Part shown: in pieces, positions 1 through 64,000 of the stretch | Numbering within the stretch: position 1 is the stretch's first letter | Layout of the letters: each line of letters begins with the position of its first letter | DNA from: Thermoplasmata archaeon | Lineage (GTDB): Archaea; Thermoplasmatota; Thermoplasmata; Lutacidiplasmatales; UBA184 | Direction of reading: 5' to 3' | Assembly: GCA_022749895.1 (NCBI GenBank) | Contig: JAKIWS010000004.1 | Location: forward strand, 6,195-70,194 | DNA length: 64,000 bases | Program-made: the position numbers and the translations under genes | Notes under the pieces: model-generated | What the model was told of the DNA's origin: nothing | Database searches by the model: none | What the model saw: only the letters and a program-made list of their open reading frames with translations

Positions 1-366
1 CTCGATCACCGTGAATCCGGTCGTGCCCAACCGCGCGGCCAGCTCGATCCCCCGGGCGGTGAGGAGGCGCATCGGTCCGAGGGTGAGCGGGAAGAAGCGG
101 ATCCGCCGTAGCAGGAGCTCGCGGTCGCACGCTCGCAGGTGCGGACCCCCGCGGTCCTCGAGGGTTCGCCGCCCAACGGGCAGCGAAAGAGGCGCGTCGA
201 TGACGACGACCCCCGGTCGGGAGGATCGGCATCGTCGCACGATGTCGTCGTCATCATGGAGGACGAGCGTTCGGGCCGTTCCGTTGCCGGCGAGCAGACA
301 GAACCCGGTCGACCGGTGCGCGCGACCCGCCAGGTCGAGTCCCACGACGGGTGCGCGCGCGACCAT
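1..366 (-). CDS. Partial CDS (3' end runs off the window): DUF429 / RNase-H-fold predicted nuclease-like protein
   Basis: Manual translation of the minus strand from ATG at 366..364 gives MVARAPVVGLDLAGRAHRSTGFCLLAGNG...VVVIDAPLSLP with no stop before the window edge. The N-terminal G(L/I)DLAG...TG pattern is typical of this family. It is not in the ORF track because it has no stop in the window. Confidence 0.5.
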   Translation of the reverse strand, partial: MVARAPVVGLDLAGRAHRSTGFCLLAGNGTARTLVLHDDDDIVRRCRSSRPGVVVIDAPLSLPVGRRTLEDRGGPHLRACDRELLLRRIRFFPLTLGPMRLLTARGIELAARLGTTGFTVIE

Positions 367-455
367 CGACCGTCGGACGCTCTCGCCCTCAAGACGGTGA
401 TCGGCGGGCGACCGGTCAAGCCTATCTGCCGAGCCCGGTCCGGCTGACCTCGCTC

Positions 456-2255
456 ATGGCGGCGCTAACGCCGGAGGTCGGCGAACGACTTCGCCGCTGG
501 CTCGACGTCCCGATCGCGACCCAGCCGTCCTTCACCCGGGCCGGCGATTCCGTGCTCTACGTCTCGACGGTCCCCGGTATCCCTTCGGCGTGGAGGGCCG
601 AACTGCCACGAGGGCCGTCGCGCGCGCTCGTCCCACCGGGGGAGCGGGTCGCCGGGGTGTTCGCGTCGCCGACGTCGGATCGGGCGATCCTCGCGGTCGA
701 CCGCGGTGGGAACGAGCACTGGCAGCTCGTCGAGGTCGCGGTCGAATCGGGCGCGTCCGAGGCTCCCCGCCCGCTCACCGACGCCCCGGACAACATCCAT
801 CTACCGGGTGGCTGGGACCGGGACGGACGGACGTTCTACTTTTCTTCGAATGTTCGCGATCCACGGTACTTCGACGTCTACGCCCTTGAGACGACCCAAC
901 GTCGGATCCGGCCGATCCACCAGGACGATGCCTGGCTCCAGGTGTACGATACCGGCCAGGGCGAGGTCCTGGTGGGGCGGTACCGAACGTTCCTCGACGT
1001 CGACCTGTTCCGCATCGGCCCCGACGGCACGCACCACCTCAACCCCCACGAGGAGGAGATGACCGTGCTGTCGGGAACTATCGCCCGCGACGGGGTCTAC
1101 GCGGCGGCCAACCCGGGTCGTGAGTTCACGAGCCTGATCCGCTTTCGCCCCGGGCGCTCCGGTCACGAATTCCTCGCCGAGTACCCGGGCGACGTCGAGC
1201 TGGTCCACGCCTCCCCCGACGGGCGCCGGCTCGCGCTCACGGTGAACCGGGACGGTTGGAGCGAGGCCCACCTCTTCGACCTGGAGAGCTTCGAGGACCG
1301 CCCGCTCACCTCGGGCCCGCGCGGGGTCATCGAAGGTCTCGACTGGGCGCCGGATGGGAGCTCGTTCGTCTACTCCGTGAGCTCGGTCGAAGGTCAGGAC
1401 CTCTACGTGCGCCAGATCGAGACAGGGAAAGAGCGTCGATTGACCCGACCGGCGGACCCGCTGCCGGCCCAGGTGAACCCGCCGAAACTCGGCTCGGTCC
1501 GGGTGACCGACGGCGTTCGCGTACCGTACTGGGTGTATGCCCCGACCTCGGGGAAGATCCGGGGGACGATCTTCGACATCCACGGTGGACCGGAGGGCCA
1601 AGCACGGCCGTCGTTCAATCGGACCACCGCGTTCCTCGTGGGGGAGGGATGGCGGGTCATCGCTCCGAACGTTCGCGGAAGTACCGGGTACGGCCGCACG
1701 TTCGTCCATCTGGACGACGTCCGGAAGCGGATGGACTCGGTCCGCGACCTGCGCGACCTGGTCGATGCTCTCCGGGCCAACGGCACGATCGGCGCGGGAC
1801 CGCTCGGGGTACGGGGCGGGAGCTACGGCGGGTTCATGGTGCTCGCCGCGATCAGCACGTTTCCGGACCTCTTCGTCGCCGCGGTCGACATCGTCGGGAT
1901 CGCCAATTTTGTCACGTTCCTCTCCGAAACCGGGCCGTGGCGGCGACGCCTTCGCGAGGTCGAGTACGGGTCGCTCGCCGACGACCGCGCGTTCCTGGAA
2001 TCGATCTCCCCGATCAACCACGTCGACACGATCACGGCCGCGCTCTTGGTCATCCACGGGGCCAACGACCCGAGGGTCCCCCTCCACGAGGCCGAGCAGA
2101 TCGTCGAGCGTCTGCGCGTGAAGCACCGGGAGGTCGACCTGCTCGCGTTCCCGGACGAGGGACATGGGGTCGTCCGGAAGGAGAATCAGCGCGTGGCCCT
2201 CGAGCGGATCGCGAGCTTCTTCGATCGCTATCTTGCGCCGCCGCCCGCCGGCTAG
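456..2255 (+). CDS. S9 family serine peptidase (prolyl oligopeptidase / acylaminoacyl-peptidase type): beta-propeller plus alpha/beta hydrolase
   Basis: Nucleophile elbow GGSYGGFM, C-terminal IHGANDPRV and PDEGHG (Asp/His of the triad), and WD/propeller-like N-terminal half. Start taken at ATG 456 (MAALTPEVGERL) inside ORF 351..2255. Confidence 0.85.
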   Translation: MAALTPEVGERLRRWLDVPIATQPSFTRAGDSVLYVSTVPGIPSAWRAELPRGPSRALVPPGERVAGVFASPTSDRAILAVDRGGNEHWQLVEVAVESGASEAPRPLTDAPDNIHLPGGWDRDGRTFYFSSNVRDPRYFDVYALETTQRRIRPIHQDDAWLQVYDTGQGEVLVGRYRTFLDVDLFRIGPDGTHHLNPHEEEMTVLSGTIARDGVYAAANPGREFTSLIRFRPGRSGHEFLAEYPGDVELVHASPDGRRLALTVNRDGWSEAHLFDLESFEDRPLTSGPRGVIEGLDWAPDGSSFVYSVSSVEGQDLYVRQIETGKERRLTRPADPLPAQVNPPKLGSVRVTDGVRVPYWVYAPTSGKIRGTIFDIHGGPEGQARPSFNRTTAFLVGEGWRVIAPNVRGSTGYGRTFVHLDDVRKRMDSVRDLRDLVDALRANGTIGAGPLGVRGGSYGGFMVLAAISTFPDLFVAAVDIVGIANFVTFLSETGPWRRRLREVEYGSLADDRAFLESISPINHVDTITAALLVIHGANDPRVPLHEAEQIVERLRVKHREVDLLAFPDEGHGVVRKENQRVALERIASFFDRYLAPPPAG

Positions 2256-2289
2256 TCGGGAGCCGCGGCCGAGCGCCGAGCCGGTCGAG

Positions 2290-2964
2290 CTACGGGCGTG
2301 GGGACTCGGTTGTGAGTGACTGGCTCCGTACGACTTTGAACGCGATATCCCAGCTTCCGAGCTGGAGGGCCGCGTGGACCCAGAGGATGCAGAGCGGCTC
2401 GAGGAGGCGGCTCCCTTCGATCCCGCCGATATCGATGGTCGGCCACCCGAAATCCTTCAGGATCGTCGTCACGGTGGCCTTCGCCCCCGCATCGTTTCCA
2501 CAGATGAACATCTCCGGAGTCCCCCCGGGGAACTTCGGGTGGACGAACTGGCTGTTGTTCACCGTGTTGAACGCCTTCACCACCTGGGAATCCGGGATCG
2601 TGCGCTGGACCTGTTCTCCCGCGCTGTCGGTGTGCCCGACGGAGAGGGTCGGCGGTGCGTCTTCATGGAAGACCAGGGGGTTGGTCACGTCGATCACGAC
2701 TTTGCCCGCGAGATGGCTCGCGCCGGCGAGGCGAAGGGCCTCCGGACCCGCGACGCCCGGCACGGCCAAGACCGCCAGTTCCGCGAACCGCGCCGCTTCC
2801 GGAAGCGTTCCCACGCTCGCCCGTGGGCCGGCGGAGACCGCCCACGCTCGGAGCTCGGCCTTCGCGGGATCCCGCGTCCCGAACCGGACCTCGTCGCCGC
2901 GCCCCAGGAATCCCTTCGCTAGGCTCTTTGCCACGTCCCCACTCCCAAGGATGCCCACCTTCAT
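2290..2964 (-). CDS. NADP(H)-dependent F420 reductase-like / pyrroline-5-carboxylate-reductase-like Rossmann oxidoreductase
   Basis: N-terminal MKVGILGSGDVAKSLAKGF...GDEV dinucleotide-binding fold. Its ~224 aa length is typical of the NpdG family. Confidence 0.65.
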   Translation of the reverse strand: MKVGILGSGDVAKSLAKGFLGRGDEVRFGTRDPAKAELRAWAVSAGPRASVGTLPEAARFAELAVLAVPGVAGPEALRLAGASHLAGKVVIDVTNPLVFHEDAPPTLSVGHTDSAGEQVQRTIPDSQVVKAFNTVNNSQFVHPKFPGGTPEMFICGNDAGAKATVTTILKDFGWPTIDIGGIEGSRLLEPLCILWVHAALQLGSWDIAFKVVRSQSLTTESPRP

Positions 2965-3012
2965 CGTTCCGGTGCCCCACCGGCCGCCCAGGACTCGGGG
3001 AGTAGGAAAGCC

Positions 3013-5034
3013 CTACGAGCGCGACGGTGCGTCCGTCGAGGGTCCGACGGAAAGCCACCGCTCGAACGCCTCGATCGAGGACGGGCGCCCCAGATAGTCC
3101 TGGATGAGCTCGGAGGCCGGTCGCGAGCTTCCGGGCTCCAAGATCGAGCGACGGTAACGCCGACCCTCCTCGGGGTTCATGAGTGGGCCGGCGGCGCGGA
3201 AGCGCTCGAAGAGGTCCTTGGCGATGACGAGCGACCAGCTGTACGTGTAGTAGAGGGCGGAATAGCCGACCAGGTGCCCGAAACGGCATTCGATGTGGGC
3301 GCCGTCGACCCAGTCGACGAGTTGGTACTTTTCCCACAGCTCGCGGGCGAGGGCCGTGGTGTCGATCTCCTTCGGGTCGCGGCGGTAGAACTCCAGCGAG
3401 ATCGCGGCGTGGGCGACCAGCCGGAGGACGATGTTCGCCTGGCTCACGGTCTCGGCGCGGCGCCACCGCTCCGCGAGGTCGAGCGGGATCGGCTCGTCGG
3501 TCGCATGATGGCGCGCGAAGCGGCGGAGCGTCGCCGGGTCGCGCACCCACTCCTCGAGGAACTGGGACGGGGCTTCGACGAAATCCCACTCGATCTCGCC
3601 CATGATGTTGGCGGTCCATCGAGCGCGGCCCGAGAAGATCTCGTGGAGCAGATGGCCGAACTCGTGGAAGAACGTCAGCACGTCGGACGGTTCCATGAGC
3701 GCCGGCTGGCCCAGCCCCGGTTCGGGAAAGTTGCAGACGAGCGCGGCTTCGGGGGCGGCCCGTCCGGCGACGCCGAGCACGACCTCGGCGCACATCGCGT
3801 GGGTGAACTTTCCCTCCCGGGGGTGAAGGTCGAGGTAGAAACGCCCCAGACGCTGGTCCCCGTCGAACAGGTCGAACACCTCGACCGAGGGGTGCCACCT
3901 CCGGGGTTCCTCGACGCGGACGAACCGGATCCCGAACAGCTCGGAGGAGATCCGCATCACGCCGTCCCGCACCTTCTCGAACGGGAAGTAGACCCGAAGC
4001 TCCCGGGCGTCGGCCCGGAACTGCTCCGAGCGTACCTTCTCCGTGTAGTACCCGACGTCGCCCCCGAACATCGCCGCGTCCCAGAATCCCACCGACGTGG
4101 CGCCGGGTTCGTCCTGCCGCTTTCGGGCGAGGAGCGTCGCGAACTCCCGGCGGGCCGGCGCTTCGGCCGCCCGGTGGACGCGGGTCAGAAACTCGGCCGC
4201 CGCGCTCGGGGTGCCGATCATCTTGTCCTCCGTCGCGTACGCGGCGTAGTCCGCGTAGCCGAGCTCCCGCGCGAGAGCCCGCCGTTGGTCGAGGAGCTCC
4301 GCGAGGACGGCCATGTTCTCGGGGTACGCCTGGTTGAGGAACTCGACGGCGAGTCGCCGGCGAACCGCCTCGCTGCGCGCGTACTTGAACACCGGAAAGG
4401 CGTCAGGATAGCTCGTCGTGACCCGCACCGTCCCGTCGGCCGACGCGGGATGGGCGGCCACGTAGTCCGCCGGAAGGCCCTCCAGCTCCGCCGGGCCGTG
4501 GAACGTAAACGGCCGGAGCCGGTCCTGGATGTGGCGCTCGAATTCGAGGCCCAGGCGCACGGTCTCGGACTGCAGCTCGCGAACCTTCGCTCGCGTCGCG
4601 TCGGGCAGCCCGGCACCGTTCCGCCGCATCCTCCGAAGAACCTTCCCGATGGCGAACCGGGTCGGGGGGTCCTCCGGGTCGAGCGGGATCGATTCGATGG
4701 CGGCCAGGACCCGGGGGTCGAGGTCGACCTCGGTGGCGAGCTGCTCCGCCTGCCGGCTCGCGGTCTCGCCGGCTTCGCGCAGAGCCGCGTCGGGGTGCAC
4801 CCGGGCGAGCAGACGGCCCTCCACGAGGACTTGAGCGGCCGTCCACACGAGCTCGTCGTACACGGCCCACGTGTTGGCGACGGTTCTCGTACCCGCGACG
4901 TCCAAAAGGTGACGCCATAGGGCCCGGACGCGAGCGAGGTCCCGCGCCGCCACCGTCTGGATCTCGCCGGCGGTCGTCGAGAAGAGGAGTCGGGGGGCCC
5001 CACTCGCGGCCGACTGTGCGTGGGCGGCCGTCAC
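3013..5034 (-). CDS. M3 family zinc metallo-oligopeptidase (thimet oligopeptidase / oligopeptidase A-like)
   Basis: HEFGHLLH zincin motif followed by EAPSQFLE (third zinc ligand Glu). Start set at in-frame GTG 5034..5032, because 5035..5209 is a lower-GC divergent intergenic region. The ORF-track start at 5262 would overlap the neighbouring gene's start. Confidence 0.8.
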   Translation of the reverse strand: MTAAHAQSAASGAPRLLFSTTAGEIQTVAARDLARVRALWRHLLDVAGTRTVANTWAVYDELVWTAAQVLVEGRLLARVHPDAALREAGETASRQAEQLATEVDLDPRVLAAIESIPLDPEDPPTRFAIGKVLRRMRRNGAGLPDATRAKVRELQSETVRLGLEFERHIQDRLRPFTFHGPAELEGLPADYVAAHPASADGTVRVTTSYPDAFPVFKYARSEAVRRRLAVEFLNQAYPENMAVLAELLDQRRALARELGYADYAAYATEDKMIGTPSAAAEFLTRVHRAAEAPARREFATLLARKRQDEPGATSVGFWDAAMFGGDVGYYTEKVRSEQFRADARELRVYFPFEKVRDGVMRISSELFGIRFVRVEEPRRWHPSVEVFDLFDGDQRLGRFYLDLHPREGKFTHAMCAEVVLGVAGRAAPEAALVCNFPEPGLGQPALMEPSDVLTFFHEFGHLLHEIFSGRARWTANIMGEIEWDFVEAPSQFLEEWVRDPATLRRFARHHATDEPIPLDLAERWRRAETVSQANIVLRLVAHAAISLEFYRRDPKEIDTTALARELWEKYQLVDWVDGAHIECRFGHLVGYSALYYTYSWSLVIAKDLFERFRAAGPLMNPEEGRRYRRSILEPGSSRPASELIQDYLGRPSSIEAFERWLSVGPSTDAPSRS

Positions 5035-5209
5035 CAGCTTTCGCTCCGGCCATCGGCCGCCGTCGCGGCAAATAACGCCTGCCCACGGCCCTCCGTGCCA
5101 CGGGGACGAACGCGCCGTTCTCACGGATGATGAGTTGTGTGAAAGTCTAAGTAGTGCCCGTCGGTCGGCGCGCACGGATAGGGATTCTGATCCTTCCAGC
5201 CAGTTACTC

Positions 5210-7372
5210 ATGCTGTCCTTCACGGCGGATCGCCCGCCCGCGATTCCACGTCTCGGCCTCACCCGCTCGGGCCGTTCTGGTCGGCGGTGCTTGGCGGCCG
5301 GGATCCTCGTCCTGCTCGTCGCCGGATCTGTCGGGCCGCTGTTGACGCGCCCTATCTCCCCGGGAGCGCCTCCGATCCCGGCGGCCGGCGCGGCGCGATC
5401 GCCGCTCGGTCTCGCTCCGATTCACGCCAGCGGACACCTCGCGGCGACCACACCCCGCCCCTCGGCCGTGAGCCCGTACACGTTTCACACGACCGAGCCG
5501 GCTCCCGCGGGCGTCACCGACTACGGCGTCGACGCCGCTCAGAACCCCTACTACTACTCGACGTCGATGTTCCAGGCGTCGGCCTCGATCCGGAGCTTGC
5601 TCACCTACAAGTCCGGGGCCGGGACCGCGGCGTACGACATGACGTTCCAACTGAACGTGGTGCTCCACCTCACGAACGGACCGAACGAGCTCGACTACTG
5701 GATCCAGAACGTCGTGAACATCAACACCTCGGCCAAGTCCGTGTACTTCCTGAACAATGTCTGGAACCTATCCTCCTCCGCCGGCCACCTCAACGCGGGC
5801 GACGTGTCGGGGAACGGGACGATCAACTCGATTGGGTCGACCACGTGGTACGCGGCCGTCGCGGCCTACGGCCTGCCGGGCAACTTCGTGTACCTGAGCT
5901 ATCCCACGACGGTCTCCGTGCGCGTCATTTCGAGCGACGCGACCGGGACCCCGCACGTCGCGTTCCAGTACGCGGACGGTTTTGGATGGGTGACCTACGA
6001 CAATGTGAGCGTCAACGCGGCGCGCGGTTGGGGCGACTCCGGATTCTGGGTCACGGGCTACCAGTACACCCCGATCGGGGTGTTCTTCGACGCCGAATTC
6101 GATTTCACCGGGACCTCCAGCCCCGGATCCACCGAGAACGACGTGCTCTCCAACCTGGACTAGACGCTCGAGCGGTGGAACGGACACAACTTCCCGGCGG
6201 TCCCGATTGCGTACAACTTCGGGAGCAACCCGGGGGTGGTGCTCCAGAACTTCGTCTCCTCCCGCGCCGTCGGCGCGGCCGACGGAACCTTGTCCGCCCA
6301 CGAGGTCAACGGCACCGGGTTGCTCGGCCTCCTCTACGATGCCCGCAACGTCTCGATCCTCAATGCCTCGATTCCGACGGTTCCCGCCGGCACGCTGTAC
6401 GTGGGGGGAACTCCCCACGCCTACGTTGGGAACGACGTGAACCTCACCCTCGGTCCGGGCACCTACCATTTGAGGCTCGACGGTCCGGCCGGAACGGTCA
6501 CCTCCCTCAACGTCAGCGTGTACCGCGGCGAGTACCTCGCGATCGTCCTCGCTCGGCCGTCGTACTACGTGGCGACGTTCACCGCGGTCGGGCTCCCGGG
6601 AGGAACGCCCTGGTCGGTCACCGCTTCCGGCGTGGTCCAGAGCGGGATGTCATCCTCCCTCGTCTTCAACGAGACCAACGGGACGTACACGTTCGTCGTC
6701 GCCCCCGTCGCCGGATACGTCGCCGCCATCTGGGCGGGAACTTTTGTCGTGAATGGAACGAACACCCTGCACGTCGTCAACTTCTCGGCGTTCCTTTACA
6801 TGGTCGATTTCGTAAGCGAGAACCGGCCCGCCAACCTGGCGTGGACCATCGCGATCGGGGGCTCTCAAGCGACGGGGACCGGGACCACGCTCGGCTTGCA
6901 CGAACCGAACGGGACCTTCACCTACATCGTCACCACGGAGAACCGCTACGAGGCGAGCCCGGCCGCGGGGACTCTTACGGTGGCGGGAGCCGGGGCCTCG
7001 ACCTCGGTCTCCTTCGCGCTACGTCCGGGCTACCTGACCGGTTCGGTCGCTCCCCTCGCGGCGGTCGTCACGATCGACGGGAGCGCCATCGCGACGGCCG
7101 ACGGCGTGTTCAACGTGACGCTCGCTCCGGGCCCGCACACGATCACAGCGAGCGCGACCGGGTTCCAACCGTTCTTCGCGAACGAGAGCGTCACCCCGGG
7201 GAACGCGACGGACGTGCCGATCACCCTCGCCGCGCTCCCGGCGCCCGACGACGGGAGCACGGCGAGTTCTCTGCCCTCGTGGGCGTTCGTCGGGGTAGGG
7301 ATCGCGGTCGTTGCGGGGGCCGTGATCGTCGGCGGGGCCTACGTGGTCTCCCGGCGCCATCGGGGTCGCTGA
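5210..7372 (+). pseudogene. Thermopsin-family (peptidase A5) exported protein with beta-sandwich repeats and a C-terminal TM anchor, interrupted by one in-frame TAG at 6161..6163
   Basis: ORFs 5135..6163 and 6236..7372 are in the same frame and are separated only by TAG. Thermopsin-like blocks lie before the stop (APAG, FQLNVVL, YWIQNV, NNVWNLS, FDAEFDF) and continue after it (PAVPIAYNFG). There is an N-terminal signal/TM (CLAAGILVLLVAGSV) and a C-terminal TM + RRHRGR. It could also be a sequencing error or a read-through. Confidence 0.6.
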
Positions 7373-7489
7373 ACCGCGGCCCCGGACCGACGTCCCCCCG
7401 TCCGGTCGTCAGGTCAGACTATAGATACCCCCTTCCCGCTTTGAGCTTCGGGTGGGACGACGAAGCCTGGCGAGGTCGCCCCGGAGATC

Positions 7490-7954
7490 GTGGCGACGGC
7501 GGCCGATGGCCAGCCGTTCCGGCTCTCCGAGTGGCGGGGGGGTCCGGTCGTCCTCTACTTCTTCCCCAAGGCCTTCACGCGCGGCTGCGCCTCGGAAACG
7601 AGGGGGTTCTCCGACCTGTACCCGGAACTCCGAGCCCGGAACGTCCGCATCGCCGGGATCAGCGTCGATGCCCCGGAATCGCAGCGCCGGTTCGCCGAGG
7701 AGTGCCGGGCCGACTTCCCGATGATCCCCGACCGCACGAAGGAGATCGCCCGCTCCTACGGCATCCTCAACCTGATCGGGCTCGCGAAACGTGTGACGTT
7801 CTTCCTCGATGCTCGCGGAGTCGTCACGGATGTCGTCCAGTCGATCCTGCCGGAGCCGCACCTGCAGCGGGCGCGGGATACGCTCCTCGCTCCGGGGCGG
7901 TCCCCCCCTCCACCGGGGCACGCCGCCGACGGGCCGACGCACGCCTCGACCTAG
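7490..7954 (+). CDS. bcp: Peroxiredoxin, Bcp/PrxQ type (AhpC/TSA family)
   Basis: VVLYFFPKAFTRGC peroxidatic-Cys motif and GISVD...F block. GTG 7490 is the first canonical start, but homology appears to begin upstream of it (see finding). Confidence 0.8.
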   Translation: MATAADGQPFRLSEWRGGPVVLYFFPKAFTRGCASETRGFSDLYPELRARNVRIAGISVDAPESQRRFAEECRADFPMIPDRTKEIARSYGILNLIGLAKRVTFFLDARGVVTDVVQSILPEPHLQRARDTLLAPGRSPPPPGHAADGPTHAST

Positions 7955-7975
7955 GCGTACGCGCGCCGCCCCGAC

Positions 7976-8536
7976 CTACGCTTGGCGAGAATCGTCCACC
8001 CACTGGACGAACCGACGCACCTTCTCGGCGAGCTCGTCGCGGGTGCCCTCGTTGAGGATCGTGTAGTCGGCCTGCGCGACGGCGTCGGCGGTCCCCCAAC
8101 CCGACTCGACCTGGTCGCGCCAGTCGAAGCTGGCCCGGTCGCTCATGTCCCAGGGCAATCCCCGCGCGGCCAATCGGTGGAACCGGAGCTCGGGGCGGGC
8201 GACGACGGCGAGCACGACGACGCGGCCGGGCAGGGTGGCCCGGAAGACGCGCGTCTCGTCGGCGGACTTGATCGAGTCGATCACGATCGTGGGATACCGC
8301 TCGAGCGCGGCCAACACCTTGGGGGCGGCCCGCCGAGCCAGCGCGGCCGGACCTTCGAGCTCCCGCAGCCGGGTCGCCTCTTCCCGGAGGCTGTGGTTGG
8401 TCACGGGGCGGCCCTGCTTGGCGAGCTCCTCCTCGACGATCGTCCGCAGGTGGATGGTCGTGCCCGGCCGAAGGGCGAGGATCAGCTCCTTGACCTCCCC
8501 CTTGCCGGCCCCCCCCAGGCCGGCGAGCCCGATCAC
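7976..8536 (-). CDS. P-loop nucleotide-kinase-like protein (dephospho-CoA-kinase/UPF0200-related)
   Basis: Only the C-terminal 186 aa of ORF 7976..8953 look protein-like: VIGLAGLGGAGKG (Walker A-like) followed by an alpha/beta pattern. Start at GTG 8536..8534. The upstream part of the ORF is Arg/Pro/Gly junk. Confidence 0.5.
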   Translation of the reverse strand: MIGLAGLGGAGKGEVKELILALRPGTTIHLRTIVEEELAKQGRPVTNHSLREEATRLRELEGPAALARRAAPKVLAALERYPTIVIDSIKSADETRVFRATLPGRVVVLAVVARPELRFHRLAARGLPWDMSDRASFDWRDQVESGWGTADAVAQADYTILNEGTRDELAEKVRRFVQWVDDSRQA

Positions 8537-8664
8537 GACGCGTCCCGGCGCGGTCGGTCCCCCGGAGGGGCGATGCGCCGCGGATTCCGGCGGGGTCTTC
8601 GCGTCCGACAACGGCCGAGGAGCAGAAACAGGAGTTCTTGTAGTTCCCGCCGTTCCGTCCGCCG

Positions 8665-9228
8665 ATGGACGCCCCGCGCCGCTTCTGTAGGTTCCGGTCG
8701 GACGGCCGTGTAGGGACCGACGTCGAGCCCCTTCCCCGGGATGGTCTCTGCCTCTCCGCGTTCCTGGTTCTCTCCCCTCGGAGCGAACCCGAGAGGGTCC
8801 TCGCCGGACGGATCCGGACGGGTGCGGTGCGTTGGCAGGCCGCGGGCGCGCTGGGGCCGGAGCGGGCCGCTCGAACGGGAACTCGGTGGATGCTTCCGTC
8901 CAGCCATCTCGCGGTGTTCGAATCTCCGGACCAGGCGGCCGAGCGGATCGCACGCGAGCAGCTCGGGTCCCCGGAGTTCCGGCCGCCGTCGCCCCTGATC
9001 GTCTCCGAGACCTATCACCGAGCCGCCGGCGACACCGACGACCCGCACTGGGACCTCCATTTCATCTACCGCTCCACCGTCGAACGCGCCCCTCCCGGGT
9101 CGTCGGAGCTTTGGGAGGAACTGCGATTCCTCGAACCTCGGCAGCACGCACCCGAGGAGTTCGCCCGGGCCCAATCCGACATCCTCGCCTTCGCCGGCCA
9201 CCCCACCAAAGTTGGTCGAACGGCCTAG
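8665..9228 (+). CDS. NUDIX-hydrolase-like protein with a degenerate Nudix box
   Basis: WMLPSSHLAVFESPDQAAERIAREQLG resembles GX5EX7REUXEEXGU but lacks the EE pair. The size is right for the family. Confidence 0.4.
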   Translation: MDAPRRFCRFRSDGRVGTDVEPLPRDGLCLSAFLVLSPRSEPERVLAGRIRTGAVRWQAAGALGPERAARTGTRWMLPSSHLAVFESPDQAAERIAREQLGSPEFRPPSPLIVSETYHRAAGDTDDPHWDLHFIYRSTVERAPPGSSELWEELRFLEPRQHAPEEFARAQSDILAFAGHPTKVGRTA

Positions 9229-9259
9229 ATCGCGGTCCCCGGTCGGAGCGTACTCGGCG

Positions 9260-10150
9260 TCAGGATCGCGGTCGAACGACGCCCCGATCGGCGCTCCGCC
9301 GACGCGCCTCCGCCACGACGTCGGGTCGACGCCACCGCCCGCGGTCGGTCCAGTACTCCCCGATGAGGCCGGGGGGCGTTCGGTCGAACAGCGCGGGGAG
9401 CGCGCTCGACGAACGCTCCCGCCATGGGACCAGCTTGGAGAGTCCCACGGCGACGACGACCGGCACATGCCATCGCCGCGCGCGCTCGGCCAGGCGTCGG
9501 GTCCCGACCTTGTGGATGATCGACCCGTCGGCCAGGAGGGAGTCGGCCCCGACGACAACGAGGTCGGCCGGGCCGACCGCCTCGTCGACCCGCTCGTCGT
9601 CGACGCAACGCGCGCGGAGCCCCGCGGCCGACATCGCCCGACTCGCGGACACTCCCTCTCCCCCGGGCTCGCTACGGAGCACGGTGACTTGGCGCGGGAC
9701 GGACGGATCCCGAAGCGACGTCAGCAAGCGGAGAATCGTCGCGCTTCGGCTGAGGGTGACCACCTCCGCCTGAGGGGGAAAGTAGTCTCGGCCGGTGCGC
9801 ACGACGGCCGGGAGCTCGTTCTCGATCCGATTCCGGGCGACACGGCTCCACGTCCGGACCGCCGCCCCGAGCCGTCCTTCGGGCGTGCTCCGAGCGAGTC
9901 CCTGAAGCTCGACGCCCGCCACCACCATCGCGCCCATCGCGGGCTGGGCGGCCGCGATCGTCCGCCCCCACGATCGTACTTTCGCGCGGCTCTCCTTGTC
10001 AGGGAGACTAGCAAGCGTCCGAACTCCCGACCCCGCGACCCGTAGCGCCCTCACCGCGAGGTCGGTCGCTCCGTGACGCCGGTCGAATTCCAGCTTAGCC
10101 AGAGCGAGCGCCGTCGGGTCCGACGCGCGCCGGCCGACCGAGCGAGCCAT
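9260..10150 (-). CDS. eIF-2B alpha/beta/delta family protein (ribose-1,5-bisphosphate isomerase / MTR-1-P isomerase-like)
   Basis: VVVGADSLLADGSIIHKVGT and VPVVVAVGLSK blocks typical of the IF-2B family. It starts 18 nt downstream of the GH15 gene on the same strand. Confidence 0.6.
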   Translation of the reverse strand: MARSVGRRASDPTALALAKLEFDRRHGATDLAVRALRVAGSGVRTLASLPDKESRAKVRSWGRTIAAAQPAMGAMVVAGVELQGLARSTPEGRLGAAVRTWSRVARNRIENELPAVVRTGRDYFPPQAEVVTLSRSATILRLLTSLRDPSVPRQVTVLRSEPGGEGVSASRAMSAAGLRARCVDDERVDEAVGPADLVVVGADSLLADGSIIHKVGTRRLAERARRWHVPVVVAVGLSKLVPWRERSSSALPALFDRTPPGLIGEYWTDRGRWRRPDVVAEARRRSADRGVVRPRS

Positions 10151-10168
10151 GGCGTGCCCGATCGCCGG

Positions 10169-12565
10169 TCAGGCGACGATCTCGATGGCGTAGTCGCGAC
10201 CCTCCCAGCCGGGACGGCGCGGCCAAAAGAACGTGAATATGACCGTCCCGCGTTCGCCGTCGGGGAGGTTGAGGTCCACGTACTCGAGCTCGAGGGCCGT
10301 CGACACAGAGTCGAGGTCCTCGACCGTCGCCCAGCCGTCCCGACTCACGTGGAGCCGGAACGGTTCGCTCGTGAGGACCCGGAGCGTTCCGCCGGCGTGA
10401 GCGACGGCGGTCTGTCGGTTCGGTTTCCACACCTCGAATCGCCGGCGCGGCGGACCGGCCGCGAGGTACCGCGCCGAGACCTCCGGGATGCATCCGAACA
10501 CCGCGCCGTCGTCGATCGACCGCAGGAGCTTGAGATACTCCGAATGGGCCCAGAGGAGCGGCATCGCGGCCCCGGTCGGTTTTCCGAGCGCGAAGTGGCG
10601 GGTCGAACCGGCGGGCCGGTCCCAGACCTGCTCGGGGAGGAGTCCGGTAGCGCTCGCGAACCGCTCCATCGCCCGGACGAACGGCGCCGGGTCCCTCCCC
10701 GCGGCGAACTCGTACATCCCCCGCTCCCCGGTGAGGAGCGGCCAGGCGCGACCGACCCCGGTGCCGAGGAACGGCCCCCCGTCCTCCGGCTCGCCGTAGC
10801 CGTCGTGGTTGTAGCGGTGCCAGACCGGCCCGGACGGCGTCTCCACCTTCAGCAACCGATCGACGAGGCGGAGCGAGTCGACGACGACCGGGTCGTGCGG
10901 CGACCGGATACCGTACCGGACGAGTTCGAGGAACCCGGGGTCGATGATCTCCTTGGCCGGGAAGACGTTCGCCGTGCCGGGCGGGAGGTTGGGCAGTTCG
11001 ACCGTCCCCGTGTTCGGGTCCTCGTCCGGGCGGGGGTCATCGAGCCGCACCGGTCGGATCCGGATGTAGTGCCGGGGGATCGTCGGGTCGAGGGTACCCG
11101 ACGTGGTCACCGTCCACGTCTCGAGATGGCTCTCCAGAAAATCGGCGTACTCCAGCAGGAACCGCTCCGTCAACGCATCGCCCCGGTCCCGGGCGAAAAC
11201 GCTCGCGGCGACGAGCGCCGCGATGTTCGCCGCGAGGGTCGAGGGAGAGTACCCGCTGAGCTCTTCCCACCGTTCCTGCCCCGTCGCCGGACCGCGGTCG
11301 ATCAGGAACCGGGCCGCGCGCAGGATCATCGGGTACGGGTCGAAGCTCTGCAGCGCCTCATCGTGCCGCAACCGGTGGGCCAGCAGGATCGGGAACGAGA
11401 CCTCGTCGAGCTGCACGCCCCGCCAGTACGGTTCCCCGTCGAGCCAGAAATTCTGCGGGAAACCGCCGTCCCACTGCTGCGCGGCCGCGAGGTAGATGAG
11501 CGCCCGAAGGGGGGTCTCCGATTGCCCGACCGCGAGGAGCCCGAGCGAGGTCTTCACAAGGTCGCGGGTCCAAACGAGATGGTACCCTCCGCGGTCGTCG
11601 TCGCCCTTCGCGTTGCCCCACGGGATCGAGAGCGACGCGATGAACGCGCCGGGAAACGTCTTGTCCTCGTGGCCGAGGAGCAGGCTGTAACTGGCGTGGT
11701 ACAGATTGCCCCGGTCGTGGCTCCGGCGCTCGAGCGGCCGGATCTTCTCACAGGCCCGGTCCCACTGGCGGCTGAACCGCTGGCGCAGGGCCGAAAACGG
11801 GGTGCCGAGGCTCTGGAGCAGCGTCGCGATCGCGCTCTCCAGGCTCTGGCCAAAAGCGAGGGCGAGGGTGAACTCGCCGGCGTCGGGAACCTCGACCTCC
11901 GCGATCAGCGCGAGGTTCCCGTCGAGGGCCCGGTCGAACTCCCAATCCATGCGGTAGTTGTCCGCGAGGTCGGTCCACCCGTCGCTGCGGCCGACGAACC
12001 CGACCGAGAGGTGGGGCAGCTCCGCGTCGGCGCCCAACGCGAGCCATGTCCCGTGCCGTTCGGCGACGAGGACCGACCGGTCGGTGAGCTCGACGACGTA
12101 GCCGTTGTTGCCCGCCCCTCCGACGTCGAGGTGCGGGGCCAGCAACGCGTAGAGATGGAGCGGAGGGTCGAGGTCGGCGCGCGGCGTGAACGTCGTTCGG
12201 AGTAGGACGGCCGGAAGATGGGGGTGAGCGATCACCTCCTTCTCGAGCACGTAGCGCCGCTCGGGGTCGCTTGCGGTCACGCGGTAGCCCAGAGCGTGGT
12301 CGCTGAGCCGGGCGACGCGCGACGCGAGATGCCGCTTTTCCTCGTGGAACAGCCCGTGGCCGTCGGCGACGAGGTACTGCAGGTCGCGGATCTGGGGGTG
12401 GTCGATGAGGGGGAAGTAGGCTTCGGTCAGGATCCCGCGTTGGATCGTGAACCATACGCGACTATCGGCCGAATAGCTGGTCCCGACACCTTCCTTGTCG
12501 CCGGCCGTCCACCGGGGGGTGATGCCCGGCGCACCGAACGCGTCGCGCTCGCCCCGGAACCTCAT
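10169..12565 (-). CDS. GH15 glucoamylase/glucodextranase-type glycoside hydrolase (N-terminal beta-sandwich, (alpha/alpha)6 barrel, C-terminal beta domain)
   Basis: N-terminus MRFRGERDAFGAPGITPRWTAGDKEGVGTSY...FTIQRGILTEAYFP is typical of prokaryotic glucoamylases. Catalytic-domain blocks HLVWTRD and GQERWEE are present. The ATG overlaps the pgl stop (ATGA at 12562..12565). Confidence 0.85.
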   Translation of the reverse strand: MRFRGERDAFGAPGITPRWTAGDKEGVGTSYSADSRVWFTIQRGILTEAYFPLIDHPQIRDLQYLVADGHGLFHEEKRHLASRVARLSDHALGYRVTASDPERRYVLEKEVIAHPHLPAVLLRTTFTPRADLDPPLHLYALLAPHLDVGGAGNNGYVVELTDRSVLVAERHGTWLALGADAELPHLSVGFVGRSDGWTDLADNYRMDWEFDRALDGNLALIAEVEVPDAGEFTLALAFGQSLESAIATLLQSLGTPFSALRQRFSRQWDRACEKIRPLERRSHDRGNLYHASYSLLLGHEDKTFPGAFIASLSIPWGNAKGDDDRGGYHLVWTRDLVKTSLGLLAVGQSETPLRALIYLAAAQQWDGGFPQNFWLDGEPYWRGVQLDEVSFPILLAHRLRHDEALQSFDPYPMILRAARFLIDRGPATGQERWEELSGYSPSTLAANIAALVAASVFARDRGDALTERFLLEYADFLESHLETWTVTTSGTLDPTIPRHYIRIRPVRLDDPRPDEDPNTGTVELPNLPPGTANVFPAKEIIDPGFLELVRYGIRSPHDPVVVDSLRLVDRLLKVETPSGPVWHRYNHDGYGEPEDGGPFLGTGVGRAWPLLTGERGMYEFAAGRDPAPFVRAMERFASATGLLPEQVWDRPAGSTRHFALGKPTGAAMPLLWAHSEYLKLLRSIDDGAVFGCIPEVSARYLAAGPPRRRFEVWKPNRQTAVAHAGGTLRVLTSEPFRLHVSRDGWATVEDLDSVSTALELEYVDLNLPDGERGTVIFTFFWPRRPGWEGRDYAIEIVA

Positions 12566-13347
12566 GCCACCCCGGGCTCGGTCCGCACCCGGGGGTCGAT
12601 TCCCGGCATGCCGTCGGCCGAAGATCGGTCGAGAAAGAACGTCCGCGCGTCGGTCGCTCCGACGCGCGCCGCGGGGACGGGGGGTTCGGGGCTGGGGAGC
12701 AGGACGCGCCGGACCACTTCCCGTTTCTCGACCCCGGTCGCGAGGAAGTAGACGTCGCGCGAGGCCGAGAGCGCCGGCAACGTCAGCGTGAGCCGCGGAA
12801 CCTTCGGGTCACGAGGCGGCTCCGACTCGACCGCGACCCAGCGGTTCGTGATCTCCACCGCCGGACGACCCGGGAACAACGAGGCCGTGTGGCCGTCGGG
12901 ACCGATACCCAATATCATCACGTCGAACACCGGCCTTCCGGCCACGAAGCGGCCTCCCGACCCGACGAGGCTCCCCAACATCTCCTCGAAGGCGGCCGCC
13001 GCCGCGGCCGGGGGGATGACCTCGCCCAGCCACCGGTGGACCTGGCGGGGGGGGATCGGCACCCGGGCAAGGAACTCGGCGAACGCCGCGCCGTAGTTGC
13101 TGCGCGGATCATCCGGCGCGACGCACCGCTCGTCGCCCCAGAGCAGATGGGTCCATTCCCACGGGAGGCGCGCGAGGCCCGGTCCCGCCAGCCAGCGGAA
13201 CAGCGGGAGCGGCGTCGTTCCGCCCGGCAGCACGAGCAGGAATCGACCTGAACGCGCAACGGCGGTGCGTCCCGCTTCGGCGAGTCGCTCGCCGACCTTC
13301 GTGGCGAGGGCTTCCGAATCCGGCAGGACTTCGACCGTCGTCCTCAC
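12562..13347 (-). CDS. pgl: 6-phosphogluconolactonase
   Basis: LVLPGGTTP, WGDERCV and GIGPDGHTASLFPG motifs. The GTG start (13347..13345) overlaps the zwf TGA (GTGA). The upstream 278 aa of ORF 12562..14184 are a shadow of zwf. Confidence 0.8.
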   Translation of the reverse strand: MRTTVEVLPDSEALATKVGERLAEAGRTAVARSGRFLLVLPGGTTPLPLFRWLAGPGLARLPWEWTHLLWGDERCVAPDDPRSNYGAAFAEFLARVPIPPRQVHRWLGEVIPPAAAAAAFEEMLGSLVGSGGRFVAGRPVFDVMILGIGPDGHTASLFPGRPAVEITNRWVAVESEPPRDPKVPRLTLTLPALSASRDVYFLATGVEKREVVRRVLLPSPEPPVPAARVGATDARTFFLDRSSADGMPGIDPRVRTEPGVA

Positions 13348-14810
13348 GGACGGGACCACGGCTCTTCGTCCGGATGCAGAAGTCCCTGCGCCGCGTCCGG
13401 GCCCCACGAGCCGGCGGCGTAGTCGTGCGGGGCCGGCGGCTGCGCGAGGAGCTTGGCGTAGAGGCGCCAGGAAGCTTCGACCTCGTCGGCGCGGACGAAC
13501 AGCGTCGCGTCGCCTTCGACGACGTCGAGGAGGAGCGTCTGGTAGGCGTCGGGGAGATTCCCGAACTGTTCCGCATACCGGAACCGCATCCGCTCGGTCT
13601 TGGTCGCGACCGTCTGGCCCGGCGCCTTCACCTCGAAGACGAGGTCGAAACCTTCGTCCGGCTGGAGCGTCATCACGAGCTCGTTCGAGTGGACCTCGTC
13701 GGGGTCGAGGTCCCGGAAGAACGTCACCGGGGGTCGCTGGAAGTTCACCACGACCTGCGTGACGCGGTTTCCCAGGCGCTTCCCCGTCCGAAGATAGAAC
13801 GGAACGCCTTGCCACCGCCAGTTTTCGATCTTGAGCCGCAGCGCGACGAACGTTTCCGTCGTCGAGCCGGCGGGAACGCCGCTCTCGGAACGGTAGGCGG
13901 GAACGGCCGCCCCGGCGATCCATCCCGCGGTGTACTGACCGAAGACCGCTTGCTCGGGTTCGACGGGGGCGATCGAATGCAGGACCTTCACCTTCTCGTT
14001 GCGGATCGCGTCCGCGTCGAACGCGGCGGGGACCTCCATGGCGATGAGCGACAGGAGCTGGGTCAGGTGGTTCTGGACCATGTCCCGGAGCGCCCCCGCG
14101 CGGTCGTAGTAGGCGGCGCGCGCCTCGACGCCGAGGTCCTCCGCGACGGTGATCTCGACCTTGGTCACACGATCCCGGCTCCACAGGGATTCGAACAGAA
14201 CGTTGGCGAACCGGAGCACGAGCAGGTTCTGGACGGTCTCTTTTCCGAGATAGTGGTCGATCCGGTAGATCGACGGTTCGTCGAAGTACGTGTGGACGAG
14301 CGCGTTCAGGTCACGCGCCGTCTCCAGGTCGCGGCCGAACGGCTTCTCGATGACGATCCGGGTCCATCCCGGACCGTGGTTCAACCCGGCCTCGGCGAGT
14401 CCCTTGATCGTCGGCGCGAACGCCTCGTACGGTAGGGCGAGGTAGAGGACCCGGTCGCCGCTGAGCTGGTGATCCGCCTCGACCTTGGCGACCCGGGCGG
14501 CGAGGTTCTGGTAATCGGCGGGGGTTCCCTCGCCGATCGACTGGTAGTGCAGCACCTTCCGGCACCAGGGGTCGATGGCGTCGGGATGGTACGGCGAGAA
14601 CTCCTTCAAACCGGCGGCCGCCCATGCCTGGTAGCTGGCGTCGTCGAACGAGGAGGTTCGCGCGGCGCCCAGCACGGCGCTCTCCGCAGGAAGATGGTCG
14701 TCCGCGGAGAGGCCGTAGAGGGCCGGGAGGAGCATCCGACGCATCAGGTCGCCTGTCGCGCCGACGACGACGAACAGCGGGCGGGTCGGGGGGGGCGCCG
14801 GGCCGGCCAT
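13344..14810 (-). CDS. zwf: Glucose-6-phosphate 1-dehydrogenase (canonical Zwf)
   Basis: VVVGATGDLMRRMLLPALY (GxxGDLx), EKPFG, RIDHYLGKE and a C-terminal dimerisation domain. Start at ATG 14810 (MAGPAPPP), 2 nt after the gnd stop. Confidence 0.9.
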   Translation of the reverse strand: MAGPAPPPTRPLFVVVGATGDLMRRMLLPALYGLSADDHLPAESAVLGAARTSSFDDASYQAWAAAGLKEFSPYHPDAIDPWCRKVLHYQSIGEGTPADYQNLAARVAKVEADHQLSGDRVLYLALPYEAFAPTIKGLAEAGLNHGPGWTRIVIEKPFGRDLETARDLNALVHTYFDEPSIYRIDHYLGKETVQNLLVLRFANVLFESLWSRDRVTKVEITVAEDLGVEARAAYYDRAGALRDMVQNHLTQLLSLIAMEVPAAFDADAIRNEKVKVLHSIAPVEPEQAVFGQYTAGWIAGAAVPAYRSESGVPAGSTTETFVALRLKIENWRWQGVPFYLRTGKRLGNRVTQVVVNFQRPPVTFFRDLDPDEVHSNELVMTLQPDEGFDLVFEVKAPGQTVATKTERMRFRYAEQFGNLPDAYQTLLLDVVEGDATLFVRADEVEASWRLYAKLLAQPPAPHDYAAGSWGPDAAQGLLHPDEEPWSRP

Positions 14811-14812
14811 GC

Positions 14813-15721
14813 TCAGCCTTCGTGCTCGACGGCGTGGCCGCCGAACTTGGAGCGCATCACCGCGAGGAGCTTGTCGCCGAACGACTCGGCTTCGCGGGAG
14901 CGGATCCGGTCGATCAGCGAGAGCGTGATCACGGGCGCCGGCACGTCGAGGTCGAACGCTTCCGTTGCCGTCCACCGGCCCTCGCCCGAGTCGACCACGA
15001 ACGGCTTGATCCCGGCGAGCTCGGGGTTCTCGTGCAACGCGGACGCGGTCAGGTCGAGGAGCCAGGAGCGGACGACGCTGCCGAACCGCCAGATCTCGGC
15101 GACCTGCGTCACGTCGAGCTCCATCGTCCCCTTGTGCTTCAGGATCGAGAATCCTTCGGCGTACGCCTGCATCATCCCGTACTCGATCCCGTTGTGGACC
15201 ATCTTGACAAAGTGACCGGCCCCGGTCGGTCCGACGCGCCCCCATCCACGGTCCGGGGCGGGGGCGAGCGTCTGGAGGAGGGGCGAAATGCGGGTGACCG
15301 CCTCGACCGGCCCTCCGGCCATCAGGCTGTACCCCTCGGCGAGCCCCCAGATCCCTCCGCTCGTGCCGACGTCCACGTACGGGAAGCCCTTCGCCGCGAG
15401 CGTGGCGCTGCGACGCAAGGTGTCCTTGTAGTACGAGTTGCCGCCGTCAACGATCAGGTCCCCGGGACCGAGCTGCGGGAGGAGCGCGTTGAGGGTGGCG
15501 TCGACCGGGTCGCCGGCGGGGATCATGAGCCAGATCACGCGCGGCGGGGTGAGCTTCTTGAGCAGCTCCTCGAGCGAGTACGCGCCGACGATCCCGCGGG
15601 CGACCGCGGCGTCGACGACCTCGCGATGGAGCGCGGTCCCCACGACCCGGTGGCCGCCGTGGACGAGCCGTTCGGCCATGTTGGCGCCCATCCGTCCCAG
15701 CCCGACCATGCCCACTTCCAT
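14813..15721 (-). CDS. gnd: 6-phosphogluconate dehydrogenase, short (~300 aa) decarboxylating type
   Basis: MVGLGRMGANMAERL Rossmann fold, DGGNSYY, GTSGG and VKMVHNGIEYGMMQAYAEG. Start at ATG 15721 (MEVGMVGLG). Confidence 0.85.
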   Translation of the reverse strand: MEVGMVGLGRMGANMAERLVHGGHRVVGTALHREVVDAAVARGIVGAYSLEELLKKLTPPRVIWLMIPAGDPVDATLNALLPQLGPGDLIVDGGNSYYKDTLRRSATLAAKGFPYVDVGTSGGIWGLAEGYSLMAGGPVEAVTRISPLLQTLAPAPDRGWGRVGPTGAGHFVKMVHNGIEYGMMQAYAEGFSILKHKGTMELDVTQVAEIWRFGSVVRSWLLDLTASALHENPELAGIKPFVVDSGEGRWTATEAFDLDVPAPVITLSLIDRIRSREAESFGDKLLAVMRSKFGGHAVEHEG

Positions 15722-15744
15722 GTTGCTCTCCCTTCGAAGGAACG

Positions 15745-17448
15745 TCAGCCACGCGGGCGCGCTTCCACCCACGCGGCGACCTCATCCACGAACTCCACCG
15801 CCGCGCCGGGCGCCGCCAACGTCACCACGGTCCGTCCCCGCTGGCGGAGCGCGGTCGCGTCCCCCCGGACCTGAGCATGGATGAGGGTACCGAAGGTGAA
15901 CTCGCTCCCGGGTACCGGGAGGTCTGGAATCGCTGCGTCGACGAGTTGGACGAACGCCCCCGTCGGGGGCCCCCCCTTGTGGAGCTGCCCGGTGGAATGG
16001 AGGAATCGCGGACCGTACCCGAGCGTGGTCGGTACGGTCAAACGGTCCCCGACCGCTCGGCGGAGCCGGTCCAGCGCCCGGTCCAGGTCGTCGGACGGCG
16101 CGAGGTAGGCCTGGAGGCCGATGTACTCGCCGGGGTGCCGCACATCGACGAGTTCCGCGAACTCCGGCGAGGACCCGGGCGAGGCCGCCGGAGGGTTCGT
16201 AGAGGTCGGGGGAGGCGCCGCGAGGGCTTGCCGAGCGAGGACCTTCGCGAACTCGACATCCGGCTGGTCGAATGGGTGGATACCGAGGGCGACCCCCGCG
16301 CAGGCGATGGCAAACTCCCACCGGAAGAATTCGCCCCCGAGCGCGAAGCGGTCGTCCCACCGGAGACGGACCGTTGGCACCCCGTGTCGTTCGAGGGCCT
16401 CCAACGCCGACTCCCGGCTCCGGTCGCCCGCGAGCGCGAGGTCCACGACGACCCGGTCGCTCCCGTAGAACTCGGGGGGACGGAACGCCTCCGACGCGAT
16501 CGGGACCAGACCTCGGCCGTCCTTCCCGGTGCTCTCGGCGATCAGCTGCTCGACCCAAATGGGGAAGGCGGAGAGCTCGGGGGAGGTCCAGATCGTCACC
16601 TTGTCGCGGCCGCGACGGCCGAGCTCCCCCAACAGCGCGCCCAGCTGGAGTCCCGGATGTCGGTCCGCACTTCGCTCCGGCCCACAGGCGGACGCCATCG
16701 CCCGCGCGGACGCGAGCAGCCGATCGAGGTCGATGCCGATGAGCGCCGCTGGCACCATCCCGAAGACGGAGAGAGCGGAGTACCGCCCCCCGAGGTCCGG
16801 GGCGGCGGCGAAGGTGGTCCGGAACCCGCGGGTCCGGGCCAGGGCCTCGAGCGGCGTTCCCGGGTCCGTGATCGCCACGAACCGGCGGCCCGGCGCCGAG
16901 GTCGTGGCCGCGACGCGTTCCCAGAAGTAGCGGAACAGCGTAAGCGTCTCCGTCGTCGTCCCCGACTTGCTGGAGACGAGGAACAAGGTGGTGTTGGGGT
17001 CGATCGCTCCCTCTACCTCACGAACCGCACCCGGGTGGGTGCTATCGAGAACGGAGAGCGTCGGAAATCCCTTGGCGGCCCCGAAGGTCCGGCCGAGCAC
17101 TTCCGGAGCGAGGCTGGAGCCGCCCATCCCCAGCAGGACGACGTTCTGGGTCCCGGCCTCCCGGGTCTCGTCGGCGAATCCCCGAAGTTCCTCGAGGCGG
17201 CCGCTGATCGCCTCCGGAAGACCCAGCCAACCGAGTCGGTCGACGATCTCGGGCCGGATCGCATCGAACCAAACGGTCGGATCCTTCTTCCAGATTCGCG
17301 CGCCGACCCCGGCCGCTTGCCAGCGGGCGAGCCGGGCCTCGACGGCCTGGCGCTCGTCGGGTGACGGTACCGCGAAGCGCCCCACCTCGGGCGTCGCCGG
17401 GACTACGGGGTCGGGAACCGCGCTCGTAGGCGGGCGAACGAGGTTCAC
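15745..17448 (-). CDS. pgi: Glucose-6-phosphate isomerase (bacterial SIS-domain PGI of the type found in transaldolase/PGI fusions)
   Basis: LLGMGGSSLAPEV, FLVSSKSGTTTETL, GGRYSALS and QLIAESTGK blocks. The start is uncertain; GTG 17448 was chosen so that it does not overlap the divergent gene. Confidence 0.75.
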   Translation of the reverse strand: MNLVRPPTSAVPDPVVPATPEVGRFAVPSPDERQAVEARLARWQAAGVGARIWKKDPTVWFDAIRPEIVDRLGWLGLPEAISGRLEELRGFADETREAGTQNVVLLGMGGSSLAPEVLGRTFGAAKGFPTLSVLDSTHPGAVREVEGAIDPNTTLFLVSSKSGTTTETLTLFRYFWERVAATTSAPGRRFVAITDPGTPLEALARTRGFRTTFAAAPDLGGRYSALSVFGMVPAALIGIDLDRLLASARAMASACGPERSADRHPGLQLGALLGELGRRGRDKVTIWTSPELSAFPIWVEQLIAESTGKDGRGLVPIASEAFRPPEFYGSDRVVVDLALAGDRSRESALEALERHGVPTVRLRWDDRFALGGEFFRWEFAIACAGVALGIHPFDQPDVEFAKVLARQALAAPPPTSTNPPAASPGSSPEFAELVDVRHPGEYIGLQAYLAPSDDLDRALDRLRRAVGDRLTVPTTLGYGPRFLHSTGQLHKGGPPTGAFVQLVDAAIPDLPVPGSEFTFGTLIHAQVRGDATALRQRGRTVVTLAAPGAAVEFVDEVAAWVEARPRG

Positions 17449-17577
17449 GATATGGGGCTTTGCGTCCCGATAGAGGGAGGTTCCGGGTCGAGGTTGCTCG
17501 TCATCGACTCCCGTAAGTTTGGCTCCGCCACTGTTATCCCGAGTTCGCCTCCTCTTACCGCTCCCGCGAGGCTTCCG

Positions 17578-20097
17578 GTGGGTCCGACTCTGAGGAGGTG
17601 GGCGCTGCACCTCGCGCTCGTTGCGGTCCTTGGCCTCCTCCTTCTCCCGGTAGGGGGCCTCGCGGCGAGCTCCGGCCTACCCACCCCCCCCCGCCACGTT
17701 GACGTCACCCCGTCCGCCGCCCGGGCCGACCAGGCCGTCTCGTCCCCGGCGACCTCCTCGGTCCCGCGCACCCACCCTTCGCCGGCGATCACCGGCGCGT
17801 ACGACTGGGACCCTCAACCCCTCAACTTGTTCTCTCCGTTCCCCGTCGACCAGGTCGGTGGATTGGGGGCGGTCATGGCGGCGAGCGACCCTCTCCGGTC
17901 GGGCGTGATGTTCGGCGGTCAGGGCCTTCAGGGCCTCACCAACATCACGATCACCTTCAGTCAAGCCACGGGATTGTGGGACACGCGGCCGGTCGTCGGT
18001 GCGCCGACCCCGCGAGCGAATCTCTCGCTCGCGACGATGCCCGGCGGCAAGTTCGCCGTCGCCTTCGGCGGCGTTGTGAACCTCTCCACGGGGCGGTGCG
18101 ACAATCTGACGTTCGTCTTCGATTTCCGCAACCGTTCCTGGGTCAACCGGTCCGGCGCCATCGCGCCACCCCCGCGCGAAGGGGCGGCGTTCGCCGTCGA
18201 CGCGAGCCGCAATGTGGCGATCCTGGAGGGAGGGCGCGACCGCGACTACCGGGTGGGCGGTTCCGGGGCGTACGTGTTCTGGAACGACACATGGCTGCTC
18301 AACCTCTCCACCTTCCGATGGAGCCGGGCGTCCACGACCGTCGCCCCGCCCCCGATGTTCGGTAGCTCGATGGTCTGGGTTCCCCAGACCGACTCGTTCC
18401 TCTTGTTCGGCGGCTGTGCGACGTTCTGCACGAACCAATTGTACAATTACACGGTGGGGGGCACCTGGACCGCGGCCGTCCAGACCGGCGACATCCCGGC
18501 CCCCCGCGGGGCGGCCTCCGAGGCCTGGGTCTCGACGTGGAACATCACGATGCTCTCGGGAGGTTTCGTCTGGGGGAACAACACGTACGTTCCCCTCGGA
18601 GACACGTTCATCTTCACCCCGGCGATCCACCAGTGGGACATCGTCGGCAGCGCGGGAGGTCCCACCCCGCGCTTCGGTTCAGCCGCTGCGGCCCTCAACG
18701 CCAACCAGTGCCCGGGACTGTTCCTCGTCGGTGGGAGCACCGCCTGGTCGCCCCCCCCGGCCGACGGATGGTTCCTCGACCAGAACCCGGACATCGACTT
18801 CGGGTGCAACATCTGGGGGGGCGATGAGAGCGGGGGCAGCACCGGGGGCGGAGGCGTCGGCAATTGCCCCGTCGGGTCCAACACGAGCGCCCTGTCGGTC
18901 CGGGTGCTCGACCGGGCGACGGGTCTCGGGATCGTCGGGGCCAAAGTCAACATCACCGGCTACTGCAGCCTCCAACTGTTCACCACCGTCGGGGGTTACG
19001 CCAACTTCACGAACCTACCGAACGAGACGGTACGGATCCTGACGACGTTCCCGACCTACCACCTGAACGTCACCTACGCCCGACTCCCCGTTCCCACCAA
19101 TCGGCTCATCGTCGAGATGGATCGGTACCCCGCGCTGACGGTCCGAACGGTCGCGACGTACGCCAACCTGGGGGTCGTCGCGCTCCCCGGTATCCTCGTC
19201 CTGTTCCAGTCGACGTTGGGCCCCTCCGTCCTGGGCACCACCGACGCCAACGGCTACCTCCGCTTCCCCGTCTTCCAAGGAGCGGAGGGCCCGACGACGT
19301 TCACGGCCGCGGCCGCCGGCTACGCCAACGCCACCGCGGTCGGGGTCGTGCCGTTCACCGGGCGCGTCAATGTCACGATCGACCTCCTCTCGTACGGCGG
19401 ATTCGACGTTCACGTTCTTCGCGACCCGAACGGCCCGTCGATCGGCGGCGCCGGCGGAACGATCGTCCCGGTCGGGAACGCGGCGTTCGGGAGCCCGATC
19501 CCGTTCGTGACCGGCCCCAACGGGTGGTTCAACGTCTCCTTACCGCTCTCGAACTACACGGTCTTCGCCTCCGCCGCCGGGTTCCTGCCGAACCACACCG
19601 CGCTCCCGGTGGCGCACGGCTGGGTCAACGCAACGATCGTGCCGATTCCACTCTTGCTCCTCTACGGGGCGAACGTGAGCGTTCGCCTCGTGGACTCCGT
19701 GACCCATCTCCCGATCGCGGGTGGGAACGTCACGATCGGTTCCCGCCGACCGTCGGTCACCGGACCGCTCGGCTGGGCGAACTTCACGAACCTGAGACCG
19801 CCGGGGCGGGCGGAGATCCTCGGCCAGGCGGACGGGTACTTCAACAACTCCACGGCCGTCGATCTCGAGTACCGAGGCGCGTTCCCCGATGTCCGGCTCG
19901 ACCTGGTCCCGATGACCGGCTGCGCCCCGAACTGCCCTCCGCCCACCAACGGGACCCCGGCCGTCTCGCCGTTCCGGCTGCTTCCGTCCGGAGGGATCGC
20001 CCTCGAGCTGTTCTTCCTGGCGCCCGTCCTCCTCGCAGCCGCCGGCACGGCGTACGCGCTGTACCTCCGCCGGTCACCGTCCCCGCGTTCGATCTAG
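17578..20097 (+). CDS. Exported Kelch-repeat beta-propeller protein with carboxypeptidase-regulatory-like beta-sandwich repeats and a C-terminal TM anchor
   Basis: Signal peptide from GTG 17578 (GPTLRRWALHLALVAVLGLLLLPVGG). Repeated FGG...W / PPR.G motifs (Kelch). Repeats such as VRVLDRATGLGIVGAKVNITG...GYANFTNLP. C-terminal LFFLAPVLLAAAGTAYALYLRR. Many N-x-S/T sequons. Confidence 0.7.
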   Translation: MGPTLRRWALHLALVAVLGLLLLPVGGLAASSGLPTPPRHVDVTPSAARADQAVSSPATSSVPRTHPSPAITGAYDWDPQPLNLFSPFPVDQVGGLGAVMAASDPLRSGVMFGGQGLQGLTNITITFSQATGLWDTRPVVGAPTPRANLSLATMPGGKFAVAFGGVVNLSTGRCDNLTFVFDFRNRSWVNRSGAIAPPPREGAAFAVDASRNVAILEGGRDRDYRVGGSGAYVFWNDTWLLNLSTFRWSRASTTVAPPPMFGSSMVWVPQTDSFLLFGGCATFCTNQLYNYTVGGTWTAAVQTGDIPAPRGAASEAWVSTWNITMLSGGFVWGNNTYVPLGDTFIFTPAIHQWDIVGSAGGPTPRFGSAAAALNANQCPGLFLVGGSTAWSPPPADGWFLDQNPDIDFGCNIWGGDESGGSTGGGGVGNCPVGSNTSALSVRVLDRATGLGIVGAKVNITGYCSLQLFTTVGGYANFTNLPNETVRILTTFPTYHLNVTYARLPVPTNRLIVEMDRYPALTVRTVATYANLGVVALPGILVLFQSTLGPSVLGTTDANGYLRFPVFQGAEGPTTFTAAAAGYANATAVGVVPFTGRVNVTIDLLSYGGFDVHVLRDPNGPSIGGAGGTIVPVGNAAFGSPIPFVTGPNGWFNVSLPLSNYTVFASAAGFLPNHTALPVAHGWVNATIVPIPLLLLYGANVSVRLVDSVTHLPIAGGNVTIGSRRPSVTGPLGWANFTNLRPPGRAEILGQADGYFNNSTAVDLEYRGAFPDVRLDLVPMTGCAPNCPPPTNGTPAVSPFRLLPSGGIALELFFLAPVLLAAAGTAYALYLRRSPSPRSI

Positions 20098-20163
20098 GAC
20101 CTGGGGGGCGCGTCGTGCGAGCGTTCTCGGATGCCGGCGGCTCGAAGGGGTCCGAATGCGAGG

Positions 20164-20169
20164 TTTATA
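20164..20169 (+). promoter_or_regulatory. Archaeal TATA-box-like element (TTTATA) upstream of the MoxR operon
   Basis: GGTTTATAGACC is an AT island in otherwise GC-rich DNA. In-frame GTG 20182 and TTG 20194 lie 12-25 nt downstream (possible leaderless start), and ATG 20290 lies further on. Confidence 0.35.
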
Positions 20170-20289
20170 GACCGTGCGGGGGTGGGCGGCACCTTGGCCG
20201 CTCCTAAGCCCGACGCCCGGCCCGCCCGCGGCCGGGTCGCTGGATGGGTCCGTCGCCTCCTCCACCCGCGCCTCGTGATCCTGGAGACG

Positions 20290-20709
20290 ATGCGCCCGGT
20301 CGAGGTTCCGGTCCTGACCGAGACGAAGCGCCGGTGGGTCCAGGGCGAGCGAGAAGGGGCGATCCTGTACGCCTACGAGGCCGTCCTGGCCGACCTCCAG
20401 CGCGCCTACGGCGTCCGCTACCCCCCGGACTGGACGCACGACGACATCCTCGTCCACGGCGTCACGCCGGAGATGGAGCCGATCCTTCCGTTCGTGAAGG
20501 AGCTCCACGACCAGTACCTCCCGCTGCGGTACGGCGGCGTCGTCCCCGAAGGATTCCCCTCGCCCGAGCGGCTCGTCCAAAGCGTCTACTCGCAGCGGGC
20601 GATGTGGGCGCTGTACGTCGAGGGCATCCGCCACGACGACGCCCGCCGCCCCTCCGGCGCGGTGACCGCTTCGAGATCCTCCCCCGATCCGGCCGAGGTG
20701 GGCGCGTGA
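20290..20709 (+). CDS. Hypothetical protein, first gene of the MoxR operon (possibly DUF4129-like)
   Basis: Protein-like composition from MRPVEVPVLTETKRRW. The start could be as early as TTG 20194. Its stop overlaps the next start (GTGA 20706..20709). Confidence 0.45.
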   Translation: MRPVEVPVLTETKRRWVQGEREGAILYAYEAVLADLQRAYGVRYPPDWTHDDILVHGVTPEMEPILPFVKELHDQYLPLRYGGVVPEGFPSPERLVQSVYSQRAMWALYVEGIRHDDARRPSGAVTASRSSPDPAEVGA

Positions 20710-21230
20710 GCGGGGACGCGCTGAGCGCGCTCAGCAGCCTGTTTCGCGAACCGACCTTGGGGCTTCCCATCGCCCTGCTCGTGATCGCCCTCGCCCTCTG
20801 GCTCGCCTGGCCCAGCTCGGCCCGCCGGGCCCCGGCGCGGCGGGCCGGAGGCTGGTCGCCCCCGTCGACCGACCTGGTCTCCCAGACGTACTTCGCCCTC
20901 GCGAACGGGGAGTACTCCCGCGTCCTCGAGGAGGTCGACGACCGGTTCGCCGCTGCCGTCGAGCGCGGGCGCGGTCAACCGATCGACCGTTTGCCCCGCA
21001 CCCGCAGCGCGGGAGCCCGGCAGGGCATCTCGGACGCGGTCGAGCTGCGGCGGTGCCACCGCGAGCTCATCGGTCTCCGCGCGAGCGCCATCTCGCGCGA
21101 GAGCCGGTTCTTCGTCCGGTGGGCGTTCTGGCGCACCGAGGCGGACGACCGGAGCCGCTTCCTCCGCGCGATCGACCGCGAGATCGAGCGCGCCACATCC
21201 TGGATCCGCACCTTGGAGAACCATCGATGA
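20706..21230 (+). CDS. Single-pass membrane protein of the MoxR operon
   Basis: TM helix LGLPIALLVIALALWLAW followed by a helical Arg/Glu-rich domain. It is coupled on both sides by 4-nt overlaps. Confidence 0.45.
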   Translation: MSGDALSALSSLFREPTLGLPIALLVIALALWLAWPSSARRAPARRAGGWSPPSTDLVSQTYFALANGEYSRVLEEVDDRFAAAVERGRGQPIDRLPRTRSAGARQGISDAVELRRCHRELIGLRASAISRESRFFVRWAFWRTEADDRSRFLRAIDREIERATSWIRTLENHR

Positions 21231-22309
21231 CGATGCCGTCGAAACCGAACGCCGTGGCCCCCGCCGAACCTCTCCGCGCCCCGTCGCCCGCTCCGGCGGC
21301 CGCTCCCCCGGTCGCCCCGGCGGCGCGACCGCCGACGGTGGGGGGCGAGCTCACCCCTGAAGGGATGCTGGCGGCCCTGCAGTCGTCGGTCGGCGAGACG
21401 ATCGTAGGCCTGGGCGGCGTGATCCGTCTCCTCGCGGTCGCGCTCGTCGCGGAGGGCCACGTCCTGCTCGAGGGGGTCCCGGGCCTCGCCAAGACCCTGC
21501 TCGTTCGCCAGTTCGCGGCCACGCTCGCGCTGAGCTTCAAGCGGATCCAGTTCACGCCGGATATGCTGCCGTCCGACATCGTCGGGAACGTCATCCTCAA
21601 CCCCGCCGCCCAGAAGTACGAGTTCCGGCGCGGCCCGGTCTTTGCGAACGTGATCCTCGCCGACGAGATCAACCGGGCGCCCCCGAAGGTCCAGTCGGCC
21701 CTGCTCGAGGCGATGCAGGAGCGCCAGGTCACGGTGGACGGGATCACCTACCCGCTCCCCCGGCCGTTCATCGTCATCGCGACGCAGAACCCGGTCGAGC
21801 AGGAGGGCACCTACCCGCTCCCCGAGGCCGAGCTCGACCGGCTCCTGTTCCGCATCCTCCTCGGCTACCCCTCCGAGGCCGACGAGTTCGAGATCATGCG
21901 ACGGCACGGCTCCCGCATCGACGAGGTCGCGACCCCCGCGCCCCTCACCGCGGAGGTGCTGACGCGCTACCGGGACCGGTCGCTCGCCCTCGACGTCCGG
22001 GACGAGGTGCTGCGGTACATTGGTGCCGTCGTACGGGGGACGCGGGGCGACGCCCGGATCCTCATCGGCGCCTCCCCCCGGGCCAGCGTCCAGTTCGTTC
22101 GGGCCGCCAAGGCGAGTGCGCTGCTCGACGGCCGCACGTACGTCGCCCCGGAGGACGTGAAATCGCTCGCCTTCGAGGTGCTCAACCACCGGTTGCTCCT
22201 GCACCCCGAGACGATCACGCAGCAGTACGTCTCCGGACGCAGCGGTCTCGAACCCGTGCTCCGCGAGATCGTGGGCGACGCGCTCGGCAAGGCCGTGGTC
22301 CCCCGCTGA
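21227..22309 (+). CDS. MoxR-family AAA+ ATPase
   Basis: Walker A-like LLEGVPGLAKT, Walker B ILADEINRA, and QERQVTVDG...FIVIATQNP. Confidence 0.9.
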   Translation: MTMPSKPNAVAPAEPLRAPSPAPAAAPPVAPAARPPTVGGELTPEGMLAALQSSVGETIVGLGGVIRLLAVALVAEGHVLLEGVPGLAKTLLVRQFAATLALSFKRIQFTPDMLPSDIVGNVILNPAAQKYEFRRGPVFANVILADEINRAPPKVQSALLEAMQERQVTVDGITYPLPRPFIVIATQNPVEQEGTYPLPEAELDRLLFRILLGYPSEADEFEIMRRHGSRIDEVATPAPLTAEVLTRYRDRSLALDVRDEVLRYIGAVVRGTRGDARILIGASPRASVQFVRAAKASALLDGRTYVAPEDVKSLAFEVLNHRLLLHPETITQQYVSGRSGLEPVLREIVGDALGKAVVPR

Positions 22310-22349
22310 GCCGCCCGACGTCGACCTCTCCGAACGCACGAACGCGCCG

Positions 22350-23666
22350 ATGATCACGCGACGCGGCTGGGAAGCGGTCGCGGCGACCCTCGTCGCCCTG
22401 GTGCTCGCCCTGGTGACGGTGAACCCGCTGGTCGCGCTCGTCGCGGTCGCCGCCTTCGGGTTCGTCGCGACCGAGATGGTCGTCGCGGCGGTCCGGTTCC
22501 TTCGCCTCACCCCCGAGCAGTTCCACGTCGAACGGGCCGCGGGTTCGCGCCGGCTCCCGCAGGACGGCCAGGTCGAGGTCGCCGTCGCGATCCGGTGCTC
22601 CCCGACCACAGGATTCCAAGCGGACGTCTACGACGTCGTTCCCACCTCGTTCGACGTCGAGCGGGGCGCGGCCTCGCTCGCGACGTGGGTCCGGCCCGGC
22701 GATGTGATCCGCCTCGCCTATACGATCTGCCCCCGGGTCCGCGGCGCCTTCGTCCTCGGCCCGACCGTGATCGTCGCCGAGGACGCACTCGGGCTCGTCC
22801 GGCACCCGATTGTCCTCGACCGGGGGCGGCCGCTCATGATCGTGCCGTCGTCCGTGATGGGCCGGCTCGGCAAGCTCGGCGTCGCGCTGTTCACGCGGAT
22901 GCAGGCCGGGCTCTCGATCCGGCGGCGGGGGTTCGGCACCGAATTCCGGGCCTTGCGCGGCTACCAGCCGTCCGACGATATCCGGCACGTGGCGTGGAAA
23001 CGGTCGACGATCGACAACATCGTCGTGCGGGAGTTCGAGCAGGAGAGTCGGCAGGACTTCCTCCTCGTCCTCGACCTTTCTCCCCCGATGGAGGCCGGGC
23101 TCTGGGGCCGCAGCGCGCTCGATGCGAGCGTGGAAGCGGCCGGGCTCCTCGCGAGCCTGATCGCGCGCGGCGGCGAGGACCAGGTCGGGCTCCTCACCTA
23201 CGCGGGGGGCGTCCACCAGTTCCTCCGCCCCGGCCGGGGCAATCGCCACTTCCGACGGCTCGCGGACAACTTGGCCCTCGCGGAGCACCGGACCGGCCCG
23301 TGCGAGCTACCGCAGCTGTTCCTGGACACGACGCGGCGGCTCCGGATCGGGACGCATCTGTTCGTGTTCAGCGCTGCGAACGGCTCGCTTGAACGACTCC
23401 CGGCCGCCCACGCGAACCTCCGCGCGCACGGCCATCGGCCGTACCTGTTCCTGCCGGACCTCGCGCTGTTCTACCCGGGGGCCCCCGATCGGGGCGCGAC
23501 GCGGGCGTTCGCCTGGGCGCAGGACGAGGAACGTCGCGGCTTTCATCAGAAGCTGCTCGCCGCCCGGACGCAGGGGATACCGACCTTCACCTTCGATCGG
23601 CGCGGCGCGAGCGACCGCGTGATCTTCGCGTACACCCAGATCCGCGGCTGGGGGAGCGCGCGATGA
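22350..23666 (+). CDS. DUF58 (vWA-like) protein, partner of MoxR
   Basis: Two N-terminal TMs, then the signature RGYQPSDDIRHVAWKRS and FLLVLDLSPPM (degenerate MIDAS-like). Confidence 0.85.
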   Translation: MITRRGWEAVAATLVALVLALVTVNPLVALVAVAAFGFVATEMVVAAVRFLRLTPEQFHVERAAGSRRLPQDGQVEVAVAIRCSPTTGFQADVYDVVPTSFDVERGAASLATWVRPGDVIRLAYTICPRVRGAFVLGPTVIVAEDALGLVRHPIVLDRGRPLMIVPSSVMGRLGKLGVALFTRMQAGLSIRRRGFGTEFRALRGYQPSDDIRHVAWKRSTIDNIVVREFEQESRQDFLLVLDLSPPMEAGLWGRSALDASVEAAGLLASLIARGGEDQVGLLTYAGGVHQFLRPGRGNRHFRRLADNLALAEHRTGPCELPQLFLDTTRRLRIGTHLFVFSAANGSLERLPAAHANLRAHGHRPYLFLPDLALFYPGAPDRGATRAFAWAQDEERRGFHQKLLAARTQGIPTFTFDRRGASDRVIFAYTQIRGWGSAR

Positions 23667-24652
23667 TCGGCCGGGTGATCCGGACCGGTACGATCGCGCC
23701 GCTGTTCCTCTACGGGATGGCGCTGCTCGCTTTCGGCATCCGACCGCTCTCCGCCGCCACCGTGGGTCTCGCCATCGTCATCGGTCTCCCCGCCGTCGCG
23801 GTCGTCCGCCCGAATCTGCTCGCGCCGATGGTCGGACTCTCGGCGCTCATGATGGGATTCGTGGGGGCGATCACCGTGCTCACGTCGGGTCCGCCAACGG
23901 GACTCGGAGCGGAGCTCGTCGTCGCGCTCCTCCTCGGCCTCTTCCCGTGGTTGCTCGGCGTCTCGGTGGTTCTGGGCGACCGCCCGGGCGTCGGGCTGTT
24001 GGGACTTACCGTGGGCCTCATCGAGATCGTGTCGATCGGCGCGGCCGTACCGGCGTCCTTCGGTCGGAGCCTCGGGCCCGACGGCTTCGTCGTCCGCTGG
24101 TACAGCGCGGGGGGCCGGCAGTTCGACCTCTTGGGTCAGATCCTCGCCGGCAAAGGTCTTCGGTCGACCGGACCGTTTCCGTACCAGTCCGTCATCGCCC
24201 CGCTCCTGGTCGGTCTCGCCATCCTCGCGCTCGCCGGACTCCTCCTTCCGTGGCTGCGTTCCTCCCCGGTGGGGATCCGGGCCCCCGGTGCCGTTCCCCG
24301 ACGCGACATGGCGGCGCCGACGCGGACCGTACCCTGGCCGCTGAACCGCGGCGCTCGCGCCCCGGTCACCCGGCCCGTCCCGGGCCCCGGCGCAGGCCTG
24401 GCGCCGATCGTCGGAGCGCTCCTCGCCACCGGAGGGTTCGCGGCGGCGGCCGCGCTGGCCCCCGTCTACGCCTTCCTCCTCGCGGCCGCGGGAGCGACCT
24501 TCGTCATCGTGCTGCTGATCACGCTCAGCTTCGGAGCGCGCTTCCGTCGCGGGCGCGGGACTCCGCCGATCCCGGCGCCGCGCCGGAGAGCGCTCAGCGT
24601 GCCGTTCGACGAGCGAGCCGTCGTGCCCGCTCAACCACGTGCTCCACCGTGA
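23663..24652 (+). CDS. Polytopic membrane protein, last gene of the MoxR/DUF58 operon
   Basis: At least 6 hydrophobic segments. ATGA overlap with DUF58. The low-complexity C-terminal tail overlaps the 3' end of convergent tkt by 59 nt, so the true stop is uncertain. Confidence 0.5.
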
Positions 24653-26633
24653 AACCCAGGTTCGCGAGGACCACGTCGCCGGGAGCGGACGCACCGAAAC
24701 GGTCGAGCCCGATCACGTCGCCGGACGACCCGACGTACTTCCACCACCCCGCGGTGGCGCCGGCCTCGACCGCGAGCTTCGGGGTCGCCGGGGGAAGGGT
24801 CGCGGCCCGGTACTCCTCCGTTTGCTCGTCGAAGATCGTCGTCGACGGCATCGACACCACCCGCGCAGCGACACCCTCGCCGGCCAGCAGGGCGGCGGCG
24901 CGCGTGGCGAGCGCGAGCTCGGACCCGGTGGCGATCAACGTGACGTCGGGAGGCGCGCGGTGGGATTCCACGAGCACGTAGCCGCCCCGCTCGACCCCGC
25001 GCTGCAGCCGTTCCGCGGGCAGGTCGAGCGTCGGGAGCTTCTGCCGCGTGAGCACGAGCGCGACCGGGCCGGAGCGGGTCAGCGCGACGCGGTACGCTCC
25101 AACGGTCTCGTTCGCGTCGCCGGGACGGATCACCGTCATCCCCGGCATCACGCGCAGGCTCCACAGGTGCTCGACCGGCTGGTGCGTCGGGCCGTCCTCG
25201 CCGAGGCCGATCGAGTCGTGGGTGTAGATGTGGAGCGCCTTCGCCCGCATCAGGGCACCGATCCTCAGGCCGGGGCGCGCGTAGTCCGCGAAGCAGAAGA
25301 ACGTCGCCGAGAACGGTACGATGCCCCCGTGCATCGCGAGGCCGTTCACGATCGACGTCATGGCGTGCTCCCGGACCCCGAAGTGGAGATTCCGACCGTT
25401 GCCGCCGTCGAGGCCGAAGTCACCGGCTCCCGTGAGGTAGGTTTTCGTGGAGGGGTTCAGGTCGGCCGAACCCCCCATCAACGTCGGGATCCGCCCCGCG
25501 AGCACGTTGAGGACCTTGCTGGAGGCGTCCCGGGTGGCGACGGGCCCGTCCTTCGCCGCGAACATCGGCAGGTCGGCGTCCCACCCGCTCGGCAGGGATC
25601 CCGCGAGCGCGGCGTCGAACTCGGCCGCGAGCTTCGGGTCGGCCGCCCGGAGCGCCGCGCGGCGGGACGCCCAGGCCCGGACCCATTCGTCCCCGCGCGG
25701 GATCGCGGCGGCGAACGCCGTGCGCGCCGGCTCCGGGACGAGGAACGTCGGGGCGAGGGGCCATCCGAGCTTGGTCTTGGTCGCCTCGGTCCCGGCGGCC
25801 CCCAGCGGTTCGCCGTGGGCCTCCCGCGTATCCTGGACCGGACTACCGTATCCCAGGTGCGTCCGGACACTGATGAGGGAGGGGCGCTCGGATTGTCCGA
25901 CCGCTGAAGCGAGCGCGGCATCGATCGCCGCGAGGTCGTTGCCGTCCTCGACCCGGAGGACGTTCCAGCCGTAGGCGCGGAAGCGGGCCACGGCATCCTC
26001 GGTGAAGGCGAGGTTCGTCCCCCCCTCGAGGGAGACGTGGTTGTCGTCGTACAGGTAGACGAGCTTGCCGAGCGCGATCCGGCCCGCCAGCGACGCTGCC
26101 TCGGACGAGATGCCCTCCATGAGGTCGCCGTCGGAGACGATCCCGTACGTCCGGTGGTCAACGACGACCGCATCGGGTCGGTTGAAGCGCGCGGCGAGGA
26201 ACCGCTCCGCGATCGCGAGGCCCACCCCCATCGCGAATCCCTGGCCGAGGGGGCCGGTCGTGACCTCGACGCCCGGGGTGTGGCCGACCTCCGGGTGCCC
26301 CGGCGTCCGGCTCCCCCACTGCCGGAACCGCTGGAGCTCCTCCAAGGGTAGGTCGTACCCGGTCACGTGGAGGAGCGCGTAGAGGAGGGCCGAGCCGTGC
26401 CCGGCCGAGAGGACGAACCGGTCCCGGTCCGGCCAGCTGGGCTCGCGGGGGTGATGCCGGAGATAGCGCGTCCACAGCACGTACGCCATCGGCGCCGCCC
26501 CGAGGGGAAGTCCGGGGTGGCCGGATTTCGCCCGCTCGACCATGTCGACGGAGAGGAATCGCAACGTGTTGATGCACAGATGATCGAGGTCCGGCGTCGA
26601 CCCCGGCGTCGGAATCGCTGACAATCCGGTCAC
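24594..26633 (-). CDS. tkt: Transketolase, full-length single polypeptide (679 aa)
   Basis: SGHPG, GHGS, GPLGQG and SDGDLMEG (TPP-binding) motifs, plus pyrimidine-binding and C-terminal domains. The GTG start overlaps the glucokinase stop (GTGA 26630..26633). Confidence 0.9.
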
Positions 26634-27661
26634 TCTCCGCTGTGCGCGACGGGAGACGGCGCGAGCTTGCGGCGGGCGCTTAAGGATGCTCCCACGACGA
26701 CGGATTCGTTCCCGAGCGCCGCCGGAACGACCCGCACCTCGTGCGCCGCCGGGGGCTGCGCGAGCCGTCGCACGGCCCGGTCCCCGAGGCCCACCCAGTG
26801 CGGCGAGTGGTCGAGGATGCCGCCGCCGAGGATCACCCGGTGGGGATTGAAGGCGTTGACGAACCCGATCAGTCCGTCCGCGAGGAACCGCGCGGAGTCC
26901 CGGTCGATCGCCAGGGCCAACGGGTCTCGGTGGCGACGGGCCTCGCTCACGGTCGCGGCCGTGATCCGAGAGGCTCGCCCGGCGATCTCGGCCATCGCCT
27001 TGCCCGCGGGAGGATCGTTGCGAACGGCTTCCTGCGCGCGCTGCGCGATCGCCCATCCCCCCACGTACGCCTCGACGCATCCGCGGCTCGGGCAGTGGCA
27101 TTTCCGCCCTCCCGCGACGAGCGTCATGTGCCCGAGCTCTCCCGCCGCGTTGCTCGCGCCCTCGAGGAGCCGACCGCCGCTGACGACGCCGCCACCCACG
27201 CCGGTGCCAACGAAGACGCCGACGATATCGTCCGAACCGCGGCCCGCTCCATGGACCCATTCGGCAAGGGTTGCGGCCCGGACGTCGTTCACGACCGTCA
27301 CCGGGATCCGGAGCGATCGGGCGAGGCGCGGCCCCAGCGGGTATCCCCGCCACCGCAGATTCGGTGCGTAGTGGACGATGCCGGAGCCGCCGTCGACCTG
27401 CCCGGCGACGCCGATGCCGGCGGCGACGGGGCGTTCGGTCGTGTCATCGAAGGTCGCCTGCGCGCACGCCACGATGTCCTCCAGAACGGCCGCGGGGCCG
27501 AGCTTGGCGCGGACGAGCCGGCGGGAGGGGCCGTGGAGGCGGCCGTCCCCGTCGACGACTGCCGTCGCGACCTTCGTCCCCCCGAGGTCGATCCCGAGGA
27601 CGGGGGCCCACGCGGGGAGTTTCGCGCGAGCCGAGGAGGCGCCGGTCGTCGCCGGCGTCAC
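26630..27661 (-). CDS. ROK-family glucokinase
   Basis: [24 protein letters not shown], and the ROK zinc motif GHM...[10 protein letters not shown]. The GTG start overlaps the GH15 stop (GTGA 27658..27661). Confidence 0.85.
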
Positions 27662-29523
27662 TCGTCCGTCGTCTCCCCGCCGCTGAGCGAGCGGTGGTAC
27701 TTGTGGACGACATCCACGAACGTCGAATGCGACCAGGTGAGGGGCACGGCGCTCTTGGGCTCGCCCGTGACCGCGTCGATCTGCTCCGGGAGCAAGAGGC
27801 TCGGGGTGGCGTGTCCGACGACCCACTCCAGCAGCTCGCGGCACCGGTCGGGTTCGCCCAAGTTGAGGCGGGCCTCCGCGAGCCAGAGGGTGCACAGGAT
27901 CCAGGGATTCTCCCGCCCGTAGTACGCGTCGTCCTCGAACCGCGCGACGCCCCCGACCTTCGGGTTCCACAGGCGCTGTTCGATCCCGTCGACGACATGC
28001 CGGGCGCGAGGATCGTCCCAGGCGAGGAGACCGAGCTTGAGCGCGAGCAGTAACGAGGCGTCGAGGCGGTGATCGTCCGGTCGGATCGACCGGAGGAACC
28101 GCTGGTGCTCCTCGTCCCAGAGGTGTTTGAGCGCGGCGGAGTGGACGGCGACGCTGGCTTCGCGCCAGCGGGCCGGGTCCTTCCCGAGCTCGAGTGCGAT
28201 CCGGGCGGCCCGCTCGAGCGCGTGGGCCACGACGGCGACGCTGTACGTCGCGACCGACTTGCGTTCCTCCCAGAGGTCGAAGCTCTCCTTCGGGAGCCCG
28301 GTCGACGGGTCGCGGAATTCCGTGAGGAAGTTCGCCGCCTGCTTGACCATCGGCCAGAACGTGAGGAGCGAATCGAGGTCGGTCCGCCGCTTGAAGTGGT
28401 GCCAGACGGCGGCGATCACGGTGCCGGTCTGGTCGATCTGCAGGAACGGCGGCGGATGCCAGGTGCTGCCGATCGTTCCATCGGGGAAGTGCCGGTGGAC
28501 GAACGAACCGTCCGGGCGCTGGCAGCGGCTCGCGAACTCCAAGAACCGCTCGGCCTGGTCGTAGAGTCCGGCCTCGTCCATCGCCTTGCTGACGTAGCCG
28601 CCGTCGCGCCACCAGCAGTAGTTGTACGTGTCGCCCCCGACGGCGAGGGACCGGGTATCGGGCGACGCGATGATCGACCCGTTCGAGCCGCAGGAGTGGC
28701 GGAGAGTGAGGACACTGGACTTGTACAGCTGACGGCCGCGATCGCTGAGACCCTGGGAGAGCTTCGGCGGATGGCGGGCGACCCACGTCCGCCAGAACGC
28801 CTGCGCCTCGCGCTCGAAGCGGGTCGGGTCCCCCTCCCAGACGTACCGGTGCAGTTGATGGATCGCTTCGGGCGAATCGCCCATGCCGATGAAGATGCGG
28901 ACGATCGCGTCCTCCCCGGGCCGCGCCGTGACGTCGAACTGGAGAACGCTGTCCGCGGCGCCGTGGCTGATGTCCCGGCCATCGAGGACACCGTCCTCGG
29001 CGTCGACGTACGTTCCCTTGAGCCCCTTCAGGGTGTGCTCCCCGCAGACGGCGCGCGTGAACGTGGGGATGCCGTAGAACTCGAAGTAGAACGACCGCTT
29101 GTAGTGCACGACGCTCTGAAAGTCCGCGTCGCAGTACGCGGTCTCCTGGTAGAGCGATTCCGCGATGTTCAGGGACTGGTACGAGAAGAGGCGCAGTTGC
29201 CGCGGGCGGTCCGAGCGGAACTTTACGAGCCGGATGATCAGGTCGTGGTTCGGGTGGACGAAGTCCTCGACGCCGATCGAGAGACCGTCGTGGCTCCAGA
29301 CCGAGCGGGGGGCGTGGCCCGGGGGTGGGAACTCCGGGCTCAGGTGGAACGCCCCCTGGTCGCGGAGCCAGTGGAACTTGCGCTCGCCGACCTCGAAAAG
29401 ACCGAGCCGGGTTTCCCGAAGATGCTGGAACTGGCCCGGGTACGGGTAGAACAGCCCGGCCCACTCCCCGGTCTCGTCGATCGTGACGAGGACGCGGCCG
29501 TTCCCGGTGAGTTGCGTGATCAT
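27658..29523 (-). CDS. GH15 family glycoside hydrolase, second paralog (archaeal glucoamylase/trehalase-like)
   Basis: YNYCWWRDGGYV, FLQIDQTG and DLWEER blocks of the (alpha/alpha)6 GH15 catalytic domain, plus an N-terminal beta domain. Confidence 0.85.
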   Translation of the reverse strand: MITQLTGNGRVLVTIDETGEWAGLFYPYPGQFQHLRETRLGLFEVGERKFHWLRDQGAFHLSPEFPPPGHAPRSVWSHDGLSIGVEDFVHPNHDLIIRLVKFRSDRPRQLRLFSYQSLNIAESLYQETAYCDADFQSVVHYKRSFYFEFYGIPTFTRAVCGEHTLKGLKGTYVDAEDGVLDGRDISHGAADSVLQFDVTARPGEDAIVRIFIGMGDSPEAIHQLHRYVWEGDPTRFEREAQAFWRTWVARHPPKLSQGLSDRGRQLYKSSVLTLRHSCGSNGSIIASPDTRSLAVGGDTYNYCWWRDGGYVSKAMDEAGLYDQAERFLEFASRCQRPDGSFVHRHFPDGTIGSTWHPPPFLQIDQTGTVIAAVWHHFKRRTDLDSLLTFWPMVKQAANFLTEFRDPSTGLPKESFDLWEERKSVATYSVAVVAHALERAARIALELGKDPARWREASVAVHSAALKHLWDEEHQRFLRSIRPDDHRLDASLLLALKLGLLAWDDPRARHVVDGIEQRLWNPKVGGVARFEDDAYYGRENPWILCTLWLAEARLNLGEPDRCRELLEWVVGHATPSLLLPEQIDAVTGEPKSAVPLTWSHSTFVDVVHKYHRSLSGGETTDE

Positions 29524-29557
29524 TACGTCGCGACCGTGGTCATCCCTGCGTGACCAT

Positions 29558-29563
29558 GTATAA
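29558..29563 (-). promoter_or_regulatory. TATA-like element (TTATAC on the minus strand) about 35 nt upstream of the GH15-glk-tkt operon start
   Basis: Plus-strand catGTATAAccg sits 35-40 nt from ATG 29523. This is consistent with a very short or absent leader. Confidence 0.35.
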
Positions 29564-29977
29564 CCGCTTCGCTCGAATCGATTCGCCCGCCGCGGGATGA
29601 CCCCGCACGGCGAACCGGATCCGGCCGGTTTCGTCCGTCCCTCGCCGAGAACCTCGTGCTACAATCGGGCAAGGCGGCCGGCGAAACCTCGAGCTGGCCG
29701 TGGTGCCCCGACCTTGGCCTTGCCCCTCGGCAGGCTTTGAACCGCTCCCCGGTGTGCGAAACCATCAAGGCAGGGAGGACCGTCGGGCCGCCCCCGACTG
29801 GTGCGTGCGTACGGTGACTCTGGCTCGTTCGTTTGCCGTTCCTGTGTCCCGCATCGTGGGTCCTCCCCCCGCGTCCGGACGGCGGGTGGACGCCCCGTGA
29901 CCGCCCCGGTCAAGGGGACGGCCGGCCGTCATGGCGGTACGAAGCGCCGACCCCACCCTCGGGTCCGGCGATCGGAG

Positions 29978-31291
29978 ATGGCACCGGCGGGCGAAGTCGC
30001 GCGACCCTCCGCCCCCCCCCGGAAATCCCGCGTAAAATCGGTCTCGCGCGCCGAGCTGGAAGCGATCGGCCGAACGCTCGTTTGGGTTCGGCCGGCCTCC
30101 GAAGCGCCCCCCGAACCGGTCCACGTCGCGAGCCGCCGCCTTCACATCGTGATGGTCGGCTGGGAGTACCCTCCGCACATCTCGGGAGGGCTCGGGGTTC
30201 ACTGCTACGAACTGTGCAAGGAGCTCACCCGAATGGGCCACCGCGTGACGTTCGTCACGCCGTTTTCCGGCCCCTTCCTCGAGACCCCCGGCGTTACGTT
30301 CCGATTCCCGGGTTCCGCGCCCCGCGAAGGAACTCCCCCCCCGGGTTCGTACAACGTCGTCCTCGGTCCGGAGGGCCAAGTCGCCGACTCGCTCGCGTCG
30401 TACAATGACTGGGTCGCCGCCCTCCCGCTGGCCAAGGACGTCGACGCGATCCACGTCCACGACTGGTTCGGTACCGTGGGCGCGGCGTCCGCCGCCCGCC
30501 GGCACCATGTCCCGCTCGTGATGACGGTCCACTCGACCGAGTACGACCGCTCGCTCGGCTTCCCCAATCTCGCCATCCTGGAGATGGAGCGGCACGGCGT
30601 GGCCGCCGCCCACCGGGTGATCTCGGTGAGCGGTCACCTCAAGAAGCAACTCATCGAGCGGTTCCACGTCCCGCCGGATCGGATCCGCGTCGTCTACAAC
30701 GCGGTGCGGCCCACGGCCCGGCTGGAGCGTCTGGTCCGGCCGGACCCGATCGTGCTGTACCTGGGTCGGCTCGCCGCCATGAAGGGGGTCGACACGTTCC
30801 TGCGCGCGGCCGCGCGCGTCCTGCCGTTCGTCCCGGATGCCACGTTCGTCGTCGCCGGCGACGGCCCCGAGTTTCCGCGCCTCCTCACGCTCGCCGCGCA
30901 CCTCGGCATCGCCGACCACGTCCTGTTCCTCGGCTGGGTCACGGACGACGAGCGGACGATCCTGCTCGGCCGCGCGTCGGTCTACGTGCTCCCCAGCGTG
31001 GTCGAGCCGTTCGGGATCTCGGCGTTGGAGGCGATGGTCGCGGGGGTCCCGACCATCGTTTCCAAAACGAGCGGCGTCGCCGAGATCACCGAGAGCGTCT
31101 TCGCCGTCGACTTCTGGGACATCGACGAGTTCGCGAGCCGGATCGCGGAGCTGCTGACCTACCCCAGCCTGCGGAACGTGATGAGCGACGCCGTGCGCGA
31201 GGCCGCGCTCAACGCCACCTGGGCCGAGCGGGCCCGCCAGACCGTCAGCGTCTACCTCGAGGTCGTGGCGCCGGTCGCGGCCGAACGATGA
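29978..31291 (+). CDS. Glycogen-synthase-like GT-B glycosyltransferase (GT4/GT5)
   Basis: IVMVGWEYPPHISGGLGVHCYEL (K/E-x-GGL-type motif), and a C-terminal EPFGISALEAM glycosyltransferase-group-1 block. The start is uncertain (ATG 29978, or Met at 30151 just before the core). Confidence 0.75.
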   Translation: MAPAGEVARPSAPPRKSRVKSVSRAELEAIGRTLVWVRPASEAPPEPVHVASRRLHIVMVGWEYPPHISGGLGVHCYELCKELTRMGHRVTFVTPFSGPFLETPGVTFRFPGSAPREGTPPPGSYNVVLGPEGQVADSLASYNDWVAALPLAKDVDAIHVHDWFGTVGAASAARRHHVPLVMTVHSTEYDRSLGFPNLAILEMERHGVAAAHRVISVSGHLKKQLIERFHVPPDRIRVVYNAVRPTARLERLVRPDPIVLYLGRLAAMKGVDTFLRAAARVLPFVPDATFVVAGDGPEFPRLLTLAAHLGIADHVLFLGWVTDDERTILLGRASVYVLPSVVEPFGISALEAMVAGVPTIVSKTSGVAEITESVFAVDFWDIDEFASRIAELLTYPSLRNVMSDAVREAALNATWAERARQTVSVYLEVVAPVAAER

Positions 31292-32481
31292 AGCTCGTCT
31301 TCTACATGCACATGCACCAGCCGTGGCGGCTGGCGCGGTTCCGATACGTCGACCTCGGGAGCGGGCGTCCGTACGTCGACCACGAGCGGAACCTCGCGAT
31401 CTTTCGCCGCATCGCGGAGCGGTGCTACCGCCCGGCGTTGGGACGGCTGCTCGACGCGCTCGACCGCTTCCCCGAGTTCCGGTTCAGCCTCTCGGTCACC
31501 GGCACGTTCCTCGAACAGGCGCGCCTCGCGGCCCCCGACGTGCTCGGACTCCTCAAGCGGGCCGCAGCGACCGGCCGGGTCGCCTTCCTCGCCGAGACGT
31601 ACTACCATTCGCTCTCGTTCCTCCTCCCGCCGCCGGAGCTCACGGAGGAGATCAATCTCCACGTGAGCGCCCTCCACGACGAGTTCGACGTCAAACCGTC
31701 GATGCTGCGGATGACCGAGCTCGCCTACTCCGACGAGCTCGGGTACTTCGCCGAACGCCACGGGTTCAAGGGAATGCTCGCCGAGGGCTGGGAAGCGACC
31801 CTCGGCGATCGCTCGCCGAACGAAGTCTACTCCGGGGCGCGGGCGCCGAACCTGAAACTCCTGCTGCGCAACTATCGTCTCAGCGACGACGTGGGGTTCC
31901 GGTTCTCCGCGCGCGGGTGGTCGGAGTATCCCCTCACCGCCGAAAAGTACGCGCGATGGCTCGCCGCCACGCCGGGCCGCGTCCTCGGCCTCTTCATGGA
32001 TTTCGAAACGTTCGGCGAGCACCACGACGTGTCGACCGGCATCCTCGACTTCCTCGCCGCGCTACCGCGATTCGTCGACCGGGAGACGACCCTCAGTTGG
32101 GCGACGGTCGACGAGGCCGCGTCCGAGCCGGCCCAGGGACCGCTCGCCGTCCCGACGACGATGACGTGGGCGGACCAGAACCGCGACCTGGGGGCGTGGC
32201 TCGGGAACGACCTGCAGCGGTCCGCGTTCGAGGCCGCCAAGAAGATGGGGAGCCTGGCGCGCCGGAGCGGCGACCCCGAGATCCTCACCACCTGGCGACG
32301 GCTCATGACCTCGGACCACTTTTACTACATGTACCTCGGCGCCCACGGCGCGGACATGGGCGTCCATCAGTACTTCAGCTCCTACGGAAGCCCGTACGAC
32401 GCCTACGCGAACTACATGAACGCGCTCACCGACCTCCGCCGCCGCGCGCTCGAGGCCGCTGGGGTCCGGGCGCCGGCGTGA
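31288..32481 (+). CDS. GH57 family alpha-glucan-active enzyme
   Basis: MKLVFYMHMHQPWR (GH57 region I), ETYYH and MDFETFGEHH acidic blocks. ATGA overlap with the preceding GT. Confidence 0.8.
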   Translation: MKLVFYMHMHQPWRLARFRYVDLGSGRPYVDHERNLAIFRRIAERCYRPALGRLLDALDRFPEFRFSLSVTGTFLEQARLAAPDVLGLLKRAAATGRVAFLAETYYHSLSFLLPPPELTEEINLHVSALHDEFDVKPSMLRMTELAYSDELGYFAERHGFKGMLAEGWEATLGDRSPNEVYSGARAPNLKLLLRNYRLSDDVGFRFSARGWSEYPLTAEKYARWLAATPGRVLGLFMDFETFGEHHDVSTGILDFLAALPRFVDRETTLSWATVDEAASEPAQGPLAVPTTMTWADQNRDLGAWLGNDLQRSAFEAAKKMGSLARRSGDPEILTTWRRLMTSDHFYYMYLGAHGADMGVHQYFSSYGSPYDAYANYMNALTDLRRRALEAAGVRAPA

Positions 32482-32494
32482 ACCGCTCGAAAGG

Positions 32495-32503
32495 TTTTTC
32501 TTT
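32495..32503 (+). terminator. T-tract (TTTTTCTTT), putative archaeal intrinsic terminator after the GT-GH57 operon
   Basis: One of the few oligo-T runs in this region. It starts 14 nt after the GH57 stop. Confidence 0.4.
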
Positions 32504-32599
32504 CGGCGGACCGACTCACGCCGTACGGCGACTCCGGCCGCGCCCGCTCATCTCCGCGCCGCGCTGACGCGCCACCGGGCGGAGTACTCGACCGTCGAG

Positions 32600-34027
32600 G
32601 TGGGTCGCCCCCCGAGCCGCTGGCCGTGGGTCCTCGTCGCCGCCGTCCTGCTCGTGGGCACGGGCGTCGTCTACTACACCACCCGATCGCTCCCCCCACC
32701 GCCGATCGTCTTTCCGCAGCGCTGGTCGGCGAACGTCAACGGGTCGCTCGCGGAGGAGGTGTTCTCCGGCACCGCGGTCGTGGCCAGCGTCTACCATGCG
32801 ACCGGCGTTCCCCCCGCGGGTTACTTCTCCAACACCTCGTACGAACTGCTCGGCTACGACCTCCGCTCCGGGCATCCACTCTGGGCGAGCGCCCCCATCG
32901 TCGTCCTCGAACGCGGCGGTGGCGCGGACGTCCGGCTCGTCACCCCGGCGCCCGGCATCGTGGTGTTCGTCGCCGTCGCGGACGCTCTCGGCGCGACGTC
33001 CCCGGGCGTGGTAGGTCCGATGCTGTTCGCGCTCCGGTTCAACGCGACCACCGGCGAGCGACTGGTCGCCTCGTCGACCGCGCTCCCGGTCGAGGCGGCC
33101 GGGGCGCAACTGCTCTCCGATCCCCCGCGTCTCCTCGTCAGCTGGGCGACCGACCCGTACCCGAACCCAGCGTCCGCGACGGTCCGCGCCTACAACCTCG
33201 TCGCCAACAGCTCGGCCCTCTCGCCCGCCCCTCCGCCGGGCGGCGCCGGTCCCGAGATCTGGTCGTTCTCGACGAGCTTTCCCCCGAGCCTCGACGGGAT
33301 CGAGCCCGAGGACCTGGTGGTGCGCACCTCGCCCGCGTACGTCGTGCTCGAGCAAGGTTACGCGAACCAGACCACGTGGGCCCTGAACCGGTCGACGGGG
33401 CACCTGCTCTGGCAGCGGGACCTCGCGCCGAACAAGATCTCGATCCGCGCCTCGACGATCGACGCGACCACGCTGTACACACTGGGCTACGGCGGTTCGG
33501 GGGTCGAGGCCGACCGCTGGTCGCTGGCGAACGGAAGCCGCGAAGCCCCGATCCCGATCACGGTGCCCGCGGACCGGAACACGAGCCTGCGGATCGCCGA
33601 CGGCCTCCTGCTCGTGGGCTCGTACGTGGCCCCGGGGTACTACGCCTACTCGTTGGCGGGGGCGTTGCAGTGGAGCTTACCCGTCCGCCTCACCGCGAAC
33701 GGCTCCGTCTGCCGCTGCTCCCCGGGCGGTCAGGTGAGCGGTCTCATCGACCCCATCCCGCTCGGGGGACCGTACGCCCTGCTCGGCGCGACACCGTTCC
33801 AGTACACGTCGCAGGCGTTCCTCGAGACGTTCCGCGTGGTGAACGTGAACACGGGGGCCGTCGTCTGGTCGGTGGACTACCTCTTCGAGATCCGCACGTC
33901 GAGCCAGCTCGGCTTTCCCCGCATCTACTTCCCCGTCACGGCGCAAGGGCCGCTCGTCCTCGTGGCGGCCTCGGACGGGACGTTCCTCGTCGCCGACCTC
34001 ACGCCGTACGTGTCGGCAACGGGCTGA
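32600..34027 (+). CDS. N-terminally anchored PQQ-like/BamB-like beta-propeller repeat protein
   Basis: TM WPWVLVAAVLLVGTGVVYY, then repeated D/N..(S/T)G..LW units (RSGHPLWAS, STGHLLWQRD, AGALQWSL, NTGAVVWSVD). Confidence 0.5.
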   Translation: MGRPPSRWPWVLVAAVLLVGTGVVYYTTRSLPPPPIVFPQRWSANVNGSLAEEVFSGTAVVASVYHATGVPPAGYFSNTSYELLGYDLRSGHPLWASAPIVVLERGGGADVRLVTPAPGIVVFVAVADALGATSPGVVGPMLFALRFNATTGERLVASSTALPVEAAGAQLLSDPPRLLVSWATDPYPNPASATVRAYNLVANSSALSPAPPPGGAGPEIWSFSTSFPPSLDGIEPEDLVVRTSPAYVVLEQGYANQTTWALNRSTGHLLWQRDLAPNKISIRASTIDATTLYTLGYGGSGVEADRWSLANGSREAPIPITVPADRNTSLRIADGLLLVGSYVAPGYYAYSLAGALQWSLPVRLTANGSVCRCSPGGQVSGLIDPIPLGGPYALLGATPFQYTSQAFLETFRVVNVNTGAVVWSVDYLFEIRTSSQLGFPRIYFPVTAQGPLVLVAASDGTFLVADLTPYVSATG

Positions 34028-34042
34028 GCGAGGGCGGCGAGC

Positions 34043-34654
34043 TCACGACGCCCAGCCGACGTCCCAGCGCGTCGCGCTCAGGAACACGGCGTGGCTGATC
34101 CGGGGGTCGGAAGCGACCCGAAGCTGGTCGAGGGCGTGGAACATGAGCTCGTAGGCGGCCTCCTCGTCCTCGGGAGCGTCGAGCCGCTCGTCTCCGTTCG
34201 TCGTCAGAATCCGGATCGATCCCGACTGCAGCGCGAGCACGAGGTCGCCGGTCCCGTCCCGCCGGGACCACACGAGGCGATGTTCGCCGCCGCGTTGGCT
34301 CGCTCCGACCCATCGGAGCGAACCGAACCAGCGACCGTTGAGCCGGTCGACGGCGGTGGTGGGATTGAATCCGGGGGGGAGCTTCAGTTCGGCCAGGACG
34401 CGGTCCGACGCCCACGGGTCGCCGGGCTGAGGACCGCCCGCGGTGAGCAACCGGTACCCATCGTCGGTCCGGTCGACGACCCCTTCGCGTTCGAGCCGGC
34501 GCAGGGCGCGGGAGAGCGATTCCGGATGCGCCGCGAGGGCGCGCCGCAGGCCCCCGAACGAGATCCGCCCGCGAAGCCGCTCGAGCTCGTCAACGATCCG
34601 AGTGTCCAGCGTGCGACCGTTCCCCGACTCGCGCGCGCCGAGAGAGCCCGCCAT
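34043..34654 (-). CDS. Winged-helix (ArsR/MarR-like) transcriptional regulator with an uncharacterised C-terminal domain
   Basis: From ATG 34654: IVDELERLRGRISFGGLRRALAAHPESLSRALRRLEREGVVDR is an HTH + wing pattern. Confidence 0.6.
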   Translation of the reverse strand: MAGSLGARESGNGRTLDTRIVDELERLRGRISFGGLRRALAAHPESLSRALRRLEREGVVDRTDDGYRLLTAGGPQPGDPWASDRVLAELKLPPGFNPTTAVDRLNGRWFGSLRWVGASQRGGEHRLVWSRRDGTGDLVLALQSGSIRILTTNGDERLDAPEDEEAAYELMFHALDQLRVASDPRISHAVFLSATRWDVGWAS

Positions 34655-34794
34655 CGAGCAGCTCAATTGGGCCGAGGTTTTCAGCCTTTGCGGCGCCGAC
34701 GACGTTCCGCCGTGTGTGACCGGCCCCGGGGCGTTCCGGTCAATATCCCCCTCCGCCCGGTGGGGTCGTTGCCAACACGGCAAGGAAGAACAAC

Positions 34795-35046
34795 ATGGGC
34801 GAAGATTGCGATAGCGGCCACGGCGGCGACAACTACGGTCCCTGGGTCTGGACGGCGTACCGGGCGTACAACGAGCTCCTGCGCGACAAGATCAAGAAGC
34901 GGTTCGAGGCGGAGGAAGGTCCCTGGATGGACAAGCTCGCGGACCTGCTCGCGAAGGTCGTTGCGGCGCGCTGGGAAGGCGGCCGCCAGGGCTCGAAGCA
35001 GACGACGGAACTCTACGCGCAGCTCGAGAAGCTGCTCTCCGAGTGA
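34795..35046 (+). CDS. Small (83 aa) hypothetical helical protein
   Basis: ATG start, and a Lys/Glu-rich composition that is atypical for GC shadow ORFs (NELLRDKIKKRFEAEEGPWMDKLADLLAKV). Divergent from the wHTH regulator. Confidence 0.45.
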   Translation: MGEDCDSGHGGDNYGPWVWTAYRAYNELLRDKIKKRFEAEEGPWMDKLADLLAKVVAARWEGGRQGSKQTTELYAQLEKLLSE

Positions 35047-35228
35047 GGTGACGATGTCACCGAACCCGGGAGGCCCGGCCCCGCTGCCCCCGTTGGGGCC
35101 GGCCGTGCCGATCCCGCTCGTGCCGTAGGCGCGCGCGGGACGCGAACCCCTTCCTCCCTCCCTTACCCGAGGCTCCGCGGCTCTCGGGTTTCGAAATTCT
35201 CATAGCCCTGCGTTGGCCCCGTGGCTTC

Positions 35229-35786
35229 GTGCCCGCCCCCCGTACCCCGCGCCGACGGCGGGTCGAACCACCGACGCGTCGATCGAAGTCCGGAGCACCC
35301 TTCACCCTTCGCCGTGCGGAGTCGAAGGACGAGTCGACGCTCATCGAGCACCGCCTCGCGATGTGGCGCGACATCGGCAGCTATCCGGAGAAGGCGGTCG
35401 CCGGACATGCCCGTCCGTACCGCCGCTGGCTCCGTCGGATGATGAAACGCGGTGAGCTCGTGGCCTACGTACTCGAGAGCCGGGACGGAGCGATCGCGGC
35501 CTCCGGCGCGGTTCAATTCGTCCTGGACCACCCACGTCCCGGTCACACGGACCGGAACGGGTACCTACTCTCGATGTACACCGACCCCGCGTACCGCCAT
35601 CGGGGTCTCGCCTCGCAGATCGTCCGGGCCGCGATACGCGAGTGCCGCCGTCGCGGCCTCTCGCGCATCACCCTCCATGCGTCGCCGTTCGGCCGGTCGG
35701 TGTACCGCGCCCTGGGCTTCGAGCGGTCGTGGGAGATGCGTCGTCTTCTCCGCGATCCTCGTCGCCGAGCGGCACGGCGGCGGTAG
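35229..35786 (+). CDS. GNAT family N-acetyltransferase
   Basis: Acetyl-CoA motif A: YRHRGLASQIVRAAIRECRRRG. C-terminus: GRSVYRALGFE. GTG 35229 is the only start that includes the first beta strand. An AT-rich tttcgaaattctcatag lies about 30 nt upstream. Confidence 0.8.
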   Translation: MPAPRTPRRRRVEPPTRRSKSGAPFTLRRAESKDESTLIEHRLAMWRDIGSYPEKAVAGHARPYRRWLRRMMKRGELVAYVLESRDGAIAASGAVQFVLDHPRPGHTDRNGYLLSMYTDPAYRHRGLASQIVRAAIRECRRRGLSRITLHASPFGRSVYRALGFERSWEMRRLLRDPRRRAARRR

Positions 35787-35804
35787 CCGATCCTGCACCG
35801 GGCG

Positions 35805-38570
35805 TTACTCTTCCCCGTCCGGGGGACGCTCCACCCCCGGGGCCGGCCGCGGGGAGCGCGGGGCCGGAGGTCGGCGTCGACGGCGGTCCTGCTGACGGAG
35901 AACAAGGAGCGCGACGACCGCGATCGCCTCCACCGCGAGGGCCGCGATCAGCCCGACGAGCCCCCAGAGCGGAACGGCGGAACCCGAGGCGGCGTTCGCG
36001 CCGGTCGAGGAAGTCGCCACCGTCACGTTGACCGCGCTGGAGGTCGCGGCGCGTCCGACGCCGTCCACGACCGTGGCCGTGAATGCGAACACTCCGGGGG
36101 CCGTCGGGGTGAACACGATGACGCCCCCCGTGCCGACGAGCTTCGCAGAGGCCCCGCCCGACGCCTCGTACCAGTTCACCACGAACGGAGCGGTCCCACC
36201 GGAAACGTTGGCCGCGAGCTCGGTGCCGGACCCGACGGTCGTGTCACCCCCGCTCGTCACCACCAGGGTGGGCAGCGGGTTCACCGTCAGATTGTCACCG
36301 AAATTCCAAGTGCCGCCCGTCGCGTCGGTGACCGTCAAAAGGACGGCCAGGGGTCCGGTCGCGTTCGCGGAGATGTTCTGCGCGAGGGAGCAGGAGCCGG
36401 ACGGACCCCGCGGCCCCCCGGCGATCGACCACGCACAGCTGTACGGCCCGACGCCCCCGGCGATCGTGGGGGTCAGCCGGAACGACATTCCCAGGTCGGC
36501 CGCGCTGGGCGAGCTCGCAAATGTGGCGGCCGGGTCGGGGAGAACCAGGACCGTGGCGTGGCCGGCCCCGGGGGGATCTCCCGCGGCGTCGCTCACCAGA
36601 ATCGAGACGCCGAACGACCCCGTCGCCGTCGGGCGACAGCGTAACGCCCAGCCCGAGGACGTGGCCGTACAGGCCGACGCGACCGTGGGGGTCCACGTGG
36701 CGGTCACAGCTCCCCGGCCGCCCACGGCCACCGCGGTGAAGGTGACGCTCTCGCCCAGGTCGATCGCGACGACGGACGACACGACGGCCGCGGCCAGCGG
36801 GGCATCCCAACGGTCCACGGTGACGGTCTCCACGCTGAAGGGCCCGGGAGGCTGGTACGACGACCCGACGAGAAGGTGGTCGACGAACGCGGTGAGGGTC
36901 CCGTTGGTCGACCGGTAGAGAAGCTCCTCCGTTGTTTGAGACTGGATGAAATTGATGCTGAGGATCTGCGCCGCATTCGCGCTGATCCGCTCCTCCCTCC
37001 CCGCGTAGACGCCCGACGCTCCGAGTCGCTCGTCCAGGGCGTAGCTCACCCCGTTCGCGGCGAGCCCGGTTTCGTTCCACCCTTGGACGACGTTGAGGGT
37101 GTCCGAGGTGAAGTTCCCGTAGATCGGGTAGCCGCCGCCGGTGTTCGACGTCTCGACGAACGACCCACCCAGGTCGACGCCGAAGGAGAAGCTGTACGAC
37201 CTTGACGTGGACCGAACGCTCGAGGGCGTCGTCAGATTCGTCCAGAATTGCATGGTGGAAGACCCGGTGAGGTTGTCCCAGCTCGAGGACATCGTCGGGA
37301 CGGTCTCGTTGTTCACGAACCGCTCAAGGACCTGCGTCGAAACGTTGGTCGTTCCCCCCGCTCCGGTGAACGTCGACGAGTACGCGTAGCCGATACTTCC
37401 GGCGTTGTCGTACACGTTCGAGGCCGGCGTCGTCGTGTGGTCGGCGATCGTGGGCAGGACGTCGCTCGTAGCCAGGGCGGGCGCTCCGGTCTTCGAGGTC
37501 GTCACGAACAGCCCTCCCATGACCAACCACGGGCTGCTCGGGTCCCGGCCCTGGACCGTGATGGTGATCGAATGCGTCCCCTCGAGCAAGCCCAGCGCCG
37601 CGGTCAGGTCGACGCGGTACGGACGGTCGTTCAGCGTGAACGTCGCGGGAATCGGGCGCCAGAGGAACAGGTCGAGGCCCCCCGTGTTGAGGTACGGGAA
37701 CGGTAGGACCGTCGCGATCGGCGTTCCGTCGCTGCTCACTTCGACGAGGCGGAACGCGGACTCCGTCGGTTCGCTCGCGTACCAGAACTCGTCGGCGCTG
37801 AACCCGTAGGCGTACAGTTCCAACGTCGCGTTGGTCGCGTTGGACGGTACCGTGACGTTGGCCGAAAGGGTCGCAACGCCCGGCTTGACGTAGGCCGAGG
37901 TCCAGATCGGAAGCACGACGTTCGCAACACTCGGGGGAGACTGCCCGGTGGGAACCGGGAACAGCGATACAGTCACGGTGGAGGTGAACGAGCCGCTGAT
38001 GATCGCCGCCGACAAGAGGAACGTCACGTTGACCGTTCCCTGGAACAGCGCCGAGTACTCCGTGAGGTCCTTCAGGACCACCCAGCGTCCGTACTCCGGC
38101 GTCGTTCCGAACAGGATCGGCACTCCGTCAACGTACGCCCGGTACGACGAGTCGTAGACCGAGCCGTACACGGTTCCCGTGTAGTTCAATTCGATCAGCG
38201 CGAACGGACCGGCGGGCGCCGCGAAGTCGAGATAGGAGCAGCACCCCGTCGTGTTGGCCGCCACGGTCTCGACCACGGGCGTGGTCGGCGGTAGGATCGG
38301 CGCAGGGCTGGCGAAAATCGCGGAGTTCGGAGGTCCCCCCGACGAGGGGGCGGTGTGGTTGGCGAGGCGCATGGCCGAGTCCATGGGACGCGAGAATTCG
38401 GCTGGGGCGAGGGCCGGCAGGAGAGCTGGCCGCTTGATGGTCGCTCCGCCCAGGGCGTGATTCGCAGGCAGCGGTGGCACGGCGGCCCCGGCCGTCGCTC
38501 CGAAGGTGGGCCACGCGGGCAATGCCACGAGGAGCGCGATGAACAAGGTCGCCCCGAGCAGGGCGCGCAT
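35805..38570 (-). CDS. Exported PNGase-A-like domain protein with PKD-like repeats and a C-terminal TM anchor
   Basis: Signal peptide MRALLGATLFIALLVALPAWP. The block YDSSYRAYVDGVPILFGTTPEYGRWVVLKDLTEYSALF resembles the PNGase A family (from memory). Three PKD-like repeats (GG.GPYSCAW..., VTDATGG, VVDGVGR). C-terminal TM + RQQDRRRRR. Confidence 0.55.
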   Translation of the reverse strand: MRALLGATLFIALLVALPAWPTFGATAGAAVPPLPANHALGGATIKRPALLPALAPAEFSRPMDSAMRLANHTAPSSGGPPNSAIFASPAPILPPTTPVVETVAANTTGCCSYLDFAAPAGPFALIELNYTGTVYGSVYDSSYRAYVDGVPILFGTTPEYGRWVVLKDLTEYSALFQGTVNVTFLLSAAIISGSFTSTVTVSLFPVPTGQSPPSVANVVLPIWTSAYVKPGVATLSANVTVPSNATNATLELYAYGFSADEFWYASEPTESAFRLVEVSSDGTPIATVLPFPYLNTGGLDLFLWRPIPATFTLNDRPYRVDLTAALGLLEGTHSITITVQGRDPSSPWLVMGGLFVTTSKTGAPALATSDVLPTIADHTTTPASNVYDNAGSIGYAYSSTFTGAGGTTNVSTQVLERFVNNETVPTMSSSWDNLTGSSTMQFWTNLTTPSSVRSTSRSYSFSFGVDLGGSFVETSNTGGGYPIYGNFTSDTLNVVQGWNETGLAANGVSYALDERLGASGVYAGREERISANAAQILSINFIQSQTTEELLYRSTNGTLTAFVDHLLVGSSYQPPGPFSVETVTVDRWDAPLAAAVVSSVVAIDLGESVTFTAVAVGGRGAVTATWTPTVASACTATSSGWALRCRPTATGSFGVSILVSDAAGDPPGAGHATVLVLPDPAATFASSPSAADLGMSFRLTPTIAGGVGPYSCAWSIAGGPRGPSGSCSLAQNISANATGPLAVLLTVTDATGGTWNFGDNLTVNPLPTLVVTSGGDTTVGSGTELAANVSGGTAPFVVNWYEASGGASAKLVGTGGVIVFTPTAPGVFAFTATVVDGVGRAATSSAVNVTVATSSTGANAASGSAVPLWGLVGLIAALAVEAIAVVALLVLRQQDRRRRRPPAPRSPRPAPGVERPPDGEE

Positions 38571-38593
38571 TCTCCGAGCGAACCCGCGGGCGT

Positions 38594-38601
38594 TAATTAC
38601 G
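38594..38601 (-). promoter_or_regulatory. AT-rich TATA-like element (GTAATTAA on the minus strand) about 25-30 nt upstream of ATG 38570
   Basis: gcgTTAATTACgtg is an isolated AT island. The spacing suits a leaderless transcript. Confidence 0.35.
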
Positions 38602-38662
38602 TGTTACCGAGCCGCACCGAGCGCGGCCCCTGTCGGTTCGTGGCGCCGCCGGATTGAGGGGG

Positions 38663-38995
38663 TCATGTCGGCGGGAGCCGAATCCGCCGCTCATCAAAGA
38701 CGTGCACGGAGCACGTCCCGGGTCGGAATCGAAAACTGTGCGGCACCTGTGCCGGGATGAGGTGCGTCGACCCGGCGGTGTGAAGCTCGCTCCGCCCGTC
38801 GATCATCATCTCGATCGCCCCCTCCGCGACGAAGCCCCATTCGAGCCCGTGGGTGTGGGTCGGCACCTCCACGAGGGGCATCGCGGGCTCGACCTCGATG
38901 AACAGCACCTGCGTCCGGCCATCATCGTGAACGTACACGTGGGCGCCGAACAGCTCCGACCTCGGTAGGGCGCGAATGGTCGCCGGGAACGGCAT
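38663..38995 (-). CDS. Cupin-domain protein (110 aa)
   Basis: From ATG 38995: the two-motif cupin pattern HTHGLEWGFVAEG...G....H.IPAQVPHSF. Confidence 0.65.
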   Translation of the reverse strand: MPFPATIRALPRSELFGAHVYVHDDGRTQVLFIEVEPAMPLVEVPTHTHGLEWGFVAEGAIEMMIDGRSELHTAGSTHLIPAQVPHSFRFRPGTCSVHVFDERRIRLPPT

Positions 38996-39050
38996 ACGGC
39001 CCGGGAAAGTCCGCGAGCGGAAAAACACCTCGGCGGGAGGGGGGAGGGCG

Positions 39051-39509
39051 CTAGCGGCTGGAACTCGAGGCCGCCGAGCGGGGGACGGTGAGCCGGAACC
39101 GACTGCGGGGTCCGTCGTACTCGAACTTTGCCTGCGCGAGCAGGTCGCGGCCGAGGAGCGCGCCGAGGCGATCACCCGGTAGTGGAGCCTCCAAGGCCGT
39201 GACCTCCAGACCCAAGTTGTGGTTGAGCCAGAAGCGCACGCGGTACTCCGGGGCCTCGAGGTCGGTCGACGACGGGGTGTCGATCTCGACGAGCCCGACC
39301 GGCGTGAGGCGGAGGCGGGCCGCGAGGCCCCGTTGGATCAAGCTGCGGCCGGCGCCGATATCGATGAGCGCCCGGACCTCTTGGGGAGGTGGCACCGGCT
39401 GGCCGGTCCGTCGCAGGGCGGCTTCCGCGTCGGCGCTCACGCCAATCCGCACGGGCAGGATCGCCCCCTCGTCCCGTAGATCGCGAACGGCGACGGTGAA
39501 GGACGGCAT
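39051..39509 (-). CDS. Retropepsin-like (clan AA) aspartyl peptidase homolog with a DIG variant of the DTG/DSG motif
   Basis: ALIDIGAGRSLI at the expected position, and a later GALLGRDLL (the G-hydrophobic-LG-x-D-hydrophobic-L flap/dimer motif typical of the family). Start at ATG 39509. Confidence 0.6.
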   Translation of the reverse strand: MPSFTVAVRDLRDEGAILPVRIGVSADAEAALRRTGQPVPPPQEVRALIDIGAGRSLIQRGLAARLRLTPVGLVEIDTPSSTDLEAPEYRVRFWLNHNLGLEVTALEAPLPGDRLGALLGRDLLAQAKFEYDGPRSRFRLTVPRSAASSSSR

Positions 39510-39510
39510 C

Positions 39511-39759
39511 CTACGGCGAACGCCCGAAGAGGTCGAGGCGAAGTCGGTTCGCATCCGGGCGGATCTGCCGGACGAAGAAAGGGACCGGACCGAAGGCATC
39601 GTACCCGGCCCGGATCGCCTCGGCCTCGGTCGAGAAGATGCCGACGACCTGCGCCCCCCGGATCAACACGTACTTTCCCTGGTCGCTCGCGAGGAGGCGC
39701 TCGCTCTCGCGCCCGAAGCACGCGTACTCTTCGCGCAGGACGCGATGCACGCTGGTCAT
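39511..39759 (-). CDS. Small (82 aa) protein coupled to the retropepsin-like gene (possibly DUF5678-like)
   Basis: From ATG 39759: MTSVHRVLREEYACF...GKYVLIRGAQVVGIFSTEAEAIRAGYDAFGPVPFFVRQI. Its TAG stop is 1 nt from the next ATG. Confidence 0.45.
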   Translation of the reverse strand: MTSVHRVLREEYACFGRESERLLASDQGKYVLIRGAQVVGIFSTEAEAIRAGYDAFGPVPFFVRQIRPDANRLRLDLFGRSP

Positions 39760-39860
39760 GCGCGACCGGGCAACCCCGACCGAATTCGGCCCCGGGCGGT
39801 CGATGGAAGGCGGCGTCGACGAATCCGAGGAAACCCTCTCATAGTACCAAACCAACTACG

Positions 39861-40526
39861 ATGGCGGGGAGCAGGCGCTTGGAGCTCGAAACGGTTCCGG
39901 GGCTCGTCCCCTCGATCCTCGTGACCCTCCAACCGAAGGAGTCCGTGTACTGCGAACACGGGATCATGCTGTTCAAGGACCCGACGGTGGGGGTCGGGCG
40001 AAAGACGATCAAATCCGGGGGTTTCCTCAAGACGATGGAACGGAGCACGGTCGGCGGCATCCCGTACTTCCTGACCGAGTTCATCGGGCCGGGCGTCGTG
40101 GGATTCTCGCGCGACGGCGTCGGCGAGGTCCGCGTGGTGGAGCTCGCGGCGAACGAGGAGCTCGACGTCGCCGAAGGGTCGCTCATCTGCGCGGAGAGCC
40201 ACATCCCCTACGACATGCAGTACGTAAAAGGGACCCACCGACCGGGACGGATGATCGGCTTCTGGATGGACCGGCTCACCGGACCGGGGAAGGTCGCGCT
40301 CCACGCCTACGGGAACGTGATCAGCATGTCGCTCGCCGCCCACGAGACCGTCACGGCCGACATGGGGGCGCTCCTCTACAAGAGCGGCAGCGTCACGGCG
40401 GCGACCCAGAATTTGCCGTTCGGGGGTGGTCTCCTGGGCCGCCTCGAGGCGTACGAGGTCCTCCAGCTGACCGGGCCGGGCAAGATCGCGTTGCAGAGCA
40501 TCGACCCGAAGCAGCCGCACTACTAG
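39861..40526 (+). CDS. AIM24/TIGR00266 (DUF124) family protein, paralog 1
   Basis: Family pattern: GEVRVVELAANEELDVAEGSLICAE...LTGPGKVALHAYGNV...L..HETVTADMGALL...LQLTGPGKIALQS. Confidence 0.8.
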   Translation: MAGSRRLELETVPGLVPSILVTLQPKESVYCEHGIMLFKDPTVGVGRKTIKSGGFLKTMERSTVGGIPYFLTEFIGPGVVGFSRDGVGEVRVVELAANEELDVAEGSLICAESHIPYDMQYVKGTHRPGRMIGFWMDRLTGPGKVALHAYGNVISMSLAAHETVTADMGALLYKSGSVTAATQNLPFGGGLLGRLEAYEVLQLTGPGKIALQSIDPKQPHY

Positions 40527-40540
40527 GAGCGACGGAAACC

Positions 40541-40729
40541 ATGCCGATCCCGGAGGAGTTCGTCAAGAAGCGGACCGAAGTGACGATCAGCCGCGCCACG
40601 CTCCAGGAGATCAACTGCAAGAGCTGCGGCGCGAAGATCAAGCCCACCAACATCCAGGGCGGCTACGCGAAGTGCGAGTACTGTGGCGGGGCGTACGCCC
40701 TCGCCGTCGACGGGCAATCGGTGGTCTGA
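40541..40729 (+). CDS. Small Zn-ribbon protein (62 aa) embedded between the AIM24 paralogs
   Basis: CKSCGAKI...CEYCGG (CxxC-x18-CxxC). It starts 14 nt after paralog 1 and ends 9 nt before paralog 2. Confidence 0.6.
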   Translation: MPIPEEFVKKRTEVTISRATLQEINCKSCGAKIKPTNIQGGYAKCEYCGGAYALAVDGQSVV

Positions 40730-40738
40730 GGTGGCGCG

Positions 40739-41401
40739 ATGAAGGCGGACACCGTGGGCGGCATCACGCCGGCCGTCCTCGTGCAGCTTCGGCCCGGCGA
40801 GAAGATCCTCGCCGCCCACGAGATCATGCTCTACAAGGAGGGGACGGTCAAGCTCGCCCGCCGGACCCTGAAATCCCTCGGCGTGAGCACGACCCACATG
40901 CTCGCGCTCCGCGCCCAGGGGGACAGCGAGGAGAGCTACTTCCTCGCCGAGTTCGAAGGACCGGGCAGCGTGACGTTCTCGCGCGACAAGGCCGGCGAAG
41001 TCCGTATCGTCGAGCTCGCGGCGGGACAGACGATGCGCCTTCGGCAGGGCCACATCATCTGTTTCGACCCGACGGTGAAGTACAATCCCATCGTGCTCCT
41101 GCAGTACCCGTCGCCGACGCCGAACGAGAACGGGCAGCGCCCGACCGTCTACGTGTTCGCCGACGAGCTCACGGGACCCGGGACGATCGTCTTCCAGTCG
41201 ATCGGCAACATCCTGAGCTTCACCTTGGGCCCGCAGGAGAGTCTGCGCACCTCGGTGAATGCCCTCCTGGCGGTGGGCGGGACCAACCGCTTCGCGCTCA
41301 ATTGGCTCGCGCCGGGGCAGATGGCGGGGAACGTGAGCACGGCCGTGCCGGTCATCGACGTCACCGGACCCGGCGTCGTGATGGTGCACAGCGGATGGTG
41401 A
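40739..41401 (+). CDS. AIM24/TIGR00266 family protein, paralog 2 (most divergent)
   Basis: GEVRIVELAAGQTMRLRQGHIICFD...LTGPGTIVFQSIGNILSFTL...VTGPGVVMVHS. Preceded by the SD-like GAGGTGG. Confidence 0.75.
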   Translation: MKADTVGGITPAVLVQLRPGEKILAAHEIMLYKEGTVKLARRTLKSLGVSTTHMLALRAQGDSEESYFLAEFEGPGSVTFSRDKAGEVRIVELAAGQTMRLRQGHIICFDPTVKYNPIVLLQYPSPTPNENGQRPTVYVFADELTGPGTIVFQSIGNILSFTLGPQESLRTSVNALLAVGGTNRFALNWLAPGQMAGNVSTAVPVIDVTGPGVVMVHSGW

Positions 41402-41408
41402 GCGACGC

Positions 41409-42062
41409 ATGAAGGTCGACGTCAAGGGCGAGATGATCCCGGCCGCGCTCGTGGAGCTGGCGGCCGGCGAAGAGGTCTACTGCGAGGGCGGGCTCCTCCT
41501 CTACAGCGACCCGAGCGTGGGATTCCAGATCCGCTGGATGACCCAGGGAGGGGTCGCGGGCGCGATCAAGCGCACCTTGCTCGGCGGGGTCCCCTTCCAC
41601 ATGCACGTCTTCACCGGACCGGGCTACGCCGCGTTCAGTCGCTCGCGTCCGGGCGAAGTCCGGCAGATCGAGCTCGCCGCCGGCCAGACGATCGATGTGG
41701 CGGAGCATTCCCTCCTCCTCGCTTCCAACACCGTTCAGTACAACTCCTACTACGTCCCGGGGACCGGCCGCGTCGGCCGGATGATCGGTTTCTGGATGGA
41801 ACAGTTGACCGGCCCCGGCACCATCGTCTACCAGGGCCACGGCAACATCCTGAGCTTCAACCTCAAAGCCGGCGAGGGGATGGAGATCGACCACGGCGCC
41901 CTCCTGCTCAAGGACCCGTCCGTCACGCTCCGAGCGTACAATCAGCCACTCGGGAGCGGGCTGCTCGGCCACGCCATGAGCTTTGAAGCGCTCCACGTCG
42001 AGGGTCCCGGCCAGTTGCTGATCCAGACGCTCGACCCGACGCGCGCCGGACCCGCGGCCTGA
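41409..42062 (+). CDS. AIM24/TIGR00266 family protein, paralog 3
   Basis: GEVRQIELAAGQTIDVAEHSLLLAS...GRMIGFWMEQLTGPGTIVYQGHGNILSFNL...VEGPGQLLIQT. Shares GRMIGFWM(D/E)(R/Q)LTGPG with paralog 1. Preceded by the SD-like GGTGAG. Confidence 0.8.
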   Translation: MKVDVKGEMIPAALVELAAGEEVYCEGGLLLYSDPSVGFQIRWMTQGGVAGAIKRTLLGGVPFHMHVFTGPGYAAFSRSRPGEVRQIELAAGQTIDVAEHSLLLASNTVQYNSYYVPGTGRVGRMIGFWMEQLTGPGTIVYQGHGNILSFNLKAGEGMEIDHGALLLKDPSVTLRAYNQPLGSGLLGHAMSFEALHVEGPGQLLIQTLDPTRAGPAA

Positions 42063-42115
42063 CGTTCCGTCCGGGGACAAAGTACATCCTTTCGGCGGCC
42101 CCTTCGCCGGAGGGA

Positions 42116-42670
42116 TTGGGAGTCGTCCGATCGGTGGCGCAGATCGACCTCGTCACGCTCACGGCGATCGGGACGTGGGTCCTGGTGATCGGGACGCTGA
42201 TCCTGATGTACTGGCAGACCCGCCAGGCGCAGCGGCTCAACTCCGCGAACGCCGTGATGGCCCTGCGGGAGCGGTACGACACCCCGCAGCTGCGTCGGAC
42301 CCGCCGGGCCCTCGCGAATTCGCTGCTCAGCGAGCCGGGGGAGACGTTTCCCCGCGCCGAGCTGCTGACGTTCTTCGAGCTCCTGGGCGTCATGACGCAC
42401 CGGAAGCTCCTCGACCGGGAACTCGTCTGGAACTCGTTCGGCGGCTGGGTCTCCAGCTACTACTTCATGCTCACGCATCCGCACGACCGGATCGCGGCGG
42501 TCCGGGAGCGGATGGGCGACCCCCTTGCCTTCGCCGAGTTCGAGTGGCTCTACCACACCGTCCAGGCGATCGACCGAAAGCGACTCGGGCCGACGGAGGC
42601 GAACCTGATCGAGTCGCGGGAGGAAGCGCGGTCGATCCTGCACCACGAGAGCGAACTCCCGCTCGAGTAA
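42116..42670 (+). CDS. N-terminal TM helix + helical domain protein, last gene of the AIM24 cluster (possibly DUF4760-like)
   Basis: TLTAIGTWVLVIGTLILMYW TM, then an all-helical domain (LRERYDTPQLRRTRRALANSLL...). TTG 42116 or GTG 42134 follows the SD-like GGAGGG. Confidence 0.5.
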   Translation: MGVVRSVAQIDLVTLTAIGTWVLVIGTLILMYWQTRQAQRLNSANAVMALRERYDTPQLRRTRRALANSLLSEPGETFPRAELLTFFELLGVMTHRKLLDRELVWNSFGGWVSSYYFMLTHPHDRIAAVRERMGDPLAFAEFEWLYHTVQAIDRKRLGPTEANLIESREEARSILHHESELPLE

Positions 42671-42713
42671 CGCGACCAGCCGGACGAGAGGGGCCCGCGC
42701 CTCCCCGTCTAAC

Positions 42714-43472
42714 TCAGTAGCTGAAAGTGAACGACAGCGCCTGCTGTTCGACCGCGCGAACCACGCCGCCGTCGTCGAGATATACGTAGAGCACCACGGT
42801 CAGCGTGAAGCTACTGAGGACCGCGGGGTGGTTCAGGACCATCCGGATGCCCGGCCCGTAGATCGCGCCGGTCGCGAGCGTCACCGGCGACGTGGCCGCG
42901 GTCACGGTCACCCCGTTCCGGACGAGGATGTGGACCGCGCTGACGATCGGATTCCCGGCGCCCACCCGTTGCAGGTAGAGCTGGACGTTGCGCGCCAGGG
43001 CCAGCGTGCCGCTCGACGCGACGAGGTCGAGCCGGGCCCGGAACGTGTGGCCGACCCCTACGGGCACGACCGTGGAGAAATGGAGCGCCGGAAGGAACGC
43101 GAGCCGCGTACGCGTCCCACATCCGCCCGGCTCGGTGACGGCGACCGCACCTCGCGCGGCTCCCGCGACGACCGGCACCGTGCCGACGGCCGTCGACGCG
43201 CAAACTCCGAGGCCCGCGCGCGTGGTGAGTCCCGTGAGCAGGGTCCATGGTGTGACGGCGGTGGCGTTCACGTGGCTCGCGTACTGAACGAGCACCGTTC
43301 CAAGGGACGACGGCAGGAACAGCCCGGCGAGAACGACGACGGCCCCGACGAGGCTCAGATACCGCGCCGCGCGACGCGCCGCGCGCGGACGGAACGGCCT
43401 CCGAGGGGGCGCATCTCCCTTCTCGCGCGCCCGAAGCACCGACCCTCGAAACCGGTCGTTCCATCGAACCAA
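42714..43472 (-). CDS. Exported/anchored Ala-Thr-Val-rich beta protein, paralog C of a three-member family
   Basis: Basic N-terminus + TM (RRAARYLSLVGAVVVLAGLF), one Cys pair, and a C-terminal TVVLYVY strand. Shares the architecture of 43546..44274 and 44402..45085. Confidence 0.5.
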   Translation of the reverse strand: MVRWNDRFRGSVLRAREKGDAPPRRPFRPRAARRAARYLSLVGAVVVLAGLFLPSSLGTVLVQYASHVNATAVTPWTLLTGLTTRAGLGVCASTAVGTVPVVAGAARGAVAVTEPGGCGTRTRLAFLPALHFSTVVPVGVGHTFRARLDLVASSGTLALARNVQLYLQRVGAGNPIVSAVHILVRNGVTVTAATSPVTLATGAIYGPGIRMVLNHPAVLSSFTLTVVLYVYLDDGGVVRAVEQQALSFTFSY

Positions 43473-43545
43473 GCCTTCAAGAACCCATCGATAGAATCGC
43501 TACGGCGCTCGCGCGTGAAAACGCGGGAGCGGGAACCGAAACCGC

Positions 43546-44274
43546 ATGGCAAACGAACTCCGGGCAAGCCCAGCTTTGGCCAAGACGAGATCGCGCGTAC
43601 GATGGCTGTCGGTGCTGACGGGATTGGCCGTCGTACTCGTGGCGGGCGTCGTCGTGGCCGACGTCGTGTTGAACTTTACGACGAGCACCGGCGTGGGCGC
43701 GAACACGAGCGCTCCGTTCGAGTTCCAGAACGGCGCGAACTACGCGACGGCCCACGGGTTCGGGTTCGTGACCAGCGCCTACCCCGGCGGGAGCTCCCCG
43801 GGGGTCAGCGTCACGACGACGATCAGCGGCATCGCGACCGTCCCGGTATCGATGTTCGACGTCAACGAGCTCATCACCGCGGTCCTGACGACGAGCACCG
43901 CCCACGTCGGGAACGTCTTTGTCCCGTCGGCCGCCGCGGTCGCCGTGGCCGGGCTCATCTGCGCCTACGCGTTCGTCTCGACGGCCCTCCCGTCGGCCGG
44001 CGCGGTGGCGGTCGCCGGGGCCCCGGCGGGCTGCGCTGCGACGCTCCCGACGCTCGGGGCGCTCTCCTCCGGCTGCTCCGGCGGAGTGGCGAACGTCGCC
44101 GCGGTCAACCTCGTGGCGGGAACCGTCACGGGCTCGATCGCCGCGTCGTGCACCGTCCCGAGCGCGACGGCCGCCAGCACCATCGTCCTGTACGTGAGCT
44201 ACTACATCGCGACGAGCGGCCCGGTCGCCGCGACGACGCTCAATTCGTTCGCGATCCCGATCACGCTGCCCTAG
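43546..44274 (+). CDS. Exported/anchored Ala-Thr-Val-rich beta protein, paralog A
   Basis: RSRVRWLSVLTGLAVVLVAGVVVADVVLNFTT...SAPFEFQNGANYATA. Two Cys pairs. C-terminal IVLYVSYY. Confidence 0.55.
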   Translation: MANELRASPALAKTRSRVRWLSVLTGLAVVLVAGVVVADVVLNFTTSTGVGANTSAPFEFQNGANYATAHGFGFVTSAYPGGSSPGVSVTTTISGIATVPVSMFDVNELITAVLTTSTAHVGNVFVPSAAAVAVAGLICAYAFVSTALPSAGAVAVAGAPAGCAATLPTLGALSSGCSGGVANVAAVNLVAGTVTGSIAASCTVPSATAASTIVLYVSYYIATSGPVAATTLNSFAIPITLP

Positions 44275-44401
44275 ACGGGGCGGGTCGGGCCGCGGCGACA
44301 ACCCTTTCCCACCCTATTCCAACCCGCTTCTCATCGCTCCGCCGGCGTGCCGGTGGAGGCATGGATTCTTAGACGGACCGGGACTGGCTCGTCGGATCGC
44401 G

Positions 44402-45085
44402 ATGGTCGATTCTGGCCTCGGACCCTCGGCGCGCCGGCGCCAGGTCCGCTGGCTCGCGGTCGCGATCACCCTCGTGGCGGTCGGCACCGTGGGGGCAGCT
44501 TGGGCCGATGTGGTCCTGATGTTCCAGACCGGCGAAAGGGCCGGCTCGGTCGGCTCCCCTTTCGTCTTCGCCAACGGGGGCAACTACGCCTCGGCGAACG
44601 CCGAGGGGCTCACGACGAACACGTATCCCAACGCCCAAAGCGTCTCCGTCACCGCCGCGATCAACGGAGCCGCGGGAGCGTACGGGACGTACCTGCTGGA
44701 CACCCTCGAGATCGTGGGGAACATCACGACCGGGGCGACCTGGCATCTCCATCTCGATGTGACGACGGCGCTCGTCGGCACCGGCATCAACGCGGCGTTC
44801 GTTAGCTACTGCACGTCGGCCCCGACGGGGGTCCCGGATACTGGCGTGACGCTCGCGAGCGGTACGGATGCGAACGGAAACCCTTGGGCGATCTTCGGTC
44901 CGACCTGCGCCGGCACCCATTTCGCGCACTCCCTCCTCGCCGTGGGCCCGGGGGGAGCCGTGACCATCGTCGGACTGACCTCGGGGACGACGGTCGTGTA
45001 CGTATCGTTCCTGCTGGCGGTCACGAACACCGGAGCGACGACGACCACGGCGGCGGCACTGACGCTCGTAGCGAGCTCGCCGTGA
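44402..45085 (+). CDS. Exported/anchored Ala-Thr-Val-rich beta protein, paralog B
   Basis: RRRQVRWLAVAITLVAVGTVGAAWADVVLMFQT...GSPFVFANGGNYASA aligns by eye with paralog A. C-terminal TVVYVSF. Confidence 0.55.
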   Translation: MVDSGLGPSARRRQVRWLAVAITLVAVGTVGAAWADVVLMFQTGERAGSVGSPFVFANGGNYASANAEGLTTNTYPNAQSVSVTAAINGAAGAYGTYLLDTLEIVGNITTGATWHLHLDVTTALVGTGINAAFVSYCTSAPTGVPDTGVTLASGTDANGNPWAIFGPTCAGTHFAHSLLAVGPGGAVTIVGLTSGTTVVYVSFLLAVTNTGATTTTAAALTLVASSP

Positions 45086-45120
45086 CGGCGACCCCGCCGC
45101 GGGTGCCCCCCGCAACCGCG

Positions 45121-45128
45121 AGTATAAG
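45121..45128 (+). promoter_or_regulatory. TATA-like element (AGTATAAG) about 40 nt upstream of GTG 45164
   Basis: Isolated AT-rich octamer in the 78-nt intergenic gap. Confidence 0.3.
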
Positions 45129-45163
45129 CCGCCAGACCGCCTAGTTTCCGACCAGCGGGGGAG

Positions 45164-45742
45164 GTGACCGACCTGGTCGAACGCTCGCGCGACCTCCGGG
45201 ACCGCGCGTTCCTCGTGGTCCTCCTCCTCGTCGGCTCGGCGGCGCTCGCCAGCGGCCTCTTCAGCCTCCTCGTCCTCGGGAGCGCGTCGGCCCCGACGAT
45301 CTTTACCTCCGTCTTCGGCGCCTCCGTGCTCCTCGTCAGCTGGCTCTTTCTCGCCCCGGAAATCATGCCGCGGGTCTTCGAGTCTCCTCGCTCCGAGCTC
45401 GTCACCCTCTCCACCCCGATCCCCGCCACGCGACCGACAGGAACCCCGGTTCCCGCAGCTTCCCGACCACGTCCCGGCGCGCCCGCTCGGCCCCGCGTGG
45501 CGGCGGCATCGGCCGCCGCGGTGACCCCGGCGGTGGTGGGGCGCTCGCCCGCGGTGGCCGAACCCCTCCTTCCTTCGCGGCCGCGTCCCTCGACCCCGCC
45601 CGCCCCGTCGAGCGCCGCGTCCGAGGTGCTCAAAGAGCTCGACGACATCTACGAACAGCTCCAACCGCCGGACGACGACCGCCGACCGCCCGTGCTGCTC
45701 GACGCCCGGCCCCGAGGGCTCGGCGGCCCGTCCGCCAGTTGA
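45164..45742 (+). CDS. Two-TM membrane protein with a long Pro/Ala-rich tail
   Basis: FLVVLLLVGSAALASGLFSLLVLG and VFGASVLLVSWLFLAP TMs. The tail is low complexity, so the 3' extent is less certain. Confidence 0.4.
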   Translation: MTDLVERSRDLRDRAFLVVLLLVGSAALASGLFSLLVLGSASAPTIFTSVFGASVLLVSWLFLAPEIMPRVFESPRSELVTLSTPIPATRPTGTPVPAASRPRPGAPARPRVAAASAAAVTPAVVGRSPAVAEPLLPSRPRPSTPPAPSSAASEVLKELDDIYEQLQPPDDDRRPPVLLDARPRGLGGPSAS

Positions 45743-45773
45743 CCGGACCGTCGGCGAGGAACCGACGTGCGGG

Positions 45774-46496
45774 TTAGATCGGCCGAGCGTTGATCAGGAG
45801 CTCGACGAGCCGCGCCGACGCGGTGAGCAGGATCAGGAACAGCGGGAGCGTCGCCGCGCCCACCGTCCGCATTCCCACGGCGGGCCGTCCGGATCGTGCG
45901 CGATACTCCAGGCCGAGGCCCACCAGCAACGACCCCAAAGCGACCGGGGTCAGCACCACCGCCGCCATCCGGAGCGGCGGCGGTCCGGCGACGCCGAGCA
46001 CGATGCCGATGAGGGCTCCCCCGGCGCTCACCCGGTTGAACAGCTCCCGGGAGGCCGCACGGTCCTGCAGCAAGTACGCCGCCAAGACGATGGAACCACC
46101 GAGATTCGCCGCCGCGAGGAGCCCCAGGAGGATTCCCCCGAGATCCGGCGGCGAGACCTGGAACGGGAGGACGTACTCGTAGGTGATCGTCGGAAAGAAC
46201 AGGAGGAGGAGCGAGAACGTCCCGGTGGCGACGAACAGGACCGCGGGCAATTGGGGGAAGTGGTTGACCGCGCACACCTCGTGGCAGGTTCCGCTCCGGC
46301 GGAGCGATTCCACGAACCGGCAGCGCACGCACCGCTCGCGGCGGTGCGGCACCCCGCTCGCGGCCGCTACGCGATAGAGCCCGATCCCGAGCAGACCGCT
46401 CACGCTGAGGCAGGTCAGGAACGGGAGAGCGACGACGCCCAGATTCCCCCAATCGACGACGAGACCCACGCACGACGATGGCGGCCGGGGGGCCAT
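45774..46496 (-). CDS. Polytopic membrane protein with a 4-Cys cluster (DUF2085-like?)
   Basis: From ATG 46496: 6 or more hydrophobic segments, and CVRCRF-x12-CHEVC between TM1 and TM2. The upstream part of ORF 45774..46913 overlaps the divergent gene and is rejected. Confidence 0.55.
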   Translation of the reverse strand: MAPRPPSSCVGLVVDWGNLGVVALPFLTCLSVSGLLGIGLYRVAAASGVPHRRERCVRCRFVESLRRSGTCHEVCAVNHFPQLPAVLFVATGTFSLLLLFFPTITYEYVLPFQVSPPDLGGILLGLLAAANLGGSIVLAAYLLQDRAASRELFNRVSAGGALIGIVLGVAGPPPLRMAAVVLTPVALGSLLVGLGLEYRARSGRPAVGMRTVGAATLPLFLILLTASARLVELLINARPI

Positions 46497-46629
46497 ATAC
46501 CGTTCGCCGAACGCGCGGCCCCGGCCGCCGGCGCGCCCGGTTCCCGGGGGGGGAGGCGGACCGCAGGGTCGCCCGTGGGCGAATCGGGAATCGATATCCC
46601 CGAAGGGCCTTCCGTCGCGGCGAGGGCCG

Positions 46630-48051
46630 ATGAGGGAGTACGACGTGATCGGGATCGGGACGGGCTCGGCCGTCGCGGTCGTGGAGGGCCTGATACGCGC
46701 GCGGCCAGGCCTCAAGGCCGCCGTCATCGACAAGGACGAACCCGGCGGCATCTGCTTGACGCGCGGTTGCATCCCCTCCAAGATCCTCCTCTTCCCCGCC
46801 GAGGTCGTCCGAACCATCGAACGGGCCCCGGAGTTCGGCATCACCGCACCCGTTCGTAGCATCGACTTCGCCCGGGTCCTGGGACGGATGCGCTCCTTGA
46901 TCGGCGCCGACATCGAGGCGATCCGTCAAGGGCTTTCTCACGCGGCCGACCTCGACTACTACCCCACGACGGCGGAGTTCGTCGCCCCGTACACCTTGCG
47001 GGTGGGTGGGGAGACGGTCCACGCCACGACGATCGTCCTCGGCCTCGGTTCCGAGGTGACGGTTCCCCCGACCCCGGGGCTCGCCGACGCCGGCTTTCTC
47101 ACCAGCGACACGGTGATCCACGTGGAGAAGCTGCCCGGGAGCCTCGCCGTCATCGGGGGCGGATTCATCGCGGCCGAGTACGGGCACTTCTTCGCCGCGA
47201 TGGGGAGCAAGGTGACGATCCTCGGGCGCAACCCCCAGTTCCTCCCGGGGGAGGATCCCGAGGTGGCCCACGTCGCCCAGCAGGCGCTCGCGCGTCACCT
47301 TACGATCCTCGTGAACCACGAGGTCGTCGAGGTCCGCCGAACCCTGCGGGGCAAGAAGGAGGTGACCGCGGTGAATCGGGCCACGCAGGCGCGGACCGCG
47401 ATCACGGTCGACGAGATCCTCGTCGCCACGGGTCGGGGACCGACGACGGGGCGCCTGCATCCCGAGAAAGCGGGTATCGCCACCGACCCCCACGGCTGGG
47501 TCGTGGTGAACGAGTACCTCGAGACGTCACAACCCGGGATCTTCGCCCTGGGCGACGCGACCGGGCGGTTCCTCTTCAAGCACAAGGCGAACTACGACGC
47601 CAAGGTCGTCCACCGCAACTTGGTCGAGGGTCGCCGGGAAAAGACCGACTACCACGCGGTCCCCCACGCGGTCTTCACCGACCCCGAGGTCGCGGGCGTG
47701 GGCCTGACGGAGCCGGAGGCGCGGAACTCCGTCGCAGCCGAGAGGTTGCTGATCGGCCGCTACCGGTACGCGGACACGGCGAAGGGGGAGGCGATGGGCC
47801 TTACGTCGTCGCCCTACTTCGTGAAGGCCCTCGTCGACCGGGACGGGTACCGGATCCTGGGCGCCCACATCGTCGGACCCCACGCGTCGATCCTCATCCA
47901 GGAGGTCGTGAACCTGATGTATACTGAGGGTCAGAGCGCGCACGCGATCCGCGAGGGGATGCACATCCATCCGGCCCTCAGTGAGGTCGTCGAGCGCGCG
48001 TTCCTGGCCCTAGTACCGGCGTCCGGGCACACCCACACGATGACGCATTGA
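46630..48051 (+). CDS. Class I pyridine-nucleotide-disulfide oxidoreductase (dihydrolipoyl dehydrogenase / mycothione- or glutathione-reductase-like)
   Basis: YDVIGIGTGSA FAD fold, redox-active GGICLTRGCIPSK, second Rossmann fold IGGGFIAAEYG, and a C-terminal HIHPALSE interface motif. Confidence 0.85.
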   Translation: MREYDVIGIGTGSAVAVVEGLIRARPGLKAAVIDKDEPGGICLTRGCIPSKILLFPAEVVRTIERAPEFGITAPVRSIDFARVLGRMRSLIGADIEAIRQGLSHAADLDYYPTTAEFVAPYTLRVGGETVHATTIVLGLGSEVTVPPTPGLADAGFLTSDTVIHVEKLPGSLAVIGGGFIAAEYGHFFAAMGSKVTILGRNPQFLPGEDPEVAHVAQQALARHLTILVNHEVVEVRRTLRGKKEVTAVNRATQARTAITVDEILVATGRGPTTGRLHPEKAGIATDPHGWVVVNEYLETSQPGIFALGDATGRFLFKHKANYDAKVVHRNLVEGRREKTDYHAVPHAVFTDPEVAGVGLTEPEARNSVAAERLLIGRYRYADTAKGEAMGLTSSPYFVKALVDRDGYRILGAHIVGPHASILIQEVVNLMYTEGQSAHAIREGMHIHPALSEVVERAFLALVPASGHTHTMTH

Positions 48052-48127
48052 TGCGTACGAACGCGGAATCCCCCCGCCGCTGAGAACGAGCGGCGGGTTC
48101 ATACCCCGCGCCCGAATCTCCCTCGAG

Positions 48128-49096
48128 ATGAGCGCAACCCCCCCGGGAGCCACCGAGGCTCCCACGACCCCACCGACCCCGCCAACGCCGAAGCCGAAAA
48201 GCATGGGCGTGATCGCGGCGGTCGTCGTGGTCATCATCGTCCTCGTCGCCGCGGTGGGGGTGTACTACTACCTCAAGCCCAAACCCGCGAGCGCTCCGCT
48301 GCTCCAGGAGGCGGGGTTCACCGCGGGCGCGGTCGTCACGTTCACCTACAACGGCACGAACACTTTCGTCTGCAGCCACGCCCTCCTGAGCTACTTCCCG
48401 CAGGCCACGGCCGCCGCGGGCGCCACCCAATGCGAAGTGGGCGCGGCGACGCAGAACGCCATTCCGGATCAGGTCCCGGAATGGGTCCTGGTTCCGGCGT
48501 TTGCGGGGCTCTCGATCTTCGGCGTCGCGGCGCTCAACGCCTCCGCGCACGGGTTCCCGACCTTCCACGGTGCGACGTTGCTGACCGACTGTGGGGCGGG
48601 CGGAACCGTGGCGGCGTGTGTCGATCACCCGACCTTGATCTACTCTCCCCTCTTCACCCTGGTCGAACAACATATCGGAATCACCTCGGGCTACGGCGGG
48701 TACCCCGAGGGGGTGCTCCCGACCCCCTCCCACGATCACCTGCTGAACACCACGAGCGTGGTCCCGAACGTCGAGTGGGGCACGATCGTCGTGCTGGTCT
48801 TCGACCCGAACATCTTCCCGGACCGCACGACCGGCGTCTGCACCGCCGTCATCGCCGGCAGCTCGACGGCCCACTGCCTGACCAGCCTCACGGCGCTGGC
48901 GGCGGCCCTCTCGACGAGTTCGGCAAGCGTGGCGACCGCCAACGCGGGCAATCCGATCTGGCAGACCGAAAACAACACGTCGCTCCAGGTGCTGGTCCCC
49001 GGCGATCTCTCAATCGCCCAGCTCAACAACCTCGACTCGAACCTGTACATCCCGTTCGCCGTGAGCCCCGGCGCTCCGTCGTCCTTCCCGACCTAG
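48128..49096 (+). CDS. N-terminally anchored extracellular protein of unknown function
   Basis: Pro/Thr linker + TM (GVIAAVVVVIIVLVAAVGVYYY), then a Cys-containing, sequon-bearing ectodomain. I recognise no family. Confidence 0.5.
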   Translation: MSATPPGATEAPTTPPTPPTPKPKSMGVIAAVVVVIIVLVAAVGVYYYLKPKPASAPLLQEAGFTAGAVVTFTYNGTNTFVCSHALLSYFPQATAAAGATQCEVGAATQNAIPDQVPEWVLVPAFAGLSIFGVAALNASAHGFPTFHGATLLTDCGAGGTVAACVDHPTLIYSPLFTLVEQHIGITSGYGGYPEGVLPTPSHDHLLNTTSVVPNVEWGTIVVLVFDPNIFPDRTTGVCTAVIAGSSTAHCLTSLTALAAALSTSSASVATANAGNPIWQTENNTSLQVLVPGDLSIAQLNNLDSNLYIPFAVSPGAPSSFPT

Positions 49097-49164
49097 CGCG
49101 ACAGGTCCCCCCGGGGGAGCCACCGACGTCGGCGCTCCGCGCCGCCGCCACCAAACGCGCTGGT

Positions 49165-50094
49165 TCACCCGGGGGTTGACCGCCGGGCGTCGATCCGGAC
49201 CCACACCACGCCCTCCGTCGTCGGGTCGGGTTCGAACCCGAGCTTGGCGTACAGCCGGAAGGCGCTCTCGTTCTCGCGCGTTACGACGAGTCGGACCGAT
49301 TCGCCGGGGGCCTCACGAGCGAGCGCCCGAACGCTCGCTCGGATCACGGCCGTCGCGAGCCCCCGACGGCGACGTGCGGGAGCGACCATCACCTCGCTGA
49401 TCAGGAATCCGTTGAGCTCCTGGACCATCGTCGCGGCCGCCAGCTCGCCGCCGTCGTCGATACCGAACGAGGCGTCGGGGCGCCAGAGCCCGACGTGCCC
49501 CCCGACCAGGTCGTTCGTGCCGAGCTGGGCCTCCGAGGACGGCTCCCGCATCTGCGCGAACAACGCCCACTCGGCCGGACTGTCCGCGTAGGCGGCCGCC
49601 ATGAGGCGGGCGATCCGATCGACGTCCGCGGCGGTGAGCGGTCGGGGGGTGGGGACTCCGGGGACCGACGGGAGCTCACCCGCCCGCGCGAGCTCGAACC
49701 GGCAATCAACTCGCGTGCGGGGGTGGAAGCCGAACGCCCGCAGCGTCGGCGCGAGCGAGCGGGGGGATGGGGCGAGGGGAGGCCAGACCGTGAAGCGAAG
49801 GATCGTCTCCAACGCGGGCCCGACCGGGGGGAGCGACTGCAGGAGTCCGCCGAGCCCTTCGCCGTCGAACGCGGTGTCGAGCACGCTCACGTAGGCGCTC
49901 CAGCCGAGGTTCGGGTCCTTCAGGGCGGTCCAGGTCACGACACCGCACGGGCCACCGTCGGGGGCGAGGACGATGCGGCCGCGTGCGGGGACCGCGTCGA
50001 GGTCGGTGCGGAGCTCCCGAACGATGCCGGCCTGCCATTCCCGCAGCGAGGGGGGAGCATGGTCGAGGATTGCTCGAAGGAGCGGCTCGATCAA
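49165..50094 (-). CDS. GNAT family N-acetyltransferase (two-lobed)
   Basis: C-terminal motif A: VAPARRRRGLATAVIRASVRAL...FRLYAKLGFE. The start is uncertain: TTG 50094 is the first candidate downstream of the upstream gene's stop. Confidence 0.55.
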   Translation of the reverse strand: MIEPLLRAILDHAPPSLREWQAGIVRELRTDLDAVPARGRIVLAPDGGPCGVVTWTALKDPNLGWSAYVSVLDTAFDGEGLGGLLQSLPPVGPALETILRFTVWPPLAPSPRSLAPTLRAFGFHPRTRVDCRFELARAGELPSVPGVPTPRPLTAADVDRIARLMAAAYADSPAEWALFAQMREPSSEAQLGTNDLVGGHVGLWRPDASFGIDDGGELAAATMVQELNGFLISEVMVAPARRRRGLATAVIRASVRALAREAPGESVRLVVTRENESAFRLYAKLGFEPDPTTEGVVWVRIDARRSTPG

Positions 50095-50150
50095 CGCCGG
50101 TCGGGGCGCCGGGTCGACCGAGGTGAACGCGGGCGACGCCGTCCCTCCGC

Positions 50151-51140
50151 CTACGTCAGCGCACGACGCCAGAGCGGCGTGTGCCACGCCCGGTGGACCT
50201 CGGGCGCGCCGGTGGGCGGGAACACGACCCGGACGGCGGCCGCCCGACCGAACGCCATGTACTCCAACGAGTACCACGTCGCGGTCCACCCCCGGGCCGG
50301 GTCCTGCGCCGCCTCGCCGAAGTGGTACGTCTCCTCGAAGAAGCCGCTCGCCTTCCGGGCGATCGGGTACGACCGCTCCAGCGCTTCGGTCGCGTTCGTG
50401 GGGGCCGGAGCGCCGGGGGCGGCGTCGACCGGCACGTCGACCTCGAGGGGACCGACGAGGAGGCCGCGTCCGACCGCGTACTTGGCGAACGTCGTGCGGA
50501 ACCGTCCCAGCTCCTTGCGCTCGGCGAGAAGGATCCAGGTGAGCGGGTTCGACGTCGGCACCGGAACCGTGAACCGGCCGTCGCGTCGAATCCATCGGCC
50601 GATGTAGAGCCGGGCCCCGAGGCGCACGGTGAAATAAAGCCCGAAGAACGCCATCAGGCCGTAGACGGTCCACAGGTAGACCGGGAACGGCACGTGGTTC
50701 CGCTCGACGCCGAGCAGGAGCCAGAACGAGAACACCGACACGACGAGCGTGAGCAGGTTGATCGCCCGGTCCGCATCGAGCTCCAGCTTCCGCTCCGAGA
50801 ACGGAAGGAACGGCGGGACGGAGAAATGGGTGAAACCGTCCTGGAGCATGTGCGCGAGCCCGGCCGCCTCCATCACGGCGAAGAAGATCAGCGGGTTCCC
50901 GGGCGCGAGCCGCGGCGCGATCAGGAGCCCGCCCACCGACGCGACGATCGTGACGCCGAGGATCGAGTGGGTGATCCCGTGGTGGCGGAGGATCGGGAAC
51001 CGCTTCGCGAGCGGCCAGAAGATGATGTCGCCGTCCGGGAGGCCGCCCGCGAGCGCGCCCGCCGCCAGATACGACGGCTGGAACCCGACGAGGCCGAAGC
51101 TGACGAGGTACGCCACGAGGACGTGGGTGAAGAGGTCCAT
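50151..51140 (-). CDS. Membrane-bound metal-dependent hydrolase, YdjM/DUF457 family, with an extra C-terminal soluble domain
   Basis: MDLFTHVLVAYLV...HHGITHS...DGFTH His-rich motifs and several TMs. Confidence 0.7.
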   Translation of the reverse strand: MDLFTHVLVAYLVSFGLVGFQPSYLAAGALAGGLPDGDIIFWPLAKRFPILRHHGITHSILGVTIVASVGGLLIAPRLAPGNPLIFFAVMEAAGLAHMLQDGFTHFSVPPFLPFSERKLELDADRAINLLTLVVSVFSFWLLLGVERNHVPFPVYLWTVYGLMAFFGLYFTVRLGARLYIGRWIRRDGRFTVPVPTSNPLTWILLAERKELGRFRTTFAKYAVGRGLLVGPLEVDVPVDAAPGAPAPTNATEALERSYPIARKASGFFEETYHFGEAAQDPARGWTATWYSLEYMAFGRAAAVRVVFPPTGAPEVHRAWHTPLWRRALT

Positions 51141-51164
51141 CGACGGGGGCGCGACGAGGGGGGC

Positions 51165-51431
51165 CTAGATCAGGCCCTCCTCCATCACCTCAACGGATTC
51201 GACATGGGGCACTTTCGCGAGCGCGTGCTCGGTCGCGTCGAGGACGCCGCTGACGTCCGCCATCACCACGCTCAGCAACAGCGACTTGAGCCCGTAGGCG
51301 ATATCCTTGACCTGCATCCCCCGGAGCGTCACGCCGGCGGGAAGGCTCGCCCGGGCGGCTTCCCCCAGCGCCTTCATGTCGGTCTCGACACCCTGCGGCA
51401 TCAGCCGGAACAGCACGGCGACCTGCCCCAT
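51165..51431 (-). CDS. Archaeal translation elongation factor 1-beta (aEF-1beta)
   Basis: 88 aa, MGQVAVLFRLMPQGVETDMKAL...IAYGLKSLLLSVVMAD...VESVEV aligns by eye with known aEF-1beta. Confidence 0.9.
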   Translation of the reverse strand: MGQVAVLFRLMPQGVETDMKALGEAARASLPAGVTLRGMQVKDIAYGLKSLLLSVVMADVSGVLDATEHALAKVPHVESVEVMEEGLI

Positions 51432-51441
51432 CGTAGGCTCC

Positions 51442-51612
51442 CTACGGGCCTTCGAAGCCGCACTTCGGGCAGAGATAGGCGACGCTCTGGTCGCGGCACC
51501 GGCGGCACCGGCCGATCGTCGTGCCGGCGCAGTCCGGGCAGAGGAAATGGGTCGAGCCGTGGCCCGCGAGCGCGAGTCCGCACGACGAACAACTGGTCTC
51601 GGTGAATGCCAT
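51442..51612 (-). CDS. Zn-ribbon protein (56 aa) that typically precedes aEF-1beta in archaea
   Basis: CSSCG...CPDC...CRRC...CPKCG (four CxxC pairs). Only the C-terminal 56 aa of ORF 51442..52446 are used. Confidence 0.7.
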   Translation of the reverse strand: MAFTETSCSSCGLALAGHGSTHFLCPDCAGTTIGRCRRCRDQSVAYLCPKCGFEGP

Positions 51613-51641
51613 GGGGGCGTGCCTCTCCGACCGGAACCTCG

Positions 51642-52475
51642 TTAGGTGCGGGGCCGGCCGCGGCGGCGCGCGCCCACCCGGGAGGTCCATATAACAATCG
51701 CCCCGATGAAGGCGGCGAATCCGGCGACATAGTACGCGGTGTAGTTCGGTGCGGGCCCGGCGATGTAGAACGCGTGGCTGATCGACTCCGCGCCCCCGGC
51801 GAAACTGACGAGCCCGTGCTCGAGGCCCAGCGCGACGGCGAGCGTGTGCCACCCCGGAGCGAGGGCGGGGGGCACGAACGAGAAGCTGATCGGGTACGAG
51901 GCCCCGGCGGCGAGCCCCGGGACGGCGACCGTGCCGACGGGACTCCCGTCGAGCGTGACCGTGAGACCGAACGGCGAGACGCCCCCCGCCCCCGAGACGA
52001 CGAGCGTCCCCGAGAGCCGGAGCGGCGCCACGATCGTCAGCGCGAGCGTGAGGTTCGTCGACTCGTTCTTCGTGCCCAGCGTCGAAGTGACGACCACAGA
52101 GATCGTCGCGGATTCGGTGATGTTCGGCGCGGTGAACCCGAGCGTGATCGTGCCGTTCACGAGCACGCCCGACGGCGGCGCCAAAACCGAGCTCGTCGTG
52201 TTGGTCGCGATGAAGTACGCGTGGTACGACAACACCCCGCTCTGCGTGCCGTTCGCGGCGAAGGCCGGTCCGCCGGTCGCCGTCACGACGTACTTCGCCT
52301 TGAGCCCTTGGCCGAGGGTCGTTGGGCCGGTGATCGCTCCGGTGAGGGGCGTCGTCGAGCTGGCCGCGGCGGCGGGATGCGCGGCGACAAGGGCCAGCAC
52401 CGGAAGGAGCAGCAGGGCGAGAACGGCGAGCGCCGCCCCCCGCCACTTCCGGGCTCGATCGACGCCCAACGTCAC
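51642..52475 (-). CDS. Exported, sequon-dense protein with a C-terminal TM anchor, immediately downstream of aglB
   Basis: GTG 52475 lies 2 nt after the aglB TAG. Signal peptide WRGAALAVLALLLLPVLALVAA. 7 N-x-S/T sequons in 277 aa (NGT, NTT, NGT, NIT, NES, NLT, NYT). C-terminal TM + RRRGRPRT. Confidence 0.55.
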   Translation of the reverse strand: MTLGVDRARKWRGAALAVLALLLLPVLALVAAHPAAAASSTTPLTGAITGPTTLGQGLKAKYVVTATGGPAFAANGTQSGVLSYHAYFIATNTTSSVLAPPSGVLVNGTITLGFTAPNITESATISVVVTSTLGTKNESTNLTLALTIVAPLRLSGTLVVSGAGGVSPFGLTVTLDGSPVGTVAVPGLAAGASYPISFSFVPPALAPGWHTLAVALGLEHGLVSFAGGAESISHAFYIAGPAPNYTAYYVAGFAAFIGAIVIWTSRVGARRRGRPRT

Positions 52476-52477
52476 GC

Positions 52478-55400
52478 CTACGCCCTCCGCCAGCGGCGGG
52501 TGCGGAGCCACCGGTACGTCCCCGCGGCGACCAGGAACCCGGTCGCCGGCACGAAGGCGAGGACGGGGACGAGCCAATCCGGGTAGGCCGGGGGCGAGCC
52601 CAACGACGGGCCCGTCACGACGAGCGACGTCGAGTTGAGGTTCACGGTGAGCGCCGGGACGTTGAGGGTGACGGAGCCGCCGACCGAGGAGCTGGTGTTG
52701 AGGATCAGCGCGAGCACGGTCACGGAGCCCGGCGGCAGGGCGTGTCCGCTCGGCGCGGCGAGGTGCACGGAGAACGACGAGTTCGTCCCCGTGGGAAGCG
52801 ACGAGGCCACGAGGAGGGGCGCGTTCCCGACGTACACCCGGGCCGACCAGCCGAGGCCGGTCAGCCGCGCGGCGTCGAGCACCGTCAAGGACACGGAGAT
52901 CGGAACGTTCCCTTTGTTCGCGAGGTAGAACGGCACGATGGCGCTCGTCGGCGCGATCGTGGGCGGGGTCGCCGGGGGCGCGCCGATCGCGAAGGCGTAC
53001 CGGGGGGTGACGGAGATCGACGGGGCGGGCGTGATCGTTCCGGCGAGGCTACCGTCCGGGAGGAGCGCCTCGATCGCCGCCGTCGGGTGCGCGACGTCCG
53101 TGTTCGGCGGGACGACGATCGTCACGACGAGCCCCGCGGTCGCATTCGCCGTCGCGACCCCCAACGTCACGTTGGAGGGGGAGAACGAGAAGTTCCAGAA
53201 GCTGGGGCTCCCGAGGAAGTGGAGGGTGAGGGGGATGTTGCCGGTGTTCCGCAACGTGGCGGCGAAGCTGGCGACCCCGCCGTTCCCGAGGACCACGCTC
53301 GTGGGCGAGCCCAAGGTGAACGCGACGCTCCGATGCCAGACGACCGCGAGGTCGAGCTCGGTCGCGGCGTTCCCGGCGAGCAGCGGCACCGCCGCCGTGG
53401 CGTTCGCCGTCGTCGCGACGCCGTACGGGCTCACGATCGTCGCCGCCGTGACCTTCCAGACGCCGAGCGGGAGGACGACCGGTATCCGCGTTCCGATGGG
53501 GGAATCCGGGAACTGGAGCGTCACACCGCCGGGTCCGCTGAACGTCAGGTTGGCGGAGGGGGGCGAGGTGCCCGCCGGCGGGAGGATCGTGACGGTGTCG
53601 GTCCAGGTCGCGCCGAGACGGAGCAGCAGCGCCGGGCCCGGCGTAGCGGGTACGGCGTACGACGAGGCGTTCGCGAGCTCGAGCCCCCCGCCGTTCGTCC
53701 AAGCGTAGATCGAGTACACTCCCGGGGTGAGGAGCGCGGAGAACGAGCCGTTCGCGGCCGCGACGGTCGTGACGGGACCATGGGCTCCGGGGCCCTGGAA
53801 CCGCACCGTTCCCGGCACCTGCGCCGGGAAGCCGGCCACCGCGAGCGACCCGTCGACCGGGGTGAGCACGGTCGTTCCGACGAGGGTCACGACGCAGAAC
53901 GAGGTGGCGCCGGTGACGTGGCACGTCGTTCCGGGCCTCACGGAGAGTGCTTCGTACGCCCCCGAAGATCCGTTCGGAACGAACTGCACGGTCTGCGCGG
54001 TCGGGACGAACGTCGTGTTCACGGGGAGCACGATGAGCCCGCGTCCCGCGTTCGCGGTCGCGCTGACGACGAGACCCCCCGGACCGGTGAGGTTGAGCGG
54101 GACCGTGGCGTTGACCGCGACCCCGGTGGGCAACGTCAGATTCACTTCGAGCAACGCGCCACGACCGGTCGCGACGAGCGGGTGCGCGAGCACGCCGGTC
54201 GCGTTGAACGTGACGGTGGCGACGGTTGCGAAGGTCGCGTTGGCGACCGACGCGGTCGCATACGCGGTGTAGGTGCCCGGTGCGGCGAAGAACTTCCCCT
54301 GGAACGTCGTCCCCGAGACGACCGTGGTGAAGGCGGGCGAGGTGAGTCGGATCGTCACCGCTCCGGTCGTGACGCCGTTCGGGAGCACGAGGCTCCCGTG
54401 GCTCGTCACCTGGCGCACGACCGTGAGGGTGATGTTCGTCTGCTGGGAGCCGACGGGGATCGTGACGTTCGTGACGACGCGCGGCAGGTAGAGGCCGCCG
54501 CCGGTCGTCGCGGGGGCGTAGGCGGTCAAGCGGTAGGTCCCCGGAGCGAGGGTGAGGTTGTACGCGTCACCCCCCGTCGCGTTCGTGGAGTGCCCGGTCG
54601 ACGAGAGCGCGGTCAGGTTGAGGTGAAGCCGGGCGCCGGCCGGGAGCCCCACGACCCGCACGTTCACCGGGACCGACTGCAGCGAGAGGGGGACGGTTCC
54701 GATCGAGCCGATGGAGTTCGCGGCGATGCCGCAGAGATGGTACGGGGCGTATCCGAACGCGGTCGCGTTGAGGCAGTACGAGGCCCCCGCGGGAACGGTA
54801 CCGGGGACGACCAGCGTGACGTTCCCGCTCGCGTTGCTGAGCGCGGTCACGGTCGCGCCCATCGGCTCGAGTGCGATCGAGACCGACGCCGAGAGCGCGG
54901 GGGCGAGCGGACCGACGCCGCCGAACGTGGGGGAGCCCACGAGGAGGTGGACCCCAGCGCCGGGCACGAGCGTCAACGCGAGGGACGTGGTGTACCTCAG
55001 GTCGATGCGCTGGAGCGCGGCGGAGATGCCGGCCGACCCGCCGATCGCCCCTTGGGTCGCGAGCAGCGAGTACCGTCCGGCGGGCAGCGGAAGCGACCAG
55101 TGGCCGCTCGCGTTCGAGAACGTCGAGACCTGGTCTCCCCGCGCGTCGTAGGCGGTGATGACGGCGGACGACGTGAGCGAGGTGATCGGTCCGCTGGGAA
55201 GGGCGACGGAGCCGCCGAGCGGGACGGCGGGCGCGACCGCCAGCGGAGCGAGCGCGACGACCGGCCCGGCGCTCCCGACGTACGCGCTCGCGAAGCCGGC
55301 GTACCACGTCGAGCCCAGGAGCCCGTAGCCGTACAGCGAGTAGTTGCCCGCCGGCAGGACCGCGGTGATGAAGCCGCTCCCGTCGGAGAGGAAGACGGAC

Positions 55401-58400
55401 GAGTTCGCCGTGGCGAGCGTCGGCGTGTTGCGGGTCGTGGGGCTGCTCCCGCCCGTCCCTCCGGGACCTCCGGGCCCGGGGCTCGGGGCCGTCGTCGTCA
55501 CCTGCGGGGGAGGCAGGATCGGCTGGAACCGGACCGGGAACGCGGGCACGGGGTTCCCGTTCGCCAGGACGGTCAACGTCAGCGTCTCGGTCGGCACGAG
55601 CGTCAAGTTGAGCTTCGTGTGCGTTCCGGTCGTGCCGATCGCGAGAGCGACCGCGCCGGAACCGAGCCCCTGGACCGCGTACGTGGCGCTGATCGAGTAG
55701 TTGCCGGCCGCGAGGTTCTTGATCGTGTAGTTGCCGGTCGTCCCGGTGACCGTCGTCGCGACGACCCCGGTCGAACCCCGCACGGTGACGACCGCCCCGG
55801 GGATCCCGAACCCGGTCGTCATTCGCACGGTTCCGAGGACCGTCCCCGGCGCGAGCGCGACCTTGGTGTTGTTCGCGATGTCCGAGGGGACGGTCTCCTG
55901 CGGCTGGGTGAAGTTGCGTCCGCCGTAGACGATCGAGAGGTTGTACACGCCCGGCGGCACGTTCGTGAAGTGGAACGAGCCGCTCGCGTCCGTCGTCCGG
56001 GTCTGCGTGGGGAAGCCTTGCGCCCACAGGACGGCCGACGCTCCGGCGACGAGCGCATCGGCCCCGGGCTGGTACGATGAGTTGTTCGCGGTGTTCCAGT
56101 AGACGAATCCCTGCACTTTGTTCGCGCCGAGGACGATCGGGCGGACCATCGCGGGGGTGTCGAGCGAGAACCCCGAGGCGCCGCTCACAGCGAAGTGGAG
56201 CGACGCGAGGTGGTCAGTGCCGGCCTGGCTCGGGCCATCGAGGCGCCCGGCGGTGACGTTGACGGTGTCGTTGCCGGGAGGGAGGAGGAGATTGTACGCG
56301 CCGTTGGCGCTCGTGACGACGGTCATGTGGGGGATGTGGAACGAATCGTAGACGGTGAGCCGCACGTTGCCGACCGGGGTGCCGTCCGGTAGCGTCACCT
56401 GCCCGGTCATTGGTTGCCCGGCGTAGTAGGCGAGCATCGTCTCGCCGCCCGAGAAGTAGTGGTTCGCGTCGGTGAACGCGGTCCCGTTGGTCGCCTTCGC
56501 GCGGGCGACCGCCTCCGGGACGTTCGCGGGATACGGGCAGTTCGGGTTGGTCGTCGTGCTCGGCGTGGGGCAGTAGTACGCCGTCTTGTAGACGACCTCG
56601 AAATGCTGCAGCATCCAGCCGGGCTGGACCGGGTACTGGGCGGCGGCCCCCTCGAGACCGGGGATCCCGCCGCCGACCCCGATCTGGGTGCCGTTGTAGC
56701 CGACGAAGATCTTGAAGATCATCGTGTTGTAGAACGCCGGGAGGCGGTTGATGTTGTACTGGACCGCGGCGACGCCCGCGGGGACGCTCCCGAGCGGGTA
56801 CGTGTTGCCGTTGCTCCCGAGCACGCTGACCGTGTAGTACGAGGTCGGGGCGCCGCCGGCGCCGATGACCCGGTCGGTCAGGTCGGCGGGCGCGTAGAAG
56901 ATCCCGGTGTTGGAGCCGCTGAACGGGAAGAGCCGGCTATCGACCATCGCGTAGCGGATCGACCAGTGCGTGAACGCCTGGACGTCGTTGTAGACCTGCG
57001 CGACGCCGCCCGCGGGGAGCGTCGTCGCGAGGAACCACGCCATCGTGTCGTAGAGCGCGTTCGCCCCGTCGAGGTGCGCCGGGTCGACCGGGAGGTACCG
57101 CTCGGGATGCGCCAGGACGAGCTGCATGTCCTGGGAGGTGTTCGTCATCAGCGAGTGCAGCGTGGCCAGATTGACGCCGTCGGCCGCGAGCAGCGCGTTG
57201 AGCGCCGGCGGCAGGTACGGTTGGCCGGTCGTCGTCGCTTCGGCGGTCAACAGCGTCGTCGCGAGGATCGCGATCGCCTGCGACTCGTTCTGGGAGAGCA
57301 GGAAGTTCCCCGCCGGCACGATGCCGTTCTGGAAGTTGTCGGCAACCGTCGGATGCTTCCCTTCCGCGACGGCCTGGAAACCGTAGTCCCACCAGCTCAC
57401 GAACGCCGGGCGTTGCGGCTGGGGAAGGTTCGTATCCTGCGTCGCTAACCAATCGTAGCCGTTCTCGTCGTACTGCGTGGGGGTGTCGAGCTGCGTCCCC
57501 GCCGCCCCGAGGTAGAAGCTGGAGGCGTTGGACGGGGACGTCCGGAGCGGCGGCGGCAGGGTGTCGAAGATCTGCCGGTTGTACTGGCTCTTGACGTTGT
57601 ACGGGACCCCGGCATCGATCGCGTACCAGATGTTCGGCAGCAGGATCCCGACGAGGACGACCATCACGAGGAGGTGCCGGAGCTTGAAGGCCCGGCGGAA
57701 CGCGCCGAACTGGCTGCGGCGGTCGGCGAGCGAGGCGACGGTCCGGCGGAGCTGCGGATAGTTCGCGACCTGCAGCGCCTGCACGATCGCTTCCGCAGAG
57801 AGGAGCGAGAACGCCGCGCTCCCGAGGAAGAAGAACTTCGCGGCCGAGACCGGGAGGTAGATGCTGATCACCGCGAAGACGCTGAACAGCATCAGCACGC
57901 GGGCGAACTTACCCCGGATGAGCCGGACCAGGACGAGGATCAGGCCGACGAACGCGAGGAAGAACGTGATCACGCCGTAGCCGAGGATGAGGGCGTCGAT
58001 CGAGGGGGCCTGCGCTTCGGCGACGGTCGAGTAGACGAGCGTCTTGACGAAGTAGCCTTGCCCCGTGACGATGTCGACGAAGAACGCGTGGTTCACGACG
58101 TCGAGGAGGCCGATCCCCGCGGCCGCGATCACGCCGAGGATCGGGAGCGAGAAGACGTACGGAAGGTCCCGCAGGAGGAGGAACGGAAGGAGGATGGCGA
58201 GGGCGCCGAAGAACACCAGGAGCGGGAGGTTGAACCAGCCCGCGAACAGCCCCTGCGGGAGGTAGTACGGCACGGCCATCGGGAAGCCGACGAGCCCGAC
58301 GATCCACGTGACGACGTAGAGCCCGAACGAGTCGACCCGGCGGATCCGCTCGACGATCATCGCGAAGGCGAGGAAGACGACGATGGCGGCGACGGCGAAC

Positions 58401-59125
58401 GAGTACCCTTGCCAGGCCAGGGCCAGGGCGCCGAGGCTCACGCCGGTCAGGACGGCCCACTTGACGGCGTTCCGCTCCACCCGGGCGAACGACCTGAGGC
58501 CGGCCAGGATCTGGCGCGGGTGGCGGTAGCTCTCGACCCAGCGACGGGTCCCCGCGGCCCGTACCGTCCGCAGATAGCAGTAGACCGTGAGGAGAATGAA
58601 GAACACGTAGAACGAGAGGTAGTTCGCGTAGCCGAAGACCGACGAATCGATGTTGGCGACCATCAGCGGGTAGAGGAACGCCGCGACGATGCCCATCCGG
58701 CGCGAGCTCACTTCTTTCCCGATGAGGTAGACCGGGACCACGCCGAGCGCCGACCAGAGGGGCGCCTGGAAGTCGAGGAAGAACGACCCCGCCTTGACGG
58801 CGTTCCCGCCGAAGAACGGGGCGAACAGAATCCCCAGGACCGCGTTCATCCAGTCGAACAGCGGCTCCCGCGGGTTGACCGCGCCCGTGGGGTATCGGAG
58901 CAGCGGGTCGCGGACGAGGTTCGTGTGGTTGTTGACGATGTACTCCATCACGTGGCTGTGGTAGAACGAATCCGAGCCGCCGCCGTAGAGGTAGAGCGGT
59001 CCGAACTGGTGGAGCAGCGCCCAGCTGAACACCGTGCGGATGAACAGCCCGAGGCCGAACGCCGTCGTGAGCAGGACGATCGTCCAGCCGTGACGATGCC
59101 AGAACCCCCCGTCGGTCGACGCCAT
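52478..59125 (-). CDS. aglB: Archaeal oligosaccharyltransferase AglB (STT3 family) with a ~1,300-aa beta-sandwich-repeat extension and a C-terminal TM anchor (2,215 aa)
   Basis: About 13 N-terminal TMs, GGGSDSFYHSH (EL1 acidic motif), TVAE (EL5 TIxE-like), and WWDYG at aa 578-582 (nt 57380..57394). These are followed by many CarboxypepD_reg-like repeats (e.g. GQVTLPDGTPVGNVRLTVYD, TDASGSFHFTNVPPGVYNL) and a terminal VPVLAFVPATGFLVAAGTYRWLRTRRWRRA. Confidence 0.9.
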   Translation of the reverse strand: MASTDGGFWHRHGWTIVLLTTAFGLGLFIRTVFSWALLHQFGPLYLYGGGSDSFYHSHVMEYIVNNHTNLVRDPLLRYPTGAVNPREPLFDWMNAVLGILFAPFFGGNAVKAGSFFLDFQAPLWSALGVVPVYLIGKEVSSRRMGIVAAFLYPLMVANIDSSVFGYANYLSFYVFFILLTVYCYLRTVRAAGTRRWVESYRHPRQILAGLRSFARVERNAVKWAVLTGVSLGALALAWQGYSFAVAAIVVFLAFAMIVERIRRVDSFGLYVVTWIVGLVGFPMAVPYYLPQGLFAGWFNLPLLVFFGALAILLPFLLLRDLPYVFSLPILGVIAAAGIGLLDVVNHAFFVDIVTGQGYFVKTLVYSTVAEAQAPSIDALILGYGVITFFLAFVGLILVLVRLIRGKFARVLMLFSVFAVISIYLPVSAAKFFFLGSAAFSLLSAEAIVQALQVANYPQLRRTVASLADRRSQFGAFRRAFKLRHLLVMVVLVGILLPNIWYAIDAGVPYNVKSQYNRQIFDTLPPPLRTSPSNASSFYLGAAGTQLDTPTQYDENGYDWLATQDTNLPQPQRPAFVSWWDYGFQAVAEGKHPTVADNFQNGIVPAGNFLLSQNESQAIAILATTLLTAEATTTGQPYLPPALNALLAADGVNLATLHSLMTNTSQDMQLVLAHPERYLPVDPAHLDGANALYDTMAWFLATTLPAGGVAQVYNDVQAFTHWSIRYAMVDSRLFPFSGSNTGIFYAPADLTDRVIGAGGAPTSYYTVSVLGSNGNTYPLGSVPAGVAAVQYNINRLPAFYNTMIFKIFVGYNGTQIGVGGGIPGLEGAAAQYPVQPGWMLQHFEVVYKTAYYCPTPSTTTNPNCPYPANVPEAVARAKATNGTAFTDANHYFSGGETMLAYYAGQPMTGQVTLPDGTPVGNVRLTVYDSFHIPHMTVVTSANGAYNLLLPPGNDTVNVTAGRLDGPSQAGTDHLASLHFAVSGASGFSLDTPAMVRPIVLGANKVQGFVYWNTANNSSYQPGADALVAGASAVLWAQGFPTQTRTTDASGSFHFTNVPPGVYNLSIVYGGRNFTQPQETVPSDIANNTKVALAPGTVLGTVRMTTGFGIPGAVVTVRGSTGVVATTVTGTTGNYTIKNLAAGNYSISATYAVQGLGSGAVALAIGTTGTHTKLNLTLVPTETLTLTVLANGNPVPAFPVRFQPILPPPQVTTTAPSPGPGGPGGTGGSSPTTRNTPTLATANSSVFLSDGSGFITAVLPAGNYSLYGYGLLGSTWYAGFASAYVGSAGPVVALAPLAVAPAVPLGGSVALPSGPITSLTSSAVITAYDARGDQVSTFSNASGHWSLPLPAGRYSLLATQGAIGGSAGISAALQRIDLRYTTSLALTLVPGAGVHLLVGSPTFGGVGPLAPALSASVSIALEPMGATVTALSNASGNVTLVVPGTVPAGASYCLNATAFGYAPYHLCGIAANSIGSIGTVPLSLQSVPVNVRVVGLPAGARLHLNLTALSSTGHSTNATGGDAYNLTLAPGTYRLTAYAPATTGGGLYLPRVVTNVTIPVGSQQTNITLTVVRQVTSHGSLVLPNGVTTGAVTIRLTSPAFTTVVSGTTFQGKFFAAPGTYTAYATASVANATFATVATVTFNATGVLAHPLVATGRGALLEVNLTLPTGVAVNATVPLNLTGPGGLVVSATANAGRGLIVLPVNTTFVPTAQTVQFVPNGSSGAYEALSVRPGTTCHVTGATSFCVVTLVGTTVLTPVDGSLAVAGFPAQVPGTVRFQGPGAHGPVTTVAAANGSFSALLTPGVYSIYAWTNGGGLELANASSYAVPATPGPALLLRLGATWTDTVTILPPAGTSPPSANLTFSGPGGVTLQFPDSPIGTRIPVVLPLGVWKVTAATIVSPYGVATTANATAAVPLLAGNAATELDLAVVWHRSVAFTLGSPTSVVLGNGGVASFAATLRNTGNIPLTLHFLGSPSFWNFSFSPSNVTLGVATANATAGLVVTIVVPPNTDVAHPTAAIEALLPDGSLAGTITPAPSISVTPRYAFAIGAPPATPPTIAPTSAIVPFYLANKGNVPISVSLTVLDAARLTGLGWSARVYVGNAPLLVASSLPTGTNSSFSVHLAAPSGHALPPGSVTVLALILNTSSSVGGSVTLNVPALTVNLNSTSLVVTGPSLGSPPAYPDWLVPVLAFVPATGFLVAAGTYRWLRTRRWRRA

Positions 59126-59176
59126 GCTTCAAGGCCCGGTCAAGGCCGACCGGCGGGCCGCGCGAGACGGGGAGCC

Positions 59177-59186
59177 CTATTTATAG
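59177..59186 (-). promoter_or_regulatory. TATA-box-like element (CTATAAATAG on the minus strand) about 55 nt upstream of the aglB ATG
   Basis: The only AT-rich decamer in the 94-nt gap between DUF35 and aglB. Confidence 0.4.
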
Positions 59187-59219
59187 ACTGGGCAATCGAA
59201 CAATAGGGCCTACCGCGCG

Positions 59220-59771
59220 TTACGGCTCGACACGGAATCGGTAGAAGAATCGACCGTCGTCGTGCTCGAACGGTTCGAACCGAACGGGGTCCCCGATCTT
59301 GCACGCATCCCAGCTGCGTCCGACGATACGGCCGAAGAGGCGGAGCGGGGCCCCGTCGAGGTCCACGAGCCCGACGACGAACGGGACGTCGGCCTCCATC
59401 CCGAGAGGAGCCCCCGCGAGCACGGCGCTGAAAGCGTAGATCCGTCCCTTTGTCGGCAGCTCGACCCACTCGAGCGTCTCCGTGTGGCACTTGGGGCAGG
59501 CGACCCGCGGGGGCCAGTGGAGCTGGTGGTCGTTCGGGCACCGGGTCGTCCGGAACTTCCCCCGACGCAAGGCGTCGTAGAAGGCCGAGAGCCGGGTCTG
59601 GTCGGGTGTCTCGAGGGGAAAGAAATCGAGCAGGAACGGAAGCTTCGGAGCACGCACGGGCTTGGCCGGCGCCGGCTCGACGTTCGCCACGGCTGTGGGC
59701 GGCGCTTCCGGGACCACGCTGGGCGTCAGCAGCTGGGGTATCGTCCGTCGTCGGGCGCGGGTGGCGGCCAC
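59220..59771 (-). CDS. DUF35 OB-fold/Zn-ribbon protein (thiolase/HMG-CoA-synthase scaffold type)
   Basis: Rubredoxin-like CPNDH...CPKC, then an OB fold (KGRIYAFSAV...VVGLVDLDG...GDPVRF). The GTG start is 3 nt after the thiolase stop. Confidence 0.8.
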   Translation of the reverse strand: MAATRARRRTIPQLLTPSVVPEAPPTAVANVEPAPAKPVRAPKLPFLLDFFPLETPDQTRLSAFYDALRRGKFRTTRCPNDHQLHWPPRVACPKCHTETLEWVELPTKGRIYAFSAVLAGAPLGMEADVPFVVGLVDLDGAPLRLFGRIVGRSWDACKIGDPVRFEPFEHDDGRFFYRFRVEP

Positions 59772-59774
59772 CGA

Positions 59775-60956
59775 TCAGCCCCCCCGCTGGTAGACCATCA
59801 CCGAGTGGACGTTCGCGCTGCCGCTGAGATTGTGGACGAGGGCCCACGACGGGTCCGGCACCTGGCGCGCGGGAGCGACCGCCTGCGCGAACTGTTGGTA
59901 GACCTCGACCGCTTGCGCGACGCCGGTCGCGCCGAGCGGGTGCCCGCATCCGAGCAGCCCGCCGCGGGGGTTCACGACGATCTCGCCGCCGAGGTCCGAA
60001 CGTCCCTCTTCGGCGAACTTCCCGCCCTCCCCCTTGCCGCAGAACCCGAGCGCCTCGTACTCGACGATCTCGGAGATCGAAAAGCAGTCGTGGATCTCGG
60101 CGAAGTCGAGGTCGGACGGCTTGACCCCGGCCCGCCGCATCGCTTCCCGGCTCGCCAGGCGCAGGCCCCCCCAGTCGGTGAGCGACCCCGCGTTCGCGAG
60201 GTTGTGGAAATCGGAGTACTGCCCTGTCCCGCGGATCCATGCCGGGGTGTCGGTGAATTTCCGGGTCTTCTCCTCGGCGGCGAGGACCACCGCCGACGCG
60301 CCGTCGGTCATCGACGAGCAGTCGCCGAGCCGTAGCGGGGGTGCGACCAGGGGGAGCCGCGCCAGCTTCGCCCGGTCGAACGTCTTCTCGTGGAACTGCG
60401 CGGTGGGGTTCGAGTTCGCGAACCGGTGGTTCTTTTCGGAGACGGCGGCGAGCTGGGACTCGGTCGTCCCGTACTCCAGCATGTGCCGCTGGGCGACCAT
60501 CGCGAAGAACGGCGGCGCGGTCCCGCCGTGCACGCCATCCCAGGCGCGGTCGAGGACGCACCCCATCGCCGCGTTCGCTTCCGCCATCGACGGGAGGTTC
60601 ATCTTCTCGACGCCGACGGCGATCGCGACATCGCTCAATCCCGCGGCGATCGCGGCGTAGGCGCTCCGTATCGCGGATTGGCCCGAGGCGCACGCGAGCT
60701 CCGTGCGCTGGATGATCCGCGTCGGCCGGATGCCGAGGAGCTCGGCGGCCATCGGGGCCACGTGCGACTGGAAGGCGAACCGTTCCGGCTCCGCGGCGCC
60801 CACGAAGAGGGAGTCGACCGCGCCGGCGTCCAAGTTCGGGACGGCCCGGAACAGCGCGGCCCCCGCCTCTTGGCAGAGCTCGGACCACGTCGCGGCGCGA
60901 AGCCCGAACTTGGTGGTCGCGCCGCCGACGATCGCGACCTTGCGGAGCGCGGTCAT
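59775..60956 (-). CDS. Archaeal-type thiolase (acetyl-CoA C-acetyltransferase, SCP-x-like)
   Basis: VAIVGGATTKFG, active-site ELACASGQSA, and C-terminal NPRGGLLGCGHPLGATG. Confidence 0.9.
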   Translation of the reverse strand: MTALRKVAIVGGATTKFGLRAATWSELCQEAGAALFRAVPNLDAGAVDSLFVGAAEPERFAFQSHVAPMAAELLGIRPTRIIQRTELACASGQSAIRSAYAAIAAGLSDVAIAVGVEKMNLPSMAEANAAMGCVLDRAWDGVHGGTAPPFFAMVAQRHMLEYGTTESQLAAVSEKNHRFANSNPTAQFHEKTFDRAKLARLPLVAPPLRLGDCSSMTDGASAVVLAAEEKTRKFTDTPAWIRGTGQYSDFHNLANAGSLTDWGGLRLASREAMRRAGVKPSDLDFAEIHDCFSISEIVEYEALGFCGKGEGGKFAEEGRSDLGGEIVVNPRGGLLGCGHPLGATGVAQAVEVYQQFAQAVAPARQVPDPSWALVHNLSGSANVHSVMVYQRGG

Positions 60957-62086
60957 GTGGGCCTCGCGCGGATCGATTCCGCCACCGCATCCCCGACGGC
61001 GGTCGTCGTGGCGGTGCCGCCTTGGTCGTAGGACCGGACCGCGCCCTTCCGGAGCACCTCCGCGATCGCCGTGTCCAGCCGAACGGCTTGACGTTCCATC
61101 GCCCCATCGCCGCGCCGCTCGGCGAGCCAGTGGAGCATCATCCCGGTGGCGCTCAGCGCGGCGATCGGGTTCACCTGGTTCTTCCCGGCGTACTTGGGCG
61201 CGCTCCCGTGCACGGGTTCGAACATGGCGTGCTCCGTTCCGATGTTGCCCCCCGCGGCGAACCCCATCCCCCCTTGCAAGACGGAGGCGAGGTCGGTGAT
61301 GATGTCGCCCATCATGTTCGTCGAGACGACGACGTTGAAATGCTCGGGGTTACGGACGAGCCACTGGGTGAAGGCGTCGACGTAGGCGTAGTCGCGCACG
61401 ATCTCGGGGTACTCCGCGCCGACCTCGTCGAAGACCTCCCGGAAGAACCGGCACCCCTCGAGGACGTTCGACTTGTCGACGCACGTGATCCGCCGCACCC
61501 CGTCGCCCGGTGCGCCCCGCGCGCGCTTGCGGGCGAGCTCGTAGGCGTAGCGGATCACGCGCTCGGAACCTTTGCGCGTGATCACGCGGGTGTCGATCGC
61601 CACCTCGGTCGCGCCCCCGCGGCTCAGACGCCCGTGCGTCGGCGTGTAGAGGTCCTCGGTGTTCTCCCGAACGATCATCATGTCGACCGTCTCGGGCGCC
61701 CAGACCGAGCGGTAGCCGTCGCTGATCCGGTGCACCACGCCCGGATACAGGCGGCACGGCCGCACGTTCGCGAACAGGTCCAAGTTCTGGCGGAGTCCGA
61801 GCACCAGCGCGGCGCCGGCGATGTCGCCGTTCGGCAGCGAGACACCGGGCCATCCGACCGCGCCGAGCAGGATCGCATCCGCCGTGCGCGTGGCGGCTTC
61901 CGCCTCGGGCTCCCACTGTCGGCCGGTCCGCTGGTAGTACTGCGCGCCGCCCGGGTACTCTTCGAGGCGCCACGGGGCGCCGTCGTTCTCGGCGAGCGCC
62001 CCGAGGATCTTCGTCGCTTCCCGGAGCACCTCGGGTCCGGTGCCGTCCCCGGGAAGGACGACGATCCGGCAGGCGCCTCCGGTCAT
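60953..62086 (-). CDS. leuB: Isopropylmalate/isocitrate/tartrate dehydrogenase family beta-decarboxylating dehydrogenase
   Basis: VLPGDGTGPEV, LLGAVGWP, NVRP, IVRENTEDLY and MGDIITDLAS motifs. The substrate (IPM, homoisocitrate or tartrate) cannot be decided by eye. Confidence 0.8.
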   Translation of the reverse strand: MTGGACRIVVLPGDGTGPEVLREATKILGALAENDGAPWRLEEYPGGAQYYQRTGRQWEPEAEAATRTADAILLGAVGWPGVSLPNGDIAGAALVLGLRQNLDLFANVRPCRLYPGVVHRISDGYRSVWAPETVDMMIVRENTEDLYTPTHGRLSRGGATEVAIDTRVITRKGSERVIRYAYELARKRARGAPGDGVRRITCVDKSNVLEGCRFFREVFDEVGAEYPEIVRDYAYVDAFTQWLVRNPEHFNVVVSTNMMGDIITDLASVLQGGMGFAAGGNIGTEHAMFEPVHGSAPKYAGKNQVNPIAALSATGMMLHWLAERRGDGAMERQAVRLDTAIAEVLRKGAVRSYDQGGTATTTAVGDAVAESIRARPT

Positions 62087-62604
62087 GCCGGGGCGCCCGC
62101 GGTCCGAGCCGCGAGCTCGGCGCGGACCTTCTCCACGAGCCCACCGGCCTCGAGCAGGTCGAGGAGATGGTGGGGGAGCGGCGGGAACTCGATCGAGCGA
62201 CCGGTGCGCCGGTTCGTCACGCGCCCGGCCGTCATCTCGAGGCGGGCGGTGTCGCCGGTCTCGAACAGGGCGCGGACGCCGCGGGCCTCGATCGCCGGAA
62301 GTCCGAGGTTGATCGAATTGCGGAAGAAGATCCGGGCGAACGAGTCCGCGATGATCGCCGCGACGCCGATCGCCTTCAACGCCTGCGGCGCGTGCTCGCG
62401 GCTCGATCCGGAGCCAAAGTTCTCGTCGGCGACGAGGATGTCCCCCGGTCGGGCGGCGGCGGCGAACTCCGGCAGCGCGATCTCGAGAACGTGCTTCTTG
62501 AGCTCGTTCGGGTCGATCACGGTGAGGTATTTGCCGCTGATGATCCCGTCGGTGTCGACGTCGCGACCGAGCGTCCAGACCCGGCCCTCGATCACATCCT
62601 GCAT
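62083..62604 (-). CDS. leuD: 3-isopropylmalate/(homo)aconitate dehydratase small subunit
   Basis: From ATG 62604: DVDTDGIISGKYL and GSGSSREHAPQALK. ATGA overlap with leuB. Confidence 0.85.
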   Translation of the reverse strand: MQDVIEGRVWTLGRDVDTDGIISGKYLTVIDPNELKKHVLEIALPEFAAAARPGDILVADENFGSGSSREHAPQALKAIGVAAIIADSFARIFFRNSINLGLPAIEARGVRALFETGDTARLEMTAGRVTNRRTGRSIEFPPLPHHLLDLLEAGGLVEKVRAELAARTAGAPA

Positions 62605-62612
62605 GACGATCC

Positions 62613-63899
62613 CTACAGCATCTCGCGCGGGTCGGAGATCTCGCCGCGGATCGCGGTCGCGACGGTCGCGATCGGCGACATCAGGTAGATCCGAGCGTTC
62701 TTCGCCCCCATCCGTCCCGGGAAGTTCCGGTTCGACGACGACGCGCAGACCTCGTCCGGGGCGAGGATGCCCATGTTCCCCCCGAAACAGGCGGAACAGC
62801 TCGAGTTCGTGAACACCGCGCCGGCCTCCGTGAAGATGTCGATCAGCCCCTCGTGGAGGCACTGCTGGTAGATCGAGGTCGACGCCGGCGAGACGATGAA
62901 GCGCACCCCCGGCGCGACTTTCTGCCCCTTCATCAGCGCGGCCGCATCGCGGATGTCCTCGATCCGCGCGTTGGTGCAGGAGCCCAGGAACACCTGGTCG
63001 ACGCGGACGTGCTCCGCGACGACGTCCGGGAGCGGACGAACGTTGTCCGGGGAGTAGGGGCAGGCGACCATCGGCGGCATGTCGTCGACGTCGATCTCGA
63101 TCGTCCGCTCGTACCGCGCGTCGGCGTCGGGCTGGAGCGGGTGCATCGGGTGTTTCGCGATGCCGCGGAGGTACTCTTCCGTCGTGGCGTCGGGGGCGAC
63201 CATCCCGCACTTGGCCCCCATCTCCGTCGTCATGTTGCAGAGCGTGAACCGCTCGGGCATCGAGAAGCTCTCGATCGTGGGCCCCGCGAACTCGACGGCC
63301 TTGTAGGCGGCGCCGGTCGTGGTCGTCTCCTTGAGGACCCTCAGGATGAGATCCTTGGCGCGGACACCGCGACCGAGCCGGCCCTTGACGTGAACCCGGA
63401 TCGTGGGCGGTACCTTGAGCCAGAGCCGTCCGAGCGCGAGCACCGCGGCCATCTCCGTCGGGCCGATCCCGGTCGCCACGGCGCCCATCGCACCGAGCAT
63501 GTTGGTGTGGGAATCGGTCCCGACGGCGAGGTCGCCCGGCACCACCCAGCCGTGCTCGGCGAGGATCTGGTGGCAGATGCCGTGGTTGCCGACGTCGTAG
63601 AAGTGGGAGAGATTCTGCTCCTTCGCGAACTGCCGGAGGATGCGGTGGAGGATGGCGGCGCCCTCGGTCGACGCGGGCACCCAGTGGTCGATCGCGATCA
63701 CCACGCGCTCGGGGTCCCAGACGGCCTTCGCCCCCATGTCGTGGAACGGCCCGACCGTCTGGGCGCCTTGCTCGTGCATCATCGCGAGGTCGACGTTTCC
63801 GTCGACGATCTGACCGGGCACGACGGTCGGCAGCCCCGACGCGCGGGACAGCACCTTCTCCGCGAGCGTCAGCCCGTGTCCGTTGCTTGCCGGCATCAC
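62613..63899 (-). CDS. leuC: 3-isopropylmalate/(homo)aconitate dehydratase large subunit
   Basis: Aconitase-family blocks GTDSHT, FTLCNMTTEMG, the cluster-ligand region GSCTNARIEDI, and SSNRNFPGRMG. The GTG start overlaps the upstream stop. Confidence 0.9.
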   Translation of the reverse strand: MMPASNGHGLTLAEKVLSRASGLPTVVPGQIVDGNVDLAMMHEQGAQTVGPFHDMGAKAVWDPERVVIAIDHWVPASTEGAAILHRILRQFAKEQNLSHFYDVGNHGICHQILAEHGWVVPGDLAVGTDSHTNMLGAMGAVATGIGPTEMAAVLALGRLWLKVPPTIRVHVKGRLGRGVRAKDLILRVLKETTTTGAAYKAVEFAGPTIESFSMPERFTLCNMTTEMGAKCGMVAPDATTEEYLRGIAKHPMHPLQPDADARYERTIEIDVDDMPPMVACPYSPDNVRPLPDVVAEHVRVDQVFLGSCTNARIEDIRDAAALMKGQKVAPGVRFIVSPASTSIYQQCLHEGLIDIFTEAGAVFTNSSCSACFGGNMGILAPDEVCASSSNRNFPGRMGAKNARIYLMSPIATVATAIRGEISDPREML

Positions 63900-64000
63900 G
63901 ACCCCGTTCCGATCCCAAGCGCGTAGACCATCGCCCAGAACTCCGCATCGGATAGCCCCGGGTGCTCGTAGAGTCTTCGATACTCCCCCAGGAACTTTTC
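63896..64000 (-). CDS. 3' end (34 codons) of an unidentified upstream gene, translationally coupled to leuC
   Basis: Manual translation gives ...EKFLGEYRRLYEHPGLSDAEFWAMVYALGIGTGS*. Its TGA overlaps the leuC GTG (GTGA 63896..63899). Too short to assign. Confidence 0.3.
   Translation of the reverse strand, partial: EKFLGEYRRLYEHPGLSDAEFWAMVYALGIGTGS

Follow-up and report, generated by a model that had tools for sequence, protein, structure and literature searches.

A bacterial-type oxidative pentose-phosphate operon in Lutacidiplasmatales archaea, probably captured by an ancestor and remodelled in one sublineage

The metagenome-assembled genome (MAG) of a soil archaeon of the order Lutacidiplasmatales carries pgi, gnd, zwf and pgl in a compact bacterial-type block next to a glucoamylase-type gene, which raises the question of how such a block came to an archaeon and what it may do there. 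We analysed the window, a 64,000-nucleotide stretch of one contig of this genome, and compared it with archaeal and bacterial relatives. In our assessment (probability about 0.85), this is a functional, co-transcribed operon of bacterial origin that was captured by a Lutacidiplasmatales ancestor, inherited with differential loss, and remodelled in the lineage of the window. The operon comprises the following genes:

15745-17448, minus strand: pgi, with a GTG start at 17448 or an alternative GTG at 17385
14813-15721, minus strand: gnd, short-form (about 300 aa) decarboxylating 6-phosphogluconate dehydrogenase
13344-14810, minus strand: zwf, classical glucose-6-phosphate dehydrogenase
12562-13347, minus strand: pgl, 6-phosphogluconolactonase
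10169-12565, minus strand: GH15 glucoamylase-type hydrolase, 798 aa
9260-10150, minus strand: divergent IF-2B-family gene, the operon's last gene, assigned at the family level

The initial annotation described five co-directional genes that lie no more than 23 nt apart or overlap by 4 nt, and the junction coordinates on the minus strand agree. The gap between pgi and gnd is 23 nt, with a GGGAGAG motif upstream of gnd; gnd and zwf are 2 nt apart; the zwf/pgl and pgl/GH15 junctions are 4-nt overlaps (GTGA and ATGA). The IF-2B-family gene follows the GH15 gene after 18 nt as a sixth co-directional gene. All motifs quoted in that annotation (RIDHYLGKE, EKPFG, GIGPDGHTASLFPG, VHNGIEYG and SKSGTTTET) are found in the translations. 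Zwf matches TIGR00871 with 555 bits (cut-off 400.6) and has 9emm as its best solved structure (E 1e-129); RIDHYLGKE, EKPFG and the NADP-type Arg of G-A-A-R-T are conserved with the solved G6PDHs. Pgl reaches 179 bits with TIGR01198 (cut-off 124), and Gnd 433 bits with NF007161 (cut-off 271) and 358 bits with TIGR00872 (cut-off 297). PGI matches PF00342 (58 bits, cut-off 22) and, at E 5.5e-182, only positions 389-777 of the 949 in NF007080, which are the PGI half: it is a stand-alone bacterial-type enzyme, without the transaldolase domain that is fused to it in most family members. The GH15 protein matches PF09137 (3.5e-93) and PF00723 (5e-28), and its 681 bits with TIGR01535 lie under the cut-off of 742; it is presumably cytoplasmic, since a hydrophobic N-terminus is absent. 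The IF-2B-family protein scores 78 bits with PF01008 and far under the cut-off of every NCBIfam subfamily. We confirm that pgi-gnd-zwf-pgl with the GH15 gene is a real, intact bacterial-type oxidative pentose-phosphate operon.

Further genes of related function lie upstream, beyond an intervening block on the opposite strand:

17452-24590, plus strand: Kelch surface protein and MoxR/DUF58 block (Pfam matches)
24594-26633, minus strand: tkt, unsplit bacterial-type transketolase (TIGR00232 tktlase_bact 829 bits, cut-off 682)
26630-27661, minus strand: rok, ROK-family glucokinase candidate (PF00480 207 bits; TIGR00744 192 bits, under the cut-off of 260)
27658-29523, minus strand: gh15b, second GH15 hydrolase (PF00723; TIGR01577 360 bits, under the cut-off)

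The initial annotation also placed archaeal genes on both sides of the block in a uniformly GC-rich sequence, and both observations were borne out. GC content is 0.67-0.73 along the window, the operon forms no GC island, and the flanks include:

4913-7372, plus strand: thermopsin-family protease gene (PF05317 1e-53)
51165-51431, minus strand: aEF-1beta (PF00736 5.5e-16)
52478-59125, minus strand: AglB/STT3 oligosaccharyltransferase of 2215 aa with a long C-terminal extension (PF02516 STT3 2.7e-8)

The AglB core of the last gene matches at 7e-4 and 20.3 bits, under the 27-bit cut-off, and an HVO_2753-type zinc finger is found along with aEF-1beta on the contig. The thermopsin gene is broken by an in-frame TAG at 6161-6163, where a relative (AcS5-107, locus L011) has Val.

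The source genome is a MAG of 106 contigs with 83% completeness, so that binning or assembly could in principle have fused bacterial DNA to archaeal sequence. We regard such an artefact as having a negligible chance. The operon is internal to a 76.9-kb contig, with thermopsin as an archaeal marker on one side and aEF-1beta/AglB on the other, and the junctions on both sides recur in two independent Thermoplasmata MAGs from other studies. In AcS5-107, on a 1.22-Mb contig, collinearity extends over thermopsin and the operon as far as the MoxR/DUF58 genes; in SMAG_U6321 (locus L012), which also has thermopsin on the same flank, the order is collinear from gh15b to thermopsin. The cluster occurs in more than 45 Thermoplasmata MAGs.

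The origin of the operon was approached through gene trees of Zwf, Pgi and Gnd, in which the window proteins all nest among bacterial sequences. The 54 Lutacidiplasmatales Zwf proteins form one clade (SH-aLRT 99), which a careful Zwf tree recovers with bootstrap 99 and SH-aLRT 99 and with the type species Ca. Lutacidiplasma silvani AcS3-62 included. This clade is nested among Acidobacteriota, Gemmatimonadota, Zixibacteria and similar groups; its sister-group support, which bears on the donor phylum, is 31, and the bacterial sequences were sampled via peptide patterns from the archaeal proteins, so that closer donors could be missed. The Pgi tree (support 86) and, weakly, the Gnd tree (support 16) likewise put the order on one side of a branch, and the nearest relatives of the window Tkt outside the order are bacteria. 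Among 401 sampled genomes of the class, zwf was found in 38, all from the window's own family, Lutacidiplasmataceae, where these make up 38 of 58 sampled genomes (20 lack the gene) and six of seven genera. Classical zwf was found in none of the 343 sampled Thermoplasmata genomes of other families, and elsewhere in the phylum there are only two copies, both of a distant type. These data support an old, inherited trait of the whole family with a bacterial origin. Of the acquisition from bacteria proposed in the initial annotation, the bacterial type and origin therefore stand, whereas its restriction to this genome does not; vertical inheritance and wide occurrence in the host group, which that annotation had named as contrary evidence, come close to what we observe.

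Could the operon still have reached the immediate lineage of this genome by a recent, separate bacterial transfer, as that annotation implied? The window Zwf is as close to some bacterial sequences (59-61% identity, from TA06, Terriglobia and Methylomirabilis) as to those of most genus mates (54-59%), and the stand-alone pgi directly beside gnd matches the gene order of several bacterial loci. Every tree, however, puts the window together with L011, L012 and locus L014 within the Lutacidiplasmatales clade (support 98-99), and a compositional anomaly is absent. Relatives share the archaeal flanks in collinear order at 56-90% protein identity, which shows long residence. We therefore disfavour a recent transfer, and consider it very unlikely.

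A later entry deserves more weight, although it too seems unlikely: the cluster may have entered a subgroup after the family had diversified and then spread by transfer within the order, rather than being gained by the last common ancestor (LCA) and lost in about one third of the genomes. It behaves as one unit that is present or absent, zwf occurs patchily within one GTDB genus (27 genomes with, 17 without), and each of the three Zwf subclades mixes genomes of the same genus as the window with genomes of the same family. Family members without zwf have the split archaeal tkt only, intact and native, whereas the split form is missing in 11 of 13 zwf-positive genomes tested. Against late entry stand the published reconciliation, which has zwf and gnd gained on the branch that leads to the order's LCA (PMC9287336), the fully ameliorated GC composition, and the deep divergence of Zwf (about 55% identity between subclades), which resembles that of the linked Tkt (60-65%). 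Two genomes (G011 and G095) carry the two tkt forms together, which intermediates of differential loss would be expected to do, and the source genome retains a degraded tktC remnant beside tal. The preferred history is that a Lutacidiplasmatales ancestor (family Lutacidiplasmataceae) would have taken a larger rok-tkt-(tal-)pgi-gnd-zwf-pgl cluster from bacteria, which would then have passed down within the family with differential loss.

The operon is unusual for archaea but not new, its gain having been published by Sheridan et al. (2022, Nat Commun 13:4110; PMC9287336, supplementary text). Their Lutacidiplasmatales (TMEG) belong to the same order and share about 69% GC, a size of about 2 Mb, thermopsin, GH15 and GH57, and the window Zwf is in one clade with their type genome AcS3-62 and other AcS isolates. 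That paper names zwf and gnd only, in its supplement, without operon structure, donor analysis, pgl, pgi, tkt or the GH15 link, and in the sub-branch to which the window belongs the cluster is rearranged.

Bacterial tkt-(tal-)pgi-gnd-zwf-pgl clusters from MAGs of Acidobacteriota, Gemmatimonadota, Zixibacteria, Rhodothermales and Methylomirabilis have the same gene families, the same order and the short-form Gnd, at 54-64% protein identity to the window. Some have GH15 (L020, L017), rok (L151) or tkt (L153) alongside. The window differs from them in its archaeal host, its PGI without a Tal domain, the appended GH15 and IF-2B-family genes and the split of the cluster by a 7-kb insertion. Most other Lutacidiplasmatales have tkt, a Tal-PGI fusion, a HAD hydrolase gene, gnd, zwf, pgl and convergent GH15 genes. 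These genes are orthologous to those of the window, in one clade and in the same overall order, but only 50-70% identical; the Tal-PGI fusion and the HAD gene between pgi and gnd are not found in the window, and GH15, where present, is on the opposite strand. The homologue of the window PGI in G002/L119 is a full fusion (NF007080 1170 bits).

These differences point to remodelling in the sublineage of the window, AcS5-107 and SMAG_U6321, in which PGI lacks the transaldolase domain, no HAD gene lies between pgi and gnd, and the GH15 and IF-2B-family genes have become co-directional downstream genes. The IF-2B-family gene also lies downstream of GH15 in both relatives. The product of gh15b is 79% identical to that of the gene directly upstream of rok-tkt-pgi in SMAG_U6321, and tkt adjoins pgi there, in L014 and in most of the family. 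Thus gh15b comes first in an ancestral gh15b-rok-tkt-pgi-gnd-zwf-pgl-gh15 supercluster, which is split by the 7-kb Kelch/MoxR block, found between tkt and pgi in the window and AcS5-107 but not at that position in SMAG_U6321.

The identity and packing of the genes, their archaeal context, distribution and phylogeny are observed here; that they are transcribed together, which cofactors they use, in which direction flux runs and what role they play is inferred, as is the following scheme. The cytoplasmic GH15 enzymes would free glucose from stored alpha-glucan, and the ROK glucokinase, encoded with the transketolase 7 kb from the operon, would convert it to G6P. Zwf, Pgl and Gnd would then turn G6P into ribulose-5-P and CO2 with two NAD(P)H, Tkt and a transaldolase encoded elsewhere would return carbon to F6P, and Pgi would convert F6P back into G6P. 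A flow of this kind, from glucan by way of glucose and G6P to NADPH, is plausible. Since GH15 and ROK score under the equivalog cut-offs, the release of glucose and its phosphorylation are assigned at the family level. A Tal gene, for which the initial annotation had suggested a search, is present in the genome. Zwf and Pgl are also common to the bacterial Entner-Doudoroff pathway (review PMC4518329), and could serve that or another 6-phosphogluconate-consuming route instead of a pentose-phosphate cycle. This is very unlikely in view of gnd within the operon, the presence of tkt, tal and pgi, and the failure to find an Edd homologue in the genome even at E 0.001. The genome keeps HPS and a PHI-like gene, which contradicts a replacement of the RuMP route by the operon. 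Since the RuMP genes are kept, what the operon adds is probably NADPH to support aerobic life and not a source of pentoses.

Haloarchaea run an oxidative pentose-phosphate pathway with Azf, a G6PDH unrelated to Zwf, and GndA, a short-form 6PGDH. The window operon would fill the same role in an archaeon, but its G6PDH is the classical Zwf (TIGR00871). Another aerobic archaeal lineage that is reported to encode the oxidative branch, in a different phylum, is that of the Asgard Hodarchaeales and Kariarchaeaceae (bioRxiv 10.1101/2024.07.04.601786). The linkage to GH15 is not an archaeal novelty, as loci of Gemmatimonadales and Methylomirabilis also have GH15 beside this operon. A gene for a glycogen-synthase-like GT4 glycosyltransferase lies within the same window.

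Gene calls, junctions and profile scores support the initial annotation in placing five tightly packed co-directional genes at 10169-17448, and every motif quoted there is present in the translations. From pgi onwards, the genes and the one that follows them are:

15745-17448, minus: pgi (alternative start GTG at 17385), matching PF00342 and the PGI half of NF007080
14813-15721, minus: gnd, NF007161 433 bits (cut-off 271), TIGR00872 358 bits (cut-off 297)
13344-14810, minus: zwf, TIGR00871 555 bits (cut-off 400.6)
12562-13347, minus: pgl, TIGR01198 179 bits (cut-off 124)
10169-12565, minus: GH15 hydrolase, Glucodextran_N and Glyco_hydro_15 domains
9260-10150, minus: divergent IF-2B-family gene, sixth co-directional gene, 18 nt past GH15

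From pgi to GH15, the first two junctions are gaps of 23 nt and 2 nt, and the next two are overlaps, GTGA and then ATGA; gaps of at most 23 nt or 4-nt overlaps between co-directional genes are the spacing expected of an operon. Judged by the profile scores, the gene identities are beyond doubt. We infer from sequence that the pgi-to-GH15 genes are co-transcribed, and the same holds for cofactor use and flux. Inspection by eye upstream of pgi, the start of which is ambiguous, revealed weak TATA-like strings and nothing more, and no RNA genes or tRNAs were found within the 64-kb window.

The predicted Zwf is full length with both domains (PF00479, 4e-50; PF02781, 3e-112). Its catalytic motifs RIDHYLGKE (His) and EKPFG (Lys) align with those of solved glucose-6-phosphate dehydrogenases (G6PDHs), and its LGAARTS aligns with VGFARRD and VGYARTK of the solved enzymes, where the Arg binds the 2'-phosphate of NADP. 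The retention of the catalytic motifs and of this Arg makes NADPH production by Zwf likely. Gnd is the short form of about 300 aa with a full-length match, and the names of the models TIGR00872 and NF007161 disagree on NAD versus NADP. The PGI protein matches positions 389-777 alone of the bifunctional Tal-PGI profile NF007080 (607 bits, cut-off 712, E 5.5e-182) and is recognised by PF00342, so that it represents the PGI part only. The relative L119, in contrast, carries a full Tal-PGI fusion (1170 bits over positions 3-945), the Tal half of which is missing from the window protein. The GH15 protein consists of an N-domain and a catalytic (alpha/alpha)6 domain according to Pfam and scores 681 bits against TIGR01535 (cut-off 742); the assignment is at the family level, with glucan, maltooligosaccharide or trehalose as candidate substrates. 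The protein lacks a hydrophobic N-terminus and is therefore probably cytoplasmic. To our knowledge, none of these enzymes has been biochemically characterised from any Lutacidiplasmatales archaeon.

The window spans positions 6195-70194 of a 76.9-kb contig, which belongs to a MAG of 2.02 Mb in 106 contigs with 69% GC. The claim that archaeal genes flank the operon in a uniformly GC-rich context holds: the contig carries thermopsin (PF05317, 1e-53), a 2215-aa STT3/AglB, aEF-1beta with an adjoining HVO_2753-type zinc-finger gene, and a thiolase/DUF35 pair, and the GC content is flat, between 0.67 and 0.73, so that the operon does not stand out as an island. A chimeric contig, named by the initial annotation as grounds for refutation, is contradicted by the collinearity of two independent assemblies. 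L011 (Thermoplasmata archaeon AcS5-107, 1.22-Mb contig) shares with the window, at 56-90% protein identity, the order thermopsin, bcp, small ORF, IF-2B, GH15, pgl, zwf, gnd, pgi, Kelch, MoxR, DUF58; L012 (SMAG_U6321) is collinear with the order second GH15, rok, tkt, pgi, gnd, zwf, pgl, GH15, IF-2B, bcp, thermopsin. By this comparison of sequences the operon is a resident part of the archaeal chromosome. The thermopsin gene of the window has an in-frame TAG at 6161-6163 (...SNLD*TLERWNGH...), where the collinear gene of L011 has Val (...SDLNVSLDRWNGH...); in this MAG the TAG is likely to reflect a nonsense mutation or base error rather than conserved recoding.

In an even sample of 401 genomes of the class, 38 carry zwf, and all of these belong to the window's own family, Lutacidiplasmataceae: 27 out of 44 in its genus and 11 out of 14 in five other genera of the family, with none in the 343 genomes of other families of the class. 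A phylum-wide sample contributed just two additional full-length zwf genes, both distant in type, with 37-39% identity and long branches. A search seeded with the Zwf of a genus mate recovered about 45 named Thermoplasmata MAGs, including the type genome Candidatus Lutacidiplasma silvani AcS3-62 and many AcS isolates, and the window's genome matches the published description of the Lutacidiplasmatales in GC, genome size, thermopsin and GH15/GH57 content. A 694-bp contig from a Candidatus Dormiibacterota bin encodes part of a Zwf that shares 70% identity with Lutacidiplasmatales Zwf, far more than with any bacterial hit; the contig probably stems from an archaeon and was mis-binned into a bacterial MAG. 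In G399 (MFD09222.bin.1.10; loci L114 and L150) zwf matches as two pieces in different frames (profile positions 2-136 and 139-484), which points to a pseudogene with a frameshift or to an assembly error within an otherwise intact cluster.

The phylogeny of Zwf points to a bacterial origin of the gene in this order. In a tree of 107 sequences, all 31 from Thermoplasmata form one clade nested among bacteria (SH-aLRT 98), and in a tree of 139 sequences all 54 from Lutacidiplasmatales do likewise (SH-aLRT 99). In a full tree search with 88 representatives, the type species included, the clade received an ultrafast bootstrap of 99 and an SH-aLRT of 99 and appeared in 98% of bootstrap trees. The window Zwf shares a small subclade with those of L011, L012 and L014 (labelled Lutacidiplasmatales GcC5-34). 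An identity of 54-59% to genus mates prompted consideration of a recent separate transfer, which the Zwf trees rule out. In the Pgi and Gnd trees, too, a branch sets the order apart (support 86 and 16). With Zwf, Pgi and Gnd in the order's clade, an archaeal contig and conserved synteny, the locus is a Lutacidiplasmatales pentose-phosphate pathway (PPP) cluster of bacterial origin. Its bacterial sister in the Zwf tree has a support of 31, with Acidobacteriota, Gemmatimonadota, Zixibacteria and similar groups as candidates, which narrows the donor no further than soil-type bacteria such as Acidobacteriota or Gemmatimonadota. A 12-kb contig of a Candidatus Hydrothermarchaeales MAG carries pgi-gnd-zwf-pgl with a Zwf that branches separately among bacteria; either a second archaeal phylum acquired the genes independently, or the contig is bacterial and was mis-binned.

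Textbooks describe classical G6PDH as absent from archaea. A 2015 genome survey found it in 0% of archaeal genomes (PMC4518329), and against this background a family of aerobic soil archaea with a bacterial oxidative PPP illustrates well how transfer between domains can reshape central metabolism. The acquisition from bacteria proposed for this lineage stands as to origin, but it is ancient, family-wide and not particular to this genome. The gain of zwf and gnd is already published, in the supplementary text of Sheridan et al. (PMC9287336), which places it on the branch leading to the last common ancestor of the Lutacidiplasmatales. Among Asgard archaea, the Hodarchaeales and Kariarchaeaceae are likewise reported to encode an oxidative branch (bioRxiv 10.1101/2024.07.04.601786). 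The window adds confirmation and detail to a known gain, displaying the PPP cluster as a physical unit with a family-restricted distribution. What is new is a closer view of a variant remodelled within this sub-lineage, which includes glucoamylase and IF-2B genes, and the complementary pattern of the PPP cluster and the native split transketolase.

The PPP unit extends past the coordinates of the initial annotation, and two further features of the window belong to its description:

17452-24590: Kelch surface-protein gene and MoxR/DUF58 block, between tkt and pgi in the window and L011
24594-26633, minus: tkt, unsplit bacterial type, TIGR00232 829 bits

Most family members carry tkt, a Tal-PGI fusion (NF007080, 1170 bits), a HAD hydrolase gene, gnd, zwf and pgl, and in some of these GH15 genes lie convergent, downstream of the cluster. 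A second subclade (L107, L108, L117) and L014 instead have rok-tkt-pgi-gnd-zwf-pgl, and L012 has an uninterrupted gh15b-rok-tkt-pgi-gnd-zwf-pgl-gh15. The window and L011 keep the L012 order on the minus strand, but with a 7-kb block between tkt and pgi. L012 has no Kelch/MoxR/DUF58 block at this position, and there only 144 nt separate tkt from pgi; the ancestral PPP supercluster was therefore split by an insertion or rearrangement. Beyond the order, Tkt is closest to bacterial proteins (64% for Gemmatimonadales). The order pgi-gnd-zwf-pgl recurs in bacterial loci, with GH15 (L020, L017), rok (L151) or tkt (L153) adjoining in some. The glucoamylase link is therefore not an archaeal invention, contrary to the earlier proposal that the lineage itself wired the oxidative branch to glucan degradation.

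The oxidative branch is an addition to the ribulose monophosphate (RuMP) route, not a replacement. The window's own genome keeps HPS (223 bits, cut-off 200) and a PHI-like gene (142 bits, cut-off 160), as do nearly all relatives with or without zwf, which rules out replacement. The genome thus departs from the textbook RuMP-only state (HPS and PHI, no Zwf) in having both the RuMP genes and Zwf. A short transaldolase is also present, so that the check for hps/phi and transaldolase elsewhere in the genome recovered hps, a phi-like gene and transaldolase. The HPS match (contig C11:10537-11148) lies inside a 441-aa open frame, likewise in most relatives, and HPS is therefore probably fused to another domain. 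No Edd was detected in the genome with an Edd/IlvD-family model (E 0.001) that matches 14 of 14 control genomes. On this ground Entner-Doudoroff use of 6-phosphogluconate is rejected, and the compound is expected to reach Gnd; dihydroxy-acid dehydratase may be missing from the genome or lie within its unassembled 17%.

The native transketolase tells a complementary story. Ten zwf-less genomes of the family have no unsplit Tkt and carry the split archaeal tktN/tktC pair alone, and of 13 zwf-positive genomes tested, 11 are without split tktN and two have both forms. In G041, one of the genomes compared, the split pair adjoins tal; beside tal in the window's genome there is no tktN, and a tktC remnant has a degraded N-terminal part:

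C1:138389-139363 (L268:2890-3864), minus: tktC-like ORF, matching the last 230 residues of the G041 homologue and no more
C1:137724-138347: tal (short transaldolase), adjoining the tktC remnant

This arrangement suggests displacement of the native split enzyme by the unsplit Tkt from bacteria. The pattern fits an ancestor that possessed both sets and differential loss among its descendants, with the sequence of gains and losses taken from the published reconciliation; a later gain that then spread inside the family, instead of an ancestral gain with losses, appears improbable.

In the proposed function, glucose would be released from stored alpha-glucan and phosphorylated by the ROK kinase, after which Zwf, Pgl and Gnd would oxidise glucose-6-phosphate to ribulose-5-phosphate; Tkt and Tal would recycle the carbon, and Pgi would return fructose-6-phosphate to glucose-6-phosphate. 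A glycogen-synthase-like glycosyltransferase gene is present within the window. The position of the IF-2B gene is conserved in the window, L011 and L012. Its best NCBIfam subfamily score is 54 bits, far under every subfamily cut-off, and no assignment as R15P isomerase, MtnA or aIF-2B is possible. A joint reading for this sublineage would have the imported cluster, beyond adding NADPH production, displace the native split Tkt, leaving a decaying tktC beside tal, and be rebuilt as a supraoperon leading from storage glucan to NADPH, with a GH15 enzyme at either side, the last gene of which, the very divergent IF-2B, would encode a new sugar-phosphate isomerase; we give this combination a probability of roughly one in eight. 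If true, the IF-2B protein would connect ribose-1,5-bisphosphate or nucleoside salvage with the pentose-phosphate cycle.

Follow-up and report, generated by a model that had tools for sequence, protein, structure and literature searches.

A predicted four-gene operon of three AIM24 paralogs and a zinc-ribbon gene in Thermoplasmata archaea, and the mixed ring complex it probably encodes

Why should an archaeal genome carry three AIM24/DUF124 genes back to back? Proteins of this family are widespread, occurring in bacteria and archaea, in mitochondria and the plant ER, and in fungal cell-fusion signalling, and their molecular activity is unassigned (PMC6677890, PMC13075794, PMC6393860); more than 93 % of the members are single-domain proteins (PMC6677890). 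The question arises from a window of 64,000 nucleotides of a Thermoplasmata archaeon (GCA_022749895.1 JAKIWS010000004.1:6195-70194), the whole stretch of DNA that was analysed. An original prediction, made from the sequence of the window, described a five-gene module of three tandem AIM24 paralogs, an embedded zinc-ribbon gene and a membrane protein, and suggested an obligate hetero-oligomer acting with the last two as adaptor and membrane component. It also held that prokaryotic AIM24 proteins are without a defined function, in agreement with the literature, which gives no physiological role (PMC6677890, PMC6393860). The host of the AIM24 operon is a soil archaeon, a Lutacidiplasmatales-like member of the Thermoplasmata.

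The five open reading frames were found on the plus strand as claimed, at 39861-40526, 40541-40729, 40739-41401, 41409-42062 and 42116-42670. Their intergenic gaps of 14, 9, 7 and 53 nt in gene order span the predicted 7-53 nt, and SD-like sequences (GGAG/GAGGTG-like) stand ahead of the genes. The translations of the three paralogs, here called A1, A2 and A3, contain the quoted motifs GEVR-x-(V/I)ELAA, LTGPG…GN(V/I) and a terminal (T/E)GPG; A1 and A3 have GRMIGFWM(D/E)(R/Q)LTGPG in common, a segment swapped for another in A2. Between A1 and A2 lies the gene of the expected 62-aa CxxC…CxxC protein (C26-x2-C29 … C45-x2-C48), and the fifth frame, ORF5, has the transmembrane nature ascribed to it, with a hydrophobic helix at its N-terminus (Kyte-Doolittle maximum 2.23 over 19 residues). 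Long antisense frames overlapping the AIM24 genes, such as the 300-aa frame at 40523-41425 (minus strand), were rejected as high-GC artefacts because across loci they cluster only as mirror images of real genes. A bacterial promoter and terminator scan of the locus returned nothing informative, and neither an Rfam element, in a scan against Rfam, nor a conserved leader was found nearby.

Profile HMM searches placed all three paralogs in the AIM24 family: PF01987 (cutoff 25.7 bits) was matched at 120 bits by A1 (E 1.5e-34), at 74 bits by A2 (40739-41401), the most diverged copy, and at 108 bits by A3 (41409-42062). The original prediction's assignment to TIGR00266, an NCBIfam hypothetical equivalog, failed, with 35.4, 17.5 and 30.2 bits for A1, A2 and A3 against a cutoff of 96.6. 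The evidence on fold comes from A1 as the one modelled paralog. Its AlphaFold2 model (pLDDT 88.8, pTM 0.85) matched 1PG6 and 1YOX in Foldseek at E 2e-11 to 2e-9 with TM 0.65-0.77, and no significant match in the PDB other than these two was obtained. 1YOX (PA3696) and 1PG6 (SPyM3_0169) are three-repeat TRAP-like structures of unassigned function, with trimeric rings as their modelled assemblies. The placing of SpyM3_0169 among HTH proteins in a preprint on paratox does not fit the 1PG6 fold. GPG motifs at A1 residues 70-72, 135-137 and 199-201 each lie between two strands of the model, a spacing consistent with three repeats. The AIM24 monomer has been described as three TRAP-like beta-sandwich repeats, with a homotrimer bearing a flat ring face as the modelled assembly (PMC6677890); by such models AIM24 proteins would close into trimeric, nine-domain rings. 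The AIM24 proteins of the module have no TM segments, and their median pI is 5.8, 6.4 and 5.9 for A1, A2 and A3.

One gene boundary had to be moved. A1 had been started at ATG 39861 (221 aa); TTG 39879 (215 aa; gene 39879-40526) is the most likely start, given the 215 aa of the NCBI annotation (P0098), the lengths of the orthologs and the spacing between box and ATG. Trimmed to the position of TTG 39879, A1 orthologs from loci with the common gene order measure 215-216 aa and those from the variant order described below 206 aa, and the TATA-like box CATAGTAC at 39840-39847 (plus strand, with a purine-rich stretch 5' of it) sits too near ATG 39861 for that start. Most of 34 aligned loci have an AT-rich box of this type (CATAGTAC, TAATAT or TTTTATG) 5' of the first gene, at a distance of about 45 to 30 nt; it corresponds to the AT peak of the 70-position alignment (positions 25-36), whose background is about 68 % GC. 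We infer that the box at 39840-39847 is the putative operon promoter.

Is this arrangement peculiar to one contig? Comparison of gene neighbourhoods showed that the four genes A1, Zn, A2 and A3 recur together in about 45 related genomes, so that of the five-gene module as first described the first four genes stand and ORF5, which is not conserved, drops out. Loci were collected through the zinc-ribbon motif, giving 43 species-level Thermoplasmata genomes; all 43 of the 43 zinc-ribbon loci in species-representative genomes belong to this class. The window proteins had no identical database entry and the context was taken from orthologs. Two gene orders were found, the variant being Zn-A1-A2-A3 in nine genomes, and a Thermoplasmatota MAG of 34 % GC (L141) keeps the same four-gene order as the window. 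The three AIM24 classes are all present wherever the contig permits at the 43 loci, with the single exception of L035 (2.4x coverage), which has Zn-A2-A3 and no A1 within 4 kb. Junctions are tight: median gaps are 15, 8 and 5 nt, none exceeds 32 nt, and fourteen junctions across 31 loci are 4-nt overlaps.

The surroundings of the four genes vary. The same genes in the same order occur in five distinct genomic neighbourhoods, and the flanks are otherwise unrelated, every other flanking family being confined to at most 9 of 48 loci. Neighbours are housekeeping genes (FtsZ, DNA polymerase small subunit, RadA, purine synthesis), the module neighbourhoods hold no integrases or transposases, and the Pfam families TerD, TerB and TerC were absent from the genes called over about +/-5-8 kb around ten loci (L001-L010). 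Outside the clade no tandem AIM24 array was seen, 84 of 84 bacterial and haloarchaeal loci being single-copy within +/-4 kb. The check covered eleven plasmid matches (five regions inspected) and 80 chromosomal loci, the latter from one bacterial subfamily (Mycolicibacterium, Chloroflexota and Solirubrobacterales); actinobacterial recurrence of the module was not found in that one subfamily. Judged by gene order and sequence, positions 39840-42062 appear to form a vertically inherited four-gene operon, A1-Zn-A2-A3.

The zinc-ribbon gene (40541-40729, plus strand) co-occurs strictly with the AIM24 genes, which it adjoins in 42 of 43 loci, the remaining one (L037) being at a contig edge, and also in the 34 % GC genome (L141). 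Its protein opens with the N-terminal peptide MPIPEEFVKKRTEVTISRA, followed by CxxC-x15-CxxC. In 37 sequences the cysteines C26, C29, C45 and C48 never vary; they make up a rubredoxin-like pair of CxxC knuckles spaced by about 15 residues, here CKSCGAK and CEYCGGA. The N-terminal 19 residues are near-invariant and their codons vary synonymously, a pattern that shows purifying selection on the N-terminus. In the AF2 model of the protein alone, residues 1-20 lack secondary structure and have a pLDDT of about 51-54, against about 68-76 for the ribbon part. Median pI is 8.4 and there are no TM segments. The family comprises 80 clusters at 90 % identity, all of 56-75 aa and with no Pfam domain, and just 3 full-length representatives were found among 1.84e9 proteins; by these counts it is tiny, clade-restricted and standalone. 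Named zinc-ribbon families (HypA, TFIIB Zn_Ribbon_TF, zinc_ribbon_6, LysW and RpoP) all scored below the Pfam/NCBIfam cutoffs, the best being HypA with 18.8 against 28.9 bits. The JGI names L37AE, RpoP and Elf1 are unsupported because of these sub-threshold scores, and the database labels are corrected here. A bacterial contig carries a Zn-ribbon::AIM24 fusion, which is weak evidence for partnership since the zinc ribbon is a promiscuous domain.

The three AIM24 copies are old. They fall into three orthologous clades with 49-87 % identity within and 27-55 % between them, from which we conclude that the triplication is of long standing. The claim of three diverged copies in fixed order was confirmed across many genomes, together with the zinc-ribbon gene, which rules out recent local duplication. 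Orthologs in the sampled loci are 64-86 % identical for A1 and 60-85 % for A3; the orthologs of A2 fall into about 90 clusters, 46-77 % identical. Between paralogs, identity is 35 % for A2 with either A1 or A3 and 45 % for A3 with A1. A neighbour-joining tree recovered the three clades, each with both gene-order types and with the outgroups falling outside, A3 being sister to A1 and A2 separate. The taxon-labelled A2 clusters are all archaeal, and all labels but one are Thermoplasmata, Thermoplasmatota or Euryarchaeota. The lone deviating label reads Nitrososphaerota.

What, then, does the operon encode? Probably one mixed ring complex. On balance we lean towards a heterotrimeric AIM24 ring with one docked zinc-ribbon subunit, serving as a cytosolic scaffold or adaptor. 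Diverged paralogs kept in fixed order with a zinc-ribbon gene are the pattern predicted by an obligate hetero-oligomer with a zinc-ribbon partner. A1, A2 and A3 would be three different subunits of a single ring, each soluble, mildly acidic and all-beta, made of three TRAP-like beta-sandwich repeats with a GPG hairpin in every repeat. As a fourth subunit, present in one copy, the zinc-ribbon protein would fold its near-invariant N-terminal peptide, unstructured alone, onto the ring and leave the ribbon exposed. Three unlike subunits would break the three-fold symmetry and create one unique docking site, and the tight or overlapping gene junctions could help to hold the resulting 1:1:1:1 stoichiometry. 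We infer both the hetero-oligomerisation of the paralogs and the docking mode. The complex would then bind and stabilise other proteins in the cytosol; this scaffold or adaptor role is the weakest step, drawn by analogy with the distant eukaryotic AIM24 proteins, and the neighbourhoods of the module suggest no client for it. Against the heterotrimeric scaffold stand locus L035, with its zinc-ribbon gene, A2 and A3 and no A1 within 4 kb, and the adjacency of bacterial AIM24 genes to TerD (Anantharaman et al. 2012, as relayed in PMC5822837), which in this second-hand form hints at other roles. One could go further and imagine an asymmetric ring machine of a kind not yet described, in which an obligate heterotrimer of A1, A2 and A3 carries a zinc-ribbon 'key' and has a lineage-specific core function in Lutacidiplasmatales/TMEG archaea, such as ligand- or RNA-sensing regulation or the organisation of a membrane or division complex; we consider this quite unlikely.

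Other explanations have to be weighed against the mixed ring. A1, A2 and A3 might form separate rings, sub-functionalised homotrimers with separate tasks that are co-transcribed, the zinc-ribbon protein being regulator or partner of one only. Homo-oligomers are the default of the family, as 84 of 84 sampled loci elsewhere are single-copy, homomultimerisation is reported for EOP-1 (PMC13075794) and A2 is far more diverged than A1 and A3. Independent functions would however be expected to scatter or to be lost differentially in genomes of about 2 Mb, whereas the genes show near-perfect co-retention, fixed order and overlapping junctions across genomes of 34-69 % GC, and we hold separate homotrimers to be possible but unlikely. 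A regulatory pair would be another solution. Bacillus subtilis TRAP is antagonised by anti-TRAP, a 53-aa zinc-binding protein, and by this model the AIM24 ring would bind a small ligand or RNA while the zinc-binding protein switches binding on or off. AIM24 repeats do resemble TRAP (PMC6677890), and the mildly basic zinc-ribbon protein would face acidic ring subunits; yet the net acidity of those subunits argues weakly against RNA binding, the zinc motif is CxxCGxx and not the DnaJ-like CxxCxGxG of anti-TRAP, Rfam elements and conserved leaders are missing nearby, and a target operon linked to the module was not found in the flanks of 48 loci. Such a pair seems very doubtful to us.

The membrane component of the original prediction did not survive the comparison of loci. 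ORF5 (42116-42670, plus strand), a TM protein matching PF15956 DUF4760 (41.9 bits, E 1.4e-10, cutoff 25), might join the AIM24 hetero-oligomer and the zinc-ribbon adaptor in a five-gene system, for it lies 53 nt 3' on the same strand behind an SD-like GGAGGG, the same arrangement is seen in L016, and plant AIM24 proteins are membrane-tethered (PMC6677890). Yet L016 is the 1 of about 48 other loci with an ORF5/DUF4760 homolog 3' of A3; ORF5 is missing in about 46 of 48, including L011, the closest relative, which otherwise keeps synteny on either side. An unrelated gene of about 160 aa holds its position in about eight loci, ORF5 shows no relationship to the fifth ORF in L001 or L009, and it has its own TATA-like box, AAAGTACAT at 42079-42087. 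The neighbourhood data largely refute the five-gene system, which we regard as highly improbable, and ORF5 is a chance neighbour outside the module. Scarcely credible, finally, is an anti-virus defence or toxin-antitoxin-like cassette. A small multi-gene set of unassigned function that includes a small zinc-ribbon protein would suit that description, but PADLOC-DB v2 gave no matches for the AIM24 proteins or ORF5 and noise only for the zinc-ribbon protein (E>0.008), the AIM24 proteins had no significant PHROG match, the neighbours are housekeeping genes free of integrases and transposases, and inheritance is apparently vertical, with the paralog clades present in both gene-order lineages.

If true, a ring split into three fixed subunits would offer a natural dissection of the AIM24 assembly into non-equivalent faces, and the peptide MPIPEEFVKKRTEVTISRA a defined probe for partner docking on AIM24 rings. 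The predicted complex is small and soluble and would suit co-expression and structure determination. As the host organisms are uncultured and a phenotype is out of reach, its immediate value is structural and biochemical rather than physiological.

Compared with known systems, the module stands closest to its own family (PF01987; arCOG01907), whose Pfam threshold is exceeded by each of the three paralogs. Both 1YOX and 1PG6 can be superposed on the A1 model, whose GPG-hairpin repeats match the three TRAP-like beta-sandwiches of the family. Elsewhere, in the loci sampled, AIM24 occurs as single genes, whereas here three fixed old paralogs are joined by a dedicated zinc-ribbon gene; the paralogs also lack the Gly-rich or TM C-terminal tail of TIGR00266-type and plant proteins. 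Ter-associated bacterial AIM24, as far as PMC5822837 relays it, likewise stands beside presumed partner genes, but these are Ter genes, and the annotated neighbourhoods of the module gave no TerD, TerB or TerC Pfam match. Eukaryotic AIM24 proteins, such as yeast Aim24 (MICOS), Arabidopsis PAWH1/2 (Hrd1 ERAD complex) and Neurospora EOP-1/Podospora IDC4, are non-enzymatic partners that bind and stabilise protein complexes (PMC3975624, PMC6677890, PMC13075794), and a fungal member self-interacts (PMC13075794). They have the domain in common with the module, and reports on them describe self-association or a modelled trimer; they differ in being membrane-associated or in having long disordered extensions, and their identity to the module is below about 30 %. 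We know of no zinc-ribbon partner and no three-paralog ring among eukaryotic AIM24 proteins. Bacillus TRAP/anti-TRAP also combines a TRAP-like beta-sandwich ring with a zinc-binding protein of about 50-60 aa; TRAP, however, binds tryptophan and RNA as an 11-mer of single-domain subunits, and anti-TRAP has a DnaJ-like zinc motif, whereas the module subunits are three-repeat proteins with no sequence similarity to TRAP and no regulated leader. Sulfolobus PCNA, of unrelated fold and function and with genes not in one operon, would resemble the proposed AIM24 ring in evolutionary logic only: most lineages have a homotrimer, and in this one archaeal lineage the ring is built from three paralogous subunits with non-equivalent partner-binding sites. 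Set beside these systems, the module reads as a new variant within an already known family, an old set of three AIM24 paralogs with a zinc-ribbon partner.

Five ORFs lie back to back on the + strand at 39.86-42.67 kb of the window, exactly at the coordinates of the original prediction, and all the motifs it quoted were found there. The three proteins of about 220 aa that it assigned to the AIM24 family (A1, 39879-40526; A2, 40739-41401; A3, 41409-42062) indeed match PF01987/AIM24 with 120, 74 and 108 bits (Pfam; cutoff 25.7), and none of them reaches the TIGR00266 cutoff. The gene A1 itself stands, and its start is probably to be corrected: instead of the ATG at 39861, the 215-aa annotation of the database protein P0098, the lengths of trimmed orthologs and a TATA-like box upstream of A1 (39840-47) favour the TTG at 39879. 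Between A1 and A2 lies the gene of a 62-aa protein with two CxxC knuckles (40541-40729), here called the Zn-ribbon protein, whose Zn-ribbon family matches are all sub-threshold. JGI records (P0205, P0215, P0247 and others) name it 'ribosomal protein L37AE/L43A', 'RNA polymerase subunit RPC12/RpoP' or 'Elf1', and HMM scores support none of these identities. ORF5 (42116-42670), a DUF4760 protein (41.9 bits, Pfam) with one hydrophobic N-terminal helix, closes the run; the intergenic gaps are 14, 9, 7 and 53 nt, and GGAG/GAGGTG-type motifs are present. The source MAG (Thermoplasmata) has a GC content of about 69 %, and the nearest relative of the window among the loci compared is the acidic-forest-soil MAG AcS5-107, counted among the Lutacidiplasmatales (TMEG) genomes of PMC9287336.

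Starting from A2 orthologs (49-66 % identity) we found five unrelated neighbourhoods, each with, in constant order, an AIM24 gene for 215 aa, a small ORF of 58-65 aa and two further AIM24 genes, with flanks that vary (an SDR gene and Kelch/PKD proteins; FtsZ; DNA polymerase small subunit; RadA and an aromatic lyase). When one genome from each GTDB species was scanned for the N-terminal motif of the Zn-ribbon protein and the ORFs were classed by paralog-specific HMMs, 43 loci emerged, every one in Thermoplasmata. About 33 of these show the order A1-Zn-A2-A3 and nine (L031, L033, L036, L041, L042, L044, L046, L047, L051) the order Zn-A1'-A2'-A3, in which A1' is shortened to 206 aa and A2' is strongly diverged (about 31 % identical to A2); the variant order is found in a sub-lineage of the same clade, with one order or the other per genome. 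Other incomplete loci are cut off by a contig end or carry a frameshift in a MAG of low coverage. Just one locus seems not to have kept all three paralogs: L035 (Thermoplasmata TL1-5.bin109) reads Zn-A2-A3 with A1 absent within 4 kb upstream, a possible assembly artefact at a MAG coverage of about 2.4x. An index-free HMMER search led to a more distant Zn-ribbon homolog (57 % identity) in a 34 %-GC Thermoplasmatota MAG, in the order A1-Zn-A2-A3 with A2 and A3 overlapping by 4 nt. Recurrence of the gene order, which the original prediction set as a test, is thereby borne out in many Thermoplasmata genomes with differing flanks for a unit of four genes (A1, Zn, A2, A3) instead of five, and no further gene family stands beside the module in more than 9 of the 48 loci compared. 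Near the module in two MAGs (L007/L008, 927-3464), an intein carrying a LAGLIDADG endonuclease domain splits a RadA (Rad51-family) gene.

Orthologs are 49-87 % identical and paralogs inside one genome 27-55 %; an NJ tree of AIM24 proteins gave three clades, (A2,(A1,A3)), each holding both gene-order types, with generic AIM24 proteins outside. By the identities and the tree, the triplication is older than the clade's diversification and all three copies have persisted ever since. In 31 loci the median gaps at the three junctions are 15, 8 and 5 nt and the widest gap is 32 nt, with 4-nt overlaps (n=14), and a TATA-like AT-rich box recurs before the first gene only; judged from sequence, the genes are laid out as a translationally coupled operon. 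Residues 2-19 of the Zn-ribbon protein are almost invariant while the synonymous sites of their codons vary freely, so the gene is clearly protein-coding. The protein belongs to a very small family: clustering at 90 % identity leaves 80 clusters out of 5.8e9 proteins, each of them standalone and of 56-75 aa; 1.84e9 representative proteins include three full-length representatives, the remaining matches covering the generic ribbon half only.

The membrane component of the original prediction fell away. Among the 48 loci an ORF5 homolog follows A3 in L016 only, and in eight loci an unrelated ORF of about 160 aa occupies its position. The closest relative, L011, shares synteny with the window on both sides but lacks ORF5, and the homolog of 42714-43472 lies 90 nt beyond A3. 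The interval measures 650 nt in the window (42062-42714) against 90 nt in L011 (5522-5613), and ORF5, which has its own TATA-like box (AAAGTACAT, 42079-42087), is an insertion/deletion polymorphism between the two. The DUF4760 literature is nearly nil (one incidental paper). Beyond the minus-strand ORF at 42714-43472 are two paralogous + strand proteins of about 230 aa (43546-44274, 44402-45085) without Pfam match, with a basic N-terminus, a hydrophobic helix, a Thr/Ala/Gly-rich body and syntenic copies in L011; they may be pilin- or surface-type proteins. On the other side, upstream of the operon and divergent from it, lies a retropepsin-like aspartyl-protease ORF (39051-39599, minus strand; sub-threshold PF13650), homologs of which adjoin the module in three other loci, overlapped by an equally divergent 114-aa ORF without matches (39511-39855, minus strand). 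Further out, the minus strand at 35805-38570 encodes a secreted 921-aa protein with a PNGase A domain (PF12222, 110 bits). N-x-S/T sequons are numerous in it, and at its C-terminus a TM helix leads into an Arg-rich tail.

The AlphaFold2 model of A1 is all-beta (pLDDT 88.8, pTM 0.85), and each of the three invariant GPG motifs falls in a hairpin that joins two strands. A Foldseek search of PDB entries up to April 2026 returned 1PG6 and 1YOX (E 2e-11 to 2e-9, TM 0.65-0.77) and no other significant match, in agreement with the sequence search. Both are structural-genomics entries without assigned function; their monomers consist of three TRAP-like beta-sandwich repeats, and a homotrimer with a flat ring face has been modelled (PMC6677890). 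The same work states the physiological function of bacterial AIM24 members as unknown for all, and arCOG01907 (archaeal AIM24) is listed among conserved uncharacterised proteins (PMC6393860). Modelled alone, the ribbon of the Zn-ribbon protein is moderately confident (pLDDT about 68-76) and its invariant N-terminal 20 residues lack secondary structure (pLDDT about 51-54), a predicted profile typical of a peptide that would fold only upon a partner. Computed properties mark the AIM24 subunits as soluble proteins of mildly acidic character and the Zn-ribbon protein as mildly basic. Some A2 orthologs (L002, L015, L030, L050, L053) carry, immediately ahead of the last GPG hairpin, a low-complexity loop of variable length that is rich in Gly, Met, Asn and Phe, and some A3 orthologs (L021, L025, L027) carry GxxLLGxLG-type C-terminal tails like those of bacterial TIGR00266 proteins; the window's A2 and A3 have neither.

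A limited sample from outside the clade, 84 loci of bacteria and haloarchaea, shows one AIM24 gene per locus throughout. One lone bacterial AIM24 protein (P0198; L054, 1383-2243), on a contig that looks planctomycete-like from its PSD-domain neighbours, bears a fused CxxC…CxxC Zn-ribbon at its N-terminus, which hints that the pairing may recur outside the clade. P0203 (Geminicoccaceae bacterium) has an N-terminal GYF_2 domain in place of the Zn-ribbon. On Halorussus megaplasmids (L059, L060) an AIM24-like ORF that lacks annotation, being perhaps a pseudogene or else omitted from the PLSDB gene table, adjoins an SDR oxidoreductase; an SDR gene also lies upstream of A1 in L001 and L009, which may be coincidence.

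We regard the module as real and conserved, a lineage-specific form of a family that is known, though functionally dark. Public records already label its genes 'AIM24 family protein' and 'hypothetical protein', and no paper found in our literature search describes the three-paralog operon or its Zn-ribbon partner. We consider it of moderate interest, chiefly for what it could reveal about the binding partners of AIM24 rings.

Three maintained paralogs of a presumed trimeriser, fixed order with coupled translation, a co-inherited dedicated partner and an extremely constrained, predicted-unstructured peptide on this partner together tip us slightly towards a single complex of A1, A2, A3 and one Zn-ribbon subunit. 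The originally proposed hetero-oligomer with a Zn adaptor is plausible, and these sequence features strengthen it. The weakest part of our reading is the cellular role, for which the analogy of yeast Aim24, plant PAWH1/2 and fungal EOP-1 (PMC3975624, PMC6677890, PMC13075794) leads us to favour a non-enzymatic scaffold or adaptor. The neighbourhoods of the module are housekeeping and indicate no client, and defence, mobile-element and Ter contexts, sought around the module and among its proteins, were not found. A TRAP/anti-TRAP-like ligand or RNA switch is possible, but the features examined lend it no support. In the single complex that we prefer, A1, A2 and A3 would form a hetero-ring with the Zn-ribbon subunit docked via its N-terminus. 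Once a symmetric ring is made of three different subunits, a partner present in one copy would have one distinct place to bind. Sulfolobus PCNA, a heterotrimer, follows the same logic, its unlike ring subunits giving non-equivalent partner sites.

Follow-up and report, generated by a model that had tools for sequence, protein, structure and literature searches.

A giant AglB with a predicted two-anchor surface arm and a conserved partner gene in Thermoplasmata

In a 64,000-nucleotide stretch of DNA from a Thermoplasmata archaeon (GCA_022749895.1 JAKIWS010000004.1:6195-70194; hereafter the window), one gene encodes a giant form of the oligosaccharyltransferase (OST) AglB, which is probably the sole and active OST of its host, with a putatively glycosylated arm anchored at two points and a small partner protein that would together serve a structural role in the cell envelope. 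Characterised AglBs comprise approximately 600-1,050 aa, are single-subunit, and end with a soluble periplasmic domain, and the literature takes AglB to be an enzyme of this kind; by contrast, the AglB found throughout one archaeal class, the long-studied Thermoplasma acidophilum included, is ~2,100 aa long and comes with a conserved arm, a second anchor, and a partner gene. A literature search found no paper describing giant AglB or studying its orthologues in cultured species.

Gene structure and distribution in Thermoplasmata

The aglB frame had been described in an earlier note as a single unbroken ORF, and this holds for all 2,215 aa, with homologues matching over the full length (Table 1). 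A gap of 94 nt, which contains the candidate TATA box, separates the gene from a DUF35 gene. Of 401 database homologues, the 120 best have lengths of 2,117-2,243 aa throughout and cover 95-100% of the query (nearly all 99-100%), a uniformity far beyond chance. Mis-assembly, a concern of the earlier note, was checked through conservation. The reading in which an assembly or frameshift artefact fuses AglB with a separate surface protein has as its sole hint the record of P. torridus DSM 9790, in which the gene is split into 1,637 and 365 aa; an unbroken frame of this length recurs in independent assemblies by the hundred, closed genomes from cultured species among them, and GC3 is 0.94 over the entire ORF. 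Conservation refutes this reading, whose remaining probability is negligible.

Relatives are encoded in at least 580 species genomes. In a survey of the class, 244 of 301 Thermoplasmata genomes gave a match, with untruncated frames of about 2,080-2,440 aa, and all 22 near-complete genomes had a frame of 1,896-2,413 aa; overall, nearly all contig-complete STT3 frames in the 301 genomes are about 1,900-2,440 aa long. Additionally, exact look-ups located giant AglB in T. acidophilum (CAC12262.1; 2,081 aa), T. volcanium, A. boonei, Ferroplasma, and Picrophilus. The protein had been presented as exceptional in size, and a length comparison of STT3 homologues had been named as something that could lower its novelty; giant lengths turn out to be common in the clade, and a protein of this size and layout is normal for Thermoplasmata and has been in public databases since the T. 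acidophilum genome. Size and domain order are conserved over the whole class, and the aglB of the window is an ordinary member of this class-wide family. The 25 genomes of the same genus with any match had one STT3 match apiece, and only one STT3-family protein was detected in the source genome (83% complete). Methanomassiliicoccales orthologues have lost the catalytic motifs and kept the arm.

Table 1. Positions of the aglB gene, its parts, and neighbouring features in the window
Feature	Position (nt)	Strand	Residues	Basis or remark
TATAAATA, candidate archaeal TATA box	59178..59185	(-)		~56 nt upstream of ATG; read from the sequence, function putative
aglB ORF, whole	52478..59125	(-)	2,215 aa	ATG start, TAG stop, uninterrupted
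STT3 membrane core, multi-pass	57611..59125	(-)	1-505	Pfam PF02516, phmmer to 3WAJ, hydropathy
D52 codon, in GGSDSFYH	58970..58972	(-)	52	Equivalent of AfAglB D47 / PglB D56; invariant in 36/36
NPREPLFDW, external loop 1	58850..58876	(-)	84-92	E87 nearly clade-specific
GYANYL, at second metal-binding motif position	58616..58633	(-)	165-170	GYANYL lacks acidic and His residues; AfAglB has GFNDHH (D161/H163)
TVAE, TIxE-type, external loop 5	58016..58027	(-)	367-370	E370 equivalent to AfAglB E360
External catalytic domain with WWDYG	56414..57610	(-)	506-904	phmmer to AglB C-terminal domains 3VGP, 3VU0; weak AglB_core-like match
WWDYG, sequon +2 Ser/Thr pocket	57380..57394	(-)	578-582	Invariant
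Arm, ~13 beta-sandwich domains	52661..56413	(-)	905-2155	Pfam, AlphaFold2, Foldseek, sequon statistics
Pro/Gly/Thr-rich disordered insert in domain 4	55409..55498	(-)	1210-1239	pLDDT < 50; variable among homologues
Juxtamembrane segment, TM14 (2185-2208), basic tail RTRRWRRA	52481..52660	(-)		Model helix, conservation
Partner gene	51642..52475	(-)	277 aa	Signal/anchor helix at the N-terminus, two Ig-like domains (CARDB match), then TM and basic tail at the C-terminus

Catalytic core and an altered metal-binding motif

The first ~900 residues are identified by homology as an AglB-type oligosaccharyltransferase (STT3 family, CAZy GT66). Residues 51-432 score 34.2 bits with Pfam STT3 (PF02516; cut-off 24.5), and the score was 44.9 bits in a profile search of the genome; in a phmmer alignment, residues 8-617 pair with 6-596 of Archaeoglobus fulgidus AglB-L (AfAglB-L; 3WAJ). 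The STT3 N-domain, the acidic residue of external loop 1, TVAE, and WWDYG, all recognised earlier, were recovered in these analyses, and D52, E370 of TVAE, and WWDYG are invariant across the Lutacidiplasmatales-like clade concerned. The AfAglB-S1-region counterpart reads GIVPAGNFLL, which, by sequence alignment only, fits neither the DK (DxxKxxxM/I) nor the MI (MxxIxxxI/V/W) consensus near WWDYG (PMC3703281). The NCBIfam model TIGR04154 (archaeo_STT3, archaeosortase A system-associated) matches residues 17-808 at 201.8 bits, below its curated cut-off of 450, and giant AglB is, by profile score, a relative of this subfamily rather than a member.

To our knowledge, the second DxD motif of OSTs has been supposed to be universal. 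The D-x-D/E/H motif at this position (D161 and H163 in AfAglB; D154 and D156 in PglB) is absent from the clade, being replaced by GYANYL (N168, L170), a feature that had gone unnoticed in the earlier note. GYANYL is present in every clade sequence, including two deep-branching variants, and other Thermoplasmata have DHD, DWD, or DGRMH at the same position. R154, D161, and H163 of AfAglB, whose roles in the metal site have been described (PMC7226087), correspond to S161, N168, and L170. The metal site may have been rebuilt, with these three residues replaced, E87 gained in loop 1, and D160 close by. Without the second DxD-type motif the enzyme could be less active or act differently; if the enzyme of the clade is active, the motif would be dispensable for OST catalysis.

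The beta-sandwich arm and the second membrane anchor

The extension of more than 1,200 residues, earlier described as carboxypeptidase-regulatory/Ig-like modules, proved to be a beta-sandwich array of ~1,250 aa. Pfam CarboxypepD_reg (PF13620) matches four stretches of it (97.1 bits; cut-off 32.3), accompanied by SdrD_B, SpaA, and EMC7- and NOMO-like matches, and the later domains are recognisable by fold only, not by Pfam. AlphaFold modelling of the extension, as had been proposed, gave an all-beta AlphaFold2 model of residues 1016-2215 (pLDDT 82.3), in which the previously claimed terminal TM helix preceding RTRRWRRA, the 14th of the protein (TM14), spans residues 2185-2208. Foldseek searches with the arm model returned generic Ig-type arrays only; those with the arm and the partner gave no specific functional match, and no known S-layer protein was found, by sequence or fold, among the top arm matches.

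Column identity is ~0.5 in the middle of the arm, 0.62 in the juxtamembrane segment, 0.64 in TM14, and 0.88 in the basic tail, and conservation within the arm is highest in D1-D2, the domains adjoining the catalytic one, and at the end close to the membrane. The ending in TM14 and a basic tail is also found in 17 class-level orthologues. By the positive-inside rule the tail would be cytoplasmic, so that the arm would lie outside the cell with both of its ends fixed in the membrane. For a PGF-CTERM/archaeosortase signal there was no NCBIfam match at E <= 0.01, and the C-terminus, PAYPDWLVPVLAFVPATGFLVAAGTYRWLRTRRWRRA, is without PGF.

Sequon enrichment and predicted glycosylation

The protein carries 44 N-x-S/T sequons, of which 38 fall within residues 941-2170, nearly all of these in the arm proper (905-2155); 2,000 composition-preserving shuffles of the arm gave 12.2 +/- 3.0 (maximum 22), which agrees with the earlier description of an arm studded with sequons. 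Sequons hold 60% of all arm Asn, and many of their positions are conserved. Enrichment reaches z values of at least 5.0 (median 7.7) in the 123 clade sequences and at least 3.8 in Thermoplasmatales, and is near chance (-0.6 to 1.6) in five orthologues without the motifs; 11 of 74 motif-intact sequences of the D[HW]D type are also without enrichment. Enrichment tracks catalytic competence among the 25 class members compared, although the catalytically dead lineages amount to no more than a handful of related species.

Since the ~3-fold excess occurs where the motifs are kept (in most lineages) and falls to near chance where they are lost, we infer that the enzyme is active and glycosylates itself, and strong enrichment despite GYANYL argues for activity in this clade too. 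An active enzyme would N-glycosylate surface proteins, its own arm and the partner included; N-glycoproteins are documented in T. acidophilum. The proposal that the protein doubles as a surface glycoprotein survives in part: the arm is glycoprotein-like in its sequon excess, and a non-catalytic role is plausible in view of the dead orthologues that keep the arm, but the S-layer likeness is without direct support, the fold matches being generic.

A conserved partner gene

The gene that follows aglB, absent from the earlier note, is predicted to encode a small type-I membrane protein and is conserved class-wide. Of 67 related loci, 64 have it directly behind aglB, and in most loci its start codon overlaps the aglB stop; it also follows aglB in six distant class genomes (BLAST E mostly 1e-5 to 1e-27), and four lineages (P0268, P0290, P0298, and P0304) carry it as a fusion with AglB. 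All six Asn of its ectodomain lie in sequons, which was never equalled in 2,000 shuffles. When the profiles of partner and arm were compared, the probability was 8%, which is not significant.

Functional interpretation

Most Thermoplasmatales are reported in published papers to be wall-less, and in such archaea the arm and its partner probably play a structural role at the surface, possibly as a glycosylated strut or canopy, or as a scaffold around the catalytic site, with the two membrane-proximal ends making specific contacts. This role would be independent of catalysis, since dead orthologues retain the arm, TM14, and the partner. A stronger version, possible but rather doubtful, is that Thermoplasmata AglB is not the textbook single-subunit OST of archaea but an obligate two-protein, doubly anchored envelope machine, its glycosylated 13-domain arm and TM14 making up, with the partner translated alongside, a fixed scaffold at the surface. 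The wall-less cells would depend on this scaffold regardless of glycosylation, so that gut methanogens keep it after losing catalysis, and the enzyme of the Lutacidiplasmatales-like clade would work with a rebuilt metal site devoid of the second DxD motif.

Retention by dead orthologues also bears on the view that arm and partner are accessories of the transferase, comparable in a prokaryote to the single-TM subunits with luminal beta-sandwiches in eukaryotic OST. Their task would then be to grip nascent acceptor proteins or offer them to the enzyme, or to link AglB with the Sec translocon, and not to build the envelope. The partner has a fitting topology, with a signal peptide followed by two beta-sandwiches, a C-terminal TM, and a short basic tail; it is bound to AglB by close coupling in translation and by gene fusions; and conservation peaks beside the catalytic domain and near the membrane. 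However, no OST subunit appears among the top 50 Foldseek matches of either partner or arm, thirteen domains far exceed the needs of a substrate clamp, and in the dead lineages nothing is left to assist, which makes this view unlikely. Still less probable is that the arm is chiefly a self-glycosylated shield without wider architecture, whose glycan coat protects the enzyme and nearby membrane from acid and proteases: the share of arm Asn placed in sequons, the low charge (D+E 2.1%, K+R 3.0%) expected of an acid-exposed surface, and the association of enrichment with catalytic competence would suit it, but the non-acidophilic gut Methanomassiliicoccales keep the arm without the sequon excess, and domain number, TM14, and tail are conserved beyond what a shield needs.

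The altered motif raises the further alternative that the protein of this clade has ceased to be an OST, or has changed its chemistry, and survives only for a structural role. GYANYL in all clade sequences, loss of the R154 equivalent, and the clearly dead Methanomassiliicoccales orthologues as precedent speak for it, whereas D52, E370, and WWDYG remain invariant, unlike in dead lineages, arm sequons are as strongly enriched in the clade as in T. acidophilum, and this is the only STT3 detected in the genome; we regard it as very improbable. If the preferred structural reading of the arm is right, the arm would be a candidate for what organises the envelope of wall-less archaea, a matter so far unexplained, and the dead orthologues would offer a natural separation of catalytic and structural functions.

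Comparison with known systems

Like AfAglB-L (3WAJ/3WAK/5GMY/7E9S; solved chains of 875 aa), giant AglB has a multi-pass STT3 core followed by an external WWDYG domain, and D47 and E360 have their counterparts in D52 and E370. Unlike this and other characterised archaeal AglBs, it is 2.5 times longer, adds ~13 beta-sandwich domains, TM14, and a cytoplasmic basic tail, and has a dedicated partner gene; it further departs from AfAglB-L in the D161/H163/R154 equivalents and may also do so in the DK/MI region, where the segment paired by sequence alignment (IVPAGNFLL) shows neither motif in recognisable form. The giant AglBs of T. acidophilum (UniProt Q9HJ37) and A. boonei (ADD08121.1; 2,073 aa) share the core, sequon-rich arm, TM14, basic tail, and downstream partner gene. 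Full-length identity to such cultured-species proteins is just 23-25%, their second motif differs (DGRMH in Thermoplasmatales and ADWD in Aciduliprofundum), and their annotation is automatic only (GT39 family, carboxypeptidase regulatory-like, OST).

Outside the family, the best Foldseek matches of the arm (E 1e-6 to 1e-13) are Gram-positive pilins (SpaC, PitA, and BcpA), MG domains of alpha-2-macroglobulin, and TIE of B. anthracis, which are likewise strings of beta-sandwich domains and, with TM-scores of ~0.1, match by domain type only. Eukaryotic NOMO/EMC7 arrays (PF23193 and PF09430, with PF22904 in precomputed homologue lists) match weakly, at or below gathering cut-offs, and evidence of common descent stops at the shared domain superfamily; they resemble the arm in combining a chain of transthyretin/CarboxypepD_reg-like domains with a single C-terminal TM and a short cytosolic tail, whereas the array of giant AglB is covalently joined to an enzyme.

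Reading frame and domain architecture

The aglB gene occupies a single open frame with a GC3 of 0.94 along its entire length. A 1,112-aa ORF antisense to it (52742..56080, + strand) is a high-GC shadow frame, as expected in DNA of 70% GC, and not a gene. The product is an AglB homologue: Pfam STT3 matches residues 51-432 (34.2 bits against a cut-off of 24.5), and phmmer against PDB sequences aligns residues 6-596 of Archaeoglobus fulgidus AglB-L (AfAglB; 3WAJ) with residues 8-617, and the AglB-S1/S2 domains with the WWDYG region. Further matches to the catalytic part include TIGR04154 on residues 17-808 (201.8 bits, below its 450-bit cut-off) and a weak AglB_core-like hit on residues 573-621. 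The catalytic part is followed by an arm of beta-sandwich domains, where CarboxypepD_reg recurs in four stretches (97.1 bits) alongside SdrD_B and SpaA matches, and by a 14th transmembrane helix (TM14) serving as a second, C-terminal anchor. The motifs lie where the earlier note had placed them, with TVAE at residues 367-370 and WWDYG at residues 578-582 (nt 57380-57394), and the C-terminus ends as it described, in a hydrophobic helix near residue 2185 followed by RTRRWRRA. The catalytic D52 sits in GGSDSFYH.

Features of the aglB locus in the window
Feature	Position	Strand	Description
aglB ORF	52478..59125	-	Single open frame, 2,215 codons, ATG start, TAG stop
Partner gene	51642..52475	-	277 aa; starts 2 nt after the aglB stop
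TATAAATA box	59178-59185	-	About 56 nt before the aglB ATG, within the 94-nt spacer that separates the DUF35 gene from aglB

Distribution of the giant form in Thermoplasmata

A word-indexed homologue search with the window AglB returned 401 matches, the best 120 of which are all 2,117-2,243 aa long, with 47-85% identity and 95-100% query coverage (nearly all 99-100%); the named ones among these 120 are 'Thermoplasmata archaeon'. With each species represented by one genome, a pattern scan located relatives in 580 genomes, Ca. Lutacidiplasma silvani among them. In a Pfam STT3 profile search of 301 genomes sampled from 88 genera across the class, 244 gave a match, in most cases to one copy, as in the source genome and its genus, and the frames uncut by a contig end were nearly all about 2,080-2,440 aa. 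A frame of 1,896-2,413 aa was present in all 22 near-complete genomes re-searched, and all 17 full orthologue ORFs fetched end in a transmembrane helix and a basic tail. At E <= 1e-30, exhaustive HMMER with the first 940 residues as query yielded 279 representatives; those that do not resemble fragments are mostly 2,000-2,770 aa. Exact look-ups recovered the giant protein from Thermoplasma acidophilum (CAC12262.1/Q9HJ37, 2,081 aa), T. volcanium (2,076 aa), A. boonei (2,073 aa), Ferroplasma acidiphilum (2,061 aa), Picrophilus (2,057 aa), Ca. Methanomassiliicoccus intestinalis (2,117 aa), Methanomethylophilus alvi (1,943 aa), and Ca. Methanoplasma termitum (1,912 aa). The giant form is conserved class-wide and is the norm there, a situation that the earlier note had said would lower the novelty of the gene.

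Two observations concern length variants. The P. torridus DSM 9790 record splits the gene (AAT43371.1, 1,637 aa, and AAT43370.1, 365 aa), owing to a frameshift or to faulty sequencing of that older genome; the Picrophilus protein SMD30321.1 is intact at 2,057 aa. Five relatives of 1,096-1,290 aa (P0324, P0331, P0340, P0344, P0349), of acidic composition and with DHD intact, carry 2-4 beta-sandwich domains and no C-terminal anchor, and may represent either a shorter sister form or fragments cut at contig ends.

Structure and conservation of the arm

An AlphaFold2 model of residues 1016-2215, built from 51 homologues (mean pLDDT 82.3, pTM 0.50), is all-beta apart from a single disordered insert rich in Pro, Gly, and Thr (residues 1210-1239) and a C-terminal helix (residues 2185-2208). 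About 13 beta-sandwiches with approximate boundaries are predicted between residues 905 and 2155 on the basis of the model's strand pattern and the first Pfam domain. Foldseek comparison of the arm with the PDB gave domain-type matches alone, with TM-scores near 0.1, including HYDIN-like ciliary proteins, alpha-2-macroglobulin/C5/CD109, Gram-positive pilins, and B. anthracis TIE. In an alignment of 36 sequences, column identity is 0.75 in the catalytic parts, 0.67-0.60 in the first two arm domains (D1-D2), 0.46-0.53 in the mid-arm, 0.62 in the juxtamembrane segment, 0.64 in TM14, and 0.88 in the basic tail; both membrane-proximal ends of the arm are therefore more constrained than its middle.

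Sequons in intact and degenerate orthologues

Residues 941-2170 contain 38 N-x-S/T sites, against 12.2 +/- 3.0 in shuffles (maximum 22 in 2,000); 60% of arm Asn residues lie in sequons, compared with 8% of those in the transmembrane core, and many of these arm sites are conserved, each in 50-66 of 67 homologues. Enrichment reaches z >= 5.0 (median 7.7) in each of the 123 distinct sequences from this clade, that is, Lutacidiplasmatales-like AglBs with GYANYL at the second metal-binding motif, and z >= 3.8 in Thermoplasmatales, whereas z is only -0.6 to 1.6 in five species, few and related in lineage, whose catalytic motifs are lost. There, SGGSD has become SGGSS or SGGTG, TIxE is absent, and WWDYG is replaced by TWIGN, TWFGN, TWIDY, or VWNGY. 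Because enrichment contrasts live with dead enzymes in this way, the comparison provides good but not conclusive evidence that the arm would be N-glycosylated where the enzyme works, and that the enzyme of this clade does work; AglB would then probably glycosylate itself. A strict rule confining sequons to lineages with a live enzyme is weakened, as arm sequons are also unenriched in 11 of the 74 D[HW]D-type sequences with intact motifs.

The giant AglBs of Methanomassiliicoccales-type genomes (L111-L114, L119, L120; proteins P0142, P0157, P0172), which include those of M. intestinalis, M. alvi, and M. termitum as well as relatives, have lost D52, TIxE, and WWDYG but still carry the arm and TM14, and their partner gene is retained too. 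In several of these genomes the Pfam STT3 profile detected no further STT3, and such methanogens may lack AglB-type N-glycosylation.

Partner gene and locus

Of 67 related genomes (loci L002-L081), 50-64 share the order thiolase, DUF35, aglB, partner, Zn-ribbon (HVO_2753-type), aEF-1beta, and YdjM seen at window positions 50151-60956. The TATAAATA box is likely the own promoter of aglB and its partner. The partner product has a signal/anchor helix, a CARDB match, a C-terminal transmembrane helix, and an RRRGRPRT tail, and its model (pLDDT 90.9) predicts two Ig-like sandwiches between the two helices, with generic fold matches in the PDB. All six Asn residues of its ectodomain lie in sequons, which none of 2,000 shuffles matched. 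It was not called a paralogue of the arm, profile comparison of the two giving a probability of 8%.

Linkage of the partner to aglB extends class-wide: it follows aglB directly in 64 of 67 order-level loci, its start overlapping the aglB stop in most, and a homologue also lies downstream of the aglB genes of T. acidophilum, A. boonei, M. intestinalis, and M. alvi and of members of two further families (BLAST E mostly 1e-5 to 1e-27, weaker for pairs with the M. intestinalis protein). In four representatives of 2,495-2,702 aa (P0268, P0290, P0298, P0304), the homologue is fused to the AglB C-terminus; in P0268, a short basic loop and another hydrophobic helix stand between the AglB anchor helix and the fused homologue. 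Gene neighbourhood and fusions thus argue for a physical or functional pair.

PF00953 (AglH/Alg7-type GlcNAc-1-P transferase) had no match in the source genome, which is 83% complete; this is uninformative, since the Haloferax and Methanosarcina controls also lack PF00953. By analogy with Haloferax, glycan assembly in the source organism probably starts with a GT2-type enzyme.

Active site

AfAglB has two residues that act on the acceptor amide, D47 and E360, and three that act on the metal, D161, H163, and R154 (PMC7226087). The acceptor-amide residues have counterparts in D52 and E370 of the window AglB, whereas GFNDHH of the second metal motif aligns with GYANYL, and R154 with S161. Over 270 long family members this motif occurs in three versions: most lineages have DHD/DWD, Thermoplasmatales have DGRMH, and this clade has ANYL, which is accompanied by NPREPLFDWM in all but two deep-branching sequences with NPRAP. 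The metal site may have been rebuilt with E87 and/or D160; E87 as sole compensation is weakened by the deep-branching P0209 and P0211, which combine NYL with Ala at that position.

Interpretation and comparison with characterised AglBs

We infer that the arm has a structural surface role independent of catalysis. The alternative that the long ORF is an artefact of mis-assembly is excluded, because same-size frames are conserved in relatives class-wide. That the AglB of this clade is a pseudo-enzyme would fit the replaced second motif, but the acceptor-amide residues are kept and the sequon contrast points to a working enzyme; the window AglB itself would thus appear to be active. Arm and partner might instead function like accessory subunits, as the pairing of the partner with AglB would allow, but homology to eukaryotic OST accessory subunits is not supported, since the top 50 Foldseek hits of each in the PDB included no OST subunit and were generic arrays of Ig type (RbmA, titin, transglutaminase barrels, pilins, macroglobulins). 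The arm could also act as an acid or protease shield, a rival to the structural role that we favour.

Giant AglB proteins have been public in databases since 2000, auto-annotated as OST, and full-text literature searches found no paper describing a giant Thermoplasmata AglB. The window gene is an ordinary member of this widespread, undescribed AglB variant. The second anchor of the window AglB is present in none of the characterised AglBs, which are also far shorter, with 875 aa in the solved chains of A. fulgidus AglB-L.
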